DNA from: an uncultured Thiotrichaceae bacterium
Lineage (GTDB): Bacteria > Pseudomonadota > Gammaproteobacteria > SZUA-229
Direction: 5' to 3'
Length of the DNA stretch: 64,000 nt
Assembly (NCBI GenBank): GCA_964600755.1
Contig: CAZRKQ010000050.1
Span: forward strand, 4,926 to 68,925
Shown: piece by piece, positions 1 through 64,000 of the stretch
Position numbering within the stretch: position 1 is the first letter of the stretch
Layout of the letters: the number at the start of each line of letters is the position of its first letter
Position numbers and translations under genes: made by a program
Notes under the pieces: generated by a model
Seen by the model: the letters and a program-made list of their open reading frames with translations, nothing else
The model's database searches: none
Told to the model about the DNA's origin: nothing

Positions 1-80
1 TCGGCCTGCATCAACATCAGGCAGCGTAAACGGGTGCTGTCCGCCAGCATCTTGAACAAGGTATCTGTTTCGTTGAGCAT
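1..80 (-). CDS. ArsR-family transcriptional regulator (N-terminal part; gene continues beyond the left edge of the window)
   Basis: Reverse-strand translation from ATG (complement of 78-80) reads MLNETDTLFKMLADSTRLRCLMLMQA. This matches the ArsR/SmtB HTH signature LFKxLADxTRLRxLxLL. Confidence 0.5.
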   Translation of the reverse strand, partial: MLNETDTLFKMLADSTRLRCLMLMQA

Positions 81-215
81 GGCGCGGAATATACGCGAAC
101 ACATATATATGTTCAAGCATATATTATATGTGGCCATATTTTATCGAGGTTACATTGTTGCAACGCATATTACGTATTCAATGTGTACGCTGTGCCTCTG
201 TGGCAAAATACCCCG

Positions 216-839
216 ATGAAACATTCCAAACGTGATTTAGCCATCGCCCTCGCCGGTGTTTTTCAGGCCGCTTCCCTGGTTAAACAAATTTCCAATACTG
301 GTATGGCAAACAGCGCTGTAATCGAATCCAGCCTTGAAACCCTGTTCAAATTTGATGCCGAGAGCGTAGAAGATGTTTACGGCGGTGTGGCTGGCGTCGG
401 TGCCGGAATTCGCGAACTGAACAGGCAAATCGGCTCATCCAGGGGAGAGCGCGATGTAGATATAACGCGTTATGTTATTTCGATGCTGACACTTGAGAAA
501 AAGCTGTCAGCCAACACTGATATGCTGGATCAAATCGCAAAAACACTCGATAACATCAAGTCGGGCCTGGATTATTTCTCGTTGATGCACGAAAACACCA
601 TGCTGAAAATCGGACAGCTGTATAAAGACACCGTCAGTAACCTGAGCCCGCGTATCATCGTCAGCGGTGAACAGGTACATTTGAGCAATGAAAACAATGC
701 CAGTCGTATCAGGGCGCTGCTTTTGGCAGGCTTGCGTTCAGCAATTTTGTGGCGCCAGTGTGGCGGATCGCGATTATCCGTTCTATTTAACAGAAAGAGG
801 TATGAAAACGAAAGTACGTTGCTGCTGCGCGAACTGTAA
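216..839 (+). CDS. hflD: High-frequency lysogenization protein HflD (DUF489)
   Basis: ORF 183..839. Clear similarity along its length to E. coli HflD (LAIALAGV..ASLVKQ...TRYVISMLTLEKKLS...LLAGLRSAILWRQCGG). Probable start at MKHSK (216). Confidence 0.8.
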   Translation: MKHSKRDLAIALAGVFQAASLVKQISNTGMANSAVIESSLETLFKFDAESVEDVYGGVAGVGAGIRELNRQIGSSRGERDVDITRYVISMLTLEKKLSANTDMLDQIAKTLDNIKSGLDYFSLMHENTMLKIGQLYKDTVSNLSPRIIVSGEQVHLSNENNASRIRALLLAGLRSAILWRQCGGSRLSVLFNRKRYENESTLLLREL

Positions 840-945
840 TCATGATAGCCAATAAGTTGTAATAGCCTGAACTTAATCTGACAATTGCTGCAGGTTTTCG
901 CCTGGCCGATTAACCAGCCGATGCTGGAGGTTTAACATCCTGTTT

Positions 946-1045
946 TCTCGCAGAGGCGCAGGGAACGCAGAGGTGACATGTATTATTTGCAAAAACAGTA
1001 TCGTTTTATTCATCTTTCTTTGCGTTCTCTGCGCCTCTGCGAGAG
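946..1045. repeat. GC-rich REP/MITE-like inverted repeat element, copy A. Arms are CTCGCAGAGGCGCAGGGAACGCAGAGG and its reverse complement, separated by a ~47-bp AT-rich loop.
   Basis: Left arm 946-973 and right arm 1021-1045 are reverse complements with one mismatch. The same motif family recurs at 2207-2350, 41413-41444 and 47976-48008. Confidence 0.7.
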
Positions 1046-1107
1046 TAAATATCTATAGCTTTTTCTATACAGCCAATCCTGACTGTACTGACAAAAAATC
1101 ATAGAAT

Positions 1108-1268
1108 GTAGGTTGGGTTAGGCGTTTTTCGCCGTAACCCGACATTATAGTGAAAGACGAACAATGTCGGATTACAGAATACATCCATGTATTCTGCCCT
1201 TCGGGCCAGCGCAAGGCTGTTCAAATTCGGTCCTACCGAATTTAGTACGCTTCGCTAATCCAACCTAC
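1108..1268. ncRNA. Highly structured intergenic element: candidate sRNA, or a complex 3' UTR/terminator of the convergent hflD and grx-like genes
   Basis: Outer 9-bp stem GTAGGTTGG (1108-1116) pairs with CCAACCTAC (1260-1268). It encloses four local hairpins: CCGACATT...AATGTCGG; CAGAATACA-TCC-ATGTATTCTG; GCCC-TTCG-GGC, which has a UUCG-type tetraloop; and AAATTCGG...CCGAATTT. On the minus strand a T-run (TTTTTTGT) follows about 10 nt after the outer stem. Confidence 0.4.
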
Positions 1269-1283
1269 GGGCTGTAATCGTGA

Positions 1284-1919
1284 TTACAAATAGGCTGCCA
1301 GAGCTTCGTCCAGCTTCTTTTTGTTAAATCCGTCCACTCTTCTGTAGCCAACATATACTAAAGGCGTTCCCGGTGCTTCCAGTGCCTTGAAATTGCGTTT
1401 CGCAAAGGCACTTTTGTCTATATCGAACTCAGTGAATTCGACTCCTTCGTCGTTAAAATACTCTCGCGCCTTGATGCAGTAGCCGCATCTTTGTGTTGCA
1501 TACATGACAACGCGCGGCTTACCCGCTGAGTCAAAATGCCTGGCCATGATTTTCTGCTCCTGTCGGGTCAGCAATTTCTGGCCATGAACTTCGGCGAGAG
1601 CACTTATCATTTCATGTTTACTAAATCCGGAAAGTTTGCGGTTACCGGTTACCATATACGGCAAATACTTACCTCCACCATAAGCTTTCATTTTTTCAGT
1701 CTGCTCATCTCCGTCAGACACATTGAACTCTTCAAAATCAACGTGTCTTTTTTTCAGCAATGTTCTTGCATCATCACAAGGCTTACAGCCATTGAAGGTA
1801 AACAATAATGTCTGAGGATTGCCGTTTTCATCATAGGCTGCAGTGGCATGCTCCTGATATCGCGCATATAGCTGATAGCCGCCTGCGACAATAATGACCA
1901 GAATAAGTAAGTTGCGCAT
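1284..1919 (-). CDS. Membrane-anchored or periplasmic tandem glutaredoxin-like protein (two Grx/NrdH-like domains with CxxC: CKPC and CGYC)
   Basis: 211-aa ORF with a hydrophobic N-terminus (MRNLLILVIIVAGGYQLY). It has two repeated modules, each with CxxC followed by a ...VDFEEF / ...VEFTEFDID pattern and a GxxxxDGF end, typical of glutaredoxin-fold domains. Confidence 0.6.
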   Translation of the reverse strand: MRNLLILVIIVAGGYQLYARYQEHATAAYDENGNPQTLLFTFNGCKPCDDARTLLKKRHVDFEEFNVSDGDEQTEKMKAYGGGKYLPYMVTGNRKLSGFSKHEMISALAEVHGQKLLTRQEQKIMARHFDSAGKPRVVMYATQRCGYCIKAREYFNDEGVEFTEFDIDKSAFAKRNFKALEAPGTPLVYVGYRRVDGFNKKKLDEALAAYL

Positions 1920-2206
1920 GTCTTCCCCTGAATGAGTGCTTTCATCCAGATATTAGACGATGCGGTGTAGATTTCAGATTTGCGGGTAATATGCTGCGGT
2001 GCCGTTTGGAATCACGTAGAGATATACTGCGAAAAACTGGCATGCACTGCCTGCAAGTACAAACAGGTGTCAGCCCCAGCCATCACGCAGGTTGACCAGT
2101 GTAAACGGTGTGTAAGTACCAGCAATAAGCAGGAAAATCGTTATTCGTCAACGGCTTAACCGCAACGAAACATAATCCGAGGATACTCATTTTTAAAAAT
2201 AACTTT

Positions 2207-2350
2207 CACCGCAGAGGCGCGGAGACGCAGAGGCTATTGCAGGTGTTCGTAGGATCGGTTTTAACCGCGAACATTTACAATTCGAGGTTAAATCCGCTAC
2301 TACAACAACCAGTAAGAACTCCGCGTCTCCGCGCCTCTGCGGTAAATCAC
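2207..2350. repeat. GC-rich REP/MITE-like inverted repeat element, copy B. Arms are CACCGCAGAGGCGCGGAGACGCAGAGG and its reverse complement, separated by a ~85-bp core.
   Basis: Arms 2207-2233 and 2319-2350 are near-perfect reverse complements. The core contains GTAGGATCGGTTTTAACCGCGAAC, which is related to the inverted repeats flanking the IS481 element at 39756-39782 and 41352-41380. Confidence 0.7.
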
Positions 2351-2437
2351 ATGTTTGTGATAACAAACGTAGTCAGCCTGGATGAAGCGTAGTGTACAAA
2401 TTCAACTGGATTAGATTCTGACTATTACAGATTAACT

Positions 2438-4180
2438 TTATGCCCAGTTCGTCTGTTTCGCCTTGTGCAGTTTCCTGTAGCCTTCAAGTAACTTGTTATG
2501 CAGCTCAAAACCTTCCAGGCTCAATCCCGGACTGTGCAGGCCATGAAATACTTCCCTGCCCTCGGCTATTTCAATACCGTTAATGACACTGTCTTCGCCA
2601 TACATCAGTACCAGGCTATTACTGTAATCTTCGAATTTACGATTTTCGTCGTGCTTTATGTCCAGTAGCGCATTGATACAGCGATATTGGTTTGATCGCT
2701 TCTCGCCAAGCTGATCGATTTGCACACACCAGTCGACCCAATCGATGGCCTGTTCATCCTGCATGGCCAGACACAGCATTGCTTTAAGCTCACCTATTCT
2801 CAGGGTCGCCCAGGCGGTACCAGGGTCTGGTGCTATGCCTATAAACTCGGCAACGCGTTGAAAATCATTGTAGCCTGCTGCTTCGAGCCGGTTGAAGATA
2901 TCGCGCCAGCGTTCACTATCAAGCTCTTTCACAGACAGAACATCTTTTCTGAATAAAGCACCTTCATTGTTGTTATTCCAGACCAGGTCATCGACGGGGT
3001 AAATATCTGACATACCCGGTACGATGATGCGGCACGAATACACATCCAGGTGCTGGTAGTCTGAGATATAAATATCGAAACCCATGTCATGAATGACACC
3101 GCATAAATACTCAAATTCATCATGCGTGTTGGCATCATGTTCCCAGTCGGCAAATTCATAGTCCGCTGAGTGTTTGAAAAAGTCGTATGAAATCAGTCCG
3201 CTGGAGTCGATAAAATGCGATTCCAGGTTATGGTGGTCTGCTACCTCTTCGAGGTCGAAGCTTGGTTGCTGAAAGCCATCCAGCTGGTCCAGGCCCCTGC
3301 CCTGCAGCAGCTCGGTGACGGTGCGCTCAAGCGCAACTTCAAAACACGGGTGGGCACCGAATGATGCGAACACGGAGCCATTATTTGGGTTAATCAGCGT
3401 AACGCTCATAACCGGGAATTTGCCTCCTAAAGAAGCATCGGCAATACGCAGATGGTAACCATGCTGCTGTAATTCACTGATTGAAGCAGCGATACCTGGA
3501 AACCGGTTGATGACCTCGAGCGGCACTTCTGGCAGACAGATTCCATCTGCGATGATTCTGTTCTTTACATAGCGCTCAAAAACCTCGGACAATGCCTGCA
3601 CGCGGGCCTCGTTGGCAGTATTACCGGCGGACATACCGTTGCTGACGTAGATGTTGCCAATAACATTCACCGGGAACCAGGTTGTGTGTCCGTCTTTTTG
3701 CCGCTGGTAAGGCACCGCACATATACCACGCTGACCTGTGCCCGAGTTGGTATCGAATATTTGACCAGGTTTCAGCTGCCTGTCAGGGTCATAGTAGTTC
3801 CACAGGCCGTCATCAAGCAGACCGGCAGGCATCGTCTCAGCATCAGTCTGGAACCAGCGTTCGTCCGGGTAATGTACGAAGTCATCATTGGAAAATTCTT
3901 CACCGAGGTAGAAATCTGCGAAAAAATAATTGCAGCTCAGGCGTTCAAAATATTCACCCAGTGCACTGGCAAGACAGGCCTTGTGGCTGGCGCCCTTGCC
4001 ATTTGTAAACATCAGGCCACACTCCTTGTCCCTGATATGAACCGAGTAGACATTCGGCACAGGATTCAACCATGAAGCTTCTTCAATCTCGATACCAAGC
4101 GCTTTCAGTTTGTTCAACATGCTCTCGATGGATGATTCGAGATCACGGTCCTTGCCCTTTATGAATGTGATTTCAGACAT
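2438..4180 (-). CDS. ycaO: YcaO-domain protein (ribosomal protein S12 methylthiotransferase accessory factor-type)
   Basis: 580 aa. Collinear with E. coli YcaO (IEEASWLNPVPNV.SVHIRDKEC...GKGA...ALASALGEYFERLS.NYFFADF ... ACRIIVPGMSDIYP...). Confidence 0.9.
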   Translation of the reverse strand: MSEITFIKGKDRDLESSIESMLNKLKALGIEIEEASWLNPVPNVYSVHIRDKECGLMFTNGKGASHKACLASALGEYFERLSCNYFFADFYLGEEFSNDDFVHYPDERWFQTDAETMPAGLLDDGLWNYYDPDRQLKPGQIFDTNSGTGQRGICAVPYQRQKDGHTTWFPVNVIGNIYVSNGMSAGNTANEARVQALSEVFERYVKNRIIADGICLPEVPLEVINRFPGIAASISELQQHGYHLRIADASLGGKFPVMSVTLINPNNGSVFASFGAHPCFEVALERTVTELLQGRGLDQLDGFQQPSFDLEEVADHHNLESHFIDSSGLISYDFFKHSADYEFADWEHDANTHDEFEYLCGVIHDMGFDIYISDYQHLDVYSCRIIVPGMSDIYPVDDLVWNNNNEGALFRKDVLSVKELDSERWRDIFNRLEAAGYNDFQRVAEFIGIAPDPGTAWATLRIGELKAMLCLAMQDEQAIDWVDWCVQIDQLGEKRSNQYRCINALLDIKHDENRKFEDYSNSLVLMYGEDSVINGIEIAEGREVFHGLHSPGLSLEGFELHNKLLEGYRKLHKAKQTNWA

Positions 4181-4342
4181 TACGATCCTGAAACAGCTGC
4201 TGCAAATGTGACTTCATCGGGTTATTCCACTGGATTTATCTTAATATTGTTATGTATTCTTCAGCTGCGAAGTCTACAACAACGGCAACAGGTACTTTGT
4301 ATAAAATTACAGCCGCCACGCTCAAATGCTATGAATTAAATC

Positions 4343-5248
4343 ATGCCAAACAAAAATATAATATTTATACCCGGCAAGAACCCGAAACCACCCCCGAAAC
4401 AACACCGTGAAATGTTGTGGCGCTCCCTGGCGGAAGGTGTGAGGCGTGCACAGCCGGATATCGCTGCAGATATCGACAAGCGTATGAAGCAGTTCAGGCT
4501 GATCGCCTGGAATCAGCTTTATTACGAGGCTGAAAAAGACAGTAATCGCGACCTGCCCTGGATCGATGAGCTGATAAATACACATGGCCCAACTCAACAC
4601 GATATCAAGGATGCGCATTCATGGCATCGAAAACTGGACCGCACGCTGTATGCTATGGCCGACCATTTTCCCTATATCATCCGTTTTCTTTCCGGCCCCG
4701 CCTGTGCAACAGTTAACGAGCTCAGTCGTTATTTTAAAAACAGCCACAATATCGCCTATCACATTCGTGAACAATTCAAGAAAGTAATCCGTCCCATGCT
4801 CGACAATAACGAGCATGTGCTTGTTATTGGCCATAGCATGGGTTCTATTATTGCTTACGACGCACTGTGGGAGCTGTCTCACATCGAACATCGAAAAGAC
4901 AAGCTTGATTTTCTCTCTATTGGCAGTCCTTTAGGAATGAACTTTGTTCAGCACAGACTGGTTGGAAATAACGAGCAAGGTACACGCAAGTACCCGACCA
5001 TAATCAGGCGCTGGATAAATGTGGCCTCGGTCGGTGATATTACCGCGCTCGACCGGCATTTCCGCGATGATTTCCAGCCCATGCTGGACCTTGACATCAT
5101 TGAATCGATCGAAGACCATACTGAAGGTATATACAACTTCTTCCATAATGAAGATGGCCTGAATTGTCATCGCTCATATGGCTACCTGGTGAATCCGGCG
5201 ACAGGCAAAATCATCGCAGACTGGCTGTATAACTCAGGCGCTGATTAG
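4343..5248 (+). CDS. alpha/beta-hydrolase-fold protein (lipase/esterase-like, GHSMGS nucleophile elbow)
   Basis: 301-aa ORF with a GxSxG motif (VIGHSMGSIIAYDA) and downstream Asp/His candidates. No closer family assignment is possible from sequence alone. Confidence 0.5.
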   Translation: MPNKNIIFIPGKNPKPPPKQHREMLWRSLAEGVRRAQPDIAADIDKRMKQFRLIAWNQLYYEAEKDSNRDLPWIDELINTHGPTQHDIKDAHSWHRKLDRTLYAMADHFPYIIRFLSGPACATVNELSRYFKNSHNIAYHIREQFKKVIRPMLDNNEHVLVIGHSMGSIIAYDALWELSHIEHRKDKLDFLSIGSPLGMNFVQHRLVGNNEQGTRKYPTIIRRWINVASVGDITALDRHFRDDFQPMLDLDIIESIEDHTEGIYNFFHNEDGLNCHRSYGYLVNPATGKIIADWLYNSGAD

Positions 5249-6457
5249 GCTCAAAAGCTCCAAAACCACAAAGCCGGCACTGACAAGAAATCCAAGCAAG
5301 GGGACATACAGCGGAAATATAATCAAACCTTCCGGTTTCGGTTGTTTGCGCTTTACCTGCAATAAAGATAGATTCACCAGCGCAAACACGATCAACATGA
5401 TCAGCGATGTCGCTTCTGCCAGTGACGCCAGCGTTCCACTTACTGCAAGCAGCAGAATTGCAACTGTAGACAATGCGGTTGCAACCAGGGGGGTCTGCGT
5501 GCGCTTGTCTACAAAGCTGATTATGGCTGGAAGCAGCTTGCGGCAACTCATGCCATAAAGCACCCGTGATGCCATGATCATTTGTATCAGGGCCCCATTG
5601 ATCAGTGCAAAAAGACCAATAATACTGATGATGACGGCATCATCGCCGGTTGAATGCTCATACAAACGCGCCAGAGGCACCTGGGTCTGGGCCAGTTGTT
5701 CGGGAGGCATAACCATTACCGCCGTTACCATGATCGCCATGTAGAGCAATGTTGTTATACCCAGGGTAAGCAGGATGCCAATGGGAAGATTGCGTCGTAC
5801 CTGCCGGGTTTCCTCGGCGACTTCCACCATGTCCTCGAAACCAATAAAGGCATAAAAAGCGAGCAATGAACCCGCGTAAATACCATACCAGCTTGCACTA
5901 TCCGCGGCGGGCACCAGCTCCTGCCATCTGTCAGGTAATTCAGTCAGTCCGCTATAACTGACGGCAATAATCAGCAGCAGGCCTGCGATTTCTATCAATG
6001 TTACAAATGCGGCAATCGTGACAGATTCCGCTATTCCCCAGGCAGCAATTGCGCCGATTACCAGACTGACGATAATGATTGCTGTGACTCGATCAAGCTC
6101 AATGAATTCACCAAGATAGGCTGTAAAGCCATTGATTATCGCCGCTGAAGATACCAGGCCAGCTGCAATCACCAGCAGGCCAACAATGGTTGACAAACGT
6201 TCAGAGGAAAAGCCTTCCTTGACATACAGCGCTGCCCCAGCACAACGTGGATATCGTCCGGAGAGCTCGGCAAAAGACAATGCTGTCAGTGCGGCCATGA
6301 TTGACGCAACCAGGAACGAGACTGGAGCGTAGTAACCGGATATACCGGCCATTTCACCAACGAGAGCGTATATACCGGCACCGATAGTTGTACCCAGGCC
6401 GTAAAGTACAAGCTGAGGCAGACCCAGTGTACGTCTAAGTGCTATCGGATCAGGCAA
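5234..6457 (-). CDS. APC-family amino acid permease
   Basis: 407 aa and highly hydrophobic with about 12 TM segments. N-terminal LVLYGLGTTIGAGIYALVGE is typical of the amino acid/polyamine/organocation superfamily. Confidence 0.7.
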   Translation of the reverse strand: MPDPIALRRTLGLPQLVLYGLGTTIGAGIYALVGEMAGISGYYAPVSFLVASIMAALTALSFAELSGRYPRCAGAALYVKEGFSSERLSTIVGLLVIAAGLVSSAAIINGFTAYLGEFIELDRVTAIIIVSLVIGAIAAWGIAESVTIAAFVTLIEIAGLLLIIAVSYSGLTELPDRWQELVPAADSASWYGIYAGSLLAFYAFIGFEDMVEVAEETRQVRRNLPIGILLTLGITTLLYMAIMVTAVMVMPPEQLAQTQVPLARLYEHSTGDDAVIISIIGLFALINGALIQMIMASRVLYGMSCRKLLPAIISFVDKRTQTPLVATALSTVAILLLAVSGTLASLAEATSLIMLIVFALVNLSLLQVKRKQPKPEGLIIFPLYVPLLGFLVSAGFVVLELLSLISA

Positions 6458-6460
6458 GGT

Positions 6461-8059
6461 TTATTTCCCGCTTGCAAGTATTGCCTGCTGAAGATGAAGA
6501 CTGATACGGGCAATGTGGTGACTGACGCGATCCAGCCAACGAATAGCTTCCAGGCAATCCGTGGCATCTGCAACACCAAGTTTGCCATTGGCAACGCTCG
6601 CAGCAATAATATCGCGCATGGGATCGACCTGCTCGGTTATATCAAGCTCCACCTGGCGGCTGCGCACAGTAATGTCGTCCCAGTTGGCTAGCATGATTTT
6701 CTCCTGGATATCGACATTCGCAGATATCAGGCTTTGCTTTATCGACGATAAGTCAGCTGTCTCCCTTGCGGTGATGGCACGGTCTTCATCTTCTTCACAA
6801 CGTTCATGCAAGCGCTGTAAATGATCGAGCGCATGTACCAGCGCAAGCATACGTTCCCAGTTTGCATCAGAGGCGCCTTTTAGTTCAATTTTATCAAGAT
6901 ACTCATGCATTTCGTCCAGCGCTGTCTGCATACGCGCAAGATCTGCCCTTTTGCCGTCATTGTCATTGCTTAAAATCGATTCGATATGATTCAACAAGGC
7001 CACATAATAGATCAACACATTTTCCTGCACGGCGTTCAGCGCGAACCCGGGTGTTTGCAGCAGAGTATCATCATAAACAGTGGTATAAATCGATTTCGCT
7101 TCCGGCAACAGCTTTATTATCAGCCTGGCGAACTGGCTGGTGAATGGCAATACCAGGATGACACCGAGAATATTGAAGCAGGTATGAAACGCAACCAGAG
7201 CAATTTCAGTGTTGGCTTGCAATGCTCCAGGTGAAATGTAGTTCCATAAGATGATATACGGCGTAATCAGGAGCAATGCACCTGCACCCGTAAACAGGTT
7301 GTAGATAAGATGAGACAGCCCAGTTCGTTTTGCGCCAATAGTGCCGCCAATACTTGCGATTAACGCGGTAAAGGTAGTGCCAATGTCCATACCGATAACG
7401 AGCGCAAGACCCTGTTCGACACTGATTGCCCCCGCATATAACGCTGTCATCACTGCCGCAACACCGGCACTGGAGGATTGTGTAATGACGGTAGCTATTA
7501 CACCGAGAAATACAATTTCAATTCGGCCAATCATAGAATCGGGCGGCAACATCTGCGGAGTTATAGTGCCCTGCAGTCCCGCCATTGCTGTCTGCATGAT
7601 ACTGATAGCAACGAATATCAGGCCAAATCCGGCGATTGCATAGCCTGCTGACCGCGCTTTCCCTTTTGCAAACAGGCGCATTATGGCGCCGATAAATATC
7701 AATGGCAGCATTAGAGTGCCTAGCTTGAGTTTGAAACCGACCAGGGCTACCATCCAGCCGGTGATCGTTGTGCCGATATTTGCACCAAAAACAATGCCCA
7801 GCGAAGATGTGAAAGTCATCAGCCCGGCGCCTACAAAACCAACTGCAGCAACTGTAGTTGCACTGGAGGATTGCAGAATGGCTGTACTGATAGCACCGGT
7901 AACAGCACCGGATGTCGGGCTCGAGGTAAACCGCATCAAGGCAGAGCGTATTGCATCACCTGCCATTTCCTTCAGACCCGCGGTCATGATGATCATGCCA
8001 AGAAGAAAAATACCGAGCCCGCCGAGTGCCTGTATAGCTATAAAGAGGTTCTCAGTCAC
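6461..8059 (-). CDS. Na+/phosphate cotransporter family protein (NptA/YjbB-like) with C-terminal PhoU-like domain
   Basis: 532 aa. The N-terminal membrane domain has duplicated Na/Pi-cotransporter motifs (QSSSAT..). The C-terminal ~150 aa is soluble, helical and PhoU-like. Confidence 0.75.
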   Translation of the reverse strand: MTENLFIAIQALGGLGIFLLGMIIMTAGLKEMAGDAIRSALMRFTSSPTSGAVTGAISTAILQSSSATTVAAVGFVGAGLMTFTSSLGIVFGANIGTTITGWMVALVGFKLKLGTLMLPLIFIGAIMRLFAKGKARSAGYAIAGFGLIFVAISIMQTAMAGLQGTITPQMLPPDSMIGRIEIVFLGVIATVITQSSSAGVAAVMTALYAGAISVEQGLALVIGMDIGTTFTALIASIGGTIGAKRTGLSHLIYNLFTGAGALLLITPYIILWNYISPGALQANTEIALVAFHTCFNILGVILVLPFTSQFARLIIKLLPEAKSIYTTVYDDTLLQTPGFALNAVQENVLIYYVALLNHIESILSNDNDGKRADLARMQTALDEMHEYLDKIELKGASDANWERMLALVHALDHLQRLHERCEEDEDRAITARETADLSSIKQSLISANVDIQEKIMLANWDDITVRSRQVELDITEQVDPMRDIIAASVANGKLGVADATDCLEAIRWLDRVSHHIARISLHLQQAILASGK

Positions 8060-8095
8060 GCTGGTGTTTCAACCCACATGTCGCACAAAGGCGGG

Positions 8096-8848
8096 TTAAA
8101 GCTCCATTATCATAGGCAGAGCTTCAGCAAGTAACTTATGCACACTTGCCTTCGCGGTATTCATGTTGCTTTTGATAATATCTATTAACACTTCTTCCTG
8201 GTTTCCTTTACCTGCTGCCCAGTTCACCACCACGGCGCAACATGCGTAGGTAATACCGAGCTCGCGTGCCAGTACTGCTTCAGGCATGCCGGTCATGCCT
8301 ACGACGTCACAGCCATCACCTTCCAGGCGTTTTATTTCCGCTGCTGTTTCCAGGCGAGGCCCCTGAACGGCCCCGTATGTACCCCTGGATACCACAGGTA
8401 AGTTCAGGTTAACAGCTGACCTGTTCAGCACCGTACGCAATTGCTCATCATATGGCCAGGTGAAATCAACGTGAACGACCGGCTCCTGATTATTCTCGTA
8501 AAATGTCTGGTTTCGGCTATGCGTGTAGTCGATGATCTGGTCGGGTATTACCAGCGTAATCGGTGACATGTGCTCAGTAATACCGCCAACAGCTGCAGTA
8601 GCTATGATGTGTGTTACTTCAAGTTCTTTCAGTGCCCACATGTTCGCCCTGTAATTGATTTCATGCGGTGCAAGTGTATGGCCGAAACCATGGCGGTGAA
8701 TAAATACGATATCGCCGCCATTCATTTTACCGAAAAGCAGCGGGCTGGATGTCGCACCATAAGGCGTATTCACCATTTCGCGGTGACTGACTTCCAGGTT
8801 TTCTACCGTATCAAGGGCGCTGCCGCCAATTACACCTACTTTAGGCAT
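8096..8848 (-). CDS. mtnP: S-methyl-5'-thioadenosine phosphorylase (PNP family)
   Basis: 250 aa. Carries the MTAP-type signature (VGVIGGS...FGHT...THIIATAAVGG...VVGMTGMPEAVLARELGI.YA). Confidence 0.85.
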   Translation of the reverse strand: MPKVGVIGGSALDTVENLEVSHREMVNTPYGATSSPLLFGKMNGGDIVFIHRHGFGHTLAPHEINYRANMWALKELEVTHIIATAAVGGITEHMSPITLVIPDQIIDYTHSRNQTFYENNQEPVVHVDFTWPYDEQLRTVLNRSAVNLNLPVVSRGTYGAVQGPRLETAAEIKRLEGDGCDVVGMTGMPEAVLARELGITYACCAVVVNWAAGKGNQEEVLIDIIKSNMNTAKASVHKLLAEALPMIMEL

Positions 8849-8859
8849 GATTATATTCT

Positions 8860-9441
8860 CTAGGTTGGTATCGCATAAATCCTGTTGAGATGCCTCAATT
8901 TACCCTTGTAGTCCATGCCATAGCCGAACACATAGCGATCATCTACCTCAAGCGCGACGAAATCGCAGTACATACCTGCCTTCAGACGATCATGCTTTTT
9001 CTGCAATAGCACAGCTGAAATAACATCCCTGGCACCTTGATCCCGGCAATACTGTTCTATGGCAGCCAGGGTATAACCCTCATCGAGAATATCATCCAGT
9101 ATCAGTACAGTACGATTTTCGAGCTTCTTATTCGGATATGCCAGCCATTCGATCGCATCTCCTGTTGTATTGTTGCCATAGCGCGTTGCGTGTATGTAAT
9201 CAAACTCAACATCAAGTGGTAGCAGCGACATGATCTTAGCAGTGAACATCAAACCACCCTGCATGACACAGAGCACCAGCGGTGACGCATCGCCAAGCCG
9301 CTCTGTAAGACGCTGTGCGAGCTTATCTATAGCTGACTCTATATCCTCTGCATCGAATAAGAGTTCTGCCTGCTGAAGCACCTGCTGTAGCTCCAGGACA
9401 TTATTTGATGGATTGGTTTCCAGTGTTTTCGACTCGGGCAT
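8860..9441 (-). CDS. hpt: Hypoxanthine-guanine phosphoribosyltransferase
   Basis: 193 aa. PRTase motif VLILDDILDEGYTL and Hpt-like overall pattern. Confidence 0.85.
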   Translation of the reverse strand: MPESKTLETNPSNNVLELQQVLQQAELLFDAEDIESAIDKLAQRLTERLGDASPLVLCVMQGGLMFTAKIMSLLPLDVEFDYIHATRYGNNTTGDAIEWLAYPNKKLENRTVLILDDILDEGYTLAAIEQYCRDQGARDVISAVLLQKKHDRLKAGMYCDFVALEVDDRYVFGYGMDYKGKLRHLNRIYAIPT

Positions 9442-9500
9442 AGCTTGCTATCACAAACGGGAAAAACAGTAATGTTTAAAAAAGGTGAAATATAGGCCAA

Positions 9501-9863
9501 TCAGTAGGTAAATGTAACGGTGTTATCACTCATCGCTTCCTCAATAACGTAAGCAGCACCGATAGTCTCATCAATTTCAGCAATCAGTTCCTTGCCCCAC
9601 ATTTCGAGTGTTGGAGTACAGACCTTGAAAACCACCCCTGCCTTATGCGCTTCCCTGATTACATCATACACAGTGCGGTGCTGCTGAACATTGAGGATTA
9701 CATTCTCGGCGTGTCCGGCAACAGCCAGCACACCGGAAAGACCAGTGAATATAACTTCAACCTTGTGTGACATGGCTGCCGCTACTATAGCCTGGAACAA
9801 GGGTGCGCTGAATTCTTCAGGATTTTCAGGATCAGAGTTGGCGAGAATAATGAATAGTTTTTT
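9501..9863 (-). CDS. DsrE/DsrF-like family small protein
   Basis: ORF 9501..9893; likely start at MVKKLFIIL. About 120 aa with DsrE-fold sequence features (KLFIILANS...FTGLSG...FKVCTPT). Confidence 0.5.
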   Translation of the reverse strand, partial: KKLFIILANSDPENPEEFSAPLFQAIVAAAMSHKVEVIFTGLSGVLAVAGHAENVILNVQQHRTVYDVIREAHKAGVVFKVCTPTLEMWGKELIAEIDETIGAAYVIEEAMSDNTVTFTY

Positions 9864-10002
9864 GACCATCAAATTTACCTGATAATGTAACAATGCCGTG
9901 AGCGGATTTTAAACCAGGCAACGGCTGATAATATAGCTTGTGTGAAGTATATGAGCACTTTGCATCAACTGTTAACGCCCTGTAAATAAGCGTAATAAGC
10001 TT

Positions 10003-11049
10003 CTAAACGTCCAATTCCATCCATGGGGACTGATCCAGTTCAGCAATCATCGTGGAAGTCTTTTTCCAGTCAAAGCTCTTGTGTAATTCCGCATAGGATA
10101 CATCACGCTTGCCATGCATCCGAATCAGGCGCATTTGTGATGTCGGGTTATTATAACCCTTCAAGTGCTCTACAACGTCTGCAACACCTTCGGGATGGTT
10201 GCATACGAGCACCATGTCGCAGCCGGCTTCCAGTGCCTGCTGGGCGCGGCTGCCATAATCACCGGCAACACCAGCCGCCTCCATACTGAGATCATCACTG
10301 AATATGACGCCCTGAAAGTTCAGTCTTGTTCGTAATATATCCTGTAACCAGATTTTTGAATAACCAGCCGGCATATTATCTACCTGGTCATAGATAACAT
10401 GTGCCGGCATGATGCCGCTCAGATCATTCGCTATCATTTTTACAAATGGCACAATATCTTCCTTAAGCAGGATACTCAATTCCCTGTGATCGACTGGCAG
10501 CGCAAGATGCGAATCTTCAGCAACGCCGCCATGTCCGGGAAAATGTTTACCTACTGCGTGCATACCAGCGCGCAGCATTCCGTGCATGCTGGCATAGGCC
10601 AGTGTTGCGACAACATCCGGCCTGGCATGATACGCACGGTCTCCGATGACACCACTGACGCCATGGGCGAGGTCAAGCACAGGCGCAAAACTGAAATCGA
10701 CGCCTATCGCCCTGAGTTCAGCCGCCAGCAACCAGCCGGCCTGCTCGGCATATTTTCGCGCCTTGTCGGGATCATCCCTGTACATCTTGCCAAAAACACT
10801 GGCCGGGGGAAGCCTGGTAAATCCTTCATGAAAACGCTGTACACGCCCACCCTCATGATCGATGGCAACCAGTAAATGGGGAGAGCGTACTGCATGTATT
10901 TCGTTTACCACTGCAGTGATCTGATCAATCGATTCATAATTCCGAGTGAATAAAATCACGCCGCCGACAAGCGGATTTTCGAGTAATTCCTGTTCCGCAT
11001 TGGAGATCCCTGTTCCTTCAAGATCCATCATTACCGGGCCGAGTGACAT
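10003..11049 (-). CDS. nagZ: beta-N-acetylhexosaminidase NagZ
   Basis: 348 aa. GH3 NagZ motifs (LLVAIDHEGGRVQRF, KHFPGHGGV..DSH). Confidence 0.9.
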   Translation of the reverse strand: MSLGPVMMDLEGTGISNAEQELLENPLVGGVILFTRNYESIDQITAVVNEIHAVRSPHLLVAIDHEGGRVQRFHEGFTRLPPASVFGKMYRDDPDKARKYAEQAGWLLAAELRAIGVDFSFAPVLDLAHGVSGVIGDRAYHARPDVVATLAYASMHGMLRAGMHAVGKHFPGHGGVAEDSHLALPVDHRELSILLKEDIVPFVKMIANDLSGIMPAHVIYDQVDNMPAGYSKIWLQDILRTRLNFQGVIFSDDLSMEAAGVAGDYGSRAQQALEAGCDMVLVCNHPEGVADVVEHLKGYNNPTSQMRLIRMHGKRDVSYAELHKSFDWKKTSTMIAELDQSPWMELDV

Positions 11050-11088
11050 CAGGTATTCCTGCGTATAGTTAATAGCAAAATATTCGAA

Positions 11089-11673
11089 TTAACTTTCAGT
11101 AACATTACAGAATGAGAGTATTCTATCCAGGTATCTGTCAAATTCGCTAAATTCATGACTACCACCCTGCTCGACAATGGATGGGCAATCGGCGTATTTC
11201 TCCAGCGCTTCCCTATAGTCCAGGGTTTCATCACCTGTCTGCAACATCAGCAGGTACCTTTGCGGCTTTGATATTTTCTCAATATAGAGTTCACGAAACT
11301 GCTCAATATGCGTATTGTCGAGCACCCAGCTCTCGGCTGTATAATAATTTGTATTCTCTCCTAAATACTTTTTCAGTAACTCATGTGGCTTTACTGCTGG
11401 ATTTATTAAAACTGCCGGGCAGTTATATTGTTCTGCCAACCAGGTTGCATAAAAACCACCCAGAGAACTACCTGCTAACGACAAATCGTAGTGTTTAACT
11501 ATCTCTTCTGCATGATGCTGTAGAAGCTCAATGGCATCAGCAGGAACAGGTGGAATCTCCGGAATATCAATACGGTCACTCAAACCTGAGCGCTTCATAT
11601 ACTCATGCAACACTTTAGCCTTGTGTGATTCGGGAGAGCTGTTAAAACCATGCAGGTAAAGAATCTTGTTCAT
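11089..11673 (-). CDS. yqiA: Esterase YqiA (UPF0227)
   Basis: 194 aa. MNKILYLHGFNSSP...GSSLGGFYATWLAE matches the YqiA family. Confidence 0.8.
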   Translation of the reverse strand: MNKILYLHGFNSSPESHKAKVLHEYMKRSGLSDRIDIPEIPPVPADAIELLQHHAEEIVKHYDLSLAGSSLGGFYATWLAEQYNCPAVLINPAVKPHELLKKYLGENTNYYTAESWVLDNTHIEQFRELYIEKISKPQRYLLMLQTGDETLDYREALEKYADCPSIVEQGGSHEFSEFDRYLDRILSFCNVTES

Positions 11674-11774
11674 TATTGATCAGGCAAACAGCCAGGCATT
11701 ACTGAAGATATTATAAACTCAACCAACAGTTATCAGGTTCGGCATTGCCTGTGAAATGCACAGACCATAAATAA

Positions 11775-11815
11775 AAACCCCTGCAAAACAATGTCTTACA
11801 GGGGTTTTGTTATTG
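11775..11815 (-). terminator. Rho-independent terminator of the HU-like gene
   Basis: On the minus strand, CCCCTGtaagacattgttttgCAGGGG is followed by TTTTTATTTAT. Confidence 0.6.
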
Positions 11816-11846
11816 CCTTAAAGCCAGATATATTCTGACAGCTTTA

Positions 11847-12269
11847 TTACTTGGCAGCCATATCCTTCAGCGCTTTCAGAGGCAGCACTTTAACAACCTT
11901 GCGTGCCGGCTTCGCAGATACGTCCATGGTTTCACCTGGACGGAACGGATTTGGAACATTCTTGCGTGCCTTGGTTGCCGGCTTCTTGTTAACTTTAACC
12001 TTGAGCAAACCTGGCAGCTTGAACTCGCCTGCACCACGACTCTTGATGTGGCCTTCGATTACATCTGAAAGTGAATCGAAAACTTGCGCAACATCTTTTC
12101 TTGCAAGTCCGGTATATTCAGAGATGTGAGCATACAGTTGAGATTTTGTGTAGCCCGCGCTGATTGCCTTGACTGATTTTGCTGGAGCTGCTTTTTTTGC
12201 TACGCGTTTTTTAGCAACTTTCTTCTTGGCAACTTTCTTTTTAGCAACTTTTTTCTTTACTGGTGACAT
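11847..12269 (-). CDS. HU/IHF-family DNA-binding protein with N-terminal lysine-rich (KKVAK)n histone-H1-like extension
   Basis: 140 aa. N-terminus is [31 protein letters not shown]. The C-terminal ~95 aa has the HU-fold pattern (YTKSQLYAHISEY..L..KDVAQVFDSLSDVI...GEFKLPGLLKVKV...NPF.PGE). Confidence 0.8.
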   Translation of the reverse strand: MSPVKKKVAKKKVAKKKVAKKRVAKKAAPAKSVKAISAGYTKSQLYAHISEYTGLARKDVAQVFDSLSDVIEGHIKSRGAGEFKLPGLLKVKVNKKPATKARKNVPNPFRPGETMDVSAKPARKVVKVLPLKALKDMAAK

Positions 12270-12412
12270 TGTTTTTAGACCCTTTGGTGTTTGGTGGAAA
12301 TTCTGTGGGCAATTTTTATACCTTTATCTCAAGAATGTAAATACATTTTTTGAAAAAAAAGCGTTTTTTCCCGAAAAAAACAGTAAAAATTGATATTAGT
12401 AACGAAATTTTA

Positions 12413-12904
12413 TCAACTGACAAGCATAACGACGCTGTGAACAGCTATACCTTCTTCCCTGCCGATGTAACCAAGTTTCTCAGTAGTAGTGGCTTTTATA
12501 TTGATTTGATTGATACTGCTATTGAGTTCAGCAGCCAGACGTTCACGGATTGGCTGAATAAAAGGAGCAAGCCTGGGTGACTGAGCTATTACCGTAGCAT
12601 CCAGATTGCCGAGTTTATAACCAGCATCTACTACCATTGTGTAAACTTTTGCTAACAGTACACAACTATCTATGTTTTTATAAGCCATGTCTGTATCAGG
12701 AAAATGCTTGCCGATATCACCAGCAGCTATCGCACCCAAGAGGGCATCGCATATCGCATGAATTAACACGTCACCATCAGAATGTGCTTCAAATGCATGT
12801 GTATGCGGTATTTTTACACCGCCGAGAACAATACTATCGCCTTCTTTAAAACGGTGAACGTCGAATCCATGGCCGATACGAAATGGCAAATGTTGTTGGC
12901 TCAT
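12413..12904 (-). CDS. ispF: 2-C-methyl-D-erythritol 2,4-cyclodiphosphate synthase
   Basis: 163 aa. [12 protein letters not shown]...HSDGDV..HA..DAL motif set. Confidence 0.9.
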
Positions 12905-13638
12905 ATACGATCTCCAGGATCAGACTCAGCCGCTATAGCCTTCAAATAGAGCTCAGCCAGACGCAGGTCAGCTGGACGCGTTATTTTAATGTTGTCATCC
13001 CGGCCCTGCACCAATCTTGGACAATGCCCCGCCTGTTCCATTGCCGATGACTCATCTGTTACCAGGAATCCCTCTGTCAAAGCTGAGGTTAGCGCTCTTG
13101 ATAGCTGATCACATGCAAAAAGCTGTGGCGTTAAAGCATGCCAGAGTCCTGCCCTGTCTACTGTCTGCTTTACACGCTGGTTGTCATCCTGGCGTTTCAT
13201 GGTGTCACGTACCGGCATTGCCAGCAAACCACCCGCTTCAGTGCCTGCTGCAATATCTATCAAATGCTGAATATCGTTAATGCTGACACATGGTCGTACA
13301 GCATCGTGTACCAGCGCCCATGTAGTTTCAGGATTATAATCCGGCTGTATTGATAGAACATCAAGCGCATTCATCACGCTATGACAGCGTTCATCACCGC
13401 CTGCTGCAACAAGTACGGGTTTTTCAGTTTTAATGGCAAGCTTTGGCCAGTACGGATCATCAGCCTGTATAGATACGACGACACCTTTCACCTGGTCGAC
13501 TGCCAGCAGCCTGTCAATTGTGTGCTCAATCACCGGGCGATCAATAAGCTCCAGGTATTGCTTGGGTATATCAGACTGCATACGTTTGCCAATACCAGCG
13601 GCCGGTATCACGGCCCAGATTACACAGCCATTATTCAA
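12901..13638 (-). CDS. ispD: 2-C-methyl-D-erythritol 4-phosphate cytidylyltransferase
   Basis: 245 aa. [18 protein letters not shown] motif. 4-nt overlap with ispF. Confidence 0.9.
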
Positions 13639-13939
13639 TTGAGCCGTCCTTTAGAGACTCATCAGATTCACTATCTATGACCTGATAATAAATTTCATCC
13701 TTTTTAATCATGCCCATTTCGCTGCGTGCACGCTCTTCGATTGCCTCAATACCTGTTTTAAGGTCGGTGACTTCTGCATTGAGTGCCTTGTTTCGTTCCT
13801 GCAGTTTGTCAACTTCGTCCTGGACAGTCTCAATTTCCTCTTCCAGCTCGAGTACCTCAGGAACACCGCCATCACCGAGCCACAGCTTGTATTGCAGCCA
13901 TATCAACAATACAAACAGAATGGCGACAATCAGCTTCAA
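13631..13939 (-). CDS. ftsB: Cell division protein FtsB
   Basis: 102 aa. N-terminal TM followed by a coiled coil. Lies between eno and ispD as in other gammaproteobacteria. Confidence 0.85.
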   Translation of the reverse strand: MKLIVAILFVLLIWLQYKLWLGDGGVPEVLELEEEIETVQDEVDKLQERNKALNAEVTDLKTGIEAIEERARSEMGMIKKDEIYYQVIDSESDESLKDGSIE

Positions 13940-13940
13940 C

Positions 13941-15224
<1,284 letters not shown>

Positions 15225-15272
15225 TTACCCTAAATGACGAATTTATTGTTGTACTGTACTGAAGGCCCGTAA

Positions 15273-16102
15273 TCAGCGTGTTTCTTCAAACTGATCTGAT
15301 TTTACTATGTTGTCGAGAGCGATGAGAGTTTTCAGCAAAGATTCTATCCGGTCGAGTGGCCAGGCATTCGGTCCGTCACTCAGCGCTTTCTCCGGGTCAG
15401 GGTGTGTTTCCATGAACAGCCCCGAGATGCCGGCTGCAACAGCGGCCCTGGCAAGTACGGGTACATGTTCACGCTGACCACCGGATGATGTGCCCTGCCC
15501 GCCAGGCAGTTGCACCGAATGTGTGGCATCGAACACAACCGGGCAGCCCGTATCCCTCATGACTGCAAGTGCGCGCATATCTGAAACCAGGTTGTTGTAA
15601 CCAAAAGAAACCCCTCGTTCACACACCATAATCTGTTCATTGCCGGTCGAGCGCGCCTTATTGACTACATTCTTCATATCCCATGGTGCGAGAAACTGAC
15701 CCTTCTTGATGTTGACCGGTATACCTGTTGACGCGACCTTTGTAATGAAATTTGTCTGCCTGCATAAAAAAGCCGGTGTCTGCAGCACGTCGACCACATC
15801 CGCAACTTCATCAATGGGTGTATCTTCGTGCACATCTGTGATCACGGGTACACCGATTTCATCCTTTACTTTCTGCAGAATACGCAAACCATCTTCAATT
15901 CCAGGCCCACGAAAACTTGTGCCGGCGGAACGGTTGGCCTTGTCAAAGGATGATTTATAAATGAAATGAATACCAAGCTTTTCAGTAATGGCTTTCAGCT
16001 CGGCAGAGGTATCCAGTGCAAGTTGTTCGCTTTCGATCACACATGGCCCTGCGATCAGGAAGAACGGCTGATCCAGCCCTGCCTCAAAACCGCAAATATG
16101 CA

Positions 16103-16103
<1 letters not shown>
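15273..16103 (-). CDS. kdsA: 3-deoxy-8-phosphooctulonate synthase
   Basis: 276 aa. KdsA motifs ([30 protein letters not shown]). Confidence 0.9.
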
Positions 16104-17782
<1,679 letters not shown>

Positions 17783-17984
17783 TTAAACGACCAGGCCAGG
17801 ATGCTATGGTCTCAATGGGTGGCTATAGTATCAATTATCATGAAGGGTCTCAATGGAAATGATTTTGCCGGCCTGGAAAAGACTGGCAAAATCATATCTT
17901 ACGAATACATTATACCGTAGATAGTCTAAACTTTAACAATACATTATATCTTATTGATATTTATATATTTACAGTATGGTATTC

Positions 17985-19088
17985 ATGCAGCCAATAGAGG
18001 CCTACCAACAACATCTGAAGAAAAACGGGTTTGTCGCAGATCCTGCCCAGGAACAGGCGGTGGCTGCACTTCAACTTCTTCATGCTGAACTGGTCGCCAG
18101 TACCACGTCACAGATTACAATTATCAAACGGATGCTATGTTTGTTAACACGCTGCCATACAACACCGGTACAGGGCATGTATATATGGGGCAGTGTTGGA
18201 CGTGGCAAGACCTGGTTGATGAATCTGTTCTATGAATCACTGCCGTTTGATAACAAGCTTCGGCTTCACTTTCATCACTTCATGCTTGATGTTCATGAGA
18301 AACTGGCTAACTTGCACAACAGGAAAAACCCATTAACCGTCATTGCCAAAGATTTCGCGGCAGACTACCAGGTACTTTGCCTGGACGAATTTATTGTTAC
18401 AAACATAACTGACGCAATGCTGCTCTCAGGATTACTGGAAGCCCTGTTCAAAAATGGCGTTACGTTGATAGCCACATCCAATAGAGTACCGGATGATTTA
18501 TACAAGAACGGCCTGCAGCGAGAACGTTTTCTGCCGGCAATAGAATTGATCAAGCAACACACTCATGTTATACATGTGGACGGCGATACCGATCACCGTA
18601 TTGCATTACTCGAACAGGATGATGTTTATTACACGCCAATCACAGCAGAAACCAATGACAAACTGACAAAACGCATGCAATCGCTGGCGCCCTGCGCGAT
18701 CAGCCATAATTCTGAATTAACAATACTTAAGCGCCCGATAAAAACGCTTATGCAAGCTGAAGAGATTGCCTGGTTTGAATTCGGTGCACTATGCAATACA
18801 CCCCGTGCGACACCTGACTATATTATACTGGCGCGTGAATACCACACGATAATACTGTCCGGTGTTCCTGTGATGGATGAGAATATGGACGACAAGGCAC
18901 GACGCTTTATATATCTCATTGATGAACTCTATGATCGCAGTGTAAAGCTGATCATTAGCGCTGACGCAATGCCTGAAAAATTGTACACTGGCGAAATGCT
19001 TAAATTTGCATTTAATCGTACCAGTAGCCGCCTCGTAGAGATGCGTTCGAAAGAATACCTGGAAAAACCGCATAAATCCGAAAGATGA
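17985..19088 (+). CDS. zapE: Cell division ATPase ZapE (AFG1-like)
   Basis: ORF 17976..19088. Walker A GSVGRGKTWLM and AFG1-family layout. Start taken at MQPIEAY. Confidence 0.85.
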   Translation: MQPIEAYQQHLKKNGFVADPAQEQAVAALQLLHAELVASTTSQITIIKRMLCLLTRCHTTPVQGMYIWGSVGRGKTWLMNLFYESLPFDNKLRLHFHHFMLDVHEKLANLHNRKNPLTVIAKDFAADYQVLCLDEFIVTNITDAMLLSGLLEALFKNGVTLIATSNRVPDDLYKNGLQRERFLPAIELIKQHTHVIHVDGDTDHRIALLEQDDVYYTPITAETNDKLTKRMQSLAPCAISHNSELTILKRPIKTLMQAEEIAWFEFGALCNTPRATPDYIILAREYHTIILSGVPVMDENMDDKARRFIYLIDELYDRSVKLIISADAMPEKLYTGEMLKFAFNRTSSRLVEMRSKEYLEKPHKSER

Positions 19089-19288
19089 ATCCAGATCTTC
19101 CAGCTCACCTCCAATCTACAATCGAATATATCTGCGAGCTCGGCTGTGACAGGGTAAATGAAATTATTAACACGCTGGAATGCGGAAACTCTGTCGAGGA
19201 AACAAGCGGGCTGGATAAAACCGATCAACAAAGGGTGCTGCGAGAACTTAAAGAGATAATGGCCGTATATGACAACAATCAGGCCTGA
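19085..19288 (+). CDS. Small Cys-containing hypothetical protein, translationally coupled to zapE (ATGA overlap)
   Basis: 67-aa ORF that starts within the zapE stop codon. No recognisable family. Confidence 0.35.
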   Translation: MNPDLPAHLQSTIEYICELGCDRVNEIINTLECGNSVEETSGLDKTDQQRVLRELKEIMAVYDNNQA

Positions 19289-19478
19289 ACGAGTAACATA
19301 CCGTTAAAATATGTCATTATAACGACAGAATTATGTCGATATCGTTTACACAATTAGTGATTTTCAAGTACGCAAAAATCCGCTTAATTTAGTAACTCTT
19401 TGTTAATTATATAAATAAGCTATCGTGGCACAAGACTTGCTCGATTAATCACGTATAGCATGACTAATTGTGAAAAAA

Positions 19479-19646
19479 ATGAAACGTGTCACCAAACCTT
19501 TATTGCTATTTGTATGCAGTTTTGCATTAGGCGTTTGTATTGCTCCTGAAATAAATGTTGAGAAAGAGCCCGTCTCTGAACCGGCACAGAAACCGATACA
19601 GCCTGATCGAAACAGGTACGGTGAAGTTATCAAGCGCATTGTCTGA
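19479..19646 (+). CDS. Small secreted or membrane-anchored hypothetical protein (55 aa, signal-peptide-like N-terminus)
   Basis: MKRVTKPLLLFVCSFALGVCIAPE... has a Lys/Arg n-region followed by a hydrophobic core. It lies antisense to the listed 64-aa minus-strand ORF, which has no features. It was missed by the ORF track because it is shorter than 60 aa. Confidence 0.35.
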   Translation: MKRVTKPLLLFVCSFALGVCIAPEINVEKEPVSEPAQKPIQPDRNRYGEVIKRIV

Positions 19647-19674
19647 TTACTTGACCGGAAACGAATAGGAACAA

Positions 19675-21045
19675 TTAGCTCACTTCTTCAGCGAAAGGCA
19701 GTTCCAGCCTTGCGCCAAGCCCGCCCACATCCGATTTGTGCAGTGTCAATGAACCATGATACAGGTGTGCCAAATCAATCACGATAGCCAGGCCCAAGCC
19801 ACTACCTTGTACTGTTTCATCAAGCCTGCGGCCTCGCTGTAATACAGCATCTTTCTGATCTTCAGGAATACCCGGTCCATCATCATCAATGTTGATAATC
19901 AATCGTGTATCTTTCTGCTCACCACTTACAATAACCTTACTGTTTGCCCATTTGCATGCATTGTCCATAAGGTTGCCCAGCATTTCTTCAAGGTCCTGCG
20001 CATCTCCTTTGAAATAAAGCCCTTTCAAATCCTTCAGAATTATATCGATGTTCTTATCCTGGTACATGTGCGCCATTAGATAACAGATATCTTTTGTTAT
20101 GGGCTGCACTGACACACTGGCCCCAATGATATTGGCCGAACCAGCAGCACGTGCACGCGATAGATAACGTTCAACATATGCGCCCATAGCGTCAGTTTTT
20201 TCACGTATTAGCTGGCCACGTTGATCTTTGATTTCATCGGCTTCGTTTCTGATCACAGTGAGCGGATTTTTCAAAGCGTGGGCCAGGTCACCCACCTGCG
20301 TTCTTGCTCGCTCAAGCAACCCCTCGCTGTGATCAAGTAATGCGTTCAATTCATGCACAATCGGCTGTATCTCGGTTGGGAAATTTTCAGGCAGGCGATT
20401 TTCTCTGCCTGTTCGAATGTTTGATAATGAATCTTTAAGAAAACGTAATGGCTTCAAACCAAAACGGATCTGCAACAACACAACAATAAGCAAGCCGGTG
20501 CCGAGAATGATGAGAGTAATTCCGAGTTTTGAGGTAAAACCTTCAACATCCCGCCTGATACTGTTAACAGAGCCCGCAATCGCAAATGTATATAACCTGG
20601 TTGTGCCCTTCAGTTTTACATCGAGTACAAGCGCTCTTAATGTTTCATTTCCCGGTCCTGTGACTTTTTGAATTTGGCTATAATTTTCAGCTTCGGGCAA
20701 TATGAAATCAATCGTGTCGTTGAGAAGTGACTCAGAGCCCGCGACCAGACTATCTTCTTCGTAAATTTGCCAGTACCACCCTGAATGTGGATTCATAAAT
20801 CTTGGATCTGCCGGTATCCATGTTAAATACAACTGCCCCTGCTCATCTATTCTCGCAGCGGCAATACTTTCTTCCATGTGGTCAAACATGAAAGCATCAA
20901 AGTATTCTTCTATATGGCGTTGAAACAGTATAGTTAGCAATACGGCAACAATAGCCAGGGTTAACGTTACCCAGGCGACTGAAGTTATTACCAGCCTGGA
21001 TGTAAGCGTATTATGAATCATCAGGTTCAACCAACTGATAACCAA
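19675..21045 (-). CDS. Two-component sensor histidine kinase (two TM segments, periplasmic sensor, HisKA + HATPase_c)
   Basis: 456 aa. H-box HELNALLDHSEGLL and LAHALKNPLTVI. C-terminal G-boxes (DDDGPGIPEDQ, GSGLGLAIV). The start may be at an internal Met, giving a short overlap with the regulator gene. Confidence 0.85.
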   Translation of the reverse strand: MVISWLNLMIHNTLTSRLVITSVAWVTLTLAIVAVLLTILFQRHIEEYFDAFMFDHMEESIAAARIDEQGQLYLTWIPADPRFMNPHSGWYWQIYEEDSLVAGSESLLNDTIDFILPEAENYSQIQKVTGPGNETLRALVLDVKLKGTTRLYTFAIAGSVNSIRRDVEGFTSKLGITLIILGTGLLIVVLLQIRFGLKPLRFLKDSLSNIRTGRENRLPENFPTEIQPIVHELNALLDHSEGLLERARTQVGDLAHALKNPLTVIRNEADEIKDQRGQLIREKTDAMGAYVERYLSRARAAGSANIIGASVSVQPITKDICYLMAHMYQDKNIDIILKDLKGLYFKGDAQDLEEMLGNLMDNACKWANSKVIVSGEQKDTRLIINIDDDGPGIPEDQKDAVLQRGRRLDETVQGSGLGLAIVIDLAHLYHGSLTLHKSDVGGLGARLELPFAEEVS

Positions 21046-21679
21046 GCCCTCGATGTGTCTTGATTAAGCTGGCTCCAAGTTTGTTTCGCAGACGATTTAC
21101 AAGAACTTCAATAACATTGGAATCACGATCGAAGTCCTGATCATATATATGCTCGGTAAGTTCTGTTTTAGAAATCACTTCACCCTTGTGATGCATCAGG
21201 TACGACAGCATTCCTAGTTCCAGCGCTGTCATTTCGATTGACGCACCGTTATGTGAGACACGATTAGTCGTAGTATCGAATTCTACAGACCCACAGGTCA
21301 GTACAGGTTTACTGTGTCCAGTCGCGCGACGGATCAAAGCCTCTACACGAGCCAGAACCTCTTCGATTTCAAACGGCTTGGATAAATAATCATCTGCACC
21401 AGCGCGCAAACCCACTACTTTTTCCCGCCAGGTATCCCGGGCGGTAAGAATCAGCACCGGCATATCCCTGTTTTCATTTCGCCACTGTTGCAACACCTTG
21501 ATACCATCAACTTTCGGCAGGCCCAAATCAAGGATAACGGCGTCGAAAGATTCGTGGCTACCCAGGTAAAGCCCTTCCTCGCCGTCATGCACAACCTCGA
21601 CCACATAACCTGCATTTCTTAGCGAAGTTTCTATTTGCCTTGCTACTTGTTGATCATCCTCAACCACAAGGATTTTCAT
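21011..21679 (-). CDS. OmpR/PhoB-family response regulator
   Basis: 222 aa. Receiver domain (MKILVVEDD...DAVILDLGLP..DG) plus winged-helix C-terminus (RLRNKLG...IKTHRGLGYQL). Confidence 0.9.
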   Translation of the reverse strand: MKILVVEDDQQVARQIETSLRNAGYVVEVVHDGEEGLYLGSHESFDAVILDLGLPKVDGIKVLQQWRNENRDMPVLILTARDTWREKVVGLRAGADDYLSKPFEIEEVLARVEALIRRATGHSKPVLTCGSVEFDTTTNRVSHNGASIEMTALELGMLSYLMHHKGEVISKTELTEHIYDQDFDRDSNVIEVLVNRLRNKLGASLIKTHRGLGYQLVEPDDS

Positions 21680-21990
21680 TATCCGTCTCCTGGTTCATGC
21701 TCGAATGTTGTGTATCTATGTGATATTTTATATACCGCTTTGCATTGTTGCCCTCCCCTGAATCAGGGTTAATGCAATAATTTAAAGCGGCTTGAACAGT
21801 GTTATGATAAAATTTAGTAACTATCTGATTTATCAGTAAATTTTGCCCTCACCAACCTTAAATTAAGCTTAAAATAACTGTCAGCGTAGCTTAAGGTTAC
21901 ATCCGTTATAGTTCTATCGTTGGTTGTTAACAGCAAACTGCTTTTAGCAGAACTAACATATTCATTGCGCACGGGTCGGTTAAGCTGATC

Positions 21991-22043
21991 CATAGAAACG
22001 GGATGTCGACCTAATCCTCAAGGGTCGGCGTCCCGTTTCTAGT
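21991..22043. promoter_or_regulatory. Strong imperfect hairpin (18-bp stem) in the divergent promoter region between the response regulator and the cyc2-like gene
   Basis: AGAAACGGGATGTCGACC-taatcctcaag-GGTCGGCGTCCCGTTTCT. No flanking T-run on either strand, so it is not a canonical terminator. A second 8-bp inverted repeat, TTATCAAG...CTTGATAA, lies 20 bp downstream. Confidence 0.4.
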
Positions 22044-22172
22044 TATGCCGCCTTAATTTATCAAGATAGAACTTTTCCCTAACTTGATAAATGTCAAGCC
22101 GTCCGTGTCCCTTCAGTGTATTATTTTTTTAGTCGATCATCATACTAAAATAATCGCTCGCAAGGTATAACA

Positions 22173-23483
22173 ATGCTTTCTACAACGCGTCTGGGCTTTC
22201 AACCGAGTGTCTACATTTTCTCATTAATATTTATCACCCTGTTCTTGTTGATTACGCTGATACCATCCATGAGTGAAGCCATGCCGGTATTCGCGCGTAA
22301 ATACAACATGAGCTGTAGTACCTGCCATGCCGCCTTCCCCAGGCTTAACGAATTCGGTGAGCAGTTTGCCAGTGACAACATGCGCCTGCCAAACTGGAAA
22401 GATACAACTGTATCCACTGGCGATGATATGCTCGCCCTGCCTGACACAGTGCCACTGGCGCTGAGAACACAGGCCTATGTACAGCAACGTGAAGCAACAA
22501 CCATCGACGTTGAGACCGGTGAAGAAATATCCGCTGACACAGACATCCAGGCTCCTTATCAAATCAAGTTACTCTCCAGTGCGCCGCTGTCAGACCACAT
22601 TACCTACTACTTTTATGCCATTTATGCCGAAAAAGGCGGCAATGGCGAGGTGCTTGTCGAAGATGCCTGGTTCAGGCACGATGACATTTTCAATACGAAC
22701 ATCGGTATGATGCTGGGGCAGTTCCAGGTATCCGACCTGATGTTTGCGCGTGAAGTCAGGCTGACATTCCAGGATTTCATGGTCTATCGCATGGCCGGTC
22801 TCACTTATGACCGCGGGCTGTTATTTGATTATGCTGCAGGGCCTGTTGACCTTGCCCTGGGCTGGGTCAATGGCAATGGTATCGAAGAAAATTTCACCAT
22901 TAACAGCCCCGGCTACAAACGCGCGGATCATTTGTTCGATAATAACGGCGGTAAAGCGATATTTGGCCGCGTCGGCACAGACATTGCGGGTGTTGGTATT
23001 GGCTTGTTCGGTTATTCGGGTACACAGAAAAATGCCGAAGCACCTGCTGGATTAACTAGCGGCGATCGTGATACAGACAAAATATCATATGGCTTTGACC
23101 TGTCGGGCAAGTTTACCGAGAAAACCTACTGGTTCGCACAGCTGTTACAAAACCAGTGGGATGGTTTCCTGCAAGCTGATACCACCTATAAGTGGTTTGG
23201 TAGTTTTGTCGGTGTTGACTATATTCACAGTGATCGCTGGGCCTATTCCCTGCTCTACAATTACACGGATGCCAATGATTTCGAGAATACCGATACCATC
23301 TATGAGGGTATCGATATGAATACGATTACATTCACCGCCGCCTACTACTTCATGCGTAACATTAAAGGTGTTATTGAAGTCAATCTCGACCTGCTTGACC
23401 CTGTTGCTCAGACGGGAACATATTTCACCGGGCATCTCACCGGCGAGAACTATGCCCTTGTTGGCTTTGATGCGGCTTTCTAG
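22173..23483 (+). CDS. cyc2: Cyc2-like fused monoheme cytochrome c / outer-membrane beta-barrel porin (candidate Fe(II) oxidase)
   Basis: 436 aa. N-terminal signal peptide, then MPVFARKYNMSCSTCH, which matches the Cyc2 signature PxFARxxxxxCxxCH exactly. The remainder is rich in alternating beta-strand patterns and ends in a C-terminal Phe (...LVGFDAAF), typical of OM beta-barrels. Confidence 0.75.
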   Translation: MLSTTRLGFQPSVYIFSLIFITLFLLITLIPSMSEAMPVFARKYNMSCSTCHAAFPRLNEFGEQFASDNMRLPNWKDTTVSTGDDMLALPDTVPLALRTQAYVQQREATTIDVETGEEISADTDIQAPYQIKLLSSAPLSDHITYYFYAIYAEKGGNGEVLVEDAWFRHDDIFNTNIGMMLGQFQVSDLMFAREVRLTFQDFMVYRMAGLTYDRGLLFDYAAGPVDLALGWVNGNGIEENFTINSPGYKRADHLFDNNGGKAIFGRVGTDIAGVGIGLFGYSGTQKNAEAPAGLTSGDRDTDKISYGFDLSGKFTEKTYWFAQLLQNQWDGFLQADTTYKWFGSFVGVDYIHSDRWAYSLLYNYTDANDFENTDTIYEGIDMNTITFTAAYYFMRNIKGVIEVNLDLLDPVAQTGTYFTGHLTGENYALVGFDAAF

Positions 23484-23532
23484 ACAAAACGATTTCCGTC
23501 TTTGACAGCATAAATAGTAATCACCGTTAATA

Positions 23533-24939
23533 ATGGCTATCGATGTCCAGATATTCGGCGCCGCTGACGAAGTCACCGGTTCCTGCCACCTGGTGACAGT
23601 GGGTAACAACCGCGTCCTGCTTGATTGCGGCCTTATCCAGGGACGCCGCAAGGATGAAGAACGTAACAAGGAGCCATTCCCGTTCGATCCAGAATCCATC
23701 GATGCCGTGGTGCTGAGCCATGCACACATCGACCACTCAGGTCGACTGCCGATGCTGGTAAAAGCGGGCTTCAGCGGCCCGATATATACCCACCGTGCCA
23801 GCCGGGACCTGTGCCGCATTATGTTGAAAGATTCCGCCTTTCTCAATGAAAAGGATATCGAGTGGGAAAACCGCAAGCGCCTGCGCAAAGGCTTGAAGCC
23901 AGTTGAAGCTTTATACACCGTTGAAGATGCACGCTCTGCAATGTCCCGGTTCAAGGGTCTTGTTTACCAGAAAAAAGTCAAAATACTGCCGAATGTGACG
24001 CTATGTCTGAACGATGCTGGACATATCCTGGGATCCGCTATCGTGGAATTGTGGCTTGAAGATGCAGGAAACGTACGCAAGCTGGTGTTCAGCGGTGATT
24101 TAGGTCGACCAGGCATGCCGATACTGCAGGACCCTGCCGTCATTCGACAGGCAGACCACGTTATCATGGAGAGTACCTACGGTGACCGTATGCATCGTTC
24201 GTGGGAGGATACGTTAACGGAGATAGAAAGTGTTGTTCGAAACACCACAAAAAGCCGGGGTAATATTCTGATACCTGCTTTTGCAGTAGGACGCACACAG
24301 GAAATTCTGTATATGTTTGCCAGGTACTATAAGGAATGGGGCCTTGAACGCTGGCAGGTGTTTCTCGATAGCCCGCTGGCGATTGAAGCAACACGTGTAT
24401 TTACCCGACACAGTGATTTATTTGACTCGGAGATGAAGGAATTATGGCAACAGAACAAAGCGCAATCGATCTTGCCTAACCTGCATATTTCCAGAACATC
24501 AAATCAATCGATGGCACTCAACCGGATCCACTCCGGAGCCATCATTATTGCCGGCAGCGGCATGTGCAGCGGCGGTCGCATCAAGCACCACCTCAAGCAT
24601 AATATCTGGCGGCGAGAATGCCATGTCGTCATCTCCGGTTTCCAGGCAGGTGGAACGCTGGGCCGTACTCTGGTCGATGGTGCCAAATATATCAGGCTGT
24701 GGGGAGAAACAGTTCGTGTCGCAGCAGGTATCCACACAGTTGGCGGGCTCTCTGCCCATGCAGACCAGCTCGGCCTGAAAAACTGGTATGCCAACTTTGA
24801 AGGACGACCGCCAGTGGCCCTGGTCCACGGCGAAACCACTGCACTTGAGAACCTGGGCAACACCCTGAAAAACGAACTGGATGCACCTGTTACGATCGCG
24901 AAATACGGGCAGAAACTGGATTTGACTAATCTCAGGTAA
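23533..24939 (+). CDS. MBL-fold metallo-hydrolase of the beta-CASP family (RNA-metabolising, RNase J/CPSF-like)
   Basis: 468 aa. Motif HAHIDHSG, then the beta-CASP and C-terminal RMMBL region (GGLSAHADQ). Confidence 0.8.
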   Translation: MAIDVQIFGAADEVTGSCHLVTVGNNRVLLDCGLIQGRRKDEERNKEPFPFDPESIDAVVLSHAHIDHSGRLPMLVKAGFSGPIYTHRASRDLCRIMLKDSAFLNEKDIEWENRKRLRKGLKPVEALYTVEDARSAMSRFKGLVYQKKVKILPNVTLCLNDAGHILGSAIVELWLEDAGNVRKLVFSGDLGRPGMPILQDPAVIRQADHVIMESTYGDRMHRSWEDTLTEIESVVRNTTKSRGNILIPAFAVGRTQEILYMFARYYKEWGLERWQVFLDSPLAIEATRVFTRHSDLFDSEMKELWQQNKAQSILPNLHISRTSNQSMALNRIHSGAIIIAGSGMCSGGRIKHHLKHNIWRRECHVVISGFQAGGTLGRTLVDGAKYIRLWGETVRVAAGIHTVGGLSAHADQLGLKNWYANFEGRPPVALVHGETTALENLGNTLKNELDAPVTIAKYGQKLDLTNLR

Positions 24940-25034
24940 ACTACATCCATGAATTATCTTGACCAGTGTCAAAACAAGGCACGGCAAGTTAGTGTCTAAT
25001 TAAATAAAGAAAACAATCTGGAGGGTAGGAATAC

Positions 25035-25478
25035 ATGAGAAAAACATGGGTAATTGTTGCCGACAACAGTCGAGCACGCATTTTCACTTCAGAAACTCCA
25101 TCATCAGCGTTAATAGAAGTAGACTCTATTGTTCATCCGGAAGCCCGTATGCATGATCGCGATATCACCAGCGATTTACCGGGCCGTGGCTCTGGCACAG
25201 GCGGATCACGTCATTCTTATGAGACTGAAACAGATGCGAAGGATTATGAGAACCTGGGTTTCGCCAAACGCATTGCCGGTTTTCTTGATGAGGCGCGTAA
25301 AAGTGACAAATTCAAGCAGTTGATTATTGTTGCCGCACCGTCATTACTGGGCAACCTGCGCAGTGGATTGAATCATCAAACCAGAAAATTGGTCAGCCTG
25401 GAACTGGACAAGAATCTTTCACAACTTAGTCCTGATGAAATCCGCAAGCACATGCCGGAATTTCTTCCGAACAAGTGA
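25035..25478 (+). CDS. Host_attach (PF10116) family protein
   Basis: 147 aa. WVIVADNSRARIF...DLPGRG...LIIVAAPSLLGNLRSGL matches the conserved layout of the 'host attachment protein' family. Confidence 0.6.
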   Translation: MRKTWVIVADNSRARIFTSETPSSALIEVDSIVHPEARMHDRDITSDLPGRGSGTGGSRHSYETETDAKDYENLGFAKRIAGFLDEARKSDKFKQLIIVAAPSLLGNLRSGLNHQTRKLVSLELDKNLSQLSPDEIRKHMPEFLPNK

Positions 25479-25500
25479 ACTTGCAGTAGCAAGTATATTT

Positions 25501-25876
25501 TGAACCACAAAGGTCACAGGGGTTCACAGAGAATGTTTTCTGTTGTCCTGCAGCAGCAAGGCTTCACAAATGAAATAAACTGTAGTGGTCTGTAATTGAT
25601 CTTACAAACAGCGTCAGATTTACTCATGTCATATTTTTCATCTGAATAGCTGTATTTGCACATTCGAAGATAATCATAAAGCTTAATTATCCACAGATGA
25701 ACGCAGATAAACACAGATAAAGTTGTTTTTAAGCTTTTATACATCTGTGTTTATCTGCGTTCATCTGTGGACTTTTTTAAAGACCACCTAGTTTAAATCA
25801 GACAATTACTGTCAGATCAAGTCACGACCAGCACAAATAAACTCTGTGTCACTCTGTGACCTCTGTGGTTCAAATC
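25501..25876. mobile_element. MITE-like non-coding element with ~30-bp imperfect terminal inverted repeats and a central perfect 28-bp palindrome
   Basis: Left end TGAACCACAAAGGTCACAGGGGTTCACAGAG (25501-) and right end CTCTGTGTCACTCTGTGACCTCTGTGGTTCA (-25876) are inverted copies. Internally, CCACAGATGAACGCAGATAAACACAGAT (25691-25718) pairs perfectly with ATCTGTGTTTATCTGCGTTCATCTGTGG (25743-25770). TTATCCACA (25687-25695) matches the DnaA-box consensus. Confidence 0.5.
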
Positions 25877-25879
25877 CTT

Positions 25880-27700
25880 TTAAATAGCATCTGCCACTGT
25901 TTCAAGGGCAATCTCGTGTTCACGTTTTTCCTGTTGTAGTTGCCATAGCTGCGCATACAGGCCCTCCTGTGCCAGTAATTGCTGATGTGTCCCCTGTTCC
26001 ACGATTGAACCCTTGTCCAGCACGAGTATATTGTCAGCATCAATGATCGTTGACAGTCGATGCGCAATCACCAGCGTGGTATGTTTCATCGCAACCTCTT
26101 TAAGTGAAGACAGTATGGACTGCTCCGATCGCGAATCCAGCGAGGATGTTGCCTCATCGAATACCAGAATCCGCGGATTTTTCAAGATAACTCGAGCTAT
26201 AGCAATGCGTTGTTTCTCACCGCCTGAAAGTTTCAAACCACGTTCGCCTACGATAGTCTCATACCCATCCGGCAGGCTTTTAATAAATTCATGAATGTTC
26301 GCCACCCTGGCTGCGTGTACAACATCATCCATACTCGCGTCTTGATTGGCGTAATGGATATTGTGGAAAATCGACTGGTTAAACAGCACCGTATCTTGCG
26401 GAACGATACCTATATTTTCCCGCAGGCTATCCTGAGTAACATCACTTATGTCCTGATCATCGATAAGGATGCGACCTGAGTCTGCTTCATAAAAGCGAAA
26501 CAACAGCCTGGACAATGTCGACTTGCCAGCGCCTGACGGGCCAACCACAGCAACCTTTTTGCCGGGTGGTATTTCAAAGCTGACATCGTCAAGCACCTGC
26601 CTGTCAGCATTATACGAGAACGATAGATGTTCTACACACACATGCGCATCGCTGACTTTCAATGGCCCGGCCTGGCCCTTATCTGATATATCCAGCCTGG
26701 TATCAAGCAAGCGCATCATCATGTCCATATCTGCCAGTGAGTATTTAAGCGCACGATATATAACACCAAGAAAGTTCAATGGTAAAAACAGCTGTAGCAT
26801 CATGGTATTTACCAGCACGAGATCACCCAGTGTCATGGTTCCATTTACGACACCCTGTGTTGCGAAAACCATCATGAAAGTTACGCCAACCGCGATCACC
26901 GCTCCCTGACCGAAATTAAGCAGTGACATTGAGTTCTGGCTTTTAACCGCGGCGTTTTCCCAGTCTTTCAGTGTCTCGTTATAACGTGATAACTCATAAT
27001 CTTCATTGTTGAAATACTTGACCGTCTCGTAATTGAGCATGCCATCGACCGCGTAGGTGTTGGCCTCCGATTCCAGCGAGTTCATCTTCAACCTGTAATG
27101 CATGCGCCATTCAGTAACTGACAGGGTAAAAAGGATGTATATAACAACAGTAATAAAGGTAACGAAGGCAAATCTAGCTTCATACTGCCCGAGCAGAATC
27201 GCAGCAACCAGGACAAATTCCGCAGCCGTTGGAATGATATTGAATACGAGGTAATTTAGAATCGAACTGAGGCTGCTAGTACCGCGCTCAAGATCCCGGA
27301 TTATGCCACCTGTTTTACGATCAAGGTGGTAGCGTAATGATAAGGAATAGAGGTGACTGAGAACCCGATTCGAAATACCGCGCATCGCATGGTAACGAAC
27401 CCTGGCAAATATTGCGTCGCGTAATTCGTTAAACAGGCTGCTCGTCATCCGCAATGCACCGTATGCTAACAACAGCACGACGGGCAGGACAAGTGTGCCA
27501 TTTTCACTGTCCAATCCATCAATGATTTCTCTCAGTACCAGTGGCATACCAACAACAGCCAGCTTGGACAGGACCAGGCAAGCCAAGGCTATTAATACCC
27601 TGCCCCTGAATTCCCAGACAAAAGGAAGCAGCCTTTTAAGATTCTTCCAGTCTTTTCTGTCAGAATGCGGCTTACTGGTTTGGCGATGTACCATAATCAT
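25880..27700 (-). CDS. ABC transporter, fused permease/ATP-binding protein (ABCB/Atm1-HMT1-like exporter)
   Basis: 606 aa. N-terminal 6-TM domain. Walker A GPSGAGKST, signature LSGGEKQRIAIAR, Walker B ILVFDEATSSLD. Confidence 0.9.
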   Translation of the reverse strand: MIMVHRQTSKPHSDRKDWKNLKRLLPFVWEFRGRVLIALACLVLSKLAVVGMPLVLREIIDGLDSENGTLVLPVVLLLAYGALRMTSSLFNELRDAIFARVRYHAMRGISNRVLSHLYSLSLRYHLDRKTGGIIRDLERGTSSLSSILNYLVFNIIPTAAEFVLVAAILLGQYEARFAFVTFITVVIYILFTLSVTEWRMHYRLKMNSLESEANTYAVDGMLNYETVKYFNNEDYELSRYNETLKDWENAAVKSQNSMSLLNFGQGAVIAVGVTFMMVFATQGVVNGTMTLGDLVLVNTMMLQLFLPLNFLGVIYRALKYSLADMDMMMRLLDTRLDISDKGQAGPLKVSDAHVCVEHLSFSYNADRQVLDDVSFEIPPGKKVAVVGPSGAGKSTLSRLLFRFYEADSGRILIDDQDISDVTQDSLRENIGIVPQDTVLFNQSIFHNIHYANQDASMDDVVHAARVANIHEFIKSLPDGYETIVGERGLKLSGGEKQRIAIARVILKNPRILVFDEATSSLDSRSEQSILSSLKEVAMKHTTLVIAHRLSTIIDADNILVLDKGSIVEQGTHQQLLAQEGLYAQLWQLQQEKREHEIALETVADAI

Positions 27701-27775
27701 ATATGCAATAAAGACAACTACTTGTACACTATCATTACAGTGCCTAAAGTTGCTGCCGTCGAATTATAAAAAGAC

Positions 27776-28870
27776 ATGATTATATCGAATTTACATACAC
27801 GATTTTTATTAATCCCGCTGCTGCTTGTCAGCGGAATGATTGTCGGCGCCTGCGACAGCACCAATAGTTCCGGCCAGGCCAGCTCCAGGCAAACTAAACA
27901 GACCCCGGATCATGTGGTAGAAACCAAACAGGCTGGTATTCAAACTGTACAAAGCAAGCTTACAACCTCAGGAACAATAGAAGCCGGAACCAGGGTAAGG
28001 TTATACAACGAAGTCAGCGGTAAAATCAGGTACCTTCCCTATCATGAGGGCGATGCCGTTGCAGAACACACCATCGTAATCGGGCTCGACGACGAGGTCA
28101 TACAAGCTGAGCTGGACAAGGCCATTGCCACGAGAGAGCAGGCAAAAATTGATTACGATCGATTAAAGAAGCTGAAAAAACAGCTCGCATCAGATGAGGA
28201 AATCGCACGCGCGAGCACGGCTTACGATATCGCCGTTGCAGAGGAAAAACTTCAGCAAACGCGCCTGAATAAAACAGTAATAAAAGCGCCTTTTGATGGA
28301 ATAATCACCGAACGTCATTATGAGCCAGGCGATGTTGTCCCCATGCATGGCCACATCTTAAGCATGATAGATCCTGATTCGCTCAGGGTAAGAATATATT
28401 TATCAGAACACTGGATTCCACAGATACAAACCGGCGATCAGGTTGAGATTCAAATTGATGCCCTGGCTGACTCCATACATGCCGGCCAGATCAAACGCAT
28501 TCACCCCACTATTGATGCCAGCACACGCAAAGGCATTGTTGAAATAGAATTTCTGCCGGCACCATTTGGCGCTCAGGCAGGACAACTTGCACGCGTTTAT
28601 CTGCAAACTCATCCCACCAGCAAACTGGTTATCCCCGTACATGCGATCCATCACGACGGTAGTGGGGCTTACGTTTATGTGGTTGATGATGAAAGCAAGG
28701 CCAGCAAAACATATGTTCAAAAAGGCGTTCAATATGGCGAGACTATCGAGATTACCAGTGGCATTAACCTCAATGATTCGATAGTCGTAAAAGGCTTTAA
28801 CGGTCTGAGAGATGGCAAGAAAGTAAAAGTTCATCATATGGAAATTGAGGATGTAGCCAACGCATTATGA
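27776..28870 (+). CDS. RND efflux periplasmic adaptor (membrane fusion protein, HlyD family)
   Basis: 364 aa. Signal anchor, coiled-coil, then beta-barrel MFP layout. 4-nt overlap with the downstream RND pump gene. Confidence 0.85.
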   Translation: MIISNLHTRFLLIPLLLVSGMIVGACDSTNSSGQASSRQTKQTPDHVVETKQAGIQTVQSKLTTSGTIEAGTRVRLYNEVSGKIRYLPYHEGDAVAEHTIVIGLDDEVIQAELDKAIATREQAKIDYDRLKKLKKQLASDEEIARASTAYDIAVAEEKLQQTRLNKTVIKAPFDGIITERHYEPGDVVPMHGHILSMIDPDSLRVRIYLSEHWIPQIQTGDQVEIQIDALADSIHAGQIKRIHPTIDASTRKGIVEIEFLPAPFGAQAGQLARVYLQTHPTSKLVIPVHAIHHDGSGAYVYVVDDESKASKTYVQKGVQYGETIEITSGINLNDSIVVKGFNGLRDGKKVKVHHMEIEDVANAL

Positions 28871-31800
28871 AACACCGCTTTCGCTCCGGCGGCCTCGCTG
28901 CATGGTCAATCAATCACCCGGTCGGCATTTCCATGTTGGCACTGTCCGTAGTTGTCCTTGGGTTTTTCTCATTTCAGCGGCTCAGTATCGATTTGCTGCC
29001 ACACATCATTTACCCTGATATACGTGTACGCGTACTGGAACCCGGTGTACCTGCACAGATCATGGAAGATCTTATTACCCGTCAGCTTGAAGAGCAGCTT
29101 GCAATAACCGAAGGCGCAATTCAGGTGCAGTCAAAGTCCAGCGAAGGCCGCAGCAATGTAGATTTAAGCTTTCCCTACGGCATAGATATCGACATCGCAC
29201 TGCGTGATGCGAGCACCCGGCTGGACCGGGCACGTCGTTTTCTACCCGAAAACGTAGAACCGCCAATCATCTACAAGCGCGACCCGTCGCAGATCTCCGT
29301 CATGGAATTGATACTCAGCTCGAGTGAACGTGATCCGGTTAATTTACGCAGCTGGGCCGACTTCACTTTTTCACGCTGGTTTCTGAACCTGCCCGGTGTT
29401 GCCTCCGTTGAAATCGGTGGCGGACTGGAACGAGAGGTACAGATCATCGCAGACCAGGAGAAACTCGCCAGTATTGGACTGTCATTGGCTGACCTGGCTA
29501 ACCTGATTGAACGCAATAATGCTGACGCATCGGGCGGCCGCTTGATGAGCAGCACACAGGAAATAACCACCAGGACCCGTGGCCGCTTTGACAGTATCGA
29601 ATCAATCAGGAAATTACCTTTATGGAGCAGTGAATCGAACAGCGTTGACAGGGTGTTGCATCTGGAAGACGCCGCTGACGTAGTCGATTCCCATGCAGAT
29701 GAAAGAATACGTATACGCCTGAATCACCAGCCCGGTGTAAAACTGTCTATGCAGAAACAACCCCAGGCAAACACAGTCTCGGTTGTTGATGAAATACTCA
29801 ACAGACTCGAAGTACTGAAAAATAAAAACCTGATACCTGCTGATATTGAAGTAACAGCAGTCAGCGATCAATCAACCTACGTGCGTCATGCATTGAATAA
29901 CGCCAGTCTAGCGGCTCTCAGTGGAGCCGTATTGGCAATGATCGTAATATATCTGTTCCTGGGTAATATCATTCGAACATTAATCATTGGCACTGCCATA
30001 CCGATTGGTATTCTGGTCACCTTTACCATCATGGACATGAACGGACTCACATTGAACATCATGACACTCGGCGGCCTCGCCCTGGGTATGGGCCTGTTAA
30101 TCGATAGCACGATTGTTATGCTGGAAAATATCACCCGCCATCAGGACGATGCAGGATCGATAAAAGACAATGCGGCAACAGCCGCGGCAGAGGTCAACAG
30201 CCCTATTGTGGCTTCCACGGGCACAAACCTGGCTGCTATCCTGCCATTCCTGTTTATCGGTGGACTCACTGGGCTGCTGTTCCAGGAACTCATTATTACC
30301 ATCTCCTCGGCAATGCTCGCTGCGCTCATTGTCGCACTGACCCTGGTGCCCGCGCTTGGCGCACGGGTTCGTTCAGAACCACGTTCTGATAGATTTTTCA
30401 ATAGGTTATTAGAGAGACTTAAATCACTTTATTACTCACTTGTTCAACGCATCCTGAAGCATCCCCTGCCCGTCGTTATTGGCTTTTTGATTGCTTTTGC
30501 AGGCTCGTTGCTTGTGCTCATCGACAGTAAACCCATATTTCTGCCAAGCATGGACGAAGGCAGCGTCACGGCATCAGTGACGGGCGATTCAGGAATCAGT
30601 CTGGATGAAATGGACACTACACTTGAAAAAATTGAAACGCTGCTTCTGCAACAAGCAGAAGTTGAAACCATCTACGCAACAGTCGGTGGCTTTATCTTCG
30701 GACGATCGGAATTTGAAAAAAGCAATCGCAGTACTATTAATGTACAACTGCTACCAGTCGACCAACGCTCAATGAGCAGCAATGACTGGATTAAAACCAT
30801 ACAGAAGAAAATAAGCGATCTTCACCTCACAGGCTTCAAGGTCAGGATGTTCGTTCGAGGTGTAAGAGGAATTCAAATGAGCAGCGGCGACGATGATATC
30901 AGTCTTCGTATACAGGGACAGGATCTGGAAATCCTGCGCGAACTTGGCACAAAGGCTGTTGAACGTCTTCGCGGCATTCCCGGTTTAAGCAACCTCGAAC
31001 ATACTTATGAAGTACATCATGAAGAACTGAATGTGGCTATTGATCGCCAACGTGCTGCAGATCTTGGTATTCATGTTGACAGCGTTGGCAAGGCCTTGCG
31101 AATTGCACTGGAGGGCAGTGTTATCTCTGACTATATCGAGGGCGACCGTCAGTTCGATATACGCTTGCGTCTACCACGTTCGTACAGTGAAACGCCTGAG
31201 ATATTATCCAGTCTGCTCGTTGGTCAGCACCAGGGCCGTCCAGTACGCCTGTTTGAGATCGCCTCTATTTCCAGGGGCCCGGCACCGGCATCGATACAAC
31301 GTGACCAGCAGCAACGTATTGTTGAAATTACTGCCTCTGTTGATGACGCAGCAGCGCTGGATGAAACCATGACAGCGATATATGCAAACCTCGACGGCCT
31401 GCAACTACCTGATGGTTACGCCCTGTATGATGGTGGCGCCAGCAAAACACTCAACCAGGGCCAAAAAACCGGAGGCATTCTTCTTGCCCTGGCGATTTTC
31501 CTCGTTTTCGTAGTGATGGCCGTTCAGTATGAATCGCTGAGCAATCCACTTGTTATACTTTTCAGTATTCCGTTTACCTCTATCGGCGTCGGCCTTGGAC
31601 TCTGGCTGTTCGATATGCCATTATCGATGCCCGTTTGGCTCGGCCTGATTATGCTCGCAGGGATTGTGGTCAATAATGCCATTGTACTGGTAGAACAAAT
31701 TGAGATTGAGCGGGAGAAAAACAGTCAAATACTCGAAGCCATCAGTACGGCTGCAAGCCTGCGCCTGCGCCCGATATTGATGACGACGTTAACCACAGTG

Positions 31801-31965
31801 CTGGGTATGACTCCACTCGCAATCGGTCTTGGCGAAGGCTCCGAAATGCTGCAACCACTTGCATTTGTCATCGTCTGGGGCCTGAGCTTCTCTATGCTGG
31901 TCAGCCTGGTTCTGGTACCTGTTGTGTATAAGCTATTACATTATCGTCGGGCACAGCTGATGTGA
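28867..31965 (+). CDS. RND efflux transporter permease (AcrB/CzcA superfamily)
   Basis: 1032 aa. 12-TM topology with two large periplasmic loops. N-terminal AWSINHPVGISMLALSVVVLG is typical of RND pumps. Confidence 0.9.
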   Translation: MKHRFRSGGLAAWSINHPVGISMLALSVVVLGFFSFQRLSIDLLPHIIYPDIRVRVLEPGVPAQIMEDLITRQLEEQLAITEGAIQVQSKSSEGRSNVDLSFPYGIDIDIALRDASTRLDRARRFLPENVEPPIIYKRDPSQISVMELILSSSERDPVNLRSWADFTFSRWFLNLPGVASVEIGGGLEREVQIIADQEKLASIGLSLADLANLIERNNADASGGRLMSSTQEITTRTRGRFDSIESIRKLPLWSSESNSVDRVLHLEDAADVVDSHADERIRIRLNHQPGVKLSMQKQPQANTVSVVDEILNRLEVLKNKNLIPADIEVTAVSDQSTYVRHALNNASLAALSGAVLAMIVIYLFLGNIIRTLIIGTAIPIGILVTFTIMDMNGLTLNIMTLGGLALGMGLLIDSTIVMLENITRHQDDAGSIKDNAATAAAEVNSPIVASTGTNLAAILPFLFIGGLTGLLFQELIITISSAMLAALIVALTLVPALGARVRSEPRSDRFFNRLLERLKSLYYSLVQRILKHPLPVVIGFLIAFAGSLLVLIDSKPIFLPSMDEGSVTASVTGDSGISLDEMDTTLEKIETLLLQQAEVETIYATVGGFIFGRSEFEKSNRSTINVQLLPVDQRSMSSNDWIKTIQKKISDLHLTGFKVRMFVRGVRGIQMSSGDDDISLRIQGQDLEILRELGTKAVERLRGIPGLSNLEHTYEVHHEELNVAIDRQRAADLGIHVDSVGKALRIALEGSVISDYIEGDRQFDIRLRLPRSYSETPEILSSLLVGQHQGRPVRLFEIASISRGPAPASIQRDQQQRIVEITASVDDAAALDETMTAIYANLDGLQLPDGYALYDGGASKTLNQGQKTGGILLALAIFLVFVVMAVQYESLSNPLVILFSIPFTSIGVGLGLWLFDMPLSMPVWLGLIMLAGIVVNNAIVLVEQIEIEREKNSQILEAISTAASLRLRPILMTTLTTVLGMTPLAIGLGEGSEMLQPLAFVIVWGLSFSMLVSLVLVPVVYKLLHYRRAQLM

Positions 31966-32183
31966 ATATTGCCCGGTTCATGTTTCTTGCAGGCTAAAAC
32001 TCAAAGATATAACCAAGCTCAATCGAATATCCATAAGCAGCATATTCGATATCATTTTTCCCCACGCTGGTATCCACGGCAATAAATCAATCGCTGAAAT
32101 CACGCCAACGATCTTCAGTAAAACAAGCAAAAACTTCAACTATACTTGCAACATGTATAAATAATACTGATCCAGGTTTTATC

Positions 32184-32924
32184 ATGAAATACAATGACTT
32201 AATTACTTGCTGCGCACTTGCAGCACTTCCTGTCACGGCAGCTGCCGACGTATTATCCTTTGCTATTGGCGGCGGCGTCTGGAACGAGACTCCCGAAGGC
32301 AGCATCATCAAGCCCAGTAATGCACCCACTCCTAATGTGGATGTTAAAAACAACCTGTTCTGGGACGAGGAATCCCAGGGCTACCTGTTTGCAACGCTGG
32401 AACATCCCATACCGGTACTGCCCAACGTACGCCTGATGTACACCAGCCTGGATCATTCCGGCAGCGGCACTACCAGCTTTACTTTTGATGGCATTCCTTA
32501 CTCTGGTACTGTAGCCAACGAGTTCACCGTCGACCAAACAGACCTGCTTCTCTACTACGAAGTGCTGGATAATGTCGTCAGCCTTGACCTGGGACTGAAT
32601 ATTCGACTGCTGGACATAAACTATCAATTCAACGACGGTACTAGCACTGACAGTGGTTCAGTGAATGGCACTGTGCCAATGATATATGGGCTTGTTGGTG
32701 GCTCGCCCTGGCCCGGAGTGCTGCTTAGCGCTGAGGGTAATTATATGACCCTGTCAGGCAGCACCATATCCGACTTTAATGCCAAGATCTCTTATACAAC
32801 AGATTTCTTTGTTGGCTTTGAAGCTGGTTACAGGATGCAGAATATTGAACTGGATGATGTTGATGACACCAATGCAAACCTGGACTTCAAGGGTCCATTC
32901 ATTGGCGCCTACCTTAAATTCTAA
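32184..32924 (+). CDS. Small outer-membrane beta-barrel protein (OmpW/OmpA-like, 246 aa)
   Basis: Signal peptide (MKYNDLITCCALAALPVTAAA), amphipathic beta-strands and a C-terminal aromatic end ...GAYLKF. Confidence 0.65.
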   Translation: MKYNDLITCCALAALPVTAAADVLSFAIGGGVWNETPEGSIIKPSNAPTPNVDVKNNLFWDEESQGYLFATLEHPIPVLPNVRLMYTSLDHSGSGTTSFTFDGIPYSGTVANEFTVDQTDLLLYYEVLDNVVSLDLGLNIRLLDINYQFNDGTSTDSGSVNGTVPMIYGLVGGSPWPGVLLSAEGNYMTLSGSTISDFNAKISYTTDFFVGFEAGYRMQNIELDDVDDTNANLDFKGPFIGAYLKF

Positions 32925-32981
32925 TAGCCTTGTGTACAGTATTGGTCATTGTATAAGGTGACCAGTACTGTACAGCTCTTC

Positions 32982-33566
32982 CTAGTCGTCCTCTTTATTG
33001 TATTTCAATGCTGCCCACACTGTTCTGACATCCACATGTTCATGATGAATCAGCAGCGTAATTGCTATTTCTTCTAAAGCAGCCACTGCTGAAAATACGG
33101 CAGCTACCCTGAAAGGCCAGTCGAGCCATCCTGCAAAAAGTAATATATAACCAACAAAGGTCACCACAACAGCCACTTTAACAGTCCAGGTGTGATAACT
33201 GGTGATGGTGTTGAACTTGATGAGCCCTACGATGACAGGTGATGTAAAACTGATTACAATCACAACAAATGAGAGTAGTTCTTCAACAACAATCTCGGGC
33301 CAGAGTATCCATGCGCAAACAGCCATGGTGGTATAGATGGTGAAATCACCCCAGCTATCGAGGCGTGATCCCAATGCTGTTATCTGATTCAGCATGCGTG
33401 CAAGGAAACCATCCAGCACATCTGTAAAACCTGAAAACATCAGGCCAGCAAGAAACCAGACAGGTTTCTGGGTAAATGCAAAATAGAATAAAACCGGCGC
33501 CATCAGAATGCGTATAAAACTGACAAAATTCGGCAGGTTATAGATTTCTCGATTGGCTAAGTTCAT
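32982..33566 (-). CDS. CDP-alcohol phosphatidyltransferase family protein
   Basis: 194 aa, membrane protein. D-G-x2-A-R...G...D...D-type motif (DVLDGFLARML...GSRLDSWGD). Confidence 0.8.
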   Translation of the reverse strand: MNLANREIYNLPNFVSFIRILMAPVLFYFAFTQKPVWFLAGLMFSGFTDVLDGFLARMLNQITALGSRLDSWGDFTIYTTMAVCAWILWPEIVVEELLSFVVIVISFTSPVIVGLIKFNTITSYHTWTVKVAVVVTFVGYILLFAGWLDWPFRVAAVFSAVAALEEIAITLLIHHEHVDVRTVWAALKYNKEDD

Positions 33567-33605
33567 AATACTAAATTAAGATCTTGAATTATTTACCAAT
33601 AATAA

Positions 33606-34091
33606 CTAATAAGGCTTTTTACGTATACCCAGTTTATAGAAGATGTAGGACAGCAATAGCTCTGAAATAACAAACGCACATACGAGAATGATTATTGACT
33701 CCATATTGAGTTCAAATACATCCCTTAACATGATGGCCGGAAATAGCGACTCCGGAACCTGGTCAAGTAATGGCGCCATACTGCTTGGCGCCATTCCCAG
33801 GCGGCGCTTGATAAAACTGGAGAAAATATCTCCTGCAACCACATATAAAGCGACCAGTATGCCTGTTACTGCTGGGTAGCCAAGTAAAACAGCACCAACA
33901 GAGGTGAATATAAGGGCACCTGCAATGCCACGCCAGGTTTTTGATTTACCGAATAACGGATTGTCGTCAGCCAGCCGGCGACAAAAATCAACAGGCAAAT
34001 TCAGCCTGTTTTTCATCAGCGCGCGCAATACGACTGGTGCTCCATTTGCAATTATAATAAGCAACAGAAGATGTAATAAATTTATAGACAT
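33606..34091 (-). CDS. CarS-like (CDP-archaeol synthase / DUF46 family) integral-membrane cytidylyltransferase
   Basis: 161 aa with 4-5 TM segments. GKSKTWRG and the rest of the layout resemble the CarS/CdsA-related CTP-transferase family. It sits immediately upstream of the CDP-alcohol phosphatidyltransferase gene on the same strand. Confidence 0.5.
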   Translation of the reverse strand: MSINLLHLLLLIIIANGAPVVLRALMKNRLNLPVDFCRRLADDNPLFGKSKTWRGIAGALIFTSVGAVLLGYPAVTGILVALYVVAGDIFSSFIKRRLGMAPSSMAPLLDQVPESLFPAIMLRDVFELNMESIIILVCAFVISELLLSYIFYKLGIRKKPY

Positions 34092-34163
34092 GGCATATAC
34101 AGTTTATAATTACCTGTATCTAGTTTCTTGTAATATTTTACAGATAATGATTCACAACAAACA

Positions 34164-34916
34164 ATGGAAAGCAACACCCTCAAAGTTTTAACGTACAACA
34201 TACATAAAGGATTCAGTTCTACTAATCGGCATTTTGTACTCCATGGCATAAAAGAGTCCATACGCGAAGTTGATGCTGACCTGGTTCTATTACAGGAAAT
34301 TCACGGCGAACGGGATATCTCCAAAAACAGGTTTGATGACTGGCCCAGTAATAATCAATTCGAATTTCTTGCTGATGAAGTCTGGCACCACCACGCCTAT
34401 GCCAAGAATGCAATCTATAAGTCAGGTCATCATGGCAACGCAATACTCAGTAAATATCCACTCATCGAATGGGAAAATATTGATGTGTCACTTATGCCGT
34501 CACACAGCCGCAGTCTTCTGCATGGCACGATTGAAATAACACAAACACGGCAACATATACACATTATCTGTGTACACCTTGGTCTGTTTGGCATAGAGCG
34601 AAAACGGCAACTTGCCTCGCTTGTCAGCAGAATAGACTCTCATGTGCCTCATGATGCCCCCCTGATCATCGCAGGCGATTTTAATGACTGGTTAGGCAGG
34701 GCTGAAAAGTATTTTACCCACGACCTGGAAGTTCACGAGGTATTTAAAATGTCTACTGGCAGGTATGCCCGGTCGTTTCCAGCCTGGCAGCCGATGTTGT
34801 CGATGGACCGGATTTATAGCCGCGGTCTCGGCCTGGTCAATTGCGAGCGCATGCATGGCGATCCATGGAGAAAGATGTCTGACCATGTTCCTTTAATGGC
34901 CGAGTTTCAATTATAA
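34164..34916 (+). CDS. Endonuclease/exonuclease/phosphatase (EEP) family protein
   Basis: 250 aa. LKVLTYNIHKG...LVLLQEI...GDFND...SDHVPL. All EEP catalytic motifs are present. Confidence 0.85.
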   Translation: MESNTLKVLTYNIHKGFSSTNRHFVLHGIKESIREVDADLVLLQEIHGERDISKNRFDDWPSNNQFEFLADEVWHHHAYAKNAIYKSGHHGNAILSKYPLIEWENIDVSLMPSHSRSLLHGTIEITQTRQHIHIICVHLGLFGIERKRQLASLVSRIDSHVPHDAPLIIAGDFNDWLGRAEKYFTHDLEVHEVFKMSTGRYARSFPAWQPMLSMDRIYSRGLGLVNCERMHGDPWRKMSDHVPLMAEFQL

Positions 34917-35061
34917 TAATAAATTGAGAATGTTTATTCAGTGTTAATTTAAAATTATTTCAGTTCTCTCTGTCTCTATACAATGTATAACTGGCTGAAC
35001 ATGATTGAATTGCGCAAAAATCACCACCTTCAAGCTTCAATAATTTCATGGAGTTATCCTG

Positions 35062-35448
35062 ATGATATCTGTTCAAAAATTTATAGCTATTCTCACGTCA
35101 GTCGCACTTATGAGCCTGTCTTTCACCAGTACTCAGGCTGCCCTGGTAAGCAACGACCTGGTTATAAATCATGTGCAACATAATAGCGCTAAAACGGAAT
35201 TAATACAGACAATAAACCGTGATGATATTAAACAACAACTGTTAAACATGGGCGTCAATCCAGAGGATATTACAAGCCGCATCGATTTGATGACGCATGA
35301 AGAGATAGCGCAACTGAATCAGCAAATTGACGAACTACCGGCTGGTGGTGATGTGTTAGGTGTTATTCTTATAATATTTATTGTATTTGTTATTACGGAT
35401 GTTATTGGCGCAACAGATATATTCCCGTTTATCAAGCCTGTGAACTGA
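35062..35448 (+). CDS. PA2779-family small protein (signal peptide + C-terminal TM)
   Basis: 128 aa. Signal peptide, helical middle region, C-terminal hydrophobic segment (VLGVILIIFIVFVITDVIGA). Immediately followed by a PA2778-type peptidase gene. Confidence 0.5.
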   Translation: MISVQKFIAILTSVALMSLSFTSTQAALVSNDLVINHVQHNSAKTELIQTINRDDIKQQLLNMGVNPEDITSRIDLMTHEEIAQLNQQIDELPAGGDVLGVILIIFIVFVITDVIGATDIFPFIKPVN

Positions 35449-35461
35449 TACCTGATAATGA

Positions 35462-36448
35462 ATGGCCATTAACATAACATGGCTAAGGCTTACTGCCTGT
35501 CTGCTACTCGCCTGCCTGCTTTATATGCAGGGCTGCTCGACCGTGCATAAAAGCAGGCAGACTCTTCCTGATGATGTTCCACCCGCAGTCGAACTGCCAC
35601 ACACGCCGTTTTATCCACAAAGCAAGCATCAATGCGGTCCGGCTGCGCTTGCAACCGTGCTACAGTCTCAACAGGTAGATGTAACACCGGAAACTCTGTC
35701 ATCACAGCTGTATATACCTGGACGCAAAGGCAGCTTGCAAATCGAGATGGCAGTAACGGCCAGACGTTATGGTATGCTGCCTTATCCACTTGCACCACGG
35801 CTCTCAGACTTATTGGTCGAGATCGCTGCCGGCAATCCTGTGCTTGTGCTGCAAAATCTCGGCTTCGAACGGTGGCCTCAATGGCACTATGCTGTTGTTG
35901 TCGGCTATGACATAGCAAACAACGAGCTAATACTGCGCTCCGGCACAACGAAACGCTGGGTAACATCTTTTGAAGCGTTTAACAACACGTGGAACCGGGC
36001 AGATAACTGGGCCCTGGTAATCATGCCAGCGGGTGAGATACCGGTGACAGCCAGTATCTCTACATATCTAAAAACAGCTTATGCATTTGAAGAAACCGGT
36101 TTAACTCGACATGCACTTGATGCTTACCGCGCTGCAACAAGTGTATGGCCCGAGCATAGCTCAGCGTGGCTGGCACTTGGTAACATGTTATATATAGCCG
36201 GCAACAGTGATGAAGCTGTATCTGCACTTTTCAAGGCTTCAAGGCTGAGTCCCGCTACGGTAAGCGTATGGAATAATCTTGCGTATGCACTGTATAAGAA
36301 TGGTTGCGCGCAGCAATCATTTAGCTCTTTACAATGCGCCTACCATCTATCACCCGATGATGACAATATTCGCGATTCCGAACAGGAAATAAAGAATATG
36401 GCTATGCAGCCCCAGACGGGAAACTGTCCAGAAATTGCTTGTAATTAA
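35462..36448 (+). CDS. PA2778-family C39-like cysteine peptidase lipoprotein with C-terminal TPR repeats
   Basis: 328 aa. Lipobox LLYMQGC. Cys motif QCGPAALATVL of C39/papain-like peptidases, with a downstream His (WHYAVVVGYD). C-terminal TPR-like repeats (AWLALGNMLYIAGNSDEAVSALFKA...). Confidence 0.65.
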   Translation: MAINITWLRLTACLLLACLLYMQGCSTVHKSRQTLPDDVPPAVELPHTPFYPQSKHQCGPAALATVLQSQQVDVTPETLSSQLYIPGRKGSLQIEMAVTARRYGMLPYPLAPRLSDLLVEIAAGNPVLVLQNLGFERWPQWHYAVVVGYDIANNELILRSGTTKRWVTSFEAFNNTWNRADNWALVIMPAGEIPVTASISTYLKTAYAFEETGLTRHALDAYRAATSVWPEHSSAWLALGNMLYIAGNSDEAVSALFKASRLSPATVSVWNNLAYALYKNGCAQQSFSSLQCAYHLSPDDDNIRDSEQEIKNMAMQPQTGNCPEIACN

Positions 36449-36596
36449 ATAACGGGTCATACAGTACGCCATGTTCTGTAATTTTGCCATCGCGTCAACC
36501 CCATCATAATCCAGTTAATTTAAAAAAGGGGCCGGCAACAACAAACAACCATTGCCACCAGCCCCGTCACACACCTAGCGTGAAACAGGCTTGTAA

Positions 36597-36833
36597 CTAG
36601 CCTGAAGGTTTTAACCTGTATATTTCGTAATCAATGCCATACTCGGTCGTGCCTATGTAGGCACCAATGAACCCGTCGTAATCCCAATTGATTTCTCCGG
36701 GTTTCTCCATCGTTCCTGCCACACGTTCACATAACGACCTGTAACAGGCTTCCATTGCCAATGTTGTTGACACAAAGAAAGACTCGTGTAACTCGGGATC
36801 ACCATGTAATGGCCACACCTGAATTACGTACAT
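36597..36833 (-). CDS. Small hypothetical protein (78 aa)
   Basis: Strong RBS (GGAGG 7 nt upstream of the ATG). No recognisable family. Confidence 0.45.
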   Translation of the reverse strand: MYVIQVWPLHGDPELHESFFVSTTLAMEACYRSLCERVAGTMEKPGEINWDYDGFIGAYIGTTEYGIDYEIYRLKPSG

Positions 36834-36943
36834 TGCAATCCTCCTTTTTCAATATTGGACAAGTGTAATTTAGTACCTTGAGGGAGACATGACTTGACCA
36901 TATACGCCAATCGCTTAACAGGAAAAACAGGTTCTAGATACTA

Positions 36944-36980
36944 GGAACTGGGGACTGGGGACTGGGGACTGGGGACTGGA
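36944..36980. repeat. Heptanucleotide tandem repeat (GGGGACT)x5, preceded by TACTAGG
   Basis: Read directly: ctaggaactggggactggggactggggactggggactgga. Same family as the repeats at 43301-43337 and 48023-48052. Confidence 0.85.
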
Positions 36981-37004
36981 CGCGGTTTCTATGTTCTCCG
37001 TGGT

Positions 37005-37793
37005 TCAATCCGGTTTTTTATTTTCGCTGAGAAATCCGCTTAGTCCACGCCTGGAGTCCTGTGATAACCACTCACGCAAATACTCTACTTCCTCGGTATT
37101 TGCTATTCCTTCAAGTGATTTATCGCCTGACCTGACCGCTCGATAGGCCTGTTCCAGAGTTCGGTAGCGATCACCTTTAATACCTGACCTGCGTAAGCCG
37201 ACTGCATTCAAGCGGTAATGATGTGCCTTTTCGCCGGCGACCATGGTAAATGGCATAACATCTTTTCTTACCGCTACGAAGCCGGCAATCATGGCATTTC
37301 GGCCTATTCGGCAAAACTGATGAACTGCAACACTGCCGCCAAACACAGCATTATTGCCGATCTCCACATGACCGCCGATTGCGGTATTAATTGTAAGAAT
37401 TACCCCATCACCAACATTGCAGTCGTGACCGATATGTGTGTTAACCATGAGGAAACCATTCGAGCCCAGTCGGGTAGCTTTAAGAGTCGATGTTGAACGA
37501 TGGATAGTAACGTTTTCACGCAGAGTATTGGCATCACCGATTTCAACCCAGGTTTCGGTGGATCGATCAAAAGAAACATCCTGCGGCAGGTCACCAATAA
37601 CTGCGTGAGCATGTACGCGGTTTTCAGCACCCATACGTACATAATCATAAATCACAACATGGGGCCCAATTACAGTATTTGAACCAATCTCGACGTGATC
37701 ATGAATAATCGAAAAGGGCCCCACTGTAACACCTTCGGCGAGCACTGCATTCGGGGAGACAATGGCAGTAGGATGTATACTTGGTTCAGGCAT
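37005..37793 (-). CDS. Second LpxA paralog (acyl-ACP--UDP-N-acetylglucosamine O-acyltransferase-like, left-handed beta-helix)
   Basis: ORF 37005..37976. The first 61 codons have no similarity, so the probable start is MPEPSIHPTAIV (37793). Hexapeptide repeats plus the LpxA catalytic region (NTHIGHDCNVGD...VHQFCRIG) and the LpxA-specific C-terminal helical domain. Distinct from the canonical lpxA at 48058-48828. Confidence 0.75.
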   Translation of the reverse strand: MPEPSIHPTAIVSPNAVLAEGVTVGPFSIIHDHVEIGSNTVIGPHVVIYDYVRMGAENRVHAHAVIGDLPQDVSFDRSTETWVEIGDANTLRENVTIHRSTSTLKATRLGSNGFLMVNTHIGHDCNVGDGVILTINTAIGGHVEIGNNAVFGGSVAVHQFCRIGRNAMIAGFVAVRKDVMPFTMVAGEKAHHYRLNAVGLRRSGIKGDRYRTLEQAYRAVRSGDKSLEGIANTEEVEYLREWLSQDSRRGLSGFLSENKKPD

Positions 37794-37953
37794 AGTGTTT
37801 ATCAGGTTATTGGCAATATGTACGATATTAGCGGACAAATTCCACATCTTTTGAGTGTGAAAAAACCACCTGAAAATGAAGGAATTATTGGGCACTAATC
37901 TTGTCATATTTTTGGTAGAATCCCTACTAGTTTCAGACACACACGAGGTTGAT

Positions 37954-38331
37954 ATGTCAGATATACAGTTCAACAATCAGTTAACCGATCAAATCAATGT
38001 ATCGCCGGAAGCAGCAAAGCAATTACTGGCTTTGACTGAAAATGAAGAAGGCGTTAATGGTGTTCGCATATTCGTTTCAGGTGGCGGTTGCGGTGGTATG
38101 AGCTATGGCATGACTTTCGTAGATCAGCCAAATGAATATGACTGCACACTGGATAAAGATGGCCTGAAGGTATATGTCGATGCTGTTGCGCTAAGTTATC
38201 TTGCCGGTGTCGAAGTCGATTACCAGACACAGGGCGCCAACGCCAGCTTCGTATTCAAGAATGTATTTGCCAATACTGGCGGATCAGGAACCTGCGGCGC
38301 TTGCGGGGCAGCAGGCGGCGGTTGCGGCTAG
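37954..38331 (+). CDS. HesB/IscA-family (A-type carrier-like) protein with Gly/Cys-rich C-terminal tail
   Basis: ORF 37876..38331; start at MSDIQF. IFVSGGGCGGMSYGMTFVD matches the IscA core. The usual C-terminal CGCGESF is replaced by GTCGACGAAGGGCG. Confidence 0.6.
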   Translation: MSDIQFNNQLTDQINVSPEAAKQLLALTENEEGVNGVRIFVSGGGCGGMSYGMTFVDQPNEYDCTLDKDGLKVYVDAVALSYLAGVEVDYQTQGANASFVFKNVFANTGGSGTCGACGAAGGGCG

Positions 38332-38553
38332 CCAATAACAAGCTTCAGATGGTTGCAGGCAGCGGTTGAAACCAGCTTTGCACATCCTGTGCACGAGCAC
38401 AGCAAAGCGCATTACTGGTTTTAGCTTGCTTCCGTACCAGCTGAAATCTCTAACGATACCTTTCATGGTATTCAAGCGATTTCAAAACGTCTCCTATTAA
38501 TCTCTCAACCCAATAGCTACCGTATAGCCCCTTACCTGACCGCAGCAAAGCAG

Positions 38554-39720
38554 ATGGGGCTGCAGGTACTGATTGGATCCCGTGGTGAGCATTCACTCAC
38601 GACCGAAGTCAACCAGGGACTGCACATCGATCTGGATGACCATGATTCAGCCCTTGCCAGCATACTCGAAGAAGCCCGGCTAAGACCCTTTAGCGGCATC
38701 ATCGGCAGTGATGACAGTACTGTCGAGCTGGCCGCGCATGCAGCCAACAGGCTCGGCCTGCCCCATAATCCGCCTGAAGCTGCGCGCTCTACACGCAGAA
38801 AAGACCGCGCCCGGGCACAACTAATGCTGGCGGGCTGCCCTGTGCCAATCCACTGCCTGGTCGATATCAGCAAACCACTTGATAAGCAGATGTCCGGCCT
38901 ACCCTGGCCATGCGTTCTCAAACCAGTCAACATGTCAGCGAGTCGTGGTGTTATACGGGCAAATAATGAACATGAGTTTATTGATGCCTGCGAACGCCTG
39001 CGAAACATCATTTCCGAATCGATCGACGAATTTGAACGCTGCCATGTTCTTGTCGAAGACTACATAGACGGTATCGAAGTCGCCTATGAAGGCTACCTCC
39101 ACGCAGGCCAGTTGCACACACTCGCGGTGTTCGATAAACCGGATCCACTGACCGGTCCTTTCTTCGAAGAAACCATTTATGTCACTCCATCACAGCTCGA
39201 AGCCGACACCCTCAGGATTATCAAGCAGCGGGTACAGCAGGCATGCACAGCTTTTGGACTGACAACCGGTCCAATCCATGCCGAATTACGTGTCAACGCC
39301 AGGGATGCATGGATACTGGAAGTTGCATCACGTACGATTGGCGGCGAATGCGCACGCACACTGGATAGCGGCACAAATAAAAGCCTTGAACAATTGACCG
39401 TGTCACTCGCAATTGGTGAGCCAGTGCAACCGGCAGGCATAACTCAAAGCCGCGGTGTAATGATGATTCCGATCAGGCAGGCGGGACTACTCAGGCGTGT
39501 AGAAGGCATCCTGGCAGCCCAGAAAGTACCTCATATCGAAACAATTGATATTGTAATCAGTGAGGGTCATGAGCTGATACCTCTACCGGAAGGCAATCAG
39601 TACCTCGGGTTTATCTTTGCGAAAGCCGATTCGCCAGATATGGTGACCGCCGCACTTAGAATGGCACATGAAAAGCTGAATTTTGTCACCGCGCCCGTGT
39701 TCAAGTTGGCTTCGGTCTGA
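38554..39720 (+). CDS. ATP-grasp domain enzyme (carboxylate-amine ligase-like); N-terminus probably extends upstream to ~38470 using a non-ATG start, or the gene is disrupted
   Basis: 388 aa from the first ATG. The ATP-grasp core is HVLVEDYIDGIEVAYEG...IHAELRV. The same frame is open back to 38425 and encodes ...ISKRLLLISQPNSYRIAPYLTAAKQ-MGLQVLIG. This looks like the canonical N-terminal Rossmann-like pre-ATP-grasp strand, but it contains no ATG/GTG/TTG. Confidence 0.65.
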   Translation: MGLQVLIGSRGEHSLTTEVNQGLHIDLDDHDSALASILEEARLRPFSGIIGSDDSTVELAAHAANRLGLPHNPPEAARSTRRKDRARAQLMLAGCPVPIHCLVDISKPLDKQMSGLPWPCVLKPVNMSASRGVIRANNEHEFIDACERLRNIISESIDEFERCHVLVEDYIDGIEVAYEGYLHAGQLHTLAVFDKPDPLTGPFFEETIYVTPSQLEADTLRIIKQRVQQACTAFGLTTGPIHAELRVNARDAWILEVASRTIGGECARTLDSGTNKSLEQLTVSLAIGEPVQPAGITQSRGVMMIPIRQAGLLRRVEGILAAQKVPHIETIDIVISEGHELIPLPEGNQYLGFIFAKADSPDMVTAALRMAHEKLNFVTAPVFKLASV

Positions 39721-39885
39721 TTAGTATTGGAATTAACGCAAAGAGAATATTCAGTTTTTGTAGGAGCGGCATTAGCCGCGAACATCATCTGATCGTTCCT
39801 AACTGAGCATTTGATTTCGCCTTGCTGGCGAGTTACTTTTCTTTGCTTGTCCAAAGAAAAGTAACCAAAAGAAAAGACACGGTAC

Positions 39886-41187
39886 GAGTCAAGGACATAG
39901 GTAACAAAAGAGTCCAAGGACATGGGTTACACTTTCACCGTGATATAGGGCACGGTCTTACCCTTAATACTTCTTTCATCAAATCGTCCGAGTGTGACCG
40001 GTCCAAAATATACCTGCCAGATCCCCGCATCGACTTCTTCCAGTCCAACATGTTCACCTTTCAACAGGTGTGACACATAGACCAGCTTGTTATGCCAGTA
40101 CACCACGCCATTGCTGCTGACTTTGCGCACCTCAAAATAATTCGGATAGTGCAGCTCGGGTAGATGTTCCGGGTAAGGTCGGGGTGACGGTGCGTAGTGT
40201 GAGGCGGGCGTCTGCTGCTCAAGCGCCTCATGCGGACGCTGTTCATTGTACTCTGCACGAAAGGCATCGAAGCGTTGTTGCTGGGCTTTCATGTTCGCCG
40301 ACGGTGGCCGGGTCGCCGCTTGCTTAAGCGTGCGGTGCATGCGCTCATGCCGTCCATTCTGTTGCGGCTTGCCCGGCTCAATGCGCTCGGGCAGGATCCC
40401 CAGCCTGATCCACCACAGTGACAGTTGCGACAGGCCACCGCGGGCCGTGCTGGCAAAGGGTACGCCGTTGTCAGAACGGATGCGCTCAGGCAAGCCGTAT
40501 TGTCGGAACAGTCGGGTGAAGGTGGCCCGGGTGTCTTTCAGCCGCGGCCCTTTGAGGGCGTCGCAACCACACAGGTAGCGACTTTGATGGTCCATGACCG
40601 TGAGTGGATAACACCACTGGCCGTTACCCAGTTTGAACTGCCCTTTGTAGTCGACACTCCACACCCCATTGACCTGCTTCACCGGGGCAAACGGTTGTGG
40701 ATACGGCGTCACCCGGCGCCGGCGCCGGCGCGGGTGCACCAGGCCCGCACGGGACAGAATGTTGTAAATCGTGCTCTTTGAGGGAATGGCTTCATCGGGA
40801 TAACGCTGTGCCAGCAGCACCTGCAGCTTCTTGGCACCGGGCTGTGTCTGAAACTGCTGGCGCAGTTCGATGATGGCTTGCTGAATGCGGTAAGGGGTTC
40901 GCGTTGGACACGCGGTGGGTGTACGGCGTTGTTCATTCAGCCCGTCCAGCCCTTGTTGCTGAAAACGGTGTATCCACTTGTAACCCGTTTTTCGGCTGAC
41001 GCCATAGTGTGCACACAGCTCGGTCACGCTCGCTACCTGGCGCAGGTAGTCGGCAATAAACAGGACTTTTTGTTGCATCGGCTTCACCTCTTTCCAGGGC
41101 ATAGGCACCTCCTCTTGTCGGTGCCAACAGATTACTCAATCTGTTACCTATGTCCTTGGACTAATGTGTTACCTATGTTTATAAACC
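39886..41187 (-). mobile_element. IS481-family insertion sequence (about 1.3 kb) with duplicated terminal inverted repeats, GC-rich relative to its surroundings
   Basis: Terminal IRs: GTCAAGGACATAGGTAACA / GTCCAAGGACATGGGTTACA at 39888-39931, and TGTTACCTATGTCCTTGGAC / TGTTACCTATGTTT at 41143-41182. A single DDE transposase ORF lies inside. The coding DNA is visibly more GC-rich than flanking genes. Confidence 0.8.
39927..41108 (-). CDS. IS481-family DDE transposase (N-terminal HTH + integrase catalytic core)
   Basis: 393 aa. HTH (ELCAHYGVSRKTGYKWIHRF), DDE integrase core (WSVDYKG...VMDHQSRY..., SDNGVPF, ...QNGRHER), and a poly-Arg PRRRRRR linker. Confidence 0.85.
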   Translation of the reverse strand: MPMPWKEVKPMQQKVLFIADYLRQVASVTELCAHYGVSRKTGYKWIHRFQQQGLDGLNEQRRTPTACPTRTPYRIQQAIIELRQQFQTQPGAKKLQVLLAQRYPDEAIPSKSTIYNILSRAGLVHPRRRRRRVTPYPQPFAPVKQVNGVWSVDYKGQFKLGNGQWCYPLTVMDHQSRYLCGCDALKGPRLKDTRATFTRLFRQYGLPERIRSDNGVPFASTARGGLSQLSLWWIRLGILPERIEPGKPQQNGRHERMHRTLKQAATRPPSANMKAQQQRFDAFRAEYNEQRPHEALEQQTPASHYAPSPRPYPEHLPELHYPNYFEVRKVSSNGVVYWHNKLVYVSHLLKGEHVGLEEVDAGIWQVYFGPVTLGRFDERSIKGKTVPYITVKV

Positions 41188-41412
41188 GTACCGGGCGCAT
41201 TTTTTGGGTTACGTTTTTTGGGCGTTCAAAAAAGGTAACTCGCTCCAGCAGGAGCGAAACTAATGCTTAGTTACACGTGATAATAAATCGATAGATATTA
41301 TAATCAGTATCACAGCGTAATTTTCACGGTTAAAAGTGAGATTAAGTTAAGTTCGCGACTAATGCCACTCCTACAAAAGCTGTCCACGGCAGCCCCAACG
41401 TCTAAAAGATTA

Positions 41413-41444
41413 CTTTGCGCCCTTTGCGTCTCCGCGCCTTTGCG
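41413..41444. repeat. REP-like GC-rich repeat, copy C (single arm): CTTTGCGCCCTTTGCGTCTCCGCGCCTTTGCG
   Basis: Variant of the CGCAGAGG family in which CTCTGCG becomes CTTTGCG. Located just outside the right outer inverted repeat that flanks the IS481 element. Confidence 0.6.
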
Positions 41445-41471
41445 TTAAAAACCTGGTATCTACGCGGAAGC

Positions 41472-41759
41472 TTATTTCTTGCCGCCGCCGGCCTGGAAAC
41501 CTGCCGGCGCCTGGCCATAGTCCCCTTCGCCAAAGAAAAAGCCAGCCATGTGTTTTTCGATGAGCTCGATATTTTTCGGATCAGCCGTATTCAGGCCGTT
41601 TTCATTAATAATGGTTGTCAGGCGTTCTAGCCATTGTTGCCAGCCTTCCTTTGATACATTTTCGTAGATGCGGATACCTAAAGAACCCGGATGAGGCGGT
41701 TGCTCCAGCCCCTCGGCTTCTGTTTTGAGCACCACGCATTGAACCATTCTCGTCATCAC
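41472..41759 (-). CDS. yggX: Fe(II)-trafficking / oxidative-damage protection protein YggX
   Basis: 95 aa. Collinear with E. coli YggX (VQCVVLKTEAEGLE..PHPGSLGIRIYENVSKEGWQQW...LINE..LN). Confidence 0.8.
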   Translation of the reverse strand: MMTRMVQCVVLKTEAEGLEQPPHPGSLGIRIYENVSKEGWQQWLERLTTIINENGLNTADPKNIELIEKHMAGFFFGEGDYGQAPAGFQAGGGKK

Positions 41760-41770
41760 AACCTCAACAT

Positions 41771-42838
41771 TTACAGATTTGATTTCTCTTCGTATTTCTT
41801 CAGCAATACGCCTTCGTCACCGCAGCAGCTGGCCGGGCACTTCTTAACCTGATGCATTTCCTCAGCCTGGCTGTTTAGATAGAACTCGACCGGGCGGTTT
41901 TCCTTGGCACAATCACAACCTTTGTCATTATACACATAAACCTGCCGCAAGCCCGCACGCCTGCCCTGTTCTGCCGCGGCAAACAACACTTCGTCTGGTG
42001 TTGGCGGTGTATCCATTAATTTGTATGCCGGGAAAAATTTCGTGATATGCCAGGGGCTGTCTGCACCCAGGTTTTCACGTACCCAGCTCGCGATGGCGAA
42101 ATGTTCGTCAGGATCGTCGTTCTTTCCGGGAATGATATTTGTTCTTGTTTCAACATGGACGCCCAGATCATGAGCCGTCTTGATCGAATGCAGTACTTGC
42201 TCGACCGTGGCCGGGCGGCAGATCTCCCGGTAAAAATCATCGCGCATGCTCTTGATATCTGAGCACAGCACGTCCAGATGCGGCGCCACCAGCTGCAGTG
42301 CTTCATCAGTAACAAAACTGTTGGACACATACACCGTGTAAAGACCTGCTTCATGCGCCAGCTCGCACACATCCATGACATATTCTAGCCATACCGCTGG
42401 CTCAGAATAGGTAAAGGCAATACCCTGTACACCGGCCCGCTGGGCGGTTTCTACAAGGCTTTCGGGTGTCACCCAGGCTTCTTTTGACTGACCACGGGCG
42501 AGCTCGTCCAGCGCTTTCACACCCCAGGAAATATCAAGGTTGTGGCAACCGCCACAGCGAAAACTACAGCCATAGCTGCCAACCGACATCACCTGTGTAC
42601 CGGGCCGGTAATGCCTGATCGGTTTATCTTCAATCGGGTCAATATCGATCGATGAGAGGATGCCGTACGACAGGTTATACAGGGTACCGTTACGGTTGAC
42701 ATGCGCCTGGCAGAAGCCACGCTGGCCGTGGCCGATTTTGCAGCGCCACAGGCACAGGTTGCACCGTGTCGTGCCGTTAGCCAGCTTTTCCTGCAGCCTG
42801 GTCTCGACCAGCTGGTAATCCTGTAAATTTTTTGTCAT
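41771..42838 (-). CDS. AmmeMemoRadiSam-system-type radical SAM enzyme (PflA-like activase fold)
   Basis: 355 aa. N-terminal Cys cluster RCNLCLWRCKIGHGQRGFCQAH matches the C.LCP..C.L..G.rGfC..R signature of that family. Radical SAM CxxxCxxC at GCSFRCGGCHN. Confidence 0.65.
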   Translation of the reverse strand: MTKNLQDYQLVETRLQEKLANGTTRCNLCLWRCKIGHGQRGFCQAHVNRNGTLYNLSYGILSSIDIDPIEDKPIRHYRPGTQVMSVGSYGCSFRCGGCHNLDISWGVKALDELARGQSKEAWVTPESLVETAQRAGVQGIAFTYSEPAVWLEYVMDVCELAHEAGLYTVYVSNSFVTDEALQLVAPHLDVLCSDIKSMRDDFYREICRPATVEQVLHSIKTAHDLGVHVETRTNIIPGKNDDPDEHFAIASWVRENLGADSPWHITKFFPAYKLMDTPPTPDEVLFAAAEQGRRAGLRQVYVYNDKGCDCAKENRPVEFYLNSQAEEMHQVKKCPASCCGDEGVLLKKYEEKSNL

Positions 42839-42844
42839 AACTTT

Positions 42845-43183
42845 TTAGAGTGTAATCACCTGGTCTGGCATATTACCGGATAATGCCCCGTACAGATTCG
42901 GGAAACACCCTATTGTAGCGCCTTCGACCAGCATATCATCAATTTCCCGTTCATAGGCACACTGGTCGCAGGCCATCAATAACATGCCTTTGTCATTCGC
43001 CAGCCTGGCCAGGCGCTCGCCAATGGGATTTCCCTTCTGCAGCACATAGGCATTATCTTCAAAAAAGAACATACCCACGACCTCAACACCGTGTGTATCC
43101 TGCTCCAGCTGAGGAAGAATCATCTTACCGAGCTTGTATGAAACCGAGTGCCCCTGAGTAGAAAAAATATACGCAACCTTCAT
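42845..43183 (-). CDS. DsrE/DsrF/TusD-like family small protein
   Basis: 112 aa. MKVAYIFSTQGHS...VVGMFFFEDNAYV...LLMACDQCA pattern of the DsrE fold, with a conserved Cys. Confidence 0.55.
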   Translation of the reverse strand: MKVAYIFSTQGHSVSYKLGKMILPQLEQDTHGVEVVGMFFFEDNAYVLQKGNPIGERLARLANDKGMLLMACDQCAYEREIDDMLVEGATIGCFPNLYGALSGNMPDQVITL

Positions 43184-43300
43184 GTAGTTTCCCCTGCTAA
43201 ACTGATTTTATCTGATGAACTTTATGATCAAATCTAACAGGTATATGACTAAACATAACCGGATCTTGTTCAGGGATGTTCAGACACCATATAGTAACAA

Positions 43301-43337
43301 CCTGGCCCCTAGTCCCTAGCCCCTAGTACCTAGTACC
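43301..43337. repeat. Heptanucleotide tandem repeat (CCCTAGT/CCTAGTA variants), immediately downstream of the DUF503 gene
   Basis: cctggcccctagtccctagcccctagtacctagtacctg. Same family as the repeats at 36944-36980 and 48023-48052. Confidence 0.85.
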
Positions 43338-43342
43338 TGAAT

Positions 43343-43639
43343 TCAAAGCCAATGCTGCTCGATATTAGACACAGCAAGATCACCGCTAGACGCCAGTACC
43401 AGCTGCTCGACATTCCCTATTTGCTGCTGTAAATACCGCCTGTTGTTACTTACCAGGGTGACTGCAATCACACAACGCTGCCATTCATCAAGATAGCCCG
43501 TTTCTGCAACTGATGCATTCAGTTTTGCGCGCAGCTTGTCTATCAGGCTTTTAACAACTGTACGCTTCTGCTTCAGTGACTGTGAATGCGGAATATGGCA
43601 ATCAATTACCAGCAGTAGTACATGTATTGATTGTTCCAT
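43343..43639 (-). CDS. DUF503 family protein
   Basis: 98 aa. HVLLLVIDCHIPHSQSLKQKRTVVKSLIDKLRAK matches the DUF503 (YlxP-like) signature. Confidence 0.6.
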   Translation of the reverse strand: MEQSIHVLLLVIDCHIPHSQSLKQKRTVVKSLIDKLRAKLNASVAETGYLDEWQRCVIAVTLVSNNRRYLQQQIGNVEQLVLASSGDLAVSNIEQHWL

Positions 43640-43657
43640 TGAATTGTCAGCAGCAGG

Positions 43658-46615
43658 CTACAGATTTATAACATCCAGACCCAGGTTCCCTTTCTGTTCA
43701 AGCGTAGCAGCATTAGTAATAATGGCCGTACTTGCTTTATCAGGATGCAGATAGGTTTGTGTTACACGTTTCAAGTCATCGAGTCTCACATTCAAAACGT
43801 TTTGTCTGAATGCCTGCAGTTTGTCCAGAGTACGCCCATGCAATAGATTGTGAAATGCCTGCCTGGCTTCACCCGCTGGTGACCCGGGTTTATCGATACT
43901 ACTGATAACACCAAGTATGGCTTCTTCAACCATTCTCCATTCATGCTTGCCGGTCAGCATCCAGTCAATTGCACGGTCGAAATCGTCAAGTGTCTCATCC
44001 AGTCTTGGGTCACGGTAGGAGAAAAAGCGAAAAGCAGCAATATTCGTGTCATGGCCTGCGCCACCACCATAGGCACCACCCTTCTCTCGAATGGCAGTAT
44101 GCAGGAAACCATTTCTGAGGAATCCGCCAAGTACAGACAAAGGAGCCGCATCGGGATGGTCCATCGGCACCGATTTGTAGGCACGCGCGCAAAAATTCAC
44201 CTGGGTATTCGTTACCCACATCTGTTTTACATTTTCATCAATGGTACTGGTACTGAATGACTTGAATGACTGGCCAGACTTTTCAGCTGTCCATATCCGC
44301 TCAAAACCATTTACCAGGTCATCAAGCTTTTCTTCTTCACCGATAATCATAAACTTTCTTGGAGCAGCGATAAGTTTCTGGTGAATATCACTAAACTTGC
44401 TGGCAAAGTCAGCAACTGCACCTTCCTTGTTAGCATCATCAACGGCTTTGAGAATACGTATACCTTCAAGGCCATTAAAGCGGTGCCCGAGGGAGGCAAC
44501 CGGGCACATGCCGCTTGAAGCTGCAGACATCGCCAGCGTATGCCCGCTACCAGTGACGCTTTGTTCGCGTCGTGCGCGTCGTTGCGAAATGATTTCCCGG
44601 ATGCGATCATGCTCATCAAAGCGAACATTTTGAATAGTCTCATGCATTAACTCAGACAGACTTTCATTGTTGCGTTCGAGGGCCTTGCCGGTAAATACAT
44701 AATAGCCTCGTGTTTGCTGCACATCATCACTGTGTCCGCGGATGCTGGAATGACCGCTTACCCCGCCACTGACGCTTGACTGCCAGCCCTGCACCTGCAG
44801 GTAATCCCTGTCTCCCACACCAAGCTCGGTCAAACAGCTCGAAAAAAATGGCAGCATATCGAGTTGATCCGGATCGAACGCAGGAAGATCAAGCACCATC
44901 TCATGATACACAAGGCCATTGGTACCTTGCGCATACAGCGTAGATTCTGTATTGGAAATCTGCCGTGCAATTGCTGAAGGTATTTTCATCTCGGGCGGCA
45001 CATCCTCAAGCCCGACTTTAGGCAGTACTGCGGGGTCATCTTCCTGCTGCTGGCGTAATGCCAGTTCAGCAGCACGTCTAATAACCTGTGATTTATCATC
45101 ATCCGACATGACCGCCTTCATCTTCTCAAGACGCTCGTGCTCTGCTTCTTCCTTACGCGCACTGAGTGTCGTATCAGGCTTCATTGTGAGGCGAACTCGA
45201 TGCGGATTATCCAGCAATAATTCTCGAACCAGGCGCTTGATATAAGTCTCATCCTTGATCTTTTCACGTAACGATTCGATGACAGGATCAAGGTTAAGCA
45301 ATTGTGACGGATCGCCACGGTGAATAGCCGCTGACAGGCCACTGAGGATCAACTGCAAACCATAAGGATAGCCATCACCGCCTATTTCGCGCTGACTCAG
45401 TTCAAGCTGGTGCAGTACGGCTTCGAGTTGCTCTTGTGCAACTCCATTCTCGGCAACATCCTGCAGGACATCAATAACCAGTTTTTCAAATGCTTCTGCA
45501 TCGCCAGGCTCACTGCCTTCAATGCCACACATGAAGCACATTTCATGGTTCGAATCTTCCAGCCCACACAGCGGTGAGGGTGCTGAACCCAGTTTAGTTG
45601 TTTCCAGTGCCTTGCGCAGAGGCGATGAACTGTTCTCCAGTAACACATGTGACAACAAATTCGACTTCATGACTTCATCAAGTGAAATACTGGGGCCGAG
45701 CAGCCAGCCAAGTACATGGTGAGTCTTGTGGTCCTCAGTCACACCTTCGACAACGTCAAATGCATATACATCCTCGATAACGACTGGCTTATCGAGGCGT
45801 TGTTCATCATCAACATGAATATTAACGTCAAGTTTGTCGAAATAGCTCAGGGCTTTTTCTTCGAACTGCTTCTGCTGTTCGTATGCCGGGATATCACCAA
45901 ATGTCATAAATACAGCATTACTCGGATGATAATGCGTTTGATAAAATGACTTGAGCTGCTGGTAAGACAGATCAGGAATATTTACCGGCTCACCACCACT
46001 GTTGTAATGATAAGTAGTCGTTGGATAAAGGTGCTCACTCAATGTTTGCCATAGCACGCTAACTGGTGAACTCATCGCGCCTTTCATTTCGTTGAACACG
46101 ACACCTTTAAATTCGAGTTCGCTTTGCGGGTTGTCTGCTTCCTTGAATTCAACGCGATGCCCTTCCTGTAAAAAATCAAGTTCATCCAGCCTGGAAAAAA
46201 ATGCCGCATCCAGATAAACATCCAGTAAATTATTGAAGTCTTTTCTGTTCTGGCTGGAAAACGGGTATGCCGTCCAGTCACTGCTGGTAAATGCATTCAT
46301 GAATGTGTTCAGTGATCGCCTTATCATCATAAAGAACGGATCACGCACAGGGTATTTTTTACTGCCACATAAGGCGGTATGTTCCAGTATATGTGCAACG
46401 CCTGTTGAATCCATGGGTACAGTCCTGAATGCAACGAGAAAAACATTTTCATTGTTATCAGCATCAATATGATAGTGCATGGCACCAGTCTTGATATGCT
46501 GATATTCCTCGATTGTTACATTGAGTGACTCAATGCGTTCGGATCGTATCCATGTAAAGGCCGGGTGTGAATTGCCTTTTACCGTGTTTGGAGTTTCTGC
46601 AACTTGTGTTGTCAT
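43658..46615 (-). CDS. M16-family (insulinase/PreP-like) zinc metalloprotease, about 985 aa
   Basis: Inverted zinc motif HILEHTALCGS (HxxEH) near the N-terminus. Size and domain organisation resemble the presequence-protease-like M16C enzymes. Confidence 0.8.
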   Translation of the reverse strand: MTTQVAETPNTVKGNSHPAFTWIRSERIESLNVTIEEYQHIKTGAMHYHIDADNNENVFLVAFRTVPMDSTGVAHILEHTALCGSKKYPVRDPFFMMIRRSLNTFMNAFTSSDWTAYPFSSQNRKDFNNLLDVYLDAAFFSRLDELDFLQEGHRVEFKEADNPQSELEFKGVVFNEMKGAMSSPVSVLWQTLSEHLYPTTTYHYNSGGEPVNIPDLSYQQLKSFYQTHYHPSNAVFMTFGDIPAYEQQKQFEEKALSYFDKLDVNIHVDDEQRLDKPVVIEDVYAFDVVEGVTEDHKTHHVLGWLLGPSISLDEVMKSNLLSHVLLENSSSPLRKALETTKLGSAPSPLCGLEDSNHEMCFMCGIEGSEPGDAEAFEKLVIDVLQDVAENGVAQEQLEAVLHQLELSQREIGGDGYPYGLQLILSGLSAAIHRGDPSQLLNLDPVIESLREKIKDETYIKRLVRELLLDNPHRVRLTMKPDTTLSARKEEAEHERLEKMKAVMSDDDKSQVIRRAAELALRQQQEDDPAVLPKVGLEDVPPEMKIPSAIARQISNTESTLYAQGTNGLVYHEMVLDLPAFDPDQLDMLPFFSSCLTELGVGDRDYLQVQGWQSSVSGGVSGHSSIRGHSDDVQQTRGYYVFTGKALERNNESLSELMHETIQNVRFDEHDRIREIISQRRARREQSVTGSGHTLAMSAASSGMCPVASLGHRFNGLEGIRILKAVDDANKEGAVADFASKFSDIHQKLIAAPRKFMIIGEEEKLDDLVNGFERIWTAEKSGQSFKSFSTSTIDENVKQMWVTNTQVNFCARAYKSVPMDHPDAAPLSVLGGFLRNGFLHTAIREKGGAYGGGAGHDTNIAAFRFFSYRDPRLDETLDDFDRAIDWMLTGKHEWRMVEEAILGVISSIDKPGSPAGEARQAFHNLLHGRTLDKLQAFRQNVLNVRLDDLKRVTQTYLHPDKASTAIITNAATLEQKGNLGLDVINL

Positions 46616-46616
46616 G

Positions 46617-47288
46617 TTATGTATTTTTTGTGAGTTTGTAGGCTGTTTCTATTAATGTAGTAAGACCACGCTGCTTGAATCTTGGTTCATCCTCAAGGAT
46701 ACTTTTTGCCGCAAGTTTTTCGACTCTGAAATTATCGCGGTAAAGCTCATTGACTTCTTCTTCGGAGACTGAAAATGGAGGCCCATACATTTCATTTTCC
46801 GGGTATGTAAGGGTAATCAACAATGTGCGTGTCCCTGGCTTTTGTAATTCAGTAATTTTGTTTACATACTCGCTGCGCATTTCCTTTGGCAGCGCAATCA
46901 GTGAAGCACGATCAAAAATATCGGTGATGTAGCCGATATTTTCAGCTTGCAGTGTAAAAAAATCACCCAGCAGGATTTCCAGCATGTCGGTTTTATACCT
47001 GACATGACTCTCCATGTTCGATTTGATGAAATTCAGCTGCTGCTCGGCAAAAAACTGTTCAACGGCCAGCTCACTGCACTCAACACCAACCGATTGATAT
47101 CCGCTTTGCTGCAACCACCACAGGTCTTTCGATTTCCCGCACAGTGGAACAAATACCCTCAATTCAGACCGCTTCTCCACCGCAGGTCCCATTTCGCCAT
47201 AATAGTAACCAAGGTAAGGGTTGACGTGATGCTGGTGAAAACCGGTTTCGCCCCTGCTCCAGCGTTCAAGCCAGAAATCTATTTCCAT
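46617..47288 (-). CDS. tpm: Thiopurine S-methyltransferase
   Basis: 223 aa. FWLERW..G..GFHQ..VNP.L ... RVFVPLCGKS.D..WL matches TPMT. Confidence 0.8.
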   Translation of the reverse strand: MEIDFWLERWSRGETGFHQHHVNPYLGYYYGEMGPAVEKRSELRVFVPLCGKSKDLWWLQQSGYQSVGVECSELAVEQFFAEQQLNFIKSNMESHVRYKTDMLEILLGDFFTLQAENIGYITDIFDRASLIALPKEMRSEYVNKITELQKPGTRTLLITLTYPENEMYGPPFSVSEEEVNELYRDNFRVEKLAAKSILEDEPRFKQRGLTTLIETAYKLTKNT

Positions 47289-47297
47289 TTAGGACGG

Positions 47298-47582
47298 TTA
47301 CCCTTCACCCGGTTTCCAGATACCAAAGGCCTCCTGCGAGGGCTGTGGGGGTGCCATATCGGTTTCTACCTGATCCAGAACCTGCCCCATGAATGCAGTC
47401 AGATCATTGAGAAAACCGTGCTTGTCCAGGCCCGGGTTCGTCTGGTGCGCAAGTACATAGCCAATAATGGCGGACAGATACTGCATAGTCATAAGATCAT
47501 CGTCTGCTGAAGCGTCATGTTGTACGAGTACCTCTTTGACGCCTGAAATCAGTTCACCGGATAGTTGAATGCCGCCACTCAT
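47298..47582 (-). CDS. Hypothetical protein (94 aa), co-directional with and immediately upstream of tpm
   Basis: ORF only. No recognisable motifs. Confidence 0.35.
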   Translation of the reverse strand: MSGGIQLSGELISGVKEVLVQHDASADDDLMTMQYLSAIIGYVLAHQTNPGLDKHGFLNDLTAFMGQVLDQVETDMAPPQPSQEAFGIWKPGEG

Positions 47583-47653
47583 ATTGGGATTTTCCTGTCT
47601 GAATAAAAAGTGTAGATTGTACGCTATCTGCCCTAATTTCCAAAAAACAAACC

Positions 47654-47965
47654 ATGTATAAAATATGTGTATTCGTCCCGGAAACTGCCGTCGAACAGGT
47701 AAAACAGGCCATGTTTGCAGCCGGTGCCGGCAAAATTGGTGACTATGACAGCTGCTGCTGGCAAACCTCGGGCCAGGGCCAGTTCAGACCACTGCAAGGC
47801 AGTTCACCCTATCTCGGAAAACAGGATCATGTGGAAACCGTGACAGAATTCAGGGTGGAAATGGTATGTGCTGACGAGTTAATAAAAGTCACAGTAGATG
47901 CCATGAAAAGCAGCCACCCCTACGAAGAGCCTGCCTACGATGTCTGGAAACTGGAAGATTTCTGA
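47654..47965 (+). CDS. Stand-alone PII-like/CutA-fold protein related to the insert domain of NIF3 (YqfO) family proteins
   Basis: 103 aa. ICVFVPE...VKQAMFAAGAGKIGDYDSCCWQT.GQGQFRPL.GS.PYLG......E.RVEMVC...L...V.AMK..HPYEEPAYDVWKLE. Recalled similarity to the NIF3 insert; this is not verifiable here. Confidence 0.45.
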   Translation: MYKICVFVPETAVEQVKQAMFAAGAGKIGDYDSCCWQTSGQGQFRPLQGSSPYLGKQDHVETVTEFRVEMVCADELIKVTVDAMKSSHPYEEPAYDVWKLEDF

Positions 47966-47975
47966 ATTTTTTCAA

Positions 47976-48008
47976 CGCAAAGACGCCAAGGCGCAAAGGA
48001 CGCAAAGA
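47976..48008. repeat. REP-like GC-rich repeat, copy D: CGCAAAGACGCCAAGGCGCAAAGGACGCAAAGA
   Basis: Three CGCAAAG units. Same family as the copies at 946-1045, 2207-2350 and 41413-41444. Confidence 0.6.
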
Positions 48009-48022
48009 ATTTATTTGATTTT

Positions 48023-48052
48023 CCTAGACCCCAGTACCTAGTTCCTAGTACC
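48023..48052. repeat. Heptanucleotide tandem repeat (CCTAGTA variants), immediately downstream of lpxA
   Basis: cctagaccccagtacctagttcctagtacc. Confidence 0.8.
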
Positions 48053-48057
48053 TTGCT

Positions 48058-48828
48058 TCATCGTGTCCAGCCGCGTTCGCTTGTACCCAGAAAATCGATT
48101 ACCTGCTTGACTTCAGGGTGAACGGCCGCAATTTCAGATACACGTTCGAGTTTTTCCTTTAGTGTACCTTTCGACTTGACCAGGATTTTATAGGTCTCCT
48201 GCAGGGCACGGATGGTTTCTGGCTTGAATCCTTTGCGCACCAGGCCTTCCTTGTTAATGCCGCGTGCCTTTGCCCTGTTGCCTGCCACTGTGAAATAAGG
48301 CAGCACGTCCCGGTCCAGAGCCGTTGCAAAACCGGTAAAGCAGTATGAGCCCAGACGTGTGAACTGGTGCACCGCAGTAAAGCCACCAAGAATTGCATAG
48401 TCTTCAACGACTACATGCCCAGCCAGAGTCGCGTTATTGGCAAGAATAATATTGTTGCCGATTATGCAGTCGTGAGCGACATGGACATAAGCCATAAACA
48501 GGTTGTCGTTACCAATTTGCGTAACGCTTCGATCTTCTTCTGTACCACGATGTATGGTGGTACATTCGCGAATGGTATTTCTATCGCCTATAACAAGCCT
48601 TGATTTTTCGCCATGAAACTTCAGATCCTGCGGATCTTCACCGATTGATGCAAACTGGAAAATACGGTTTTCCTCTCCAATTATTGTTGGCCCTTTAATA
48701 ACAACATGCGGGCCGATTACTGTACCGGCCCCGATCTCTACATCTGCACCAACAATACTATATGGCCCTATCTGAACATCACGTGCAATCACAGCAGACT
48801 CATCAATGATTGCGGTTTCGTGTATCAT
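48058..48828 (-). CDS. lpxA: Acyl-ACP--UDP-N-acetylglucosamine O-acyltransferase
   Basis: 256 aa. Canonical position after fabZ. HVAHDCIIG catalytic region. Confidence 0.95.
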   Translation of the reverse strand: MIHETAIIDESAVIARDVQIGPYSIVGADVEIGAGTVIGPHVVIKGPTIIGEENRIFQFASIGEDPQDLKFHGEKSRLVIGDRNTIRECTTIHRGTEEDRSVTQIGNDNLFMAYVHVAHDCIIGNNIILANNATLAGHVVVEDYAILGGFTAVHQFTRLGSYCFTGFATALDRDVLPYFTVAGNRAKARGINKEGLVRKGFKPETIRALQETYKILVKSKGTLKEKLERVSEIAAVHPEVKQVIDFLGTSERGWTR

Positions 48829-48833
48829 TAATA

Positions 48834-49280
48834 CTATTCCTTTTCAGTCGCTGCACAAAGCATAGTTGCAGACGTGACCAGTTCACCATCAACGCTTGCT
48901 TCACAGGTGAATTTCCAGATAATTCTCGTTCTTTTAACCAGTTCCACTTTCAACATCAGCTGATCTCCGGGAATCACCTGCCGCTTGAAACGCACATTAT
49001 CAACACCGACAAGCATGTAGAGCAGATCGTCTCTAGGGGTTTCGCTCATTGTCCTGAAGCCCAGCAGTCCGGTGGCCTGTGCCAGTGCTTCGATAATGAG
49101 CACGCCCGGCATTATTGCCGTCTGGGGAAAATGCCCCTGGAAGAACGGCTCATTCACTGATACATTTTTTATTGCAGTAAGAGATTCCCCGGGTGCGCAT
49201 TCAAGAACTCTGTCCACTAATAGAAAAGGGTATCGATGAGGCAAAAATTGTTTGACTTCTTCGGACAGCATCTCACTCAC
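48834..49280 (-). CDS. fabZ: 3-hydroxyacyl-ACP dehydratase
   Basis: 148 aa. [13 protein letters not shown]...FF.GHFP hot-dog fold motifs. Confidence 0.95.
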
Positions 49281-49300
49281 AGCATATCTCCAGCATGTTT

Positions 49301-50314
49301 TTATCTATTTTTTGTTTCCAGGGCTTTGATGCGTTTTGCCAGTTCATCCAGTTGTTTTATACGGGCAAGTATTCTTCGCCACTTGCTAGCTTCAAGCACG
49401 GGTATCACAGCAGCATACATTCCGGGTTGCTTGATTGAGGCAGCCACATTCGACCTGCCGGCGAGGATAACATTATCAGTGATTTCAATATTGTCACGTA
49501 TACCCACACCACCGCCGATGATACATTTCTTACCAATTTTGACAGAGCCGGCAGCGCCGCTTTGGCCGGAGATCGTAGTATGTTCACCAATATGGTCATT
49601 GTGACCAAGCTGAATCAGGTTATCTAATTTCACTCCGTCTTCAACGATCGTATCACCAATCGCGCCACGATCGATGGAGGTATTGGCACCAATTTCTACA
49701 TCATTACCAATTCTGACAGTACCCAGTTGAGGCACTTTCATGTATGAGTCCTGGTCCCAGACAAAACCGAAACCATCAGCTCCGATAACAACACCGGAGT
49801 GTAAAATATTGTTATCACCTACAGTACAACCCTCCCCTATTGTTACATTGGCAAAGAGTCGTGTATTAGCGCCAACTTTGACATTCTTTTCTAATACACA
49901 TCCTGGTGATATCCATGTACCAGGCCCGACTGATACACCACTTTGGATTACAGCACATGCTTCGACCCTTACAGATGAATCAACTTCAGCATCATCTGCA
50001 ATAACAGCATGCGGTGAAATCCATGGTTCCACTGCGGGCAATGGATTCAGTAGTAACGCAATTTTTGAAAATACGACACGTGGATTTTCAGCTATCAGGG
50101 CTGGCTTATCACAGCCATCCAGCATTTTTTCAGTGATGATCACTGCAGATGCATCAGTCGTTTTCAGGAGTCTTGTATATTTTGTATTTGAAACAAAGAC
50201 AATACTACCTTCTTCTCCACTGCAGATATCTGCAACTTTTTCGATATTGATATCACCGGACCCAGACAGGTCGGCCCCGGTATGCTCAGCTAATTCGAAA
50301 AGCTTGTATCCCAT
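49301..50314 (-). CDS. lpxD: UDP-3-O-(3-hydroxyacyl)glucosamine N-acyltransferase
   Basis: 337 aa. Hexapeptide-repeat LbH fold with the LpxD N-terminal domain. Confidence 0.95.
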
Positions 50315-50326
50315 TAAAGTGATTGT

Positions 50327-50839
50327 TTATTTCTTGAAGGCCTTCTTCATGCGTTCCAGAACTTTTTCTGAGATGTCCAGTTTCTCGTTAGCATAAGCCA
50401 CGCCCTCGCTGGTTAATATCAAGTCATATTTTTCGGCTTTGGCTATATCCTGGATAATGCTGCGAACAGACTGCTGCAATACGGCAAGTTCCTGGTTTCT
50501 GACCGTAGCCACTTCCTGTTGCAGCACAGCTTCTTTTTGCTTGAACTCCTGAATCTTGCCGATGATGCTGTTTTTCAACTCGTTGAGTTTATCTTCAGTC
50601 ATTACCAGTTCGTTTCGCTTGTAATTTTCCTGCATTTCGGTGACTTCCTTTTCCATTTCCTGTAGTTCGGTTTTACGCCCACCGAACCGCTCGAGCATGG
50701 AATCGTTCACGGCCTGAACCTGTGGAGCTTCTGTCAGGATTTTTTCAACACTGACATAACCTATTTTAGCCGCACTGGCCGCCATTACGTTTGCTGATGC
50801 AAACATCAAGATCATTAATGATGTAACTAAAGTTTTCAT
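50327..50839 (-). CDS. skp: Periplasmic chaperone Skp (OmpH)
   Basis: 170 aa. Signal peptide, then a long coiled-coil-like region. Lies between bamA and lpxD. Confidence 0.9.
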   Translation of the reverse strand: MKTLVTSLMILMFASANVMAASAAKIGYVSVEKILTEAPQVQAVNDSMLERFGGRKTELQEMEKEVTEMQENYKRNELVMTEDKLNELKNSIIGKIQEFKQKEAVLQQEVATVRNQELAVLQQSVRSIIQDIAKAEKYDLILTSEGVAYANEKLDISEKVLERMKKAFKK

Positions 50840-50850
50840 AAATCTTCCTC

Positions 50851-53175
50851 TTAAAAGAATGAACCAATACTGAACTGGAAGGCACGCAAGTCATCGCCCG
50901 GAACATCATTAAGCGGTACGCCATAACTGAACCTGAGTGGTCCAATTGGCGCTAACCAGACAAAAGACAAACCAGTCGACATTCTCAGCTGACTCGCATC
51001 AAAACCATTTTCTGTCGAATTATATGTGGGCGCCTTATCCAGAAATACGTTACCAATATCTAAAAATGCGCTTAGACGTACTGAGTTCGGCGGCTTTTCC
51101 ATGAATGGTATAGGAAATATCACGTCGGCACCACCGACAACGCGCAAATTACCGCCGATAGGGTCGTTCGAGAGAAGGTCTCGCGGCCCCAATGAATTGG
51201 TATTGTAAGCTCTGACAGTCCTCAATCCACCCGCAAAATAGCGTTCAAAAAATGGCAGCTCATCAGTAGCACCGTATCCATCTCCATAGGCGAGATCAGA
51301 ATGCAGCAGCAAGGTAAGATTTTGGGTCATCGAGAAGTAAAATTTCGTATCATAATTGAGCTTATAGTATTCAAGATCACTGCCTGGAACAGTAATATTC
51401 GATGCCACCGTCTGTGCACTGCCCCGCGTGGCAAACACCGTACGGTTTCGCGTGTCATGTGAAAAACTTGCGGTTAAAGAAAAGTTATCAAACTCATTAC
51501 CGTTCTTTGCAATAAACTCGATTACATCCAGTGATGGCGATGTGCCTATTCTCAAATCAATTGCATTGTAGCCGATACCCAGTCGTATCGTATTTACTTC
51601 AGACATAGGTATGCCATAAGAAAGACTGACGCCATATGAGTTGGACAGGTAATTAGCGATCTCTTCCTGTGCAGCATCTCGCTTTCTATACGAAGCACTC
51701 ACGGTCCTGCTGATGCCGTCTACCGTAGCGAAAGGTTCAGTATGTGCAATACTGTAAACAGTGTTCGCCCTGTCTGTGTTCACATTGACTGAAAGTGACT
51801 GCCCTGTACCCATCAGGTTTTCCTGGGTAAGGCCGACATTAAATAATAGCCCCTGGGCCTGTGAAAAACCTGCACCAATATTAAAGCTGCCTGATAATCG
51901 TTCTGTAACAGTTACGTCGATATCAATCTGGTTATCTGTGCCAGGTACCGGCCTTGTTTCAAACTCAACTTCCTCCACAAAAGACAAACGTTGAATACGA
52001 ATCTTTGAGCGCTCAAGCTTGTCACTTGCCAGTACAGAGCCCTCCATGAGCCTCATTTCGCGCCTTAATACTTCATCCCTGGTTTTGAAATTACCGAAAA
52101 ATGTAATACGGCGAACATACGCTTTCCTTCCCGGTTCCAGGTTATAGGTAAGGCTAATAGTGCGATCATCCTCATTAATCTCAGGCAACACGGCTACTTT
52201 TGCAAATGCATAACCTGTCATACCTACACGATCTTCAATCGCTTTCTGGGACTCAGTCATAAGTTTTCTGGAAAATGTATCTCCGGGTTGTGTTGAGATC
52301 AGTTGCTCCAGAACTTTTTTGTTGATGACCATATCACCGGTAAGCAGAACCTCGCCAACCGCAAATTTCTCACCTTCACTGACATTGATTGTCACGTAGA
52401 TATCTTTCTTGTCAGGTGTGATCGAGACCTGGGTAGAGTCAACGTTAAACTTGATATATCCACGATCGAGATAATATGAACGTATTGATTCGAGGTCAGC
52501 CTGTAATTTCGGTTTTGAGTACTCATCAGAATCTGAAAGGAATGCCCATGCGGAAGGTATTCCCAGCTGAATTTCATCTAGCAATTTCGCATCATCAAAC
52601 ACCGTATTGCCGATGATGTTGATTTGCTTGATAAGAGATTTGATACCTTCAGAAATATTGATATCGATATTGACCCGGTTATGGTCAAGATTCTCGACTT
52701 CGGCATCGATTTTTACATTGTATTTACCCTGGCTAAAATAGACGCTTTCAAGTTCCTGGGTGAGCTTTTCAAGTAAGGAGCGATTAAATATGCGCCCTTT
52801 AGACAGGCCAACGCCTTTCATCGCCTCTTCCAGGGTTTCATCGTCAATATCCGAGTTCCCTTCGAACGTTATATCGGTGATCGAGGGACGTTCTTTAACA
52901 CGCACAACCAGCACATCTCCATCCCTGAATAATTGTACGTCTGCAAAGAAACCGGTTTTATACAACTCCCGTATTGCAAAAACCACCTGCTTGTCATCGA
53001 GTGGATCACCCTGAATAACGGGTAAATAATTCAGCAATGTACCATCAGGTATTTTCTCCAGCCCTTCAAGACGGATATCACTGACGATAAAACTCTGCAC
53101 TGCCTCAACGATGGAAGCAACACTCAGTAAAATTATCAGGGAGAATATGCGTAGCAAATTACAGCAATTGTGCAT
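50851..53175 (-). CDS. bamA: Outer membrane protein assembly factor BamA
   Basis: ORF 50851..53220. Five POTRA domains plus C-terminal barrel ending ...FQFSIGSFF. Start placed at MHNCCNLLRIFSLIIL (53175) to avoid overlap with rseP. Confidence 0.95.
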   Translation of the reverse strand: MHNCCNLLRIFSLIILLSVASIVEAVQSFIVSDIRLEGLEKIPDGTLLNYLPVIQGDPLDDKQVVFAIRELYKTGFFADVQLFRDGDVLVVRVKERPSITDITFEGNSDIDDETLEEAMKGVGLSKGRIFNRSLLEKLTQELESVYFSQGKYNVKIDAEVENLDHNRVNIDINISEGIKSLIKQINIIGNTVFDDAKLLDEIQLGIPSAWAFLSDSDEYSKPKLQADLESIRSYYLDRGYIKFNVDSTQVSITPDKKDIYVTINVSEGEKFAVGEVLLTGDMVINKKVLEQLISTQPGDTFSRKLMTESQKAIEDRVGMTGYAFAKVAVLPEINEDDRTISLTYNLEPGRKAYVRRITFFGNFKTRDEVLRREMRLMEGSVLASDKLERSKIRIQRLSFVEEVEFETRPVPGTDNQIDIDVTVTERLSGSFNIGAGFSQAQGLLFNVGLTQENLMGTGQSLSVNVNTDRANTVYSIAHTEPFATVDGISRTVSASYRKRDAAQEEIANYLSNSYGVSLSYGIPMSEVNTIRLGIGYNAIDLRIGTSPSLDVIEFIAKNGNEFDNFSLTASFSHDTRNRTVFATRGSAQTVASNITVPGSDLEYYKLNYDTKFYFSMTQNLTLLLHSDLAYGDGYGATDELPFFERYFAGGLRTVRAYNTNSLGPRDLLSNDPIGGNLRVVGGADVIFPIPFMEKPPNSVRLSAFLDIGNVFLDKAPTYNSTENGFDASQLRMSTGLSFVWLAPIGPLRFSYGVPLNDVPGDDLRAFQFSIGSFF

Positions 53176-53182
53176 CGTCACC

Positions 53183-54550
53183 TCATTGCAACAACCGCTG
53201 AAAATCATTGAACAAGGCAATCATCATAAGAAGCGCGAGTATCATTACGCCAATTTGCTGCCCCCTGACCTCAAAGGTCTCTGATACGGGCCCGCCCTTA
53301 ATGGTCTCAATCAGGTAGTAAAACAGGTGGCCGCCATCAAGCATTGGAATCGGTAACAGATTAAGCACGCCCAGGCTGACTGAAATAATCGCAAGAAAAC
53401 CAATAAAGGTTGTGAACCCTATTGTGGCTGTAACTCCAGCGTACTGTGCAATTGTAATTGGGCCGGAAATATTATTTAGTGATGCCTCCCCCGTCACCAT
53501 CTTCCACAGCACCCGCAGAGTCAACAGTGACATATCCCAGGTCTTGATTGCTGCTTTTGGAATTGACTCAATAACTCCGTACTTGAGCTCAACAATCAAT
53601 TCATCTCTGACTTCGTCAGGTATGTTCTGGTATGCGCCGATATAGCCGACTTGCTCGTCAGCGTGTTTTTTAGTGCCGGGAATTACATCAATATCTATCA
53701 GCTGACCGCCCCTGTCGACAGAAAACTTCAGTAACTGATTCGGGCTTGCACGCACCAGCTCGACAATTTCACTCCACTCATACACGGGCTTGCCATTTAT
53801 CGAGCGTATAGTGTCTCCCTTTACAAGCCCTGCCTCGCTGGCCGCACCACCTTCCACTACCCCTCCAATTTCCGCTGGTAACTCGGGCTGCCACATCTCG
53901 AAACCGAGTTTGGTGACGATGTCAGTTTCGTCTTCGAGCACCCTGGTCTCACCCAGCTGAAGCGACCGCATAACTTCAAAGCCATCGACATCACGCACCT
54001 TTATATCAAGCTGGCCACCGTCCAGCCCCTGGTCAATCAGGGCAATCCGAAAAGTATTCCAGGATGCAACCCTGGATTCGCCGACTTGCAGGATTTCATC
54101 CTTTTCTGAAAAACCGGCCTGAGCGGCAACTGACTCTGCCAAAGACACACCTACTAGCGGACGTTGCGCAGTGGTACCGACCACAAATACCAGCCAGTAC
54201 AGGAAAATAGCCAGAATAAAATTAAATGCCGGGCCGGCAAACACAATCAGGGAACGCTTCCAAACCGGCTGCCTGTTAAAAGCACGGGGCAGCTCTTCTT
54301 CAGGCACATTTCCTTCTCGCTCATCAAGCATTTTTACATAACCACCGAGTGGTATAGCGGCAACAACATATTCAGCACGGTCAATGTCATTTTTACGCCT
54401 CCATGTAAACAGCGGCTTGCCGAAACCAACAGAAAACCGCAATACTTTTACACCCAGTTTTCGTGCCACCCAGAAATGGCCGAACTCATGAAAAGTAACG
54501 AGAACACCAATGGCTACAATAAAAAAGAAGATATTATGCAGTATGCTCAT
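53183..54550 (-). CDS. rseP: Sigma-E protease RseP (site-2 zinc metalloprotease)
   Basis: 455 aa. HEFGHFWVAR (HExxH) and two PDZ domains. Confidence 0.95.
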   Translation of the reverse strand: MSILHNIFFFIVAIGVLVTFHEFGHFWVARKLGVKVLRFSVGFGKPLFTWRRKNDIDRAEYVVAAIPLGGYVKMLDEREGNVPEEELPRAFNRQPVWKRSLIVFAGPAFNFILAIFLYWLVFVVGTTAQRPLVGVSLAESVAAQAGFSEKDEILQVGESRVASWNTFRIALIDQGLDGGQLDIKVRDVDGFEVMRSLQLGETRVLEDETDIVTKLGFEMWQPELPAEIGGVVEGGAASEAGLVKGDTIRSINGKPVYEWSEIVELVRASPNQLLKFSVDRGGQLIDIDVIPGTKKHADEQVGYIGAYQNIPDEVRDELIVELKYGVIESIPKAAIKTWDMSLLTLRVLWKMVTGEASLNNISGPITIAQYAGVTATIGFTTFIGFLAIISVSLGVLNLLPIPMLDGGHLFYYLIETIKGGPVSETFEVRGQQIGVMILALLMMIALFNDFQRLLQ

Positions 54551-54553
54551 GGA

Positions 54554-55747
54554 TTAAACAGTCTGTAGATTATTCATATGTGACCGTGCGATTTCACGTG
54601 CCGACTGGTCCACAGCCAGGATCTCATCGAGTGTGCTCGCATTTGTTATTGTTATTTTTTCTAAAACGCTTTGTATTAACCCTGCAATTGCTGTAAATGC
54701 GATCTTCTTCTGCAGGAACGCCTCAACAGCAATTTCATTCGCTGCATTCAGTGCAATACTTGCCGAGCCTCCTGCCTGTATTGCCTGGTAGCATAATTTA
54801 AGGCATGGAAATCGTTGCAAATCGGGTTTTTCAAACTCCAGTTTTGCGACATCAAAAATATCAAGAGGTTCAACACCTGAATCTATTCGTTCAGGCCAGG
54901 CCAGGCAATGTGCAATCGGTGTACGCATATCAGGATTACCCAGTTGAGCCAGAATTGAGCCATCAGCATATGAAACCATCGAATGAATGATACTTTGAGG
55001 ATGAATAACGACTTCGATGAGGTCGTGCGAAACATTGAAAAGCCAATGCGCCTCGATTACCTCTAACCCCTTGTTCATCATCGTAGCTGAATCAACTGAA
55101 ATTTTCCGTCCCATGACCCAATTCGGATGGCTAACGGCCTGTTCTGGCGTAATCTCATGAAATTGTTCGAGCGCTGTGGTTCTGAAGGGACCACCACTGG
55201 CAGTCAGCAATATCCTGTTAATGCCTGACTGTTGCGGGTTATCAGGCAGTTGATGCGGCATACACTGGAAAATAGCATTATGCTCACTGTCGACAGGCAG
55301 CAATAGCGCACCGTTATTATGCACGGCATCCATAAACAGACGCCCTGACATCACCAGTGCTTCCTTATTAGCGAGCAATACCCGCTTGCCTGACTCTGCA
55401 GCAGATAATGTTGGCTGCAAACCGGCTGCACCGACAATACCGGCGACCACGGTATCAACCTGCTCCAGGCTGGAAACCTGCTTCAGGCCTTCAATACCTG
55501 CAAGCACCTGCGTGTCCTGCCCCCTGGCTTTCAGTCTATCGAAAAGCTGTTGTGCACAGGTCTGGTCGCTCATCACGGCAAATTCCGGCCGCCATTGCAG
55601 ACACTGCTGCTCGAGCGCATCAACATCAGTATTTGCGGTTAAAGCGACAATTCTGTACTTGTCCTGGTGGCGTGAAACCACATCCAGCGTGTTTTGCCCG
55701 ATGCTTCCGGTAGAGCCCAGAATTGTTATTGCCCTGGATGCATTCAT
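54554..55747 (-). CDS. dxr: 1-deoxy-D-xylulose 5-phosphate reductoisomerase
   Basis: 397 aa. [10 protein letters not shown]-terminal NADPH motif and Dxr-specific central region. Confidence 0.95.
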
Positions 55748-56565
55748 ATACTGAGCACCGGCTGCAGCAATAACTCATACCCGACCAGGAATACAGGCAT
55801 GGCAGCCAGCACACTGTCAATTCTGTCGAGAATTCCACCATGGCCAGGAAGTATCGCCCCGCTGTCCTTGACGCCATGTTCGCGCTTCAACACACTCTCG
55901 TATAGATCTCCGACAACCGAGACCAGTGTAAGCACGACAGCCAGCAGTAGAAAGTAAATGGTGCTCCTGGTATCGAGACCGAAATAATACGCGGCTAGCG
56001 CCGTATATACGACCACAGCGGCAATAGCGCCGTATAAACCTTCACGCGTTTTTCCAGGACTGATTGCAGGTGCAAGTTTGTGTCGGCCAAAACGCTTGCC
56101 ACTGAAATAGGCACCGATATCAGCCACCCATACGAGCATCAGGCCATAAAGCAGCCATTCGGGGCCATTATGCTCTACATGGATGGCGTTCATGGCTAAC
56201 ACTGCAGCAGGAATGACCAGTATGCCGGCAAGCAGTTTAAGCGGTGATACCTTGCTGCTGACTTTTTCTGGCTGCGCCTTAAACAGGTAAAAGCTGATGA
56301 AAAGCCACCAGATTACACCCGCATAAATATAAAACTGCATATATTGGCCGGCATAGTTAATCACGATCCAGGGAATTGCACACATCAGCAACAGATAGAT
56401 GATTTGACCGACAGTGTTCAATCCGGCCAGTTTCGCCCATTCGTAGGCAGCTACTGCTGTAACAACCATCGTCAGCCAGAAAAAAACATGGCTTGGCTGG
56501 AAAAGGATAATCCAGATAATGCCTACGGCGAGAGGAATGGCTGTGAGTACACGTTGAAGCAACAT
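55744..56565 (-). CDS. cdsA: Phosphatidate cytidylyltransferase
   Basis: 273 aa. C-terminal SxxKRxxxxKDxGxxxPGHGGxxDRxDS motif ([25 protein letters not shown]). Confidence 0.95.
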
Positions 56566-56573
56566 AGCTGGCG

Positions 56574-57338
56574 TTATCCCGTTTGACTTCCCTGCGCGCC
56601 TTCTACCTGATCCCCGGTTTTTCCAAAACGGCGTTGCCGCTTGCTATACCAGTCCAATGCTTCGTCAAAAGCAGCATCATTAAATTCAGGCCAAAGCGTA
56701 TCAGTGAAGAACAGTTCAGTGTATGCAATTTGCCACAGCAGGAAATTACTGATTCTCTGTTCACCACCTGTACGTATAAATAGGTCAGGTTCCGGCAAAT
56801 CAACCAGACACAGTTCGCGGGTAAATGCCTCTTCAGTTATCTGATTCTCAACAATCTCGCCATTAACCAGCTTTCGTGACAAGTTTTGGGCAGCTTTCAC
56901 GATGTCCCATCGCCCGCCATAATTTGCAGCAATGTTGAGATTTAGTTTTGTGTTCGTTTCTGTTTTCTTTTCAGCAGCAGTGATACTTGCCTGAAGATTT
57001 TCTGAAAAGCGGGTGCGGTCACCAATGAAACGTATACGAACACCCTGCTCATGCAACTTGTTTAACTCTGAATTCAGTGTGGATAGAAACAGGGACATCA
57101 GGCTGCTGACTTCCTGTTCAGGACGGTTCCAGTTTTCGCTGCTGAAAGCAAATAGCGTTAATGCGCCTATTCCTTTTATTGCACATAACTCAACCAGGCG
57201 TCGCGTAGCCTTGACACCAGCTTTATGCCCGGCCGTACGCGGAAGAAAGCGATTTTTTGCCCAGCGGCCGTTACCGTCCATCACAACAGCTACGTGCTGT
57301 GGCACAATCTTATTGTTATCTGTTTGCTCTGTAGTCAT
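56574..57338 (-). CDS. uppS: Ditrans,polycis-undecaprenyl-diphosphate synthase
   Basis: 254 aa. HVAVVMDGNGRWA and later UPPS motifs. Confidence 0.95.
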   Translation of the reverse strand: MTTEQTDNNKIVPQHVAVVMDGNGRWAKNRFLPRTAGHKAGVKATRRLVELCAIKGIGALTLFAFSSENWNRPEQEVSSLMSLFLSTLNSELNKLHEQGVRIRFIGDRTRFSENLQASITAAEKKTETNTKLNLNIAANYGGRWDIVKAAQNLSRKLVNGEIVENQITEEAFTRELCLVDLPEPDLFIRTGGEQRISNFLLWQIAYTELFFTDTLWPEFNDAAFDEALDWYSKRQRRFGKTGDQVEGAQGSQTG

Positions 57339-57408
57339 TTACTGATGAAGCCGGTATAAAACATAACCCCTTACCCAGGTATAAAATCCGGATGACGCAC
57401 CTGAAAGC

Positions 57409-57966
57409 TTATACTTCCATCAACTCAGCTTCCTTATCAGCCAGCACCTTATCAATTTTGCCAACATAGGTATCTGTCAGCTTCTGAATATTTTCTTCAG
57501 CTTTACGCTCTTCGTCCTCAGATATTTCCTTTTCTTTCAGCAGATCCTTGAAATCACTATTTGCATCACGCCGGATATTGCGGATAGCTACTCGTGCTTG
57601 CTCCGCCTCGTGCCTGACGACCTTGACAAGATCTTTACGCCGCTCTTCTGTCAACGGTGGCATCGGTATTCGGATAACGGTACCAGCAGTTGCAGGATTT
57701 AGTCCAAGATCTGAACCCATGATAGCCTTTTCGACTTTTGCAACCATGTCCTTCTCCCAGGGAGTGACAACCAGTGTTCTGGAGTCTTCGACGTTCACAT
57801 TAGCAACCTGGTTGATAGGCGTGGCTGCACCATAATAATCAACATTGATTTGATCAAGCAGGCTGGGGTGTGCTCGACCTGTTCTTATTTTTGTGAATTC
57901 CGTATGTAATGAGTCGATACTCTTGCTCATGCGGACTTCTGCATCTTTAATAATCTCGTCAATCAT
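57409..57966 (-). CDS. frr: Ribosome recycling factor
   Basis: 185 aa. Canonical Frr sequence. Confidence 0.95.
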
Positions 57967-58697
57967 GCTGTTTCCTCCAATACAACAGTCGTGCCAATAC
58001 TGTGGTCACTCATTGTTGCAGGTAAAGCGCCTTTATCATTAAGATTAAATACACGTAGCGGCAGGTTATTGTCGCGACACATCACTATCGCTGTCATATC
58101 CATAACACCAAGATTTTTTTCAATGGCTTTAGCATATGTCAAAGTCTCGTAGCGTATTGCGTCCGGATTACTGGCTGGATCTGAATCGAATACACCATCA
58201 ACCTTGGTTGCCTTCATGATGACATCCGCTTCTATTTCAATGGCACGCAGGCAACCGGCAGTGTCTGTGGTAAAAAATGGATTGCCAGTACCTGCAGCAA
58301 AAATGACTATTCTGCCCTTCTCTAGATGACGTATCGAACGTCGGCGAACATATTCCTCACAAACACGATTAATACGAATAGCAGACATTACCCGGCATTG
58401 CTTACCGATTTTTTCAAGTGCATCCTGCATTGCCAGTGAGTTAATCACGGTTGCCAGCATGCCCATGTGATCACCAGTGACGCGATCAATACCTGCCTGG
58501 GCCAGACCCTGGCCCCTGAAAATATTGCCCCCGCCAATAACAAGGGCTACCTCTATGCCCATATCGGAGACCTCGGCTATTTCCGCTGCAACACGTGACA
58601 TCATGTTGGTTTCAATGCCGAAATCCATATTGCCCATGAGTGCTTCACCACTAAGTTTGAGCAATACCCGTTTATAGAATGGTTTGTTAGTAGTCAT
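57963..58697 (-). CDS. pyrH: UMP kinase
   Basis: ORF 57963..58760. Start at [20 protein letters not shown] by comparison with E. coli PyrH. Confidence 0.95.
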
Positions 58698-58772
58698 TAT
58701 TTTTATTATTCCAGCCACAAAAAACCGGGAAAGAAAATCCCGGTTTTTGTTTCGTAGCAAATCATCTTAAGT

Positions 58773-59654
58773 TTAACTAGCGTTAACTTGTGCCATTACT
58801 TCGTCAGCAAAATTTTCCTGTTTCTTTTCTATACCTTCGCCAACTTCATAGCGTACAAAACCGGTTACGTTTGCACCTTCATCTTTAAGTAAGGCACCGA
58901 CAGTTTTATCCGGGTCCTTGACAAAGGGCTGTCCGACAAGCGTGATCTCAGCGAGATACTTGCGTATACGGCCATCTACCATCTTTTCGATAATATCTTG
59001 CGGTTTGCCGCTGTCCTGTGCCTGGGCAATCAGGATTTCACGCTCCTTCGCCAGCATTTGCGCAGAAACCTGTTCCTCGGTTACACAGGTTGGCTTGCTT
59101 GCCGCAATATGCATTGCTACATCCTTGATCAAATCTTCATTACCATTTTCCATTTCAAGTAAAACACCAATGCGTGTGCCGTGCAGATAGCTGCCAAATG
59201 AGCCTGCATCTGCGCTCATGACCTCACAACGGCGAACCTGGATATTCTCGCCGATTTTCGAAATCATTGCCTTACGCTTGTCTTCAACACTCTGTGAGCC
59301 ATCGATAGAAAGCTCAAGTAGTGATTCAATCGATTCAGGCTTGTTGTTAAGAGCTACAGCAGCAATTTCATTGACGAAGTCCATGAAATCATCACCACCA
59401 GAAACAAAATCTGTTTCACAATTTACTTCGACGATAACTGCGGCTTTTCCATCATCGCTGATCTTGATCGCAATGCGGCCTTCGGCAGCTACACGACCAG
59501 CCTTTTTATCGGCCTTCGCAAGGCCGGATTTGCGCATATTTTCGATCGCGGTATCAATATCGCCGTCAGCCTCCTGCAGGGCCTTTTTGCATTCCATCAT
59601 GCCCGAGCCGGTACGCTCACGTAGTTCTTTTACCATTGCAGCTGTAATCTGCAT
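58773..59654 (-). CDS. tsf: Elongation factor Ts
   Basis: 293 aa. [24 protein letters not shown]. Confidence 0.95.
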
Positions 59655-59721
59655 GTTATTACCTCTGTGTCTGTTCGTTGTTTCTAACCATGTTCAAATT
59701 CAGTCAGCCAGCTCAGCTTAA

Positions 59722-60744
59722 TCAAGCTTTTTTCTTGACGGCCTTCTTCTTGGCAACTTTCTTTTTAGCTACCTTCTTCTTGGCGACTTTCTTTTTAGCC
59801 ACTTTATTCTTTGGCGCTGCAGCTGCCTTCTCTGTGACTTCTTCAACAGCTTCCTCGGCAACTTCTTCAACTACAACTTCTGCTGGAGCTTCAGCTTCTA
59901 CTTTTTCAGCCGCTTCTTTTACTGCTTCTACTTTTTTTGCAACAGGTGCTTTTTCCTCGGCTGCTTGTACGTGAGCCTTGGCTGTTTTCTTCACAGGCGC
60001 CTTCTTTACTGACACCTTTTTCTTTGGTGCTGTTTCTTCGACTTCTTCAGGCTGAATTACAGCAGAAGCACGTCCTTCAATGACAGCGTCGGCGATTCCC
60101 TGTGAATATAGTCGAATCGCCTTGATAGCATCATCATTACCGGGAACAATGTAATCAATGCCATCGGGTGAATTATTTGTGTCAACAATGCCGAATACTG
60201 GAATGCCGAGCTTGTTAGCTTCATTTATGGCAATCTCTTCATGGCCAACATCTATTACAAATAATGCATCTGGCAGACCTTTCATGTTCTTGATACCGCC
60301 AAGCACCTTCTCAAGCTTTTCCATTTCACGTTTCAAACCAAGCGCTTCTTTCTTGGTAAGCCTGGCAAAGCCCTCACCGGTAGACATTTCCTCTAGATCC
60401 ATCAACCTTTGTATAGACTGGCGAATAGTTTTGTAATTGGTCAGCATGCCGCCGAGCCAGCGATGGTTTACATATGGCATTCCACAACGCTGTGCTTCTT
60501 CCATCACCGTGTTGCGTGCTGCGCGTTTTGTGCCAACAAATAAAACAGTGCCTCGATTAGAAGCAATCTTGCCAATGGCATTTACAGCGTCGTTGTAAAG
60601 TGGCAGGGTTTTTTCAAGGTTGACGATGTGGATCTTGTTGCGGGCACCAAAAATGAATTCTGACATTTTTGGGTTCCAGAAACGGGTCTGGTGACCAAAA
60701 TGAACGCCGGCTTCGAGCATCAGGCGCATAGATACGTTAGACAT
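59722..60744 (-). CDS. rpsB: 30S ribosomal protein S2 with ~100-aa C-terminal extension (acidic E/A/V-rich region followed by a (KKVAK)n lysine-rich tail)
   Basis: 340 aa, versus about 240 aa for a typical S2. S2 core: [19 protein letters not shown]....VFVGTKRAA. The extension is ...[16 protein letters not shown]...[52 protein letters not shown]. Confidence 0.95.
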
Positions 60745-61019
60745 ATGTCTCTCCTAAAGGGGTTAGGCCTCCATACACCCCATGCAATAACCGTTTTTAT
60801 GTCGGCACCCAATTGCATGTGTCGGTGTATGTGCGAATTAAAATCCGATATAGTCGTCATTTTGGCGCCAATGCAGGTGCCTGATCAGACGTTTATCGAG
60901 TGAATTGCGTTAAACGCGGCGGCTTTATACCATATCGGGCGCCTGGAAACAACGGGAATATACATCGCCCAATATCGAGATATATGATGTAACTTATTTA
61001 TTTATAAGGATTTATTACT

Positions 61020-61787
61020 GTGTCAGTCAATATAAAAACCGTAGAAGAAATAGAAAAAATGCGCATAGCGGGCCACCTTGCGGGTGAGGTGCTGCAAATG
61101 ATACGCCCCTACGTAAAAGCAGGCATATCTACCGGGGAGCTGGACAGTATTTGCCATGACTATATCGTAAACACTCAGAGAGCAATTCCAGCACCGCTGA
61201 ACTATCATGGTTTCCCGAAGTCGATTTGCACTTCCGTTAATCACCAGGTCTGTCATGGTATTCCGGGTGACAAGATATTAAAAATCGGTGATATCCTGAA
61301 TATCGATATCACCGTGATCAAGGATGAATACCACGGCGACACCAGTAAAATGTTCATGATTGGCGAACCGAATATCAAATCGGCCCGAGTCAGTAAAATT
61401 GCGCACGAGTGCCTGATTATCGGCATTGAACAGGTAAAACCCGGAACGCATCTCGGTGATATAGGCCATGCAATTCAGCAGCACGCAGAGTCCAGTCATT
61501 GTTCTGTTGTACGTGAATATTGCGGCCATGGTATTGGACGTGGATTTCACGAAGATCCCCAGGTACTGCACTATGGCAAGCCCGGCACAGGTATTCAGCT
61601 TGAACCTGGAATGACTTTTACCATTGAACCCATGATTAATGCCGGCAAGCGCCACGTCAAGTTACTCAACGACAACTGGACTGTTGTGACCAAAGACCAC
61701 AGTCCCTCTGCTCAGTGGGAACATACCATCCTCGTAACTGCCGATAGTTATGAGGTCCTGACACAATGCCCAGGCGACGAGATCTGA
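61020..61787 (+). CDS. map: Methionine aminopeptidase type I
   Basis: 255 aa. Divergent from rpsB, as in E. coli. MAP metal-binding residues are in context. Confidence 0.95.
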   Translation: MSVNIKTVEEIEKMRIAGHLAGEVLQMIRPYVKAGISTGELDSICHDYIVNTQRAIPAPLNYHGFPKSICTSVNHQVCHGIPGDKILKIGDILNIDITVIKDEYHGDTSKMFMIGEPNIKSARVSKIAHECLIIGIEQVKPGTHLGDIGHAIQQHAESSHCSVVREYCGHGIGRGFHEDPQVLHYGKPGTGIQLEPGMTFTIEPMINAGKRHVKLLNDNWTVVTKDHSPSAQWEHTILVTADSYEVLTQCPGDEI

Positions 61788-61788
61788 C

Positions 61789-64000
61789 ATGCATGCAATA
61801 AATACAACATTGAACAACGATATCAACTGCCTTTTCGATGCACAGCAACTGAGGGAAGTACTGCAATCAGATCCAGACAATGCGTTGCCGACACTAAAGT
61901 CTTCTATCACAGCTATCAATGATGGCCTGAAGACCCTGTATCAGAGTGGAGCACCGGTGGAGGAAATCGTGCTTGGCCGTGCGTCCCTGGTTGATCGGCT
62001 GTTAATTACACTGTTTGAACATTATTTTTCATTAATCGGTCAACCCATTGCACTCATAGCGGTTGGCGGATATGGACGTGGCGAGCTGCATCCTGCTTCC
62101 GACATCGATCTGATGCTGCTATTGCAGGATGAAGAAGACGAGCAAACACAAGATGTTATAGAAAAATTCATTATGCTGCTGTGGGACGGCCGCCTCGAAA
62201 TTGGTCATAGCGTCCGCACCCTGGATGAATGCGCAGATGAAGCGGTAAACGACATTACCGTCGCAACCAATATCATGGAATCACGCCTGCTTTCAGGTGA
62301 TAAGGCGTTGTTTGATCAAATGCACATTTTGACTGGACCAGACAGAATGTGGGACGACCAGTCCTTCTTTCAGGCCAAGCTGAAGGAGCAAATTCTACGC
62401 AATGGAAAATACAATGACACTGCCTACAACCTGGAACCAAACATAAAAGAAGGTCATGGCGGCCTCAGGGACATCCAGATGATAGGCTGGGTAGCAAAGC
62501 GCCATTTTGGTGCATCCAGCTTATATGACCTGGTTGATCATAACTTCTTGCGTGAAGATGAGCTCAAGACATTACTTGACGGTCAGCAATTGCTTTGGCG
62601 AATTCGCTGCAGCATGCATTACCTGACCGGGCGTCGTGAAGATCGCCTGTTATTTGATTATCAACACCAGCTTGCTGTTGAGTTTGGTTTCGAAGACGAC
62701 AAAGAATCAGCAAGAAGCAATATCGCTATCGAGCAGTTCATGCAACAGTATTATCGCACTGTAATGGAACTCGAGCGATTAAATGAAACGCTGTTGCAGC
62801 TGTTTCGTGAAGCCATTCTGTATATGGACAAGCCCGGTGAAACAATTGTAATCAATGAGTCATTTCAGATAAAACATGGTTATATTGAAGTTACACATAA
62901 AGATGTTTTCAGGAACAGGCCAACTACCCTGCTGGAACTGTTCCTGGTCAATGAGCAACACCCCGAGATACAGGGCGTGCGCGCAGAAACAATTCGGCTA
63001 ATTCGCGAAAACAGGCACCTGATTAACGATGAGTTTCGCCAATCCGATGAGGCCAAACGTCTGTTCATACACATCATCCGTCAAAGCCGTGGTGTAACAC
63101 ACGAATTCAGGCGCATGAACCGATATGGCATTCTTGCCGCCTATATTCCTGCTTTTGCCCAGATTGTAGGACGCATGCAATACGATCTTTTTCATGCCTA
63201 TACTGTAGATCAGCATACGCTTTTCGTATTACGCAATATGCGTCGTTTGACAGTACCCGAATTCTGTCATGAGTTCCCACTGGCAAGCGGCATATCACAT
63301 CATCTGAAAAAACCCGAATTACTATATCTCGCCGGTCTGTTTCACGATATTGCCAAAGGTCGGGACGGTGATCACTCTGAACTTGGCGCTGTAGATGCAC
63401 TGGAGTTTTGTCTTGATCATGACTTGAACCAGGAAGATGCCGATCTTGTCAGCTGGATGGTTCGTAACCACCTCGTCATGTCGATTACAGCACAGCGCAA
63501 AGATATCAGCAATCCTGAAATAATCGCCGAGTTTACTGAGAAAGTAGACACCCTGGAAAAGCTCGATTATCTCTACTTGCTGACAATGTGTGATATACGC
63601 GCGACCAATCCCAAGCAATGGAACAGCTGGAAAGACAAACTGCTTATTGAGCTGTACAACAAAACCGCGCAAGTATTGCAGCAAGGATTTGAATACCAGG
63701 CCAACAGGCAGGATGATATTGACCATAACCGCACTTACGCATTCAGAAACCTGTCCAAGGAAGGTTTTGGCACGCTCGAACTCAGTGCTATCTGGGATAA
63801 TTTCACCGACGAATATTTTCTCCGGCATACGCCAGCCGAGATTGTCTGGCACACCAGGCTGATTAGCAAGCATGCCAACAAAGACATACCGGTAGTAAAA
63901 ACAAGAACCGACCAGCAAACTGGCAGCATGGAATTATTTGTCTTCAGCAGGTCTGTATCTCACATGTTTGCGCGAATTGTTAGTGTTCTCGGACAGTTAA
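61789..64000 (+). CDS. glnD: Bifunctional uridylyltransferase/uridylyl-removing enzyme GlnD (5' portion; runs off the right edge of the window)
   Basis: Open frame from ATG 61789 to the window end; it was not in the ORF track because it has no stop. Nucleotidyltransferase motif GGYGRGELHPASDIDL and HD domain (LFHDIAKGRDGDHSELG). Confidence 0.9.
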   Translation, partial: MHAINTTLNNDINCLFDAQQLREVLQSDPDNALPTLKSSITAINDGLKTLYQSGAPVEEIVLGRASLVDRLLITLFEHYFSLIGQPIALIAVGGYGRGELHPASDIDLMLLLQDEEDEQTQDVIEKFIMLLWDGRLEIGHSVRTLDECADEAVNDITVATNIMESRLLSGDKALFDQMHILTGPDRMWDDQSFFQAKLKEQILRNGKYNDTAYNLEPNIKEGHGGLRDIQMIGWVAKRHFGASSLYDLVDHNFLREDELKTLLDGQQLLWRIRCSMHYLTGRREDRLLFDYQHQLAVEFGFEDDKESARSNIAIEQFMQQYYRTVMELERLNETLLQLFREAILYMDKPGETIVINESFQIKHGYIEVTHKDVFRNRPTTLLELFLVNEQHPEIQGVRAETIRLIRENRHLINDEFRQSDEAKRLFIHIIRQSRGVTHEFRRMNRYGILAAYIPAFAQIVGRMQYDLFHAYTVDQHTLFVLRNMRRLTVPEFCHEFPLASGISHHLKKPELLYLAGLFHDIAKGRDGDHSELGAVDALEFCLDHDLNQEDADLVSWMVRNHLVMSITAQRKDISNPEIIAEFTEKVDTLEKLDYLYLLTMCDIRATNPKQWNSWKDKLLIELYNKTAQVLQQGFEYQANRQDDIDHNRTYAFRNLSKEGFGTLELSAIWDNFTDEYFLRHTPAEIVWHTRLISKHANKDIPVVKTRTDQQTGSMELFVFSRSVSHMFARIVSVLGQL

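Follow-up and report, generated by a model that had tools for sequence, protein, structure and literature searches.

Analysis of the 64,000-nt stretch of DNA considered here (the window), which comes from a contig of an uncultured Thiotrichaceae bacterium, revealed two genes with a tandem array of the type AARAARAARGTNGCN coding for a lysine-rich protein terminus; both genes lie on the minus strand. The first gene, at positions 11847-12269 (minus strand; ORF list and Pfam), belongs to the HU family (Bac_DNA_binding) and encodes a protein of 140 aa with a lysine-rich N-terminal tail. The second, at positions 59722-60744 (minus strand), is rpsB, encoding ribosomal protein uS2 of 340 aa; it lies in the conserved map-rpsB-tsf-pyrH neighbourhood, with the methionine aminopeptidase gene upstream and the genes for EF-Ts and UMP kinase downstream. 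A third K-rich array was absent from the window, as judged by a six-frame scan and by the termini of 60 ORFs. An LpxD-like ORF (49301-50314) with a basic C-terminus has an ordinary helical end and no repeat.

The N-terminus of the HU-like protein is MSPV(KKKVA)3KKRVAKK. The first-pass annotation, which had given MSPV(KKKVA)4KK, correctly recognized a KKKVA array, but overstated its regularity: three units are perfect and one is imperfect, instead of four. The repeat occupies residues 5-26, and 14 of the first 30 residues are K or R. The DNA coding for this array (codons 4-26) spans 12192-12260 (minus strand), with the three perfect units at 12213-12257; Tandem Repeats Finder (TRF) reported a period of 15 and 3.1 copies at 12211-12257. 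The HU-fold core, residues 41-137 (11859-12149, minus strand), was delimited by a Pfam match to PF00216 (48.2 bits against a gathering cut-off of 22.4, E = 1.3e-12, profile positions 2-88 of 90). Across 44 homologues this core is almost unchanging, including N107 P108 and P111 G112 E113 of the arm; the segment KNVPNPFRPGE is invariant in all 44 and resembles the R-N-P-x-T-G type of motif, the candidate site of the proline found at the tip of the DNA-binding arm in HU. BLASTP against E. coli HupA gave no alignment, and the best sequence matches in the PDB were viral histone-like proteins, 9js5 and ASFV pA104R (about 3e-5). The candidate assignment to IHF alpha (NF001401) was rejected, with 18.3 bits against a cut-off of 111. 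An AF2 monomer model of low mean confidence (pLDDT 59.6) comprises helices at residues 42-53, 57-78 and 131-138 and strands within 83-91, residues 1-41 being modelled as coil with pLDDT of about 50. Foldseek found no significant match between this low-confidence model and the PDB; the four best matches were HU-family structures, but with E of at least 0.2. The profile match identifies the core as a very divergent gammaproteobacterial member of the HU family. The gene is preceded by a promoter-like site at 12312-12341 (minus strand), a consensus match only (9/12) that is not above shuffle expectation, and is followed by a terminator-like hairpin with a 16-pair stem and a T-run at 11774-11808 (minus strand).

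The S2 protein is recognized by PF00318 (E = 3e-95) and TIGR01011 (336.7 bits against a cut-off of 76.3), with the Pfam uS2 domain at residues 9-224 (60073-60720, minus strand). Solved S2 chains align to residues 1 to about 230-242 of this protein, and none aligns past residue ~278. The C-terminal extension, previously put at ~100 aa, ends exactly as the first-pass annotation had quoted it and is somewhat longer, about 111-115 aa. Its three parts follow in the order basic patch, acidic linker, basic array. The first basic patch, residues 239-257 (59974-60030, minus strand), has a net charge of +8 and is conserved in the clade, with P240, K243, V244, K247 and A249 at least 90% conserved. The E/A/V-rich linker, residues 258-312 (59809-59973, minus strand), has a net charge of -8; its length and sequence vary in relatives, where duplicated blocks occur, and TRF reported a period of 15 at 59890-59936. 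The terminal basic array, residues 313-340 (59725-59808, minus strand), is NKVA(KKKVA)3KKKAVKKKA, with a net charge of +16 and a 5-residue period (autocorrelation 0.96); residues K318-K329 are at least 90% conserved, unlike the linker. At 59742-59811 TRF detected both a period of 15 (75% matches) and a period of 30 (90% matches). Periodicity is about 4 residues in the linker, compared with 5 in the basic array, and the idea that the linker is a K-to-E mirror of that array was rejected, since the local score was 6 and the null gave 6.4 (P = 0.73). Modelling of S2 by AF2 with 55 close homologues gave a poor result even in the core (pLDDT 45.6), with little information on the tail. Both models render the tails as coil with low confidence (45.6 for S2 and 59.6 for the HU-like protein), which at most suggests that the tails are disordered.

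Two described kinds of S2 also carry about 100 or more extra C-terminal residues, and in both cases the protein of the window matches the core only. The sunset-domain variant NF051451 (382 positions) was ruled out: the score of 275 bits is far below the cut-off of 710, and the match stops at profile position 316, short of the C-terminal domain (positions about 317-382). The fusion of uS2 with an unknown domain, PRK12311 (NF008966; 334 positions), was ruled out likewise, with 312.7 bits against a cut-off of 526 and a match restricted to profile positions 4-230. The S2 tail alone matched no NCBIfam model, whether of the sunset type or of any other tail, and NCBIfam scans of K-rich tails and proteins from other taxa revealed no such tail model either. 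Literature searches returned no relevant paper on a 'sunset domain' and none on a lysine-rich C-terminal extension of S2.

Distribution and conservation of the two tails

The HU-like protein has 7395 homologues, nearly all of 130-145 aa. The best 120 of these 7395, mostly from uncultured Gammaproteobacteria, are 83-99% identical to it, and every one of the 120 has a (KKKxx)n N-terminus, the units of which drift to KKKVT, KKKTA or KKKAV. The same N-terminal array is also found on HU-like proteins of Sedimenticolaceae and of another gammaproteobacterial MAG with core identities of 44-46%. Nearly all of the best 120 S2 homologues likewise carry the three-part tail, the few exceptions being truncated or having a minimal array, and for both tails conservation extends over more than 100 homologue clusters of uncultured Gammaproteobacteria. 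In a sister clade the S2 tail has the same plan, with the hexapeptide KKKAA[VP] as its array unit.

Copy number varies by whole units in both proteins. Tails of HU orthologues measure 23, 28, 33 or 38 residues, i.e., they differ in steps of 5 aa, and S2 homologues have one to six array units within extensions of 50-130 aa. Together with the 30-nt period of the S2 array and the repeated blocks within the acidic linker, this variation supports slipped-strand change, which the first-pass annotation had proposed, as a process acting within each gene. The comparison of repeat copy number that it had suggested found whole-unit differences among relatives, but none between the near-identical strains sampled. 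The sequences show that the tails are conserved, terminal and polycationic, that they change by whole units, and that they are translated, with purifying selection acting on the peptide.

Of 37 metagenomic S2 proteins that are more distant, none has the K array, and a short acidic tail, probably ancestral, forms the C-terminus of most of them. The S2 tail of the window had been called unusual in its own right. This description applies outside its clade, given the 37 distant proteins and the absence of any solved chain aligning past residue ~278, but within a large clade of uncultured Gammaproteobacteria such a tail is the rule. The three-part tail is common in metagenomes, is confined to one clade and seems undescribed in the literature; it defines a clade-restricted uS2 variant with a conserved basic-acidic-basic extension of 50-130 residues. 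This clade of widespread Gammaproteobacteria is known from metagenomes, and the same organisms consistently possess an H1-tailed HU-like protein.

Lysine-rich tails in other proteins and taxa

Both tails consist of a terminal tandem K/A/V(P)-rich unit with strong positive charge, and on this basis they can be placed in the known class of lysine-rich, H1-like low-complexity tails; the earlier description of histone-H1-like tails on nucleic-acid-binding proteins is upheld for an HU-family protein (PF00216) and for uS2, each with K-rich repeats. As it stands, the pair is an ordinary example of a known phenomenon. The HU-like protein resembles HU of Deinococcus radiodurans in combining an HU fold with a K/A-rich low-complexity N-terminal tail; it differs in its KKKVA unit, which has no proline, in its very divergent core, and in being known here from sequence. 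As described in PMC3553676 (also PMC9900698), the PAKKA-type tail of D. radiodurans HU changes both binding-site size and binding mode. The presence of one lysine-rich unit on two unrelated nucleic-acid-binding proteins of a single genome has a parallel in mycobacterial Hlp/HupB and Ku, although the mycobacterial tails are C-terminal, have a PAKKA unit, belong to Actinobacteria, and have Ku rather than a ribosomal protein as the second carrier. The tails of Ku, Hlp and D. radiodurans HU alter binding-site size and promote DNA end-joining, and in Ku the tail lowers DNA affinity (PMC3553676); the same work proposes a repeated evolution of lysine-rich, low-complexity tails on DNA-binding proteins that are not related to each other.

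Lysine-rich tails resembling H1 are also found on the mosquito ribosomal proteins RpS6 and RpL23a, and these were concluded to be independent in origin (Hernandez and Fallon 2007, as cited in PMC11764897). The mosquito tails differ from the S2 tail in being carried by eukaryotic cytoplasmic proteins, other than S2, and in having no acidic linker. In composition and repeat logic both tails of the window further resemble stand-alone H1-like proteins (chlamydial Hc2, PF07382; the Burkholderia type, NF038053; AlgP), which differ in being repeat proteins throughout, whereas the array here is an appendage of ~25 residues on a folded domain. Neither tail of the window matched PF07382, NF038052 or NF038053 significantly, but these models describe whole repeat proteins, and the missing match is no argument against a comparable mode of action; longer KKKVA arrays from other taxa match H1-like models weakly, below the cut-off. 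Finally, a polycationic tail on a regulator or an enzyme is known from Streptomyces DdbA, an H1-like DksA fusion, and from the lysine repeats of actinobacterial TopA (PMC3643593, PMC7398561), which differ from the HU/S2 case in carriers and taxa.

A scan with a degenerate KKKVA-type pattern, using one genome per species, recovered at least 120 stretches. The matches listed come from Bdellovibrionota, Planctomycetota, Myxococcota, several gammaproteobacterial families, Patescibacteria and archaea. Among them are terminal tails on DksA (in Woeseiaceae), TopoI (in Luteimonas), GyrB/ParE, HPF, CarD, SWIB and HU, tails on enzymes, namely PPi-phosphofructokinase (PFK), PPDK, aconitase and polysaccharide deacetylase, and stand-alone Hc2-like proteins made of such arrays; no S2 and no member of the source clade is among these listed matches.

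DNA likeness of the two arrays

In nucleotide sequence the HU and S2 arrays (12193-12258 and 59747-59812) form one repeat family, with 82% identity over 66 nt. Their best ungapped match covers 46 of 51 nt, and all five mismatches fall at third codon positions. An exact 26-mer, GCTAAAAAGAAAGTTGCCAAGAAGAA, is present in the HU array at 12220-12245 and in the S2 array at 59744-59769 (both minus strand), with a second S2 copy at 59774-59799 that has one mismatch; zero occurrences of this 26-mer are expected in shuffles of the window. The near-identity of the two DNA stretches that had attracted attention is therefore real.

The significance of this likeness was assessed with codon nulls, in which both peptides were kept fixed, synonymous codons were redrawn, and local alignments were scored with +1 for a match and -2 for a mismatch. 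The observed HU-versus-S2 score is 36. Redrawing codons from the usage of the window (40 long ORFs) gave a mean of 26.3 +/- 4.4 (P = 0.028), and permuting the synonymous codons of each array gave a mean of 25.1 (P = 0.009). With the codon usage of the highly expressed S2 core, EF-Ts and HU core, the mean rose to 27.3 (P = 0.040), and with the KKK patterns and V/A codons of unrelated mid-GC KKKVA arrays it reached 28.0 (P = 0.058). The length of the longest exact match, the 26-mer, has P = 0.0095 under the simple codon-usage null, and codon identity over the whole overlap (11 of 21 codons) is not significant (P = 0.22-0.47). All these P values refer to statistics picked post hoc, with the match already seen, and they weaken as the nulls become more realistic. 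The likeness is far above that of random DNA and marginally above that of two genes coding for the same peptide (P = 0.01-0.06): about three quarters of it follows automatically from the peptide, and the rest is marginal.

Unrelated arrays share some of these codon features. In mid-GC arrays AAA AAA AAA was used for none of 176 KKK triplets, as against about 19% expected from window usage, and a two-unit (30-nt) alternation of codons is common in unrelated arrays of other taxa. Iterated AAA codons lead to ribosome sliding (PMC4363877), which provides a selective reason for convergent codon patterns. KKK would then be confined to few codon patterns because runs of AAA are avoided.

Besides the window, HU and S2 genes were found together on one contig in two cases only, one near-identical to the window and one in which the co-location is inferred. 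In the near-identical strain both genes lie on one 55-kb contig with arrays identical to those of the window, which makes this pair uninformative. In the relative with about 80% nucleotide identity (HU P0049 and S2 P0214, each with a longest contig of 105,923 nt and, given this equal length, apparently on one contig), the HU-versus-S2 score is 15, below random expectation, the S2 array codons being AAG AAA AAG GTT GCC / AAG AAA AAA GTA GCC. A further candidate pairing did not hold: HU P0018 is from GCA_975971325.1, and S2 P0152 and P0154 are from other MAGs.

Across lineages, the codon pattern of the window HU array recurs in three orthologues (L218, L219 and L223) with cores 80-88% identical, and third-position identity to the window gene is 0.78-0.91 in the array and 0.58-0.71 in the core. 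The two-unit S2 pattern AAA AAG AAA GTT GCC / AAG AAr AAG GTA GCw is also found in three S2 lineages (L138-L140). Within the 30-nt period of S2, each lineage repeats its own lysine codons, which change from one lineage to the next, as fits turnover inside the array; in particular, the triplet of the alternate units is AAG AAG AAG in both copies in the window and AAG AAA AAG in both copies in L139 and L140. Most of the differences that separate orthologous arrays are synonymous. Scores average 24.8 (sd 6.1) over a matrix of 6 HU by 7 S2 lineages; the window pair, with 36, equals window HU against L138 S2 (36) and is exceeded by L218 HU against L138 S2 (39). Concerted evolution between the two genes, i.e., a same-genome excess at synonymous sites, was not detected among the few lineages sampled. 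These comparisons indicate that the codon pattern of each array is inherited with its own gene and that the within-genome pair is not special.

Origin and possible roles of the tails

We consider it likely that the two tails are separate and vertically inherited, that array turnover is intragenic, and that the DNA likeness stems from the shared peptide together with limits on codon choice. Slippage during replication, or unequal exchange, would let each array expand, contract and homogenise inside its own gene, 15 or 30 nt at a time, with selection maintaining the polycationic peptide. Three sources would then account for the DNA likeness: the same pentapeptide, the existence of only two lysine codons, and the avoidance of AAA runs. 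Striking DNA identity between unrelated genes can thus arise without exchange, nearly all of it being explained here by the same low-complexity peptide, two lysine codons and A-run avoidance.

The first-pass annotation had instead pictured a cassette recombining between the two genes. Ectopic gene conversion or recombination, recent or ancestral, that copied about 30-50 nt from one array to the other is an unlikely source of the likeness, even though several observations speak for it. The arrays have an exact identity of 26 nt, a length close to the lower limit for RecA-dependent exchange in E. coli. They also share the codon order GCT AAA AAG AAA GTy GCC AAG AAG AAr, P = 0.0095 was obtained for the exact match with the simple null, and the local score lies above every null (P = 0.009-0.058), so that an ancient exchange of about 45 nt between the arrays keeps a small probability. 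The same statistics are, however, post hoc and weaken under realistic nulls, and scores as high or higher were obtained across lineages (36 for window HU with L138 S2, 39 for L218 HU with L138 S2). Divergent codon usage in related genomes, which the first-pass annotation itself had named as evidence that would weaken recombination, was found in the ~80%-identity relative, where both genes are apparently on one contig and score 15. Both codon patterns are common to orthologues, and so nothing recent has been exchanged; the S2 codons AAG AAG AAG that complete the 26-mer are specific to the window lineage, and the HU pattern is older. A crossover between the direct repeats, moreover, would remove 47.5 kb including essential genes. 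With identity largely forced by the peptide, codon patterns inherited with each gene and no within-genome excess, the cassette was not borne out.

As regards function, under separate vertical inheritance both tails are probably polycations without fixed structure, which would contribute non-specific affinity for nucleic acids. By analogy with Deinococcus HU and mycobacterial Hlp, the HU tail would make the DNA site larger or act as a bridge between DNA segments. uS2 is located on the solvent side of the 30S subunit, adjoins the mRNA exit and anchors the N-terminal helix of bS1 (PMC6133939, PMC5737520; PDB 4toi). A flexible S2 tail of 111 residues could therefore extend to rRNA or mRNA in the area of the mRNA exit and of the platform where bS1 docks, with the acidic linker serving as a spacer or an internal counter-charge. 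Provided that ribosomes carry the S2 tail, it adjoins the mRNA exit and the S1 docking site and would offer a natural case for studying disordered polycationic extensions on bacterial ribosomes. A much more specific scheme, in which the S2 tail is a functional ribosome appendage whose polycationic end tethers mRNA or rRNA at the mRNA-exit/bS1 platform or mediates ribosome clustering or hibernation, the acidic segment acts as a gate, the tail arose together with the HU tail as a lineage-wide polycation strategy, and the arrays occasionally exchange via the 26-mer, is unlikely as a whole.

Still less probable is that the tails are neutral, functionless low-complexity expansions, by-products of slippage on A-rich DNA that are tolerated at protein termini. 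Wide variation of copy number and of the acidic linker among relatives would be expected of such expansions, as would the similar arrays on PFK, PPDK, aconitase and polysaccharide deacetylase, enzymes with no obvious need for a nucleic-acid-binding tail. Neutrality is nevertheless difficult to reconcile with the retention of the arrays in almost every one of the 240 closest homologue clusters examined, with the mostly synonymous differences between orthologous arrays, and with conservation of at least 90% in K318-K329 and the first basic patch but not in the linker. The avoidance of A-runs in codon choice also implies that the arrays are translated under selection, and comparable tails change DNA binding experimentally (PMC3553676). 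Finally, although the source organism is uncultured and known solely from assemblies, an assembly or chimera artefact of the metagenomic contig can practically be dismissed as the origin of the shared repeat, as three independent assemblies (JGI, ENA and Logan) have the same sequence at the HU locus, both loci recur with 1-2 nt differences on another contig of 55 kb, and hundreds of independent homologues possess the tails.

Synonymous sites and lysine codons of the KKKVA arrays

Comparison of the HU-like gene (11847-12269, minus strand) with three loci of its orthologues (L218, L219 and L223) revealed that synonymous-site conservation in the N-terminal KKKVA array, encoded at 12192-12260, ranges from 0.78 to 0.91, whereas values for the HU core are lower, between 0.58 and 0.71. 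The higher synonymous conservation of the tail array may be caused by constraints acting on the 5' coding region or by the avoidance of A-runs. Among the matches listed from a scan of one genome per species (at least 120 KKKVA-array stretches, L004-L123), none of the 176 KKK triplets in arrays of mid-GC genomes was encoded as AAA AAA AAA, and in genomes with less than 40% GC this combination accounted for only 5% of the array KKK triplets.

KKKVA arrays fused to other proteins

Among the matches listed, KKKVA arrays were also found fused to metabolic enzymes of other taxa (L053, L063, L102, L068, L075 and L009). The PPi-type phosphofructokinase carries an N-terminal array in at least three gammaproteobacterial MAGs, pyruvate phosphate dikinase bears the array C-terminally and aconitase N-terminally, and a polysaccharide deacetylase possesses one as well. 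In the same set of matches, two Woeseiaceae MAGs (L035 and L037) harbor a K-rich N-terminal region of ~150 amino acids on DksA, which recalls Streptomyces DdbA. One ribosome hibernation factor (S30AE/HPF) ends in a KKKVA tail, and one CarD protein of the Pelagibacteraceae has its array at the N-terminus (loci L097 and L096 cover HPF and CarD).

Tail architecture of ribosomal protein S2

In a sister clade of S2 proteins (metagenome loci L143-L157), the basic-acidic-basic plan of the tail is retained, with a terminal array composed of the hexapeptide KKKAA[VP], the lysine triplets of which are encoded by AAA AAG AAA and AAG AAA AAA in alternation. The acidic linker of the window's S2 contains a weak 15-nt tandem repeat (59890-59936) with units of the KVEA[EV] type, and its charged residues recur with a period of ~4, versus 5 in the basic array. 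The S2 linkers of relatives contain duplicated blocks, larger than this 15-nt repeat.

HU start codon and intergenic repeats

Upstream of the HU ATG, the frame is free of stop codons at 12270-12302, and across the start it reads KGLKTMSPV. Some homologues in the databases, P0036 and P0053 (both 151 amino acids), are annotated with a start farther upstream, MFHQTPKGLKT; most homologues share the shorter start.

Elsewhere in the window, the gap between the ORFs 25035-25478 and 25880-27700 harbors a near-perfect inverted repeat with ~30-nt arms (CCACAGATGAACGCAGATAAACACAGATAAAG ... CATCTGTGTTTATCTGCGTTCATCTGTGG), and after it a ~10-nt motif, CTCTGTG(A/T)C, occurs three times; together, these intergenic elements occupy positions 25688-25770 and 25841-25867. 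The window also contains short tandem arrays of heptamers at two sites, (ACTGGGG) x 4.7 at 36940-36979 and (CCCTAGT/CCCCTAG) x 4.6 at 43300-43338; both appear to be intergenic, and their motifs are rough reverse complements of one another.

What the first reader, a model, noticed from the sequence alone, without database searches (positions are those of the whole stretch)
22173..23483. Cyc2-type fused cytochrome c-porin (candidate outer-membrane Fe(II) oxidase) with an intact PxFARxxxxxCxxCH motif
After a signal peptide, the 436-aa protein reads MPVFARKYNMSCSTCH. That is P-x-F-A-R, five residues, then CxxCH. This N-terminal signature distinguishes Cyc2 monoheme cytochrome-porin fusions from ordinary porins. 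The remaining ~380 aa has beta-barrel character and ends in Phe. If the gene is functional, the organism may oxidise extracellular Fe(II) or other electron donors at the outer membrane. That would be a lifestyle-defining trait sitting among otherwise ordinary housekeeping genes. The gene lies 50 bp upstream of a beta-CASP RNase gene and a Host_attach-family gene on the same strand.
Basis: partly seen in the sequence, partly recalled or inferred. Interest (0 to 1): 0.8.

Follow-up and report, generated by a model that had tools for sequence, protein, structure and literature searches.

The report
Cyc2-like outer-membrane cytochrome-porin gene
This gene does encode a Cyc2-type protein (a one-heme cytochrome fused to a 16-stranded outer-membrane pore), but its near-identical orthologs sit alone in many bacteria that are not iron oxidisers, so it does not by itself mark an iron-oxidising lifestyle.

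Summary
Window 22173-23483 (+) encodes a 436-aa protein. It has a signal peptide, then A-x-P-x-F-A-R-K-Y-NMS-CxxCH-AAF-P-x-L, which matches the published Cyc2-defining consensus exactly. A barrel ending in Phe follows.

The lifestyle claim is not supported. The gene belongs to a tightly conserved ortholog group (54-85% identity, dN/dS about 0.05). That group occurs in Microbulbifer, Wenzhouxiangella, Thiohalophilus, Thioalkalivibrio, Woeseiaceae and others. It has no conserved cytochrome or oxidase neighbour in 84 loci, and it is clearly not the validated Cluster 1 type.

Verdict: a new member of a known family. Fe(II) oxidation is plausible but unproven, and is probably accessory.

The parts
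22173..23483 (+). Complete CDS of the Cyc2-like fused cytochrome-porin (436 aa plus stop)
   Evidence: ORF listing and sequence. An identical protein, P0001, is present in public metagenomes. dN/dS is 0.05-0.08 against the closest orthologs, and GC (48.6%) is like that of neighbouring genes.
22162..22165 (+). Probable Shine-Dalgarno sequence (AAGG), 7 nt before the ATG
   Evidence: Read directly from the sequence. This is an inference only.
22173..22280 (+). Sec signal peptide, residues 1-36, with predicted cleavage SEA|MP
   Evidence: There is a basic n-region (R6), a hydrophobic core at about residues 11-30 (Kyte-Doolittle), and S/A at -3/-1. Conservation across 84 orthologs jumps from 0.24 to 0.76 exactly at residue 37. 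The mature A. ferrooxidans Cyc2 starts at LPSFARQ, the same register (PMC3084935). No dedicated signal-peptide predictor was available.
22278..22346 (+). Cyc2 signature, residues 36-58: A-x-P-x-F-A-R-K-Y, then CSTCH (heme attachment, nt 22314-22328), then P-R-L four residues after the His
   Evidence: Sequence. It matches the published consensus. P38, F40, R42, C48, C51, H52 and P56 are invariant even in the 27-sequence broad-family alignment, and are at least 97% conserved in 84 orthologs.
22281..22457 (+). Small N-terminal cytochrome domain plus linker, residues 37-95 (short helices; expected to be periplasmic or a pore plug)
   Evidence: AF2 secondary structure shows H39-43, H48-52 and H60-67. 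Confidence is low, as expected for a model without heme. This is the only region alignable by BLASTP to the FARQT-type Cyc2 proteins.
22458..23480 (+). 16-stranded porin barrel, residues 96-436, with C-terminal Phe
22728..22805 (+). Loop L3 (residues 186-211, VSDLMFAREVRLTFQDFMVYRMAGLT), the predicted pore-constriction loop and the best-conserved long element of the barrel
   Evidence: It lies between strands 5 and 6 and contains two short helices. Mean conservation is 0.87 over 84 orthologs. The motifs GQFQ[VLT]SD.. and RE.RL....D. from this stretch were conserved enough across the wider family to serve as genome-scan patterns. Its role as the eyelet is inferred by analogy with general porins.
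21680..22172 (.). 493-bp upstream intergenic region shared with the divergent OmpR-type response-regulator gene. It contains a GC-rich hairpin (21993-22041) and an AT-rich palindrome (22056-22092).
   Evidence: Inverted repeats were found. The elements are seen only in contigs of the same organism. There is no Rfam match, and the promoter scan is at chance level. A regulatory role is not shown.

Best explanation
The gene encodes a member of the Cyc2 family: an outer-membrane monoheme c-type cytochrome fused to a 16-stranded porin.

Shown or strongly supported:
- The precursor has a Sec signal peptide.
- The mature protein begins at MPVFARKY..., and its only two cysteines form one CxxCH.
- The remaining roughly 340 residues form an OprP/Omp32-like barrel ending in Phe.
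- The gene is native and under strong purifying selection.
- It is homologous to Gallionellaceae Cyc2 and to LPSFARQ-type Cyc2 proteins that are paired with a c4/Cyc1-like cytochrome.

Inferred mechanism:
- After export, the Ccm system attaches heme to C48/C51, with H52 as the proximal ligand.
- BAM inserts the barrel.
- The small heme domain sits at or in the periplasmic mouth of the pore.
- A small soluble reductant enters the pore past the conserved charged L3 loop (D188, R193, E194, R196, D201), reduces the heme, and the electron passes to soluble periplasmic cytochromes encoded elsewhere in the genome. Fe2+ is the most likely reductant, because it is the only substrate demonstrated in this family.

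This ortholog group is solitary in the genome and is shared by heterotrophs and sulfur oxidisers. Its role is therefore most likely accessory, such as opportunistic Fe(II) oxidation or detoxification at oxic-anoxic interfaces, rather than the basis of a lithotrophic lifestyle.
For: Motif and length: against the published definition.

Cleavage register: and PMC3084935.

Homology:
- The profile search finds 2,317 clusters, and nearly all full-length ones carry PxFAR..CxxCH.
- hhalign of the subfamily profile gives 97.4% and 96.8% against the two reference sets.
- hhalign of the broad-family profile gives 99.2% against Gallionellaceae Cyc2, and 99.3% over 342 columns against the cyc1-linked LPSFARQ set. 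The partners in that set were confirmed as diheme class I cytochromes.

Constraint: 105 positions are at least 97% conserved in 84 orthologs, L3 is the most conserved loop, and dN/dS is 0.05-0.08.

Accessory role:
- Orthologs occur in Microbulbifer (5 species), Wenzhouxiangella, Thiohalophilus thiocyanatoxydans, Thioalkalivibrio, Woeseiaceae and Steroidobacteraceae.
- No neighbour is conserved.
- Cyc2 homologs were detected in the metaproteome of sulfur-oxidising Woeseiaceae on sulfide chimneys (PMC6850669).
Against: - No biochemical datum exists for any member of this ortholog group.
- Sequence similarity to functionally tested Cyc2 types is confined mainly to the first 120 or so residues.
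- No conserved distal heme ligand (Met or His) is evident family-wide.
- The cytochrome domain is modelled at low confidence, so its position relative to the pore is not established.
- The FeGenie HMMs and the curated Cyc2 tree could not be consulted, so the cluster assignment is unknown.
- The rest of the genome is unseen, so periplasmic partners are assumed.
- The extracellular loops are unusually conserved for a porin. This could point to a specific partner or substrate other than Fe2+.
Confidence: 0.6

Rival explanations
1. One reading: the protein is the primary outer-membrane Fe(II) oxidase of an energy-conserving, lifestyle-defining iron-oxidation pathway (Cyc2, then a periplasmic cytochrome, then a terminal oxidase), as in Zetaproteobacteria, Gallionellaceae or Acidithiobacillus.
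For: It has the same family signature and architecture as proven Fe(II) oxidases. One ortholog occurs in a Gallionellaceae MAG (L085). Thiohalophilus loci have c4-like and monoheme cytochrome genes 1.2-2 kb away. Related benthic Gammaproteobacteria express Cyc2 homologs on metal sulfides.
Against: The ortholog group is common in aerobic heterotrophs and sulfur oxidisers not known to grow on iron (the physiology is from my own knowledge). A cytochrome gene lies within 5 kb in only 17 of 84 loci, and these are never a conserved partner. There is none in this 64-kb window. The protein is not Cluster 1-like. The literature warns that non-Cluster-1 homologs need supporting context.
Confidence: 0.15
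2. It is a Cyc2-like redox porin that acts on a different substrate or in a different direction. Examples are oxidation of another small reductant, electron export to an extracellular acceptor, or periplasmic/extracellular redox sensing. The strongly conserved external loops would provide the specificity.
For: Extracellular loops L3, L4 and L7 are as conserved as the strands, and there are five clade-specific loop insertions. The gene is solitary and is spread across metabolic types. The sister clade (30-38% identical) is always paired with a 4-5-heme cytochrome gene, which shows that the family is used in more than one electron-transfer arrangement. Keffer et al. state that Cyc2 may have additional functions.
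Against: No alternative substrate has been demonstrated for any Cyc2. A single heme in a narrow pore fits a small aquo-ion best (the argument). Nothing in the neighbourhood points to another substrate.
Confidence: 0.2
3. It is essentially a solute porin, and the N-terminal heme-binding segment is a structural plug or gating element with no electron-transfer role.
For: The barrel is structurally closest to general and anion- or phosphate-selective porins. Its housekeeping-like distribution and solitary position resemble an ordinary porin gene.
Against: CxxCH, the PxFAR motif and PxL are at least 97% conserved across 84 orthologs, and are invariant across the much wider family. This argues for selection on heme binding itself. 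Ordinary porins have no such domain, and Pfam porin models do not match.
Confidence: 0.05

Closest known systems
Cyc2 of neutrophilic iron oxidisers (Cluster 1: Mariprofundus Cyc2 PV-1, Gallionellaceae Cyc2)
   Same: Both have a signal peptide, then xPxFAR, five residues, CxxCH and PxL, with a single heme. Size is similar (about 430 aa). Both have a 16-stranded OprP-like barrel with a long L1 and a helix-containing L3, and the AF2 models hit the same PDB porins. hhalign probability is 97-99%.
   Different: The motif variant is FARKY...CSTCHAAFP, against FARQTGMACSACHxQHFP. BLASTP similarity is only 28% over residues 17-147 (59 bits), and the rest of the barrel is not alignable. The carriers are mostly not iron oxidisers. 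The reference set is anchored by Gallionella taxonomy, not by FeGenie classification.
Cyc2 of Acidithiobacillus ferrooxidans (Cluster 2) and LPSFARQ-type relatives paired with a c4/Cyc1-like gene
   Same: The cleavage register is the same: the mature N-terminus is LPSFARQ there and is predicted as MPVFARK here. Full-length profile homology is 99.3% over 342 columns.
   Different: Those proteins are 450-490 aa and of the FARQTG type, and are followed within 40 nt or less by a diheme cytochrome gene. The window gene and its 84 orthologs have no such partner. No rus-operon context was recovered, so the A. ferrooxidans protein itself was not compared.
Cyt572 of Leptospirillum and other Cluster 3 Cyc2 homologs
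   Same: This is the diverse, functionally uncertain part of the Cyc2 tree that includes many non-iron-oxidisers. The FAR[K]Y variant is one of the two consensus options.
   Different: No Cluster 3 reference sequence or HMM was available here, so membership of Cluster 3 is a guess and not a result.
Sister clade of about 385-395-aa FARKY-type cytochrome-porins (Zixibacteria and other MAGs)
   Same: These are the closest relatives outside the ortholog group: 30-38% identity over the full length, with shared L3 motifs and the same N-terminal signature.
   Different: They lack five loop insertions present here (residues ~107-123, 243-254, 301-315, 369-379, 408-424). In 4 of 4 loci they are preceded by a 4-5-heme cytochrome gene.
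General and specific 16-stranded porins (Omp32, OprP, OmpF class)
   Same: Barrel fold, strand number, and an L3 loop folding between strands 5 and 6.
   Different: Sequence identity is only 10-14%, and Pfam porin models do not match. Those porins have no N-terminal heme-binding domain.
MtrCAB / MtoAB / PioAB porin-cytochrome complexes
   Same: They are also outer-membrane conduits that couple a beta-barrel to c-type heme for metal redox chemistry.

Membership tests
Cyc2 fused cytochrome-porin family (criteria of McAllister 2020 / Keffer 2021) | Single CXXCH heme-binding motif near the N-terminus | tested here: met
   C48-S-T-C51-H52, the only two Cys in the protein. It is conserved in 83 of 84 orthologs.
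Cyc2 fused cytochrome-porin family (criteria of McAllister 2020 / Keffer 2021) | AXPXFAR[Q/K][T/Y] motif, with five residues between the Arg and the first Cys | tested here: met
   A36-M-P38-V-F40-A-R42-K43-Y44, then NMS, then C48. The definition is quoted from PMC8406198.
Cyc2 fused cytochrome-porin family (criteria of McAllister 2020 / Keffer 2021) | PXL motif four residues after CXXCH | tested here: met
   H52-A-A-F-P56-R-L58. P56 is invariant and L58 nearly invariant in the broad alignment.
Cyc2 fused cytochrome-porin family (criteria of McAllister 2020 / Keffer 2021) | Length of at least 365 aa | tested here: met
   436 aa.
Cyc2 fused cytochrome-porin family (criteria of McAllister 2020 / Keffer 2021) | Signal peptide, with the heme motif retained in the mature protein | tested here: met
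   n/h/c regions and the -3/-1 rule (S34, A36) were read manually. There is a conservation break at residue 37. The register is identical to the Edman N-terminus LPSFARQ of A. ferrooxidans Cyc2. No SignalP-type tool was available.
Cyc2 fused cytochrome-porin family (criteria of McAllister 2020 / Keffer 2021) | C-terminal 16-stranded porin domain | tested here: met
Cyc2 fused cytochrome-porin family (criteria of McAllister 2020 / Keffer 2021) | BLASTP E <= 1e-5 to a reference from one of the three clusters in a database-scale search | tested here: inconclusive
   The score against Gallionellaceae Cyc2 P0297 is 59.3 bits (pairwise E 7e-14). My own estimate is that this is near 1e-4 to 1e-5 at nr scale. 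No Cluster 2 or Cluster 3 type sequences were available. Profile-profile comparisons are significant.
Cyc2 fused cytochrome-porin family (criteria of McAllister 2020 / Keffer 2021) | Score above the FeGenie Cyc2 HMM cut-off, and assignment to Cluster 1, 2 or 3 | not testable with these tools
Pfam and NCBIfam have no Cyc2 model.
Cyc2 fused cytochrome-porin family (criteria of McAllister 2020 / Keffer 2021) | Fe(II) oxidase activity and covalently bound heme | not testable with these tools
   This requires biochemistry. No solved structure or characterised close relative was found.
Cluster 1 Cyc2 (validated neutrophilic Fe(II) oxidase clade) | Close full-length relationship to Zetaproteobacteria, Gallionellaceae or Chlorobi Cyc2 | tested here: not met
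   Identity is only 28% over residues 17-147. hhalign aligns only about 120 columns. The profile search's top 150 clusters are almost all FAR[K/Q/R]Y type, with a single FARQT.
Acidithiobacillus-type cyc2-cyc1 module | c4-type diheme cytochrome gene immediately downstream of cyc2 | tested here: not met
   The downstream gene here is a beta-CASP RNase. Among 84 ortholog loci, no conserved cytochrome neighbour was found. The reference LPSFARQ loci do have one.
Ordinary (non-redox) general porin | Barrel only, with no cofactor-binding N-terminal domain | tested here: not met
   A conserved CxxCH domain precedes the barrel. There is no match to Pfam porin families.
MtrB/MtoB/PioB-type porin of porin-decaheme complexes | About 26-strand barrel partnered with a separate decaheme cytochrome | tested here: not met
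   The barrel has 16 strands. There is no multiheme gene in the window, and only one in 84 ortholog loci, 8.4 kb away.

The most novel reading that the evidence does not exclude
This tightly conserved, solitary ortholog group may be a functionally distinct branch of the Cyc2 family. It carries five clade-specific loop insertions and external loops as conserved as the strands, and it is found in aerobic heterotrophs, sulfur oxidisers and scattered other phyla. It could be a quasi-housekeeping outer-membrane redox porin whose job is not lithotrophic iron oxidation. Possible roles include Fe(II) scavenging or detoxification, oxidation of another small reductant, or redox signalling. If so, counting it as an iron-oxidation marker in metagenomes, as FeGenie-style surveys do, would overestimate iron oxidisers in marine sediments.
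Probability: 0.3. Interest if true: 0.55.

Novelty: new member of a known kind. Interest (0 to 1): 0.35.

Why it matters
Cyc2 is widely used as the marker gene for neutrophilic iron oxidation in metagenome surveys. This case shows how a perfect match to the family signature can occur in an ortholog group that is widespread in bacteria not known to oxidise iron and that has no electron-transfer partners nearby. For this genome, the gene justifies only the statement 'encodes a Cyc2-like outer-membrane cytochrome-porin'. It does not justify 'is an iron oxidiser'.

Several carriers are cultured (Microbulbifer, Wenzhouxiangella, Thiohalophilus, Thioalkalivibrio). This clade therefore offers a practical route to testing what non-Cluster-1 Cyc2 homologs do, which the field itself lists as an open question.

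Tried and rejected
- **Direct family and structure searches.** Pfam, NCBIfam and PDB-sequence searches of the protein gave nothing usable. tblastn against annotated plasmids gave no match.
- **Unavailable library.** AFDB Foldseek (afdb50) was not available, so organism-labelled structural neighbours could not be obtained.
- **Genome scan.** The first attempt failed because the alignment was too diverse. A narrower alignment worked.
- **Second named-protein search.** The search with the broad profile mostly re-found the same subfamily.
- **Reference Cyc2 sequences from the literature.** The Keffer supplements and a full-text peptide-string search gave no sequences, apart from the Edman heptapeptide LPSFARQ.
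- **Looking for the A. ferrooxidans rus operon.** I searched the 120 LPSFARQ-type metagenome loci for it. Cyc2-c4 pairs were found, but no cox/rusticyanin context, so a bona fide Acidithiobacillus Cyc2 was not recovered.
- **Cluster names.** Source names for distant representatives were uninformative.
- **Upstream region.** There is no Rfam family. The two inverted repeats occur only in the same organism. Promoter and terminator scans are at chance level.
- **Readings rejected.** A chance ORF or pseudogene is excluded by conservation and dN/dS. CxxCH inside the signal peptide is excluded. An operon-level functional link to the beta-CASP/Host_attach genes is unlikely, since the linkage is seen in only 5 of 84 loci.
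Full report
**Observation.** After a hydrophobic N-terminus, the protein reads ...SMSEA-MPVFARKYNMSCSTCHAAFPRLNEFG.... The two cysteines of the CSTCH are the only ones in the protein, and it ends in ...GFDAAF. The pattern P.FAR.{5}C..CH occurs once in all six reading frames of the window, and no other credible c-type cytochrome gene is present. The downstream genes are a beta-CASP/RMMBL RNase (49-nt spacer) and a Host_attach/baeRF_family12 protein. Upstream and divergent lies an OmpR-type response regulator plus histidine kinase. The rest of the window is housekeeping.

**Match to the published family definition.** Keffer et al. 2021 (PMC8406198) define Cyc2 by five features: a signal peptide; one CXXCH; an AXPXFAR[Q/K][T/Y] motif five residues upstream, which they call unique to Cyc2; a PXL motif four residues downstream; and a length of at least 365 aa with a 16-stranded porin. 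The window protein has A36-x-P38-x-F40-A41-R42-K43-Y44, then C48xxC51H52, then P56-x-L58, which matches at every position. Pfam, NCBIfam and PDB sequence searches give nothing. This fits a family that has no model in those libraries.

**Signal peptide.** The N-terminus has a basic residue, a hydrophobic core of about 20 residues, and S-E-A at -3 to -1. In an alignment of 84 orthologs, mean conservation jumps from 0.24 (residues 1-36) to 0.76 starting at residue 37. Independently, Edman sequencing of the 50-kDa outer-membrane protein of A. ferrooxidans identified as Cyc2 gave LPSFARQ (PMC3084935). In that experimentally characterised member, signal peptidase therefore cuts one residue before the Pro of PxFAR. 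The predicted cut here (SEA|MPVFARK) is in the same register. The 'A' of the consensus is the -1 residue of the cleavage site, and the heme motif is in the mature protein.

**Fold.**
- AlphaFold2 was run with a 77-sequence alignment that included about a dozen 30-38% relatives. It gave a model of moderate confidence (pLDDT 68.2, pTM 0.69).
- The N-terminal domain is short, helical and of low confidence, as expected without heme.
- It is followed by 16 long strands (96-106 through 427-435), with short turns of 2-7 residues on one side and long loops on the other.
- As a control, I modelled a Gallionellaceae Cyc2 (P0297). It has similar confidence (67.3 / 0.73) and the same layout, including a mini-hairpin in L1 and a helix-containing loop after strand 5, and it has the same top PDB hits.

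**Homology to reference Cyc2 proteins.** No named Cyc2 sequence could be fetched directly, so I built two anchored reference sets.
- *LPSFARQ set (A6).* A metagenome scan for LPSFARQ....CxxCH returned 120 loci. About ten of these genes are followed within 40 nt or less by a gene of about 220-230 aa with two CxxCH motifs. Four of these were checked against Pfam and have two class I cytochrome c domains. This is the cyc2-cyc1 arrangement.
- *Gallionellaceae set (A5).* One locus (L188, 433 aa...FARQTGMACSACHQQHFPVLN...) was used for the last named-database search. Almost every named relative is from Gallionella or Gallionellaceae; the exceptions are one MAG labelled only Pseudomonadota and one labelled Anaerolineales. 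[quoted passage not shown]
- *Pairwise BLASTP.* Against P0297 the window protein gives 59 bits and 28% identity over residues 17-147 only. Against the LPSFARQ set, similarity is mostly confined to residues ~30-65.
- *Profile-profile comparison.* The subfamily profile gives 97.4% (121 columns) against A5 and 96.8% against A6. The broader family profile, with the window protein as master, gives 99.2% (E 1e-19) against Gallionellaceae Cyc2, and 99.3% (E 2e-20) over 342 columns, essentially the full length, against the cyc1-linked set.
- *Conclusion.* The protein is a true homolog of Cyc2, but it is not of the Cluster 1 type. Which of the other clusters it falls in could not be tested.

**The ortholog group and its relatives.**
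- The named-protein search found 1,423 hits. The best 120 are all 71-100% identical, about 436 aa long, and annotated as hypothetical proteins of Gammaproteobacteria MAGs.
- An exhaustive profile search found 2,317 clusters at 50% identity (92 below 1e-30). Most full-length representatives are 385-430 aa and carry the PxFAR..CxxCH signature, overwhelmingly in the FAR[K/Q/R]Y variant.
The best 80 are 54-85% identical over about 400 residues.
- They include cultured Thiohalophilus thiocyanatoxydans, two Wenzhouxiangella, five Microbulbifer species and Thioalkalivibrio sp. XN8. They also include MAGs of Thiotrichaceae, Chromatiales, Woeseiaceae, Steroidobacteraceae, Lysobacterales, Hydrogenophilales/Thiobacillus, Burkholderiales and one Gallionellaceae, plus bins labelled Arcobacter, Persephonella and Aquificales.
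- From general knowledge, Microbulbifer and Wenzhouxiangella are aerobic heterotrophs, and Thiohalophilus and Thioalkalivibrio are sulfur oxidisers. None is a recognised iron oxidiser.
- The heme signature is intact in 83 of 84 orthologs.

**Constraint.** dN/dS against the closest orthologs is 0.05-0.08, with dS saturated, and the gene's GC content matches its neighbours. In the 84 orthologs, 105 positions are at least 97% conserved. Mapped on the model, the best-conserved long element is loop L3 (residues 186-211, mean 0.87). It lies between strands 5 and 6 and, by analogy with general porins, should fold into the barrel as the constriction. It carries the conserved charges D188, R193, E194, R196 and D201. 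Motifs from this stretch are conserved into the sister clade and served as the genome-scan patterns. External loops L4 and L7 are as conserved as the strands, which is unusual for porins. Relative to the ~390-aa sister clade, the ortholog group has five loop insertions.

**Genomic context.**
- I clustered ORFs within +/-10 kb across the 84 loci. The target is present in 84 of 84.
- The next most frequent neighbour is present in only 12: a ~180-aa secreted protein without a Pfam match that abuts the stop codon in Wenzhouxiangella, Hydrogenophilales and related loci.
- The two-component pair is seen in 6-7 loci and the beta-CASP gene in 5.
- Any ORF with CxxCH lies within 5 kb in 17 of 84 loci, and these are not the same gene. 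Only Thiohalophilus loci show a c4-like and a monoheme cytochrome 1.2-2 kb away, on the other strand.
- By contrast, the LPSFARQ reference genes are followed by a c4-like gene. In all four sister-clade loci examined, a 4-5-heme cytochrome gene lies directly upstream.
- The window gene's clade is therefore the solitary one.

**Interpretation.**
- *Shown.* The architecture, the family signature, homology to Cyc2, strong purifying selection, a wide distribution outside known iron oxidisers, and the lack of conserved partners.
- *Inferred.* Sec export; heme attachment by Ccm; BAM insertion; a heme domain at the periplasmic mouth of a narrow pore; oxidation of a small reductant entering the pore, with Fe2+ the only substrate demonstrated in the family; and electron hand-off to periplasmic cytochromes encoded elsewhere.
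- *Context in the literature.* Keffer et al. state that the function of homologs outside Cluster 1 is uncertain and that Cyc2 may have other functions. Cyc2 homologs have already been reported, and detected in a metaproteome, in sulfur-oxidising Woeseiaceae and Thiohalophilus-related bacteria (PMC6850669). FeGenie-based surveys report iron-oxidation genes (a set that includes Cyc2) in a Wenzhouxiangellaceae MAG.
- *Conclusion.* The finding is a new member of a known kind. The gene does not establish an iron-oxidising lifestyle for this organism.

**Limits.**
- The AF2 models are of moderate confidence, and the heme domain is not reliably placed.
- The Cluster 1 anchor rests on taxonomy and a literature statement.
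- The Acidithiobacillus-type set rests on the heptapeptide plus a c4-like neighbour, not on organism identity.
- FeGenie HMMs, the curated tree and AFDB were unavailable.
- The rest of the genome was not seen.

Noticed in passing
L208:4669-5991, L209:4089-5453, L210:2585-3991 (and the P0275 locus, for which no DNA was held): In the ~390-aa sister clade of FARKY-type cytochrome-porins (Zixibacteria and other MAGs), a 440-470-aa cytochrome gene with 4-5 CxxCH lies directly upstream on the same strand in 4 of 4 loci. The gap is 8-10 nt in three of them. This looks like a two-gene multiheme-plus-Cyc2-like module, which I did not find described in the papers read.
   Followed up: partly
L039:1798-2352, L043:11225-11788, L046, L035, L049, L051, L030-L032, L036-L038: In 12 of 84 ortholog loci (Wenzhouxiangella, Hydrogenophilales, Thiobacillus and others), a ~180-aa secreted protein with an 'ESDPxGAEV...G.TPL' motif starts at or overlaps the stop codon of the cyc2-like gene. 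It has no Pfam match and could be a clade-specific partner.
   Followed up: partly
window 23533-25494: The beta-CASP/RMMBL RNase gene and a Host_attach/baeRF_family12 gene follow the target on the same strand. No + strand terminator-like site appears until 25479-25494, so the three genes may be co-transcribed. The linkage is seen only in the closest relatives (5 of 84 loci), and the terminator scan is at chance level.
   Followed up: partly
window 21993-22041 and 22056-22092: There are two inverted repeats in the 493-bp upstream intergenic region: a GC-rich hairpin with 19-nt arms, and an AT-rich palindrome (ATTTATCAAGATAG / CTAACTTGATAAAT) about 80-115 nt before the start codon. The palindrome was found only in contigs of the same organism; the hairpin was not searched for outside the window. 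There is no Rfam match.
   Followed up: yes
L040, L062, L071, L079: Orthologs at 56-60% identity occur in MAGs labelled Arcobacter, Deltaproteobacteria, Persephonella and Aquificales. This reflects either horizontal transfer across phyla, in line with the 'low clade fidelity' reported for Cyc2 (PMC12442345), or contamination of the bins.
   Followed up: no
L087:10001-11283: In a Burkholderiales MAG, the ortholog's ORF lacks the PxFAR/CxxCH segment. This looks like an N-terminal frameshift, or the result of the first-in-frame start-codon rule my ORF caller used. It is the only one of 84 orthologs without the heme motif.
   Followed up: no
L139:7254-8738 and downstream; L126:1-4779: Two metagenome LPSFARQ-type Cyc2-like genes have unusual partners. 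In L139, a 746-aa ORF with 13 CxxCH lies 285 nt downstream. In L126, the order is cyc2-like, c4-like diheme cytochrome, triheme cytochrome c, then an ORF that looks by eye like a cytochrome bd subunit I (CydA); that ORF was not checked against Pfam.
   Followed up: partly
window 39927-41108 (-): An IS481-family transposase (rve/HTH domains) lies among housekeeping genes.
   Followed up: no
window 32982-34091 (-): Adjacent genes encode a CDP-alcohol phosphatidyltransferase and a CarS-like (CDP-archaeol synthase family) protein, an uncommon pairing in a gammaproteobacterium.
   Followed up: no
window 2438-4180 (-): A YcaO cyclodehydratase-family gene has both YcaO domains. No obvious RiPP precursor or partner was examined.
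   Followed up: no
window 23145-23954 (-): A 269-aa antisense ORF overlaps the 3' end of the target and the 5' end of the beta-CASP gene. It is almost certainly a non-coding shadow ORF.
   Followed up: no

Follow-up and report, generated by a model that had tools for sequence, protein, structure and literature searches.

The window analysed here, a stretch of 64,000 nucleotides from an uncultured Thiotrichaceae bacterium, carries three genes that had been proposed to act together in phospholipid head-group metabolism: two co-oriented genes encoding membrane enzymes, a CarS-like CTP-transferase and a CDP-alcohol phosphatidyltransferase (CAPT), and a divergent gene encoding a phosphoesterase of the EEP family (Table 1). 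The three open reading frames were found intact at the coordinates of the original prediction and the family assignments were upheld, each protein scoring above the gathering threshold of its Pfam family. Metagenome contigs obtained independently, in ENA and JGI samples, encode identical proteins in the same gene order, which excludes an assembly artefact. The canonical cdsA was located in the uppS-cdsA-dxr cluster of the window, so that the trio is, as anticipated, additional to it.

Table 1. Genes and intergenic regions of the locus, and the canonical cdsA of the same window.
Feature	Position in the window	Strand	Description
CAPT (CDP-alcohol phosphatidyltransferase)	32982-33566	-	194 aa; PF01066; second operon gene
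Intercistronic spacer CarS-like/CAPT	33567-33605	-	39 nt
CarS-like integral-membrane CTP-transferase	33606-34091	-	161 aa, five helices; PF01864; first operon gene
Divergent intergenic region CarS-like/EEP	34092-34163		72 nt
YbhP-family EEP, Mg-dependent phosphoesterase	34164-34916	+	250 aa; PF03372; divergent
Canonical cdsA	55744-56565	-	PF01148, 205.7 bits; between uppS and dxr

The short spacer separating the CarS-like gene from the CAPT gene contains no predicted terminator-like site. In 42 orthologous loci this gap typically measures 10-30 nt and, with 39 nt here, the co-transcription expected for the two membrane genes is probable. The divergent spacer between the CarS-like and EEP genes is typically 60-95 nt long (28 loci); in the window it presumably holds both promoters. 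Neither a Pho-box nor another regulator site was found in this spacer, only a short conserved leader element by the EEP start, and an Rfam scan revealed no riboswitch or leader at the locus. In many loci the element, ACAGAATRATTCA(GGAA), recurs directly 5' of the ATG of the EEP gene, once per locus, and it is present as the exact motif in four close relatives. Its copy in the window, at 34141-34163, carries 2 mismatches, and matches at that stringency are no commoner in the window than expected by chance.

The CarS-like protein matched PF01864 over residues 32-161 with 60.2 bits (gathering score 22) and had no match to PF01148 in Pfam, so that the proposed profile check placed it with CarS-like proteins and not with CdsA. 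On the NCBIfam CarS equivalog NF003114 it reached 76.4 bits, under the cutoff of 148. The family profile matched the structure of ApCarS (5GUF) over its full length (E=1e-14), and the motifs GxxKTxxG, GDxxxSFxKRRLG and APLLDQ are common to both; the motif residues are invariant among 25 homologs, and the residue-by-residue mapping of the active site follows the alignment to 5GUF only. The AF2 model (pLDDT 87.8) has five helices, and its sole significant fold match in the PDB was again 5GUF (TM 0.69/0.71, rmsd 2.8 A, 31% identity). It does not conform to the nine-helix architecture of CdsA, TmCdsA (4Q2G) being only a weak fold match at rank 7 (E=0.89). Combined, these comparisons predict that the protein is a CTP:lipid-phosphate cytidylyltransferase and, because it is a membrane enzyme folded like ApCarS, what it activates with CDP is most likely a lipid and not a soluble alcohol. 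The family is patchy, occurring in at least 578 of 185,579 species genomes among Gamma-, Beta- and Alphaproteobacteria, and bacterial PF01864 proteins form about 145 clusters at 50% identity (E<=1e-30). An exhaustive search of representatives returned CarS-like matches of ~160 aa throughout, with no domain fusion that would point to a partner.

The CAPT protein (PF01066, 77.2 bits in Pfam) carries the complete catalytic motif D49-x2-D52-G53-x2-A56-R57-x8-G66-x3-D70-x3-D74, invariant in 29 orthologs, and has a subfamily signature of its own consisting of K117 and Y124-H125-T126-W127. Its scores lie under the cutoff of every curated NCBIfam equivalog model. For all 29 orthologs the best curated model was CAP-type ClsA (NF053678), followed by PgsA and AIP synthase; the ClsA score was ~50 bits, far below the cutoff of 240, and covered only model positions 2-107 of 180, a likeness limited to the motif-bearing N-terminal half and modestly better than that to PgsA or AIP synthase. 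The PgsA models gave 32.6 against 109.1 bits (TIGR00560) and 19.2 against 304 bits (PRK10832), and E. coli PgsA is 38% identical over 71 residues only. Matches of the CAPT profile to solved enzymes were weak (31 bits for PgsA 7DRJ); these solved relatives are all CDP-DAG-dependent. An assignment of the acceptor from the solved structures and the NCBIfam models was rejected, the similarity being at the level of motifs only. By these comparisons, the protein belongs to an uncurated subfamily that fits no curated family.

The EEP protein (PF03372, 74.1 bits in Pfam) is homologous to E. coli YbhP along its whole length, with 41% identity across 246 of 250 residues (E=3e-72); this relationship had been missed earlier. 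The catalytic residues N12, E45, D172, N174, D215, D240 and H241 do not vary among 28 homologs. The protein is soluble: it has no signal peptide, and a maximum 19-residue hydropathy of only 0.62 indicates that there is no transmembrane segment. Foldseek comparison of the AF2 model (pLDDT 74.8) with the PDB returned generic EEP folds (TM ~0.7, 16-20% identity). TDP2, nocturnin, orphan EEPs and nSMase were equally distant, so that the fold does not separate a phosphodiesterase or phosphatase of lipids from a nuclease, and no characterised EEP was matched at the sequence level. YbhP-type EEPs number in the thousands of sequences. In E. coli, ybhP is the first gene of the ybhP-clsB operon and overlaps clsB, and YbhP-type EEP genes overlap a gene for a PLD-type cardiolipin synthase of the ClsB equivalog by 4 nt in Nitrosomonas (locus L025), N. 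eutropha (L088) and a member of the Burkholderiales (L090); at two further loci, L087 and L089, no lipid gene adjoins. By its adjacency to CAPT and to ClsB, the EEP family partners phosphatidyltransferases of two unrelated superfamilies. The literature searched on YbhP, DUF46/PF01864 and bacterial CarS yielded no functional characterisation, and no biochemical data were found there for any bacterial member of the three subfamilies.

Conservation of the gene order was assessed in a neighbourhood set of 80 loci from named species, 78 of which were assessable for CAPT adjacency. The CAPT gene lies directly downstream of the CarS-like gene and on the same strand in 43 of the 78, and the EEP gene is also present in 30 of the 38 CarS-CAPT loci with enough upstream sequence, across different orders; about a fifth of the CarS-CAPT loci have no adjacent EEP gene. 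The genes flanking the trio vary between loci, and the adjacency of the module genes is far beyond chance. In Methylomarinum (L068) the three genes form one tight co-directional operon, CarS-EEP-CAPT, after thyA, an arrangement that ties the EEP gene to the other two independently. The type of partner follows the phylogeny of the CarS-like proteins: members of a sister clade have no CAPT partner and are convergent with a gene for a YaeI/LpxG-like metallophosphoesterase (21-22 loci), which indicates that a CarS-like protein can do without a CAPT of its own. Pseudomaricurvus hydrocarbonicus JCM 30134 carries a CarS-CAPT pair, and the CarS-like protein of Methylococcus capsulatus falls in the clade whose usual partner is the metallophosphoesterase. 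The trio is a module conserved across many proteobacteria. The two points on which the original prediction was said to hinge, membership of the 161-aa protein in a cytidylyltransferase family and conservation of the genes together in other genomes, were thus both decided in its favour.

The parallels drawn earlier with known systems fared less well. In E. coli, ynbABCD encodes the CAPT YnbA, the CdsA paralog YnbB, the hydrolase YnbC and the phosphatase YnbD, and the logic is the same in that an extra CTP-transferase, a CAPT and a phosphoesterase exist beside the housekeeping cdsA. The proteins, however, are related at the level of superfamilies only. The match of the window CAPT to YnbA is confined to 26 residues of the motif, and its likeness to AIP/PIP synthase is lower (40 bits compared to 75 bits for YnbA); the CarS-like protein, a five-helix member of PF01864, matches YnbB, a member of PF01148, with E=0.001; the phosphoesterase is an EEP and not a YnbD-type phosphatase; and no homolog of YnbC or YnbD was found in the window. 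Orthology of the trio to ynbABCD was consequently rejected. The suggested likeness to IPCT/DIPPS-type CDP-alcohol pathways was also abandoned, since the module's single cytidylyltransferase is not a soluble nucleotidyltransferase but sits in the membrane with five helices in the ApCarS fold, and no NTP-transferase domain adjoins the module.

For the EEP, ybhP-clsB is a closer analogue than ynbABCD. In both ybhP-clsB-ybhN and the window, a gene of this EEP family stands beside that of a phosphatidyl-transferring phospholipid synthase. The partner is the PLD-type ClsB in E. coli and, in the window, a CAPT with its own CTP-transferase; ybhP is co-directional as first gene of its operon whereas the window EEP gene is divergently transcribed; and the E. 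coli locus also encodes the membrane protein PplT/YbhN. No homolog of ClsB or YbhN was found in the window. The archaeal CDP-archaeol synthase CarS has the same fold, size and motifs as the CarS-like protein, and in the archaeal pathway CarS is followed by archaetidyl-X synthases of the CAPT family, an order like that of the module (PMC9385802). The module differs by a bacterial host with no ether-lipid genes among the window genes scanned, by its sub-cutoff CarS score and by a substrate that is presumably an acyl lipid phosphate; no EEP is described in connection with the archaeal pathway. In the CAP-type cardiolipin pathway (actinobacterial/eukaryote-type Cls; mitochondrial Tam41-Pgs1-PGP phosphatase-Crd1) a dedicated CDP-DAG synthase feeds CAPTs alongside a phosphatase step, a scheme like that proposed for the module, but the CTP-transferase of the trio is unrelated to Tam41 and its phosphoesterase to Gep4/PTPMT1. 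Bioinformatic predictions place CAP-type Cls in diverse proteobacteria (PMC3378450), and dedicated CDP-DAG synthases have precedents in mitochondrial Tam41 and in E. coli YnbB, the latter a CdsA paralog that reportedly serves MPIase synthesis specifically (PMC7018664).

The trio probably serves to make or remodel an additional phospholipid of the membrane. From the families, folds, catalytic motifs and membrane or soluble locations of the proteins, the operon structure, the co-conservation and the pairing of EEPs with phosphatidyltransferases, we infer substrates and a product for an accessory phospholipid module, in which a CDP-lipid would be made and transferred to give, most likely, an anionic phosphatidylglycerol/cardiolipin-class lipid, with a step carried out by a YbhP-type phosphoesterase; we give this reading a probability of about 0.55. 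That lipid class is suggested by the homology of the EEP to YbhP, by the ClsB genes beside relatives of the EEP, and by the matches of the CAPT, with CAP-type ClsA ranking first and CDP-DAG-dependent enzymes as the solved relatives. The CarS-like enzyme would, as its fold and motifs suggest, convert a lipid phosphate of the membrane into a CDP-lipid with the help of CTP; the substrate would most likely be phosphatidic acid, generating a dedicated pool of CDP-diacylglycerol. The CAPT, judging from its motif and its operon linkage, would then move the phosphatidyl group from the CDP-lipid to a hydroxyl acceptor with release of CMP. The cytoplasmic EEP, placed in the pathway by gene linkage only, might hydrolyse a head-group phosphoester of the product or of a precursor. 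The CAPT may make a lipid-phosphate such as PGP from which the EEP strips the phosphate, or it may be a CAP-type cardiolipin synthase, using CDP-DAG and PG, with the EEP acting in turnover of that lipid. An E. coli pgpA pgpB pgpC triple mutant is not viable, which implies that YbhP is not a sufficient PGP phosphatase in E. coli and weakens the former variant. The module would work alongside the housekeeping CdsA pathway, its accessory status being suggested by the cdsA of the window, by CAPT scores far under the PgsA cutoffs and by the patchiness of the CarS-like family. A second CDP-lipid synthase in a CdsA-bearing cell has no evident reason, an observation that goes against reading the trio as such a module. 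The weak likeness of the CAPT to ClsA, the undiscriminating fold matches of the EEP, the CarS-CAPT loci that lack an EEP gene and the sister clade without a CAPT also count against it. A more far-reaching version can be put forward only tentatively and is rather unlikely to hold in full: CarS-like proteins would supply a second, CdsA-independent CDP-lipid pool, a new class of CAPT would make a phospholipid undescribed in Proteobacteria (e.g. a CAP-type cardiolipin or a lipid with a novel head group) and YbhP-type EEPs would be a new class of phosphoesterases for phospholipid head groups, which would assign a function to E. coli YbhP and throw light on what ybhP-clsB does physiologically.

Other explanations assign different roles to the same genes. 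The trio may serve lipid salvage or remodelling, the EEP acting like a phospholipase C that cleaves an existing phospholipid and frees diacylglycerol or some other lipid alcohol, the CarS-like protein serving as a CTP-dependent lipid kinase (as yeast Dgk1 or dolichol kinase) instead of a cytidylyltransferase, and the CAPT building a different head group from the general CDP-DAG pool. The CTP-dependent kinases Dgk1, Sec59 and VTE5 are members of the same CTP-transferase superfamily, the EEP superfamily includes lipid phosphodiesterases of the sphingomyelinase C type, with neutral sphingomyelinase (8J2F) among the fold matches, and the pairing with a metallophosphoesterase in the sister clade makes a CarS-like protein plus a phosphoesterase look like a recurring core. 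However, in size, motifs and five-helix architecture the protein is like a genuine CarS, with 31% identity, whereas the known CTP-dependent kinases are larger and more CdsA-like; the tight operon coupling with the CAPT has its simplest explanation in the provision of a CDP-lipid donor, and the sphingomyelinase match is no better than those to nucleases and nocturnin. We regard salvage as unlikely. A little less probable still is that the EEP is functionally unrelated to the membrane enzymes, being for instance a nuclease or a nucleotide phosphatase kept nearby by local synteny alone. Its absence from about 20% of the CarS-CAPT loci, the predominance of nucleic-acid enzymes such as TDP2 among its fold matches and the relatives at L087 and L089 that have no lipid gene alongside would all fit. 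Against this, the EEP gene adjoins in 30 of 38 assessable loci from different orders with unrelated flanks, the link survives rearrangement into the co-directional CarS-EEP-CAPT operon, and an independent overlap with clsB is seen for homologs in E. coli, Nitrosomonas and Burkholderiales.

The product might also be a non-phospholipid derived from CDP-DAG, such as a glycolipid anchor, after the model in which YnbB/CdsA supply MPIase synthesis; the trio would then be a functional analogue of ynbABCD, whose set of a CAPT, a CDS paralog and a phosphatase follows the same logic and whose YnbB is reported to be dedicated to MPIase (PMC7018664). This appears very unlikely, given that the trio is not orthologous to ynbABCD, that the CAPT differs from YnbA in its PIP/AIP synthase score and that no glycosyltransferase is among the conserved neighbours of the 80 loci. 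Archaeal-type lipid synthesis, with the CarS-like protein turning an isoprenoid ether lipid into CDP-archaeol and the CAPT adding the head group, is hardly credible. It would account for archaeal CarS being the closest characterised relative as well as the sole significant fold match, and for the label 'CDP-2,3-bis-(O-geranylgeranyl)-sn-glycerol synthase' that several sources attach to homologs. The score on the CarS equivalog nevertheless remains at about half its cutoff, GGGPS, DGGGPS and G1P dehydrogenase were absent from the window genes scanned (part of the ORFs), no archaeal ether-lipid genes, these three included, occurred among the conserved neighbour clusters of the 80 loci, and the proteins occur in ordinary Gamma-, Beta- and Alphaproteobacteria whose cdsA/lpx context is fully bacterial.

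The comparative data lead to the testable hypothesis that bacterial PF01864 proteins, this CAPT subfamily and YbhP-type EEPs act in one lipid pathway, which would also be connected to the poorly understood ybhP-clsB operon of E. coli. The gene trio would thereby tie the E. coli orphan YbhP to lipid metabolism. If the accessory phospholipid module is real, nitrifiers, sulfur oxidisers and methanotrophs would have an accessory route to phospholipid head groups and the conserved orphan YbhP would gain a function. It would also end the systematic mis-annotation of bacterial CarS-like proteins as CDP-2,3-bis-(O-geranylgeranyl)-sn-glycerol synthases, which could be misread as a sign of archaeal lipids in bacteria.

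The three genes of the candidate module lie at the predicted coordinates, and their products were assigned to the expected families with scores above the Pfam gathering scores (see table). The genes for the CarS-like CTP-transferase and the CDP-alcohol phosphatidyltransferase (CAPT), both membrane proteins, are separated by 39 nt on the same strand with no terminator-like site predicted in this gap, which agrees with the proposed co-transcription. A spacer of 72 nt separates the CarS-like start from that of the endonuclease/exonuclease/phosphatase-type phosphoesterase (EEP) on the opposite strand. Identical CarS-like and EEP proteins, with gene order kept, were found on independent metagenome contigs (ENA, JGI). 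Among the matches listed, a Thiotrichales MAG (locus L001) is the nearest named relative and shows synteny across the whole neighbourhood. In its remaining genes, among them ispD/ispF, eno, kdsA, pyrG and those of an RND pump and a two-component system, the window resembles an unremarkable gammaproteobacterial chromosome, and the canonical cdsA was confirmed outside the module.

Coordinates of the module, of other window features and of compared loci (window positions unless a locus is named)
Feature	Position	Strand	Details
CAPT, 194 aa	32982-33566	-	PF01066, 77.2 bits
CarS-like protein, 161 aa	33606-34091	-	PF01864, 60.2 bits
EEP, 250 aa	34164-34916	+	PF03372, 74.1 bits
ACAGAATRATTCA-GGAA element	34141-34163		
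PA2779/PA2778-family pair	35062-36448	+	
Second LpxA-like acyltransferase	37005-37976	-	Hexapep + Acetyltransf_11
IS481-type transposase	39927-41108	-	rve integrase core + HTH + LZ_Tnp_IS481
Canonical lpxA	48058-48828		lpxD-fabZ-lpxA cluster, same region as cdsA
Canonical cdsA	55744-56565	-	PF01148, 205.7 bits; flanked by uppS and dxr
t44 RNA	60762-60853	-	RF00127, 79.3 bits; rpsB/tsf region
YcaO protein, 580 aa	2438-4180	-	YcaO + YcaO_C domains
CarS-like gene, shortened public call	L084:5443-5865		140 aa; near-identical ENA metagenome contig
CarS-like + metallophosphoesterase	L047:8001-9454; L058:1671-3127; L053, L055, L065		~17 other loci
YbhP-type EEP + PLD-type synthase, Nitrosomonas	L025:3086-5019		synthase passes ClsB equivalog cutoff, 375 vs 281 bits
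YbhP-type EEP + PLD-type synthase, N. eutropha	L088:5001-6988		4-nt overlap
YbhP-type EEP + PLD-type synthase, Burkholderiales MAG	L090:5001-6916		4-nt overlap
YbhP-type EEP + PLD-type cardiolipin synthase, E. coli	L081:4499-6498		4-nt overlap

The CarS-like protein is hydrophobic along its entire length. A profile of 25 homologs matched the Aeropyrum pernix CarS structure 5GUF over the whole length (E=1e-14), and both share the motifs GxxKTxxG, GDxxxSFxKRRLG and APLLDQ, whose residues are invariant across the alignment of the 25 homologs. For the five-helix AlphaFold model (pLDDT 87.8), 5GUF is the sole significant PDB match (TM 0.69/0.71, rmsd 2.8 A, 31% identity), TmCdsA matching weakly at rank 7 of the fold search. 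Because profile, motifs and model agree, the protein has a genuine CarS fold and, together with its Pfam match, falls into a cytidylyltransferase family as predicted. Its score against the NCBIfam CarS equivalog is 76 bits and does not reach the cutoff of 148. Sequence comparison indicates a distinct bacterial subfamily that is no ortholog of archaeal CarS, and the name CDP-2,3-bis-(O-geranylgeranyl)-sn-glycerol synthase, given to bacterial homologs by several sources, is probably an over-annotation. An exhaustive representative search (E<=1e-30) returned ~145 family clusters, all of ~160 aa and none with a domain fusion. The 21 residues absent from the public call form a conserved first transmembrane helix that aligns to ApCarS, so that the 161-aa start is correct.

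The catalytic motif of CAPT, D49xxDGxxARx8Gx3Dx3D74, is complete and invariant in 29 orthologs, in which a subfamily-specific signature (K117 and YHTW at 124-127) was also identified. CAPT is below every curated equivalog cutoff tested. For all 29 orthologs the best curated model is the CAP-type cardiolipin synthase ClsA, at ~50 bits vs a cutoff of 240, followed by PgsA and archaetidylinositol-phosphate synthase. Solved structures gave distant CDP-DAG-dependent enzymes only: PgsA (7DRJ, 31 bits), then PIP synthase and PssA.

To assess co-conservation, one genome per species was scanned and neighbourhoods were compared in the best 80 loci. A CarS-like relative is encoded in at least 578 species of Gamma-, Beta- and Alphaproteobacteria. 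In 43 of the best 80 loci the next gene downstream, on the same strand, encodes CAPT, typically after a gap of 10-30 nt, and among the 38 CAPT loci with at least 900 nt of upstream sequence, 30 have an adjacent EEP gene, usually divergent with a spacer of 60-95 nt. The other neighbours (a TIGR04219 outer-membrane protein, the PA2779/PA2778 pair, the RND pump) are common to only two or three closest relatives, and the trio is therefore regarded as the unit under conservation. Methylomarinum (L068) has a different arrangement, a tight co-directional thyA-CarS-EEP-CAPT operon, which ties the EEP independently to the two membrane enzymes. Combined, the family, fold and neighbourhood results favour the module on both points on which the original prediction had staked itself, namely the membership of the 161-aa protein in a cytidylyltransferase family and the conservation of the genes together in other genomes.

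Partner type tracks the CarS-like phylogeny in a neighbour-joining tree. One clade contains the CarS-like proteins with CAPT, EEP being present or absent. The other comprises Methylococcus capsulatus and other Methylococcales, Competibacteraceae, the Solemya velum symbiont and alphaproteobacterial MAGs, and has no CAPT partner among the best 80 loci. In 21-22 loci of this clade the CarS-like gene is tail-to-tail, often with a 4-nt overlap, with the gene of a 320-aa calcineurin-type metallophosphoesterase most similar to YaeI and the UDP-2,3-diacylglucosamine pyrophosphatase LpxG, although this gene was not seen at the M. capsulatus locus. Given this pairing, a CarS-like protein with a phosphoesterase may be the deeper conserved pair.

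The EEP is soluble, without a signal peptide, and retains all EEP catalytic residues; its model (pLDDT 74.8) matches generic EEP folds only (TM ~0.7). [quoted passage not shown] In E. coli, ybhP opens the ybhP-clsB-ybhN operon, and its reading frame overlaps that of cardiolipin synthase B. The same succession of a YbhP-type EEP gene and a PLD-type synthase gene, with a 4-nt overlap, occurs in three further genomes; an adjacent cls gene is absent in two relatives examined, Nitrosospira briensis and Pelomicrobium. Through the ClsB and CAPT pairings, the EEP family is thus found recurrently beside enzymes that transfer phosphatidyl groups and belong to two unrelated superfamilies, the PLD type and the CAPT type. 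This recurrence, the strongest available clue, suggests phospholipid head groups as the target of the EEP and PG/cardiolipin-class lipids as the concern of the module.

Several other features were recorded. Directly upstream of the EEP start codon, ACAGAATRATTCA followed by GGAA is present at many loci of different genera (L004, L016, L030, L032 and others). Where the motif is exact, each locus carries it a single time; the copy in the window differs at two positions, and with two mismatches allowed such a match cannot be told from chance. A leader or operator combined with a ribosome-binding site is one possible role for the element. The EEP gene is followed directly by the gene of a PA2779-family (DUF6627) small protein and then by that of a PA2778-family C39-like cysteine peptidase containing TPR repeats, a pair conserved only in the closest relatives. 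The second LpxA-like acyltransferase, extra to the canonical lpxA, is syntenic in the two closest relatives; its long TTG-initiated N-terminal extension is perhaps an over-call, since the public gene call is 280 aa. Local GC climbs to 0.50-0.54 around the transposase, and the flanking ATP-grasp ligase is one 388-aa ORF in the window and two gene calls in L084. The YcaO protein stands alone amid housekeeping genes, and the t44 RNA is the sole Rfam match in the window.

We propose, with a probability of roughly 0.55, that the CarS-like enzyme would form a CDP-lipid from CTP and a lipid phosphate, most simply phosphatidic acid, that CAPT would transfer the phosphatidyl group to an alcohol acceptor and that the cytoplasmic EEP would hydrolyse a phosphoester on the product or a precursor. 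Two variants, each tentative at best, can be formulated. If CAPT were a PGP-type synthase and the EEP the phosphatase acting after it, every gene would have a role and the YbhP-type genes preceding clsB would be explained, because the phosphatase would supply PG. Alternatively, a CAP-type cardiolipin synthase would draw on a CDP-DAG pool of its own and the EEP would serve in turnover, consistent with the best, though weak, CAPT model match, with CAPT and ClsB apparently replacing one another beside the EEP, and with a previous study that predicted CAP-type Cls in proteobacteria by bioinformatics (PMC3378450).

The recurrence of a phosphoesterase in both CarS-like clades would also fit a salvage cycle, in which a phospholipase-C-like EEP operates with the CarS-like protein as a CTP-dependent kinase; we consider this unlikely. 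An EEP unrelated to its neighbours is rather improbable, as the association survives the Methylomarinum rearrangement and the family has its independent clsB pairing. We see a slim chance of an MPIase-like glycolipid route. True archaeal-type lipid synthesis is very hard to credit: the CarS equivalog score falls below its cutoff, and no ether-lipid genes were found among the window genes scanned or the conserved neighbours of the best 80 loci.

CDP activation followed by phosphatidyl transfer and a phosphoesterase step is a familiar scheme, and YnbB and Tam41 are earlier examples of dedicated CDP-DAG synthases (PMC7018664). The suggested resemblance to ynbABCD holds for pathway logic and not for homology: the CAPT alignment with YnbA is limited to 26 residues, the E-value between the CarS-like protein and YnbB is 0.001, and no counterpart of YnbC or YnbD occurs in the window. 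The parallel with IPCT/DIPPS was abandoned because no soluble nucleotidyltransferase lies beside the module. The enzymes themselves are not familiar: a bacterial CTP-transferase with the CarS fold, a CAPT subfamily that is still unclassified and a YbhP-type EEP, for none of which experimental work was found in the literature searched. In conclusion, the trio offers a clean and testable way of approaching three orphan families and what YbhP does in E. coli, and its analysis corrects the misleading automated label CDP-2,3-bis-(O-geranylgeranyl)-sn-glycerol synthase on proteobacterial genes.

Follow-up and report, generated by a model that had tools for sequence, protein, structure and literature searches.

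The ATP-grasp ligase gene of this region (38479..39720, plus strand) is inferred by sequence comparison to be translated from the rare start codon ATT at 38479..38481, and about half of its orthologues likewise appear to use a non-standard start codon. For the region as a whole we consider the following explanation probable: a hesB-ligase operon translated from AUU 38479 (Unit A) lies next to an independent divergent lpxA paralogue, lpxA2 (Unit B), and an IS481 element was inserted later. All coordinates refer to the window, i.e., the entire stretch of 64,000 nucleotides which was analyzed. Nearly all genomes compared are MAGs. The lpxA2, hesB-like and ligase genes were each confirmed as real and intact, and the positions and sequence statements given in the initial annotation proved correct.

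Start codon of the ATP-grasp gene

The reading frame of the ligase is open from 38425, directly after the stop codon TAG at 38422-38424. As stated in the initial annotation, reading of the frame gave no ATG, GTG or TTG between this TAG and ATG 38554. The ATG at 38465 was also correctly assigned to the +1 frame; it begins a mini-ORF (MVFKRFQNVSY*, 38465..38500, plus strand), which is not conserved and runs into TAA 38498-38500. Gene callers use the internal ATG at 38554..38556 (plus strand) instead, which corresponds to Met26 and yields a product of 388 aa. The segment ISKRLLLISQPNSYRIAPYLTAAKQ at the N-terminus of the ligase, which had been described as seemingly well conserved, is indeed conserved among protein homologues.

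In the close clade, ATT or ATC is present at the aligned start codon in 9/9 members and upstream conservation ends exactly at ATT 38479. A canonical start is missing in all eight close relatives, which were assembled independently, and in about half of the 70 orthologues; since it recurs in this way, the missing start is no chance feature of one assembly. Counted over the orthologues, ATG serves as ligase start in 15, TTG in 12 and GTG in 7. As in this window, no canonical in-frame start precedes the conserved CDS in ~34 of the 70, where ATT (14), ATC (9), ATA (3) or CTG (8) is found; ATT, ATC or ATA thus occupies the start position in 26/70. An ATG at the same position was found in nine genomes (L019, L022, L038, L042, L047, L051, L060, L068 and L072), and in L087, with the same synteny, an ATG is located one codon away. 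The CTG start overlaps the hesB stop codon as CTGA, exactly where sister genomes show TTGA. In three close relatives, stop codons in frame precede the equivalent of the ATT, by one codon in L001 and L002 and by three codons in L079. For hesB, which served as control, ATG was assigned as start codon in nearly all loci.

Over the 24 codons from ATT to ATG 38554 the pN/pS ratio is 0.14, compared to 0.17 downstream and 0.81 over the eight codons upstream. The numbers of variable columns at the three codon positions of the ATT-to-ATG stretch are 8, 4 and 21. In the AF2 model of the ligase, residues 4-8 form strand β1 and residues 14-25 helix α1 of the N-terminal domain, both of which would be lost from a protein begun at 38554. 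Among the 120 best-matching database clusters, over 60 have Met26 as first residue and, hence, represent truncated gene calls. Given that about half of the orthologues have a non-standard start, databases routinely annotate the ligase 25 residues too short: most public records, NCBI annotations of complete MAG chromosomes among them, give the members of a widespread ATP-grasp family as 388 aa, with β1 and α1 missing.

No recognizable Shine-Dalgarno motif precedes ATT 38479, and a GAGG motif is present upstream of the hesB ATG. The 147-nt spacer between hesB and the ATP-grasp gene (38332..38478, plus strand) is predicted to fold stably (z = -4.5), with the ATT start codon being paired. RNAalifold gave no supported consensus structure for this spacer, the predicted fold is not conserved, and the spacer has no match in Rfam.

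Three other readings of the start were weighed. Initiation at a near-cognate codon slightly upstream, i.e., ATT 38470 or ATC 38446, is very unlikely; both codons are in frame and downstream of TAG 38422, but they are not conserved, the codons upstream of ATT 38479 evolve neutrally, and the equivalent of ATT 38470 in L001 is followed by TGA. It is highly improbable that the annotated 388-aa product is correct and the 25 codons before ATG 38554 form an untranslated leader. Met26 is nearly invariant and was chosen by the gene callers and NCBI; yet the preceding codons, in which variation is concentrated at third positions, experience purifying selection like that on the gene body, encode β1 and α1, and align with the N-termini of ATG-started orthologues. 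An assembly or sequencing indel or a programmed frameshift, with translation starting at ATG 38465 and changing to the frame of the ligase before it reaches TAA 38498, deserves almost no credence, although this +1-frame ATG precedes the ATT by 14 nt. The canonical start is equally missing in the eight independently assembled relatives and in ~34 orthologues, and in relatives an out-of-frame ATG is inconsistent, in the wrong frame or, as in L005, absent. Furthermore, there is no conserved slippery heptamer, and the ATT frame fits the protein alignment without any shift. Frameshift and sequencing error were rejected for the ligase due to conservation across independent assemblies and the in-frame stops of relatives just upstream of the ATT; pseudogene formation was rejected as well. 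Thus, of the options offered initially, the rare start codon was retained, as ATT 38479, whereas frameshift and sequencing error were dropped.

To our knowledge, very few non-canonical starts have been confirmed in bacteria (infC and pcnB in E. coli). Both E. coli genes are AUU-initiated, and infC is subject to autoregulation by IF3, the initiation factor which discriminates against near-cognate start codons. In E. coli, initiation at AUC and AUA is very weak, which, like the missing Shine-Dalgarno motif, counts against the predicted starts of the ligase family. In Enterococcus faecalis, ebpA starts with ATT and a downstream in-frame ATG was mis-annotated as its start (PMC4447247). Near-cognate codons support roughly 1-2% of AUG initiation in E. 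coli (bioRxiv 10.1101/063800). Like infC, pcnB and ebpA, the ligase gene would use a near-cognate ATT where no canonical start exists, and its initiation efficiency is expected to be low (10.1101/063800); with ebpA it also shares the mis-annotated downstream ATG. In contrast to these genes, the trait extends through the whole family: of 70 species, about half have ATT, ATC, ATA or CTG, which switch with ATG, TTG and GTG. The ligase is, unlike infC, unrelated to translation, so no obvious autoregulation by IF3 is expected, and its start is predicted from comparison. A single set of orthologues, about half of them relying on AUU, AUC, AUA or CUG where the others have ATG, TTG or GTG, constitutes a natural experiment which bears on how start codons are selected and on how expression is apportioned among the genes of an operon.

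HesB-like carrier variant

The gene upstream of the ligase (37954..38331, plus strand) encodes a HesB/IscA-like A-type carrier variant of 125 aa, with matches to Fe-S_biosyn (PF01521, 4.5e-17) and TIGR00049 (79.9 versus a cutoff of 58.8). Scores for the named equivalogs were below their cutoffs (ErpA 79 versus 117, IscA 68 versus 151, SufA 72 versus 136). With ErpA, IscA and SufA the protein shares the Fe-S_biosyn fold, the GGGC(G/S)G segment that contains the first of the conserved cysteines, and a C-terminal strand of the form F-x-F-x-N. In contrast to them, it has Cys-Gly-x-Cys-Gly instead of Cys-x-Cys, followed by a Gly-rich extension, usually with one extra Cys. Its cysteines are Cys46, Cys114-Gly-Ala-Cys117 and Cys124, the latter three within the Gly-rich C-terminal tail, and the product ends in GGSGTCGACGAAGGGCG. 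[quoted passage not shown] CGxCG was found in 71/71 HesB orthologues and CGC in 0/71; accordingly, the replacement of the CGC motif by a Gly/Cys-rich tail, pointed out in the initial annotation, is a conserved trait of the subfamily. The closest solved structure is HI1723 of H. influenzae, which aligns with the HesB-like protein once a gap of one residue is opened within the CGC motif. A Cys-Gly-x-Cys ligand spacing in place of the defining Cys-x-Cys would represent a variant within a well-studied family of Fe-S carriers.

ATP-grasp ligase and the conserved gene pair

Judged by its domains and modeled fold, the 413-aa enzyme is of the L-amino-acid-ligase (LAL) type. It has the Pfam architecture ATPgrasp_N, ATP-grasp_4 and LAL_C2, and a sequence search against the PDB matched BL00235 (3vot) at 1.3e-34. 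Foldseek with the AF2 model (pLDDT 85) gave 3vot (TM 0.82), then RizA and BacD. BL00235, RizA and BacD (YwfE) share with the ligase an ATP-grasp architecture of three domains, including ATPgrasp_N and LAL_C2. BL00235 is the best match by both sequence and structure, with only 24% identity, and lacks six Cys conserved in the ligase subfamily. Unlike these three enzymes, the ligase is paired with a hesB-like gene and is not part of an antibiotic cluster.

The hesB gene is directly upstream of the ligase gene in 72/81 loci; yggX was found next to the ligase gene in 57 loci and a radical-SAM gene in 56. The arrangement is retained, including yggX, at 52% HesB identity (L091), and the hesB stop and ligase start overlap or are closely spaced in many lineages. 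By gene order and spacing, the two genes are an old, often translationally coupled pair and a widely conserved core. The region had been regarded as an accessory cluster of three genes. This grouping did not hold, as the hesB-ligase core adjoins yggX and the radical-SAM gene, and lpxA2 is adjacent in one lineage only; nothing suggests that the three genes work together.

LpxA paralogues

lpxA2 (37005..37793, minus strand) encodes a divergent LpxA-family acyltransferase of 262 aa. It starts at ATG 37793 (MPEPSIHPT...), in agreement with homologues of the same length. lpxA2 and hesB diverge from an intergenic region (37794..37953), which was read directly and showed no convincing promoter consensus. 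Scores exceed the NCBIfam cutoffs for LpxA (NF003657, 292 bits versus 226; TIGR01852, 264 versus 231), and the Pfam domains are Hexapep and Acetyltransf_11, i.e., the LpxA architecture. Identity to E. coli LpxA is ~38%, compared to 52% for the canonical lpxA1 (48058..48828, minus strand; NF003657, 372 bits). The latter holds the slot in the lpxD-fabZ-lpxA cluster, with fabZ (48834-49280, minus strand) immediately upstream and lpxD (49301-50314, minus strand) upstream of fabZ, whereas lpxA2 is located divergently to hesB.

When aligned with E. coli LpxA, lpxA2 retains H99, H125, H144, H160, Q161, G173, N198 and R204. Of these, His125, His144, His160 and Gln161 are invariant across E. coli LpxA, LpxA1 and eight members of the lpxA2 subfamily. 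Residues K76, N198, E200, R204 and R205 we take, from E. coli LpxA structures, to be the UDP-GlcNAc contacts; this set is changed by K76->S, E200->V and R205->S in lpxA2 and by K76->S/G, E200->V/I/L and R205->S/A/G/N across the subfamily. By this alignment, lpxA2 is a catalytically intact, divergent LpxA paralogue, in line with the initial annotation, which had listed a complete LpxA-like acyltransferase with intact catalytic His besides the canonical lpxA.

Genes for a GnnA-like UDP-GlcNAc 3-dehydrogenase and a GnnB-like aminotransferase lie beside more distant members of the subfamily in three of six unrelated contexts. No gnnA or gnnB was found in the 64-kb window, within 6 kb of lpxA2 in the close clade, or nearby in the contexts L084/L086 and L089. 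LpxA enzymes using UDP-GlcNAc3N occur in Acidithiobacillus ferrooxidans and Leptospira interrogans (3hsq). Like those, lpxA2 is a left-handed β-helix acyltransferase with catalytic His, and the GnnA/GnnB-like neighbors of its subfamily are a further likeness. However, it does not score higher against the GlcNAc3N-specific Leptospira enzyme than against GlcNAc-specific ones, and it coexists with the canonical lpxA1.

Predicted functions

Unit A would be a conserved two-gene operon, in which a HesB/IscA-type carrier is followed by an ATP-grasp ligase of 413 aa translated from AUU 38479. Much less ligase than carrier would be made, owing to the near-cognate starts, the missing Shine-Dalgarno motif and, in many lineages, a ligase start that overlaps the hesB stop or lies close to it. 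The enzyme most likely joins a carboxylate and an amine via an acyl-phosphate intermediate, which would yield a small peptide. That the ligase gene constantly accompanies the carrier gene and yggX, i.e., gene order by itself, points to a role of ligase and carrier in Fe or Fe-S handling. A more far-reaching proposal is doubtful: the CxxC-tailed HesB and the LAL-type ligase might be a previously unrecognized two-component Fe/Fe-S system, widespread in sulfur-oxidizing and methanotrophic Gammaproteobacteria. Selection would hold its ligase at trace, IF3-sensitive translation (AUU, AUC, AUA or CUG, stop/start coupling), and the ligase would provide the carrier with a thiol peptide as cofactor or modify its Gly/Cys tail. 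For Unit B, the substrate of LpxA2 is probably UDP-GlcNAc3N, unless the enzyme acylates either sugar nucleotide, beside the housekeeping lpxA1. The UDP-GlcNAc3N idea of the initial annotation is thus indirectly favored, because subfamily members adjoin gnnA/gnnB-like genes; the absence of gnnA and gnnB from the window counts against it. Concerning the cell envelope, lpxA2 marks a likely capacity for GlcN3N-type lipid A in an uncultured lineage.

Each of these functions has an alternative. RimK and LysX are ATP-grasp enzymes which modify the C-terminus of a partner protein, S6 and LysW, respectively, and their genes, as here, lie beside that of a small protein with a conserved C-terminal tail. 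The ligase could likewise act on HesB itself by adding one or more residues to the Gly/Cys-rich tail, which would account for the need of only catalytic amounts of ligase. We consider this unlikely. The strict synteny of the pair with frequent stop/start overlap, a conserved tail ending in Gly or Ala in 61/71 orthologues, and the systematically weak ligase translation suggested by the start codons are consistent with it. Yet fold and domain set match the free-amino-acid ligases BL00235, RizA and BacD, not RimK or LysX, the tail is Gly/Cys-rich without acidic acceptor residues, and its last Cys is missing in 18/71 orthologues, with tail length varying. The likeness to RimK-S6 and LysX-LysW is an analogy. 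As to LpxA2, the enzyme may be an ordinary UDP-GlcNAc O-acyltransferase, set apart from LpxA1 solely by its regulation or the acyl chains it prefers, so that acyl heterogeneity instead of a GlcN3N pathway would result; this is a possibility of some weight, if still rather unlikely. Scores above the LpxA equivalog cutoffs, the retained catalytic residues and G173 'ruler' residue, and the lack of gnnA/gnnB nearby in this clade argue for it, and Legionella and Francisella are known to have lpxA and lpxD paralogues with roles concerning acyl chains. The consistent replacement of the sugar-nucleotide contacts K76, E200 and R205 across the subfamily and the UDP-GlcNAc 3-dehydrogenase-like and aminotransferase neighbors in half of the independent contexts favor use of UDP-GlcNAc3N by LpxA2 instead.

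Probable IS481 element and downstream neighbors

In relatives, yggX directly follows the ligase gene. In the window, yggX (41472..41759, minus strand; NF003817, 104.7 bits versus a cutoff of 74) encodes an Fe2+-trafficking/oxidative-damage protection protein and is a conserved convergent neighbor, next to a conserved gene for an AmmeMemoRadiSam-type radical SAM enzyme (41771..42838, minus strand; TIGR04337, 235.9 bits versus 220). The convergent spacer between ligase and yggX contains a probable IS481-family element with approximate ends at 39800..41273 (minus strand), located on the 3' side of the genes as initially described. Its transposase (39927-41108, minus strand) scores 218 bits in NCBIfam, just below the cutoff of 224, and long imperfect terminal inverted repeats are present at 39800/39851-39931 and 41142-41222/41273. 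Homology to relatives ends at ~39743 and resumes at ~41343-41472. The element would have inserted later between ligase and yggX, disrupting no gene.

Translation start of the ATP-grasp ligase

The reading frame of the ATP-grasp ligase (38479-39720, +) is open from 38425, directly after a TAG at 38422-38424, and contains no ATG, GTG or TTG until 38554. Starting at this ATG, as annotated, yields a 388-aa product, for which an exact-sequence look-up gave no match, and removes 25 residues from the N-terminus of the 413-aa protein read from an ATT at 38479. Homologs that begin with M-x-x-(K/R)-R-L-L-L can be aligned at their N-termini to the segment ISKRLLLISQPNSYRIAPYLTAAKQ. In the AlphaFold model (pLDDT 85, pTM 0.86), strand β1 (residues 4-8) and helix α1 (residues 14-25) of the N-terminal domain are lost under the ATG call. 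A homolog search returned thousands of relatives; of the 120 best clusters at 90% identity, more than 60 are gene calls starting at the internal Met (MGL... or MQMG...), which is the same truncation as in the window.

For comparison, 80 species-level genomic loci were retrieved, and a DNA alignment was prepared with the eight closest relatives (78-89% protein identity, independent assemblies). The onset of nucleotide conservation coincides precisely with a codon, ATT or ATC, at the position of 38479, and the sequences upstream are unalignable. The Nei-Gojobori pN/pS is 0.14 for the 24 codons from the ATT to the internal ATG and 0.17 over the following 80 codons, compared to 0.81 over 8 in-frame upstream codons. 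Within the 24-codon stretch, codon positions 1, 2 and 3 have 8, 4 and 21 variable columns, respectively. An in-frame stop precedes the ATT by one codon in two relatives (L001 and L002) and by three codons in another (L079); therefore, initiation further upstream is impossible.

The initial annotation had offered a rare start codon, a frameshift or a sequencing error as explanations, and its sequence statements (the ligase frame, an ATG at 38465 out of this frame, the conserved N-terminal segment) were all correct. A frameshift would join the ligase to the ORF beginning at ATG 38465, which stops at TAA 38498-38500. Across the nine close genomes, no consistent out-of-frame ORF precedes the ligase, and one of them (L005) has none at all; hence a conserved frameshift was excluded. 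The assumption of a sequencing error is wrong, since the ATT/ATC is aligned in eight independently assembled relatives. The rare start codon is the explanation that held, because conservation and the shift in pN/pS begin at the ATT and stops lie upstream of it in relatives. From these sequence comparisons, we conclude that ATT 38479 is the likely translation start. In the window, the ligase has neither an ATG nor a Shine-Dalgarno motif, both of which hesB possesses (the latter as GAGG).

Start codons in orthologous ligases

The start codon was surveyed in 70 orthologs in which the motif QPxSYRIAPY was locatable; the distance from start to motif is 8-11 codons in most of them. Canonical starts are ATG (13 orthologs, plus 2 further upstream), TTG (11, plus 1 further upstream) and GTG (7). 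Orthologs without a canonical option begin with ATT (14), ATC (9), CTG (8) or ATA (3). The CTG starts, found in Thiogranum-like genomes, overlap the hesB stop codon as CTGA, and sister genomes have TTGA at the same site; in two genomes, a TAA is directly followed by TTG. One relative, L087, which has the whole synteny including lpxA2 in common with the window, has an ATG one codon off the ATT position.

In E. coli, initiation from near-cognate codons reaches about 1-2% of that from AUG, and infC and pcnB are the only confirmed AUU starts of this species (bioRxiv 10.1101/063800). A precedent for the ligase is ebpA of E. faecalis, in which the ATT start was hidden by an annotated downstream ATG (PMC4447247). 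Family-wide use of near-cognate starts in a ligase tightly coupled to an A-type carrier variant is the most interesting result.

RNA structure and expression signals

The 147-nt spacer between hesB and the ligase (38332-38478) was folded together with the first ligase codons (38332-38500). The predicted structure of this single sequence is unusually stable (-54 kcal/mol, z = -4.5) and pairs the ATT in a hairpin (GAAAUC...GAUUUC). A conserved RNA element was rejected, as RNAalifold found two short, weakly supported stems, and covariation support for the spacer fold was absent in the relatives. The sole Rfam match is a sub-threshold RT-2 RNA in the IS flank, 3' of the ligase within the spacer (39710-39850, -; 21.9 bits, gathering score 40, E = 0.046), and is probably due to chance. 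Scans for promoters and terminators gave no signals above shuffled sequence. In L087, where the ligase starts with ATG, a terminator-like hairpin with T-run (AAAATCCCCGCACTTGCGGGGATTTTTATTTTT; ~5370-5400, minus strand as stored) separates it from hesB; this hairpin could be another means to reduce expression of the ligase relative to hesB.

Properties of the ligase and the HesB-like protein

The ligase comprises the domains ATPgrasp_N, ATP-grasp_4 and LAL_C2. By sequence and fold, its closest solved protein is the L-amino acid ligase BL00235 of Bacillus licheniformis (1.3e-34, TM 0.82, 24% identity), followed by RizA and BacD. Judged from the family, the expected chemistry is an ATP-dependent joining of carboxylate and amine via an acyl-phosphate intermediate, and the fold favours free amino acids as substrates rather than modification of a protein tail. 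Six Cys (residues 120, 126, 145, 171, 256 and 291) are conserved across the ligase subfamily, and none of them is present in BL00235. A metal or cluster site, or a redox role, is conceivable for these residues.

The HesB-like protein (37954-38331, +) is of the Fe-S_biosyn family; its score exceeds the TIGR00049 cutoff and falls short of the equivalog cutoffs of ErpA, IscA and SufA. The defining motif of A-type carriers is Cys-Xn-Cys-X-Cys (PMC7144353). The pattern here is Cys46, Cys114-Gly-Ala-Cys117 and Cys124 within a Gly-rich tail, and alignment with HI1723 requires a one-residue gap within the motif. The altered Cys tail reported before was confirmed: CGxCG takes the place of CGC in 71/71 full-length orthologs (CGC, 0/71), 53/71 have an extra tail Cys and 61/71 end with Gly or Ala. 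Among representatives of 50%-identity clusters, proteins with CxxC-type tails (CGxC, CSxC, CAGC) were the top-scoring matches, and canonical ErpA-like proteins (NPNA..CGCGSSF) ranked after these. All matches of a third protein search had at least 72% identity, thus the sampling was not widened.

Conservation of the hesB-ligase pair

The trio of lpxA2, hesB and ligase had been described as an accessory cluster. This is a misnomer: in 72 of 81 loci, the gene directly preceding the ligase is hesB, and lpxA2 adjoins hesB only in the clade of the window (L001-L007, L079 and L087). Hosts of the pair are Thiogranum, Thiohalobacter, Thiohalophilus, Methylococcales and sponge symbionts. A convergent yggX is located 3' of the ligase in 57 loci, and 56 loci have a radical SAM gene; in the window these are yggX (41472-41759, -) and an AmmeMemoRadiSam-type radical SAM enzyme (41771-42838, -), next to a DsrE-like gene (42845-43183, -). 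The arrangement yggX-hesB-ligase recurs in L091, whose CxxC-type HesB (P0245) has 52% identity. A distant CxxC-type HesB (P0251) on the short contig L090 is not paired with yggX and ligase. Upstream of hesB, no third gene is conserved, as the neighbors are variable housekeeping genes (LysR regulator, leuC, leuB, asd, ABC-F protein). Literature searches retrieved no papers on ATP-grasp together with HesB and nothing relevant on ATP-grasp together with IscA, ErpA or A-type carriers.

A probable IS481 element (~39800-41273, -; transposase 39927-41108) follows the ligase. Homology to the relatives ends at ~39743 and restarts at ~41343-41472; therefore, the element must have entered the convergent spacer recently, and it disrupted no gene. 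A 43-nt inverted repeat (CAGTTTTTGTAGGAGCGGCATTAGCCGCGAAC...) at 39752-39794 and 41340-41382 brackets the element outside its own inverted repeats, and L003 has one copy at the equivalent position. The insertion may have taken place within or next to an intergenic palindrome.

The second LpxA and its surroundings

The gene lpxA2 (37005-37793, -) is separated from hesB by a 160-bp divergent spacer (37794-37953), and the housekeeping block lpxD-fabZ-lpxA1 (50314-48058) is 10 kb from this region. On the LpxA equivalog, LpxA2 scores 292 bits versus 372 bits for LpxA1 (cutoff 226). Alignment with E. coli LpxA verified the catalytic His claimed for the paralog: H125 is retained, as are H99, H144, H160, Q161, G173, N198 and R204. 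K76, E200 and R205 are substituted across the whole LpxA2 subfamily.

For the function of LpxA2, use of UDP-GlcNAc3N, a substrate linked to gnnA/gnnB-type genes, was weighed against acyl-chain heterogeneity alone. Among more distant members of the LpxA2 subfamily, an lpxA2-like gene is convergent with lpxB and genes for a DegT aminotransferase and a Gfo/Idh/MocA oxidoreductase in Ca. Nitrosacidococcus (L083). Genes for the latter two enzymes lie 2-4 kb from the lpxA2-like gene of an ENA metagenome contig (L085), and assembly GCA_966190585.1 (NCBI; L088) combines lpxC, oxidoreductase, fabZ-like and lpxA2-like genes. Such genes are absent near lpxA2-like genes in L084 (ENA metagenome contig), L086 (NCBI assembly GCA_041589175.1) and L089 (JGI metagenome contig). 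In NCBIfam, UDP-GlcNAc 3-dehydrogenase is the best match of each of the three oxidoreductases, whose scores (179-219 bits) do not reach its archaeal cutoff, and tblastn of the window with the Nitrosacidococcus proteins detected no gnnA, gnnB or lpxB. Thus, the GlcNAc3N reading is plausible but indirect; it was ranked somewhat above acyl-chain heterogeneity alone.

Instead of lpxB, the stretch downstream of lpxA1 (43658-48057) carries genes for a protein of the thiopurine-methyltransferase family and an M16 peptidase resembling PreP. In two genomes of greater distance, L084 (6001-9050) and L086 (6001-9342), the lpxA2-like gene adjoins the full AmmeMemoRadiSam trio of AMMECR1, Memo and radical SAM, of which the radical SAM gene is the sole member near lpxA2 in the window. 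In two sponge-symbiont Methylococcales (L065, 2251-5493; L066, 2327-5533), gnnA-like, gnnB-like and lpxB are directly upstream of hesB and ligase; this puts GlcN3N-lipid-A genes next to the pair in a second, independent case.

A perfect heptanucleotide microsatellite, (ACTGGGG) x 4.7 at 36947-36979, separates the 3' end of lpxA2 from orf78 (36597-36833, -), located downstream on the same strand. This ORF encodes 78 aa without Pfam or NCBIfam match and is conserved in L001, L003, L079 and L087 at 49-74% identity. A DUF6627 protein and, after it, a C39 cysteine peptidase of the PA2778 family with TPR repeats are encoded at 35062-36448 (+), and this pair is kept in the close clade. Three lipid-related genes at 32982-34916, syntenic in L087, encode a CDP-alcohol phosphatidyltransferase, a CarS-like protein and an endonuclease/exonuclease/phosphatase-family protein; the CarS-like gene matches the CDP-archaeol synthase family with 76 bits, below cutoff, which is unusual for a bacterium.
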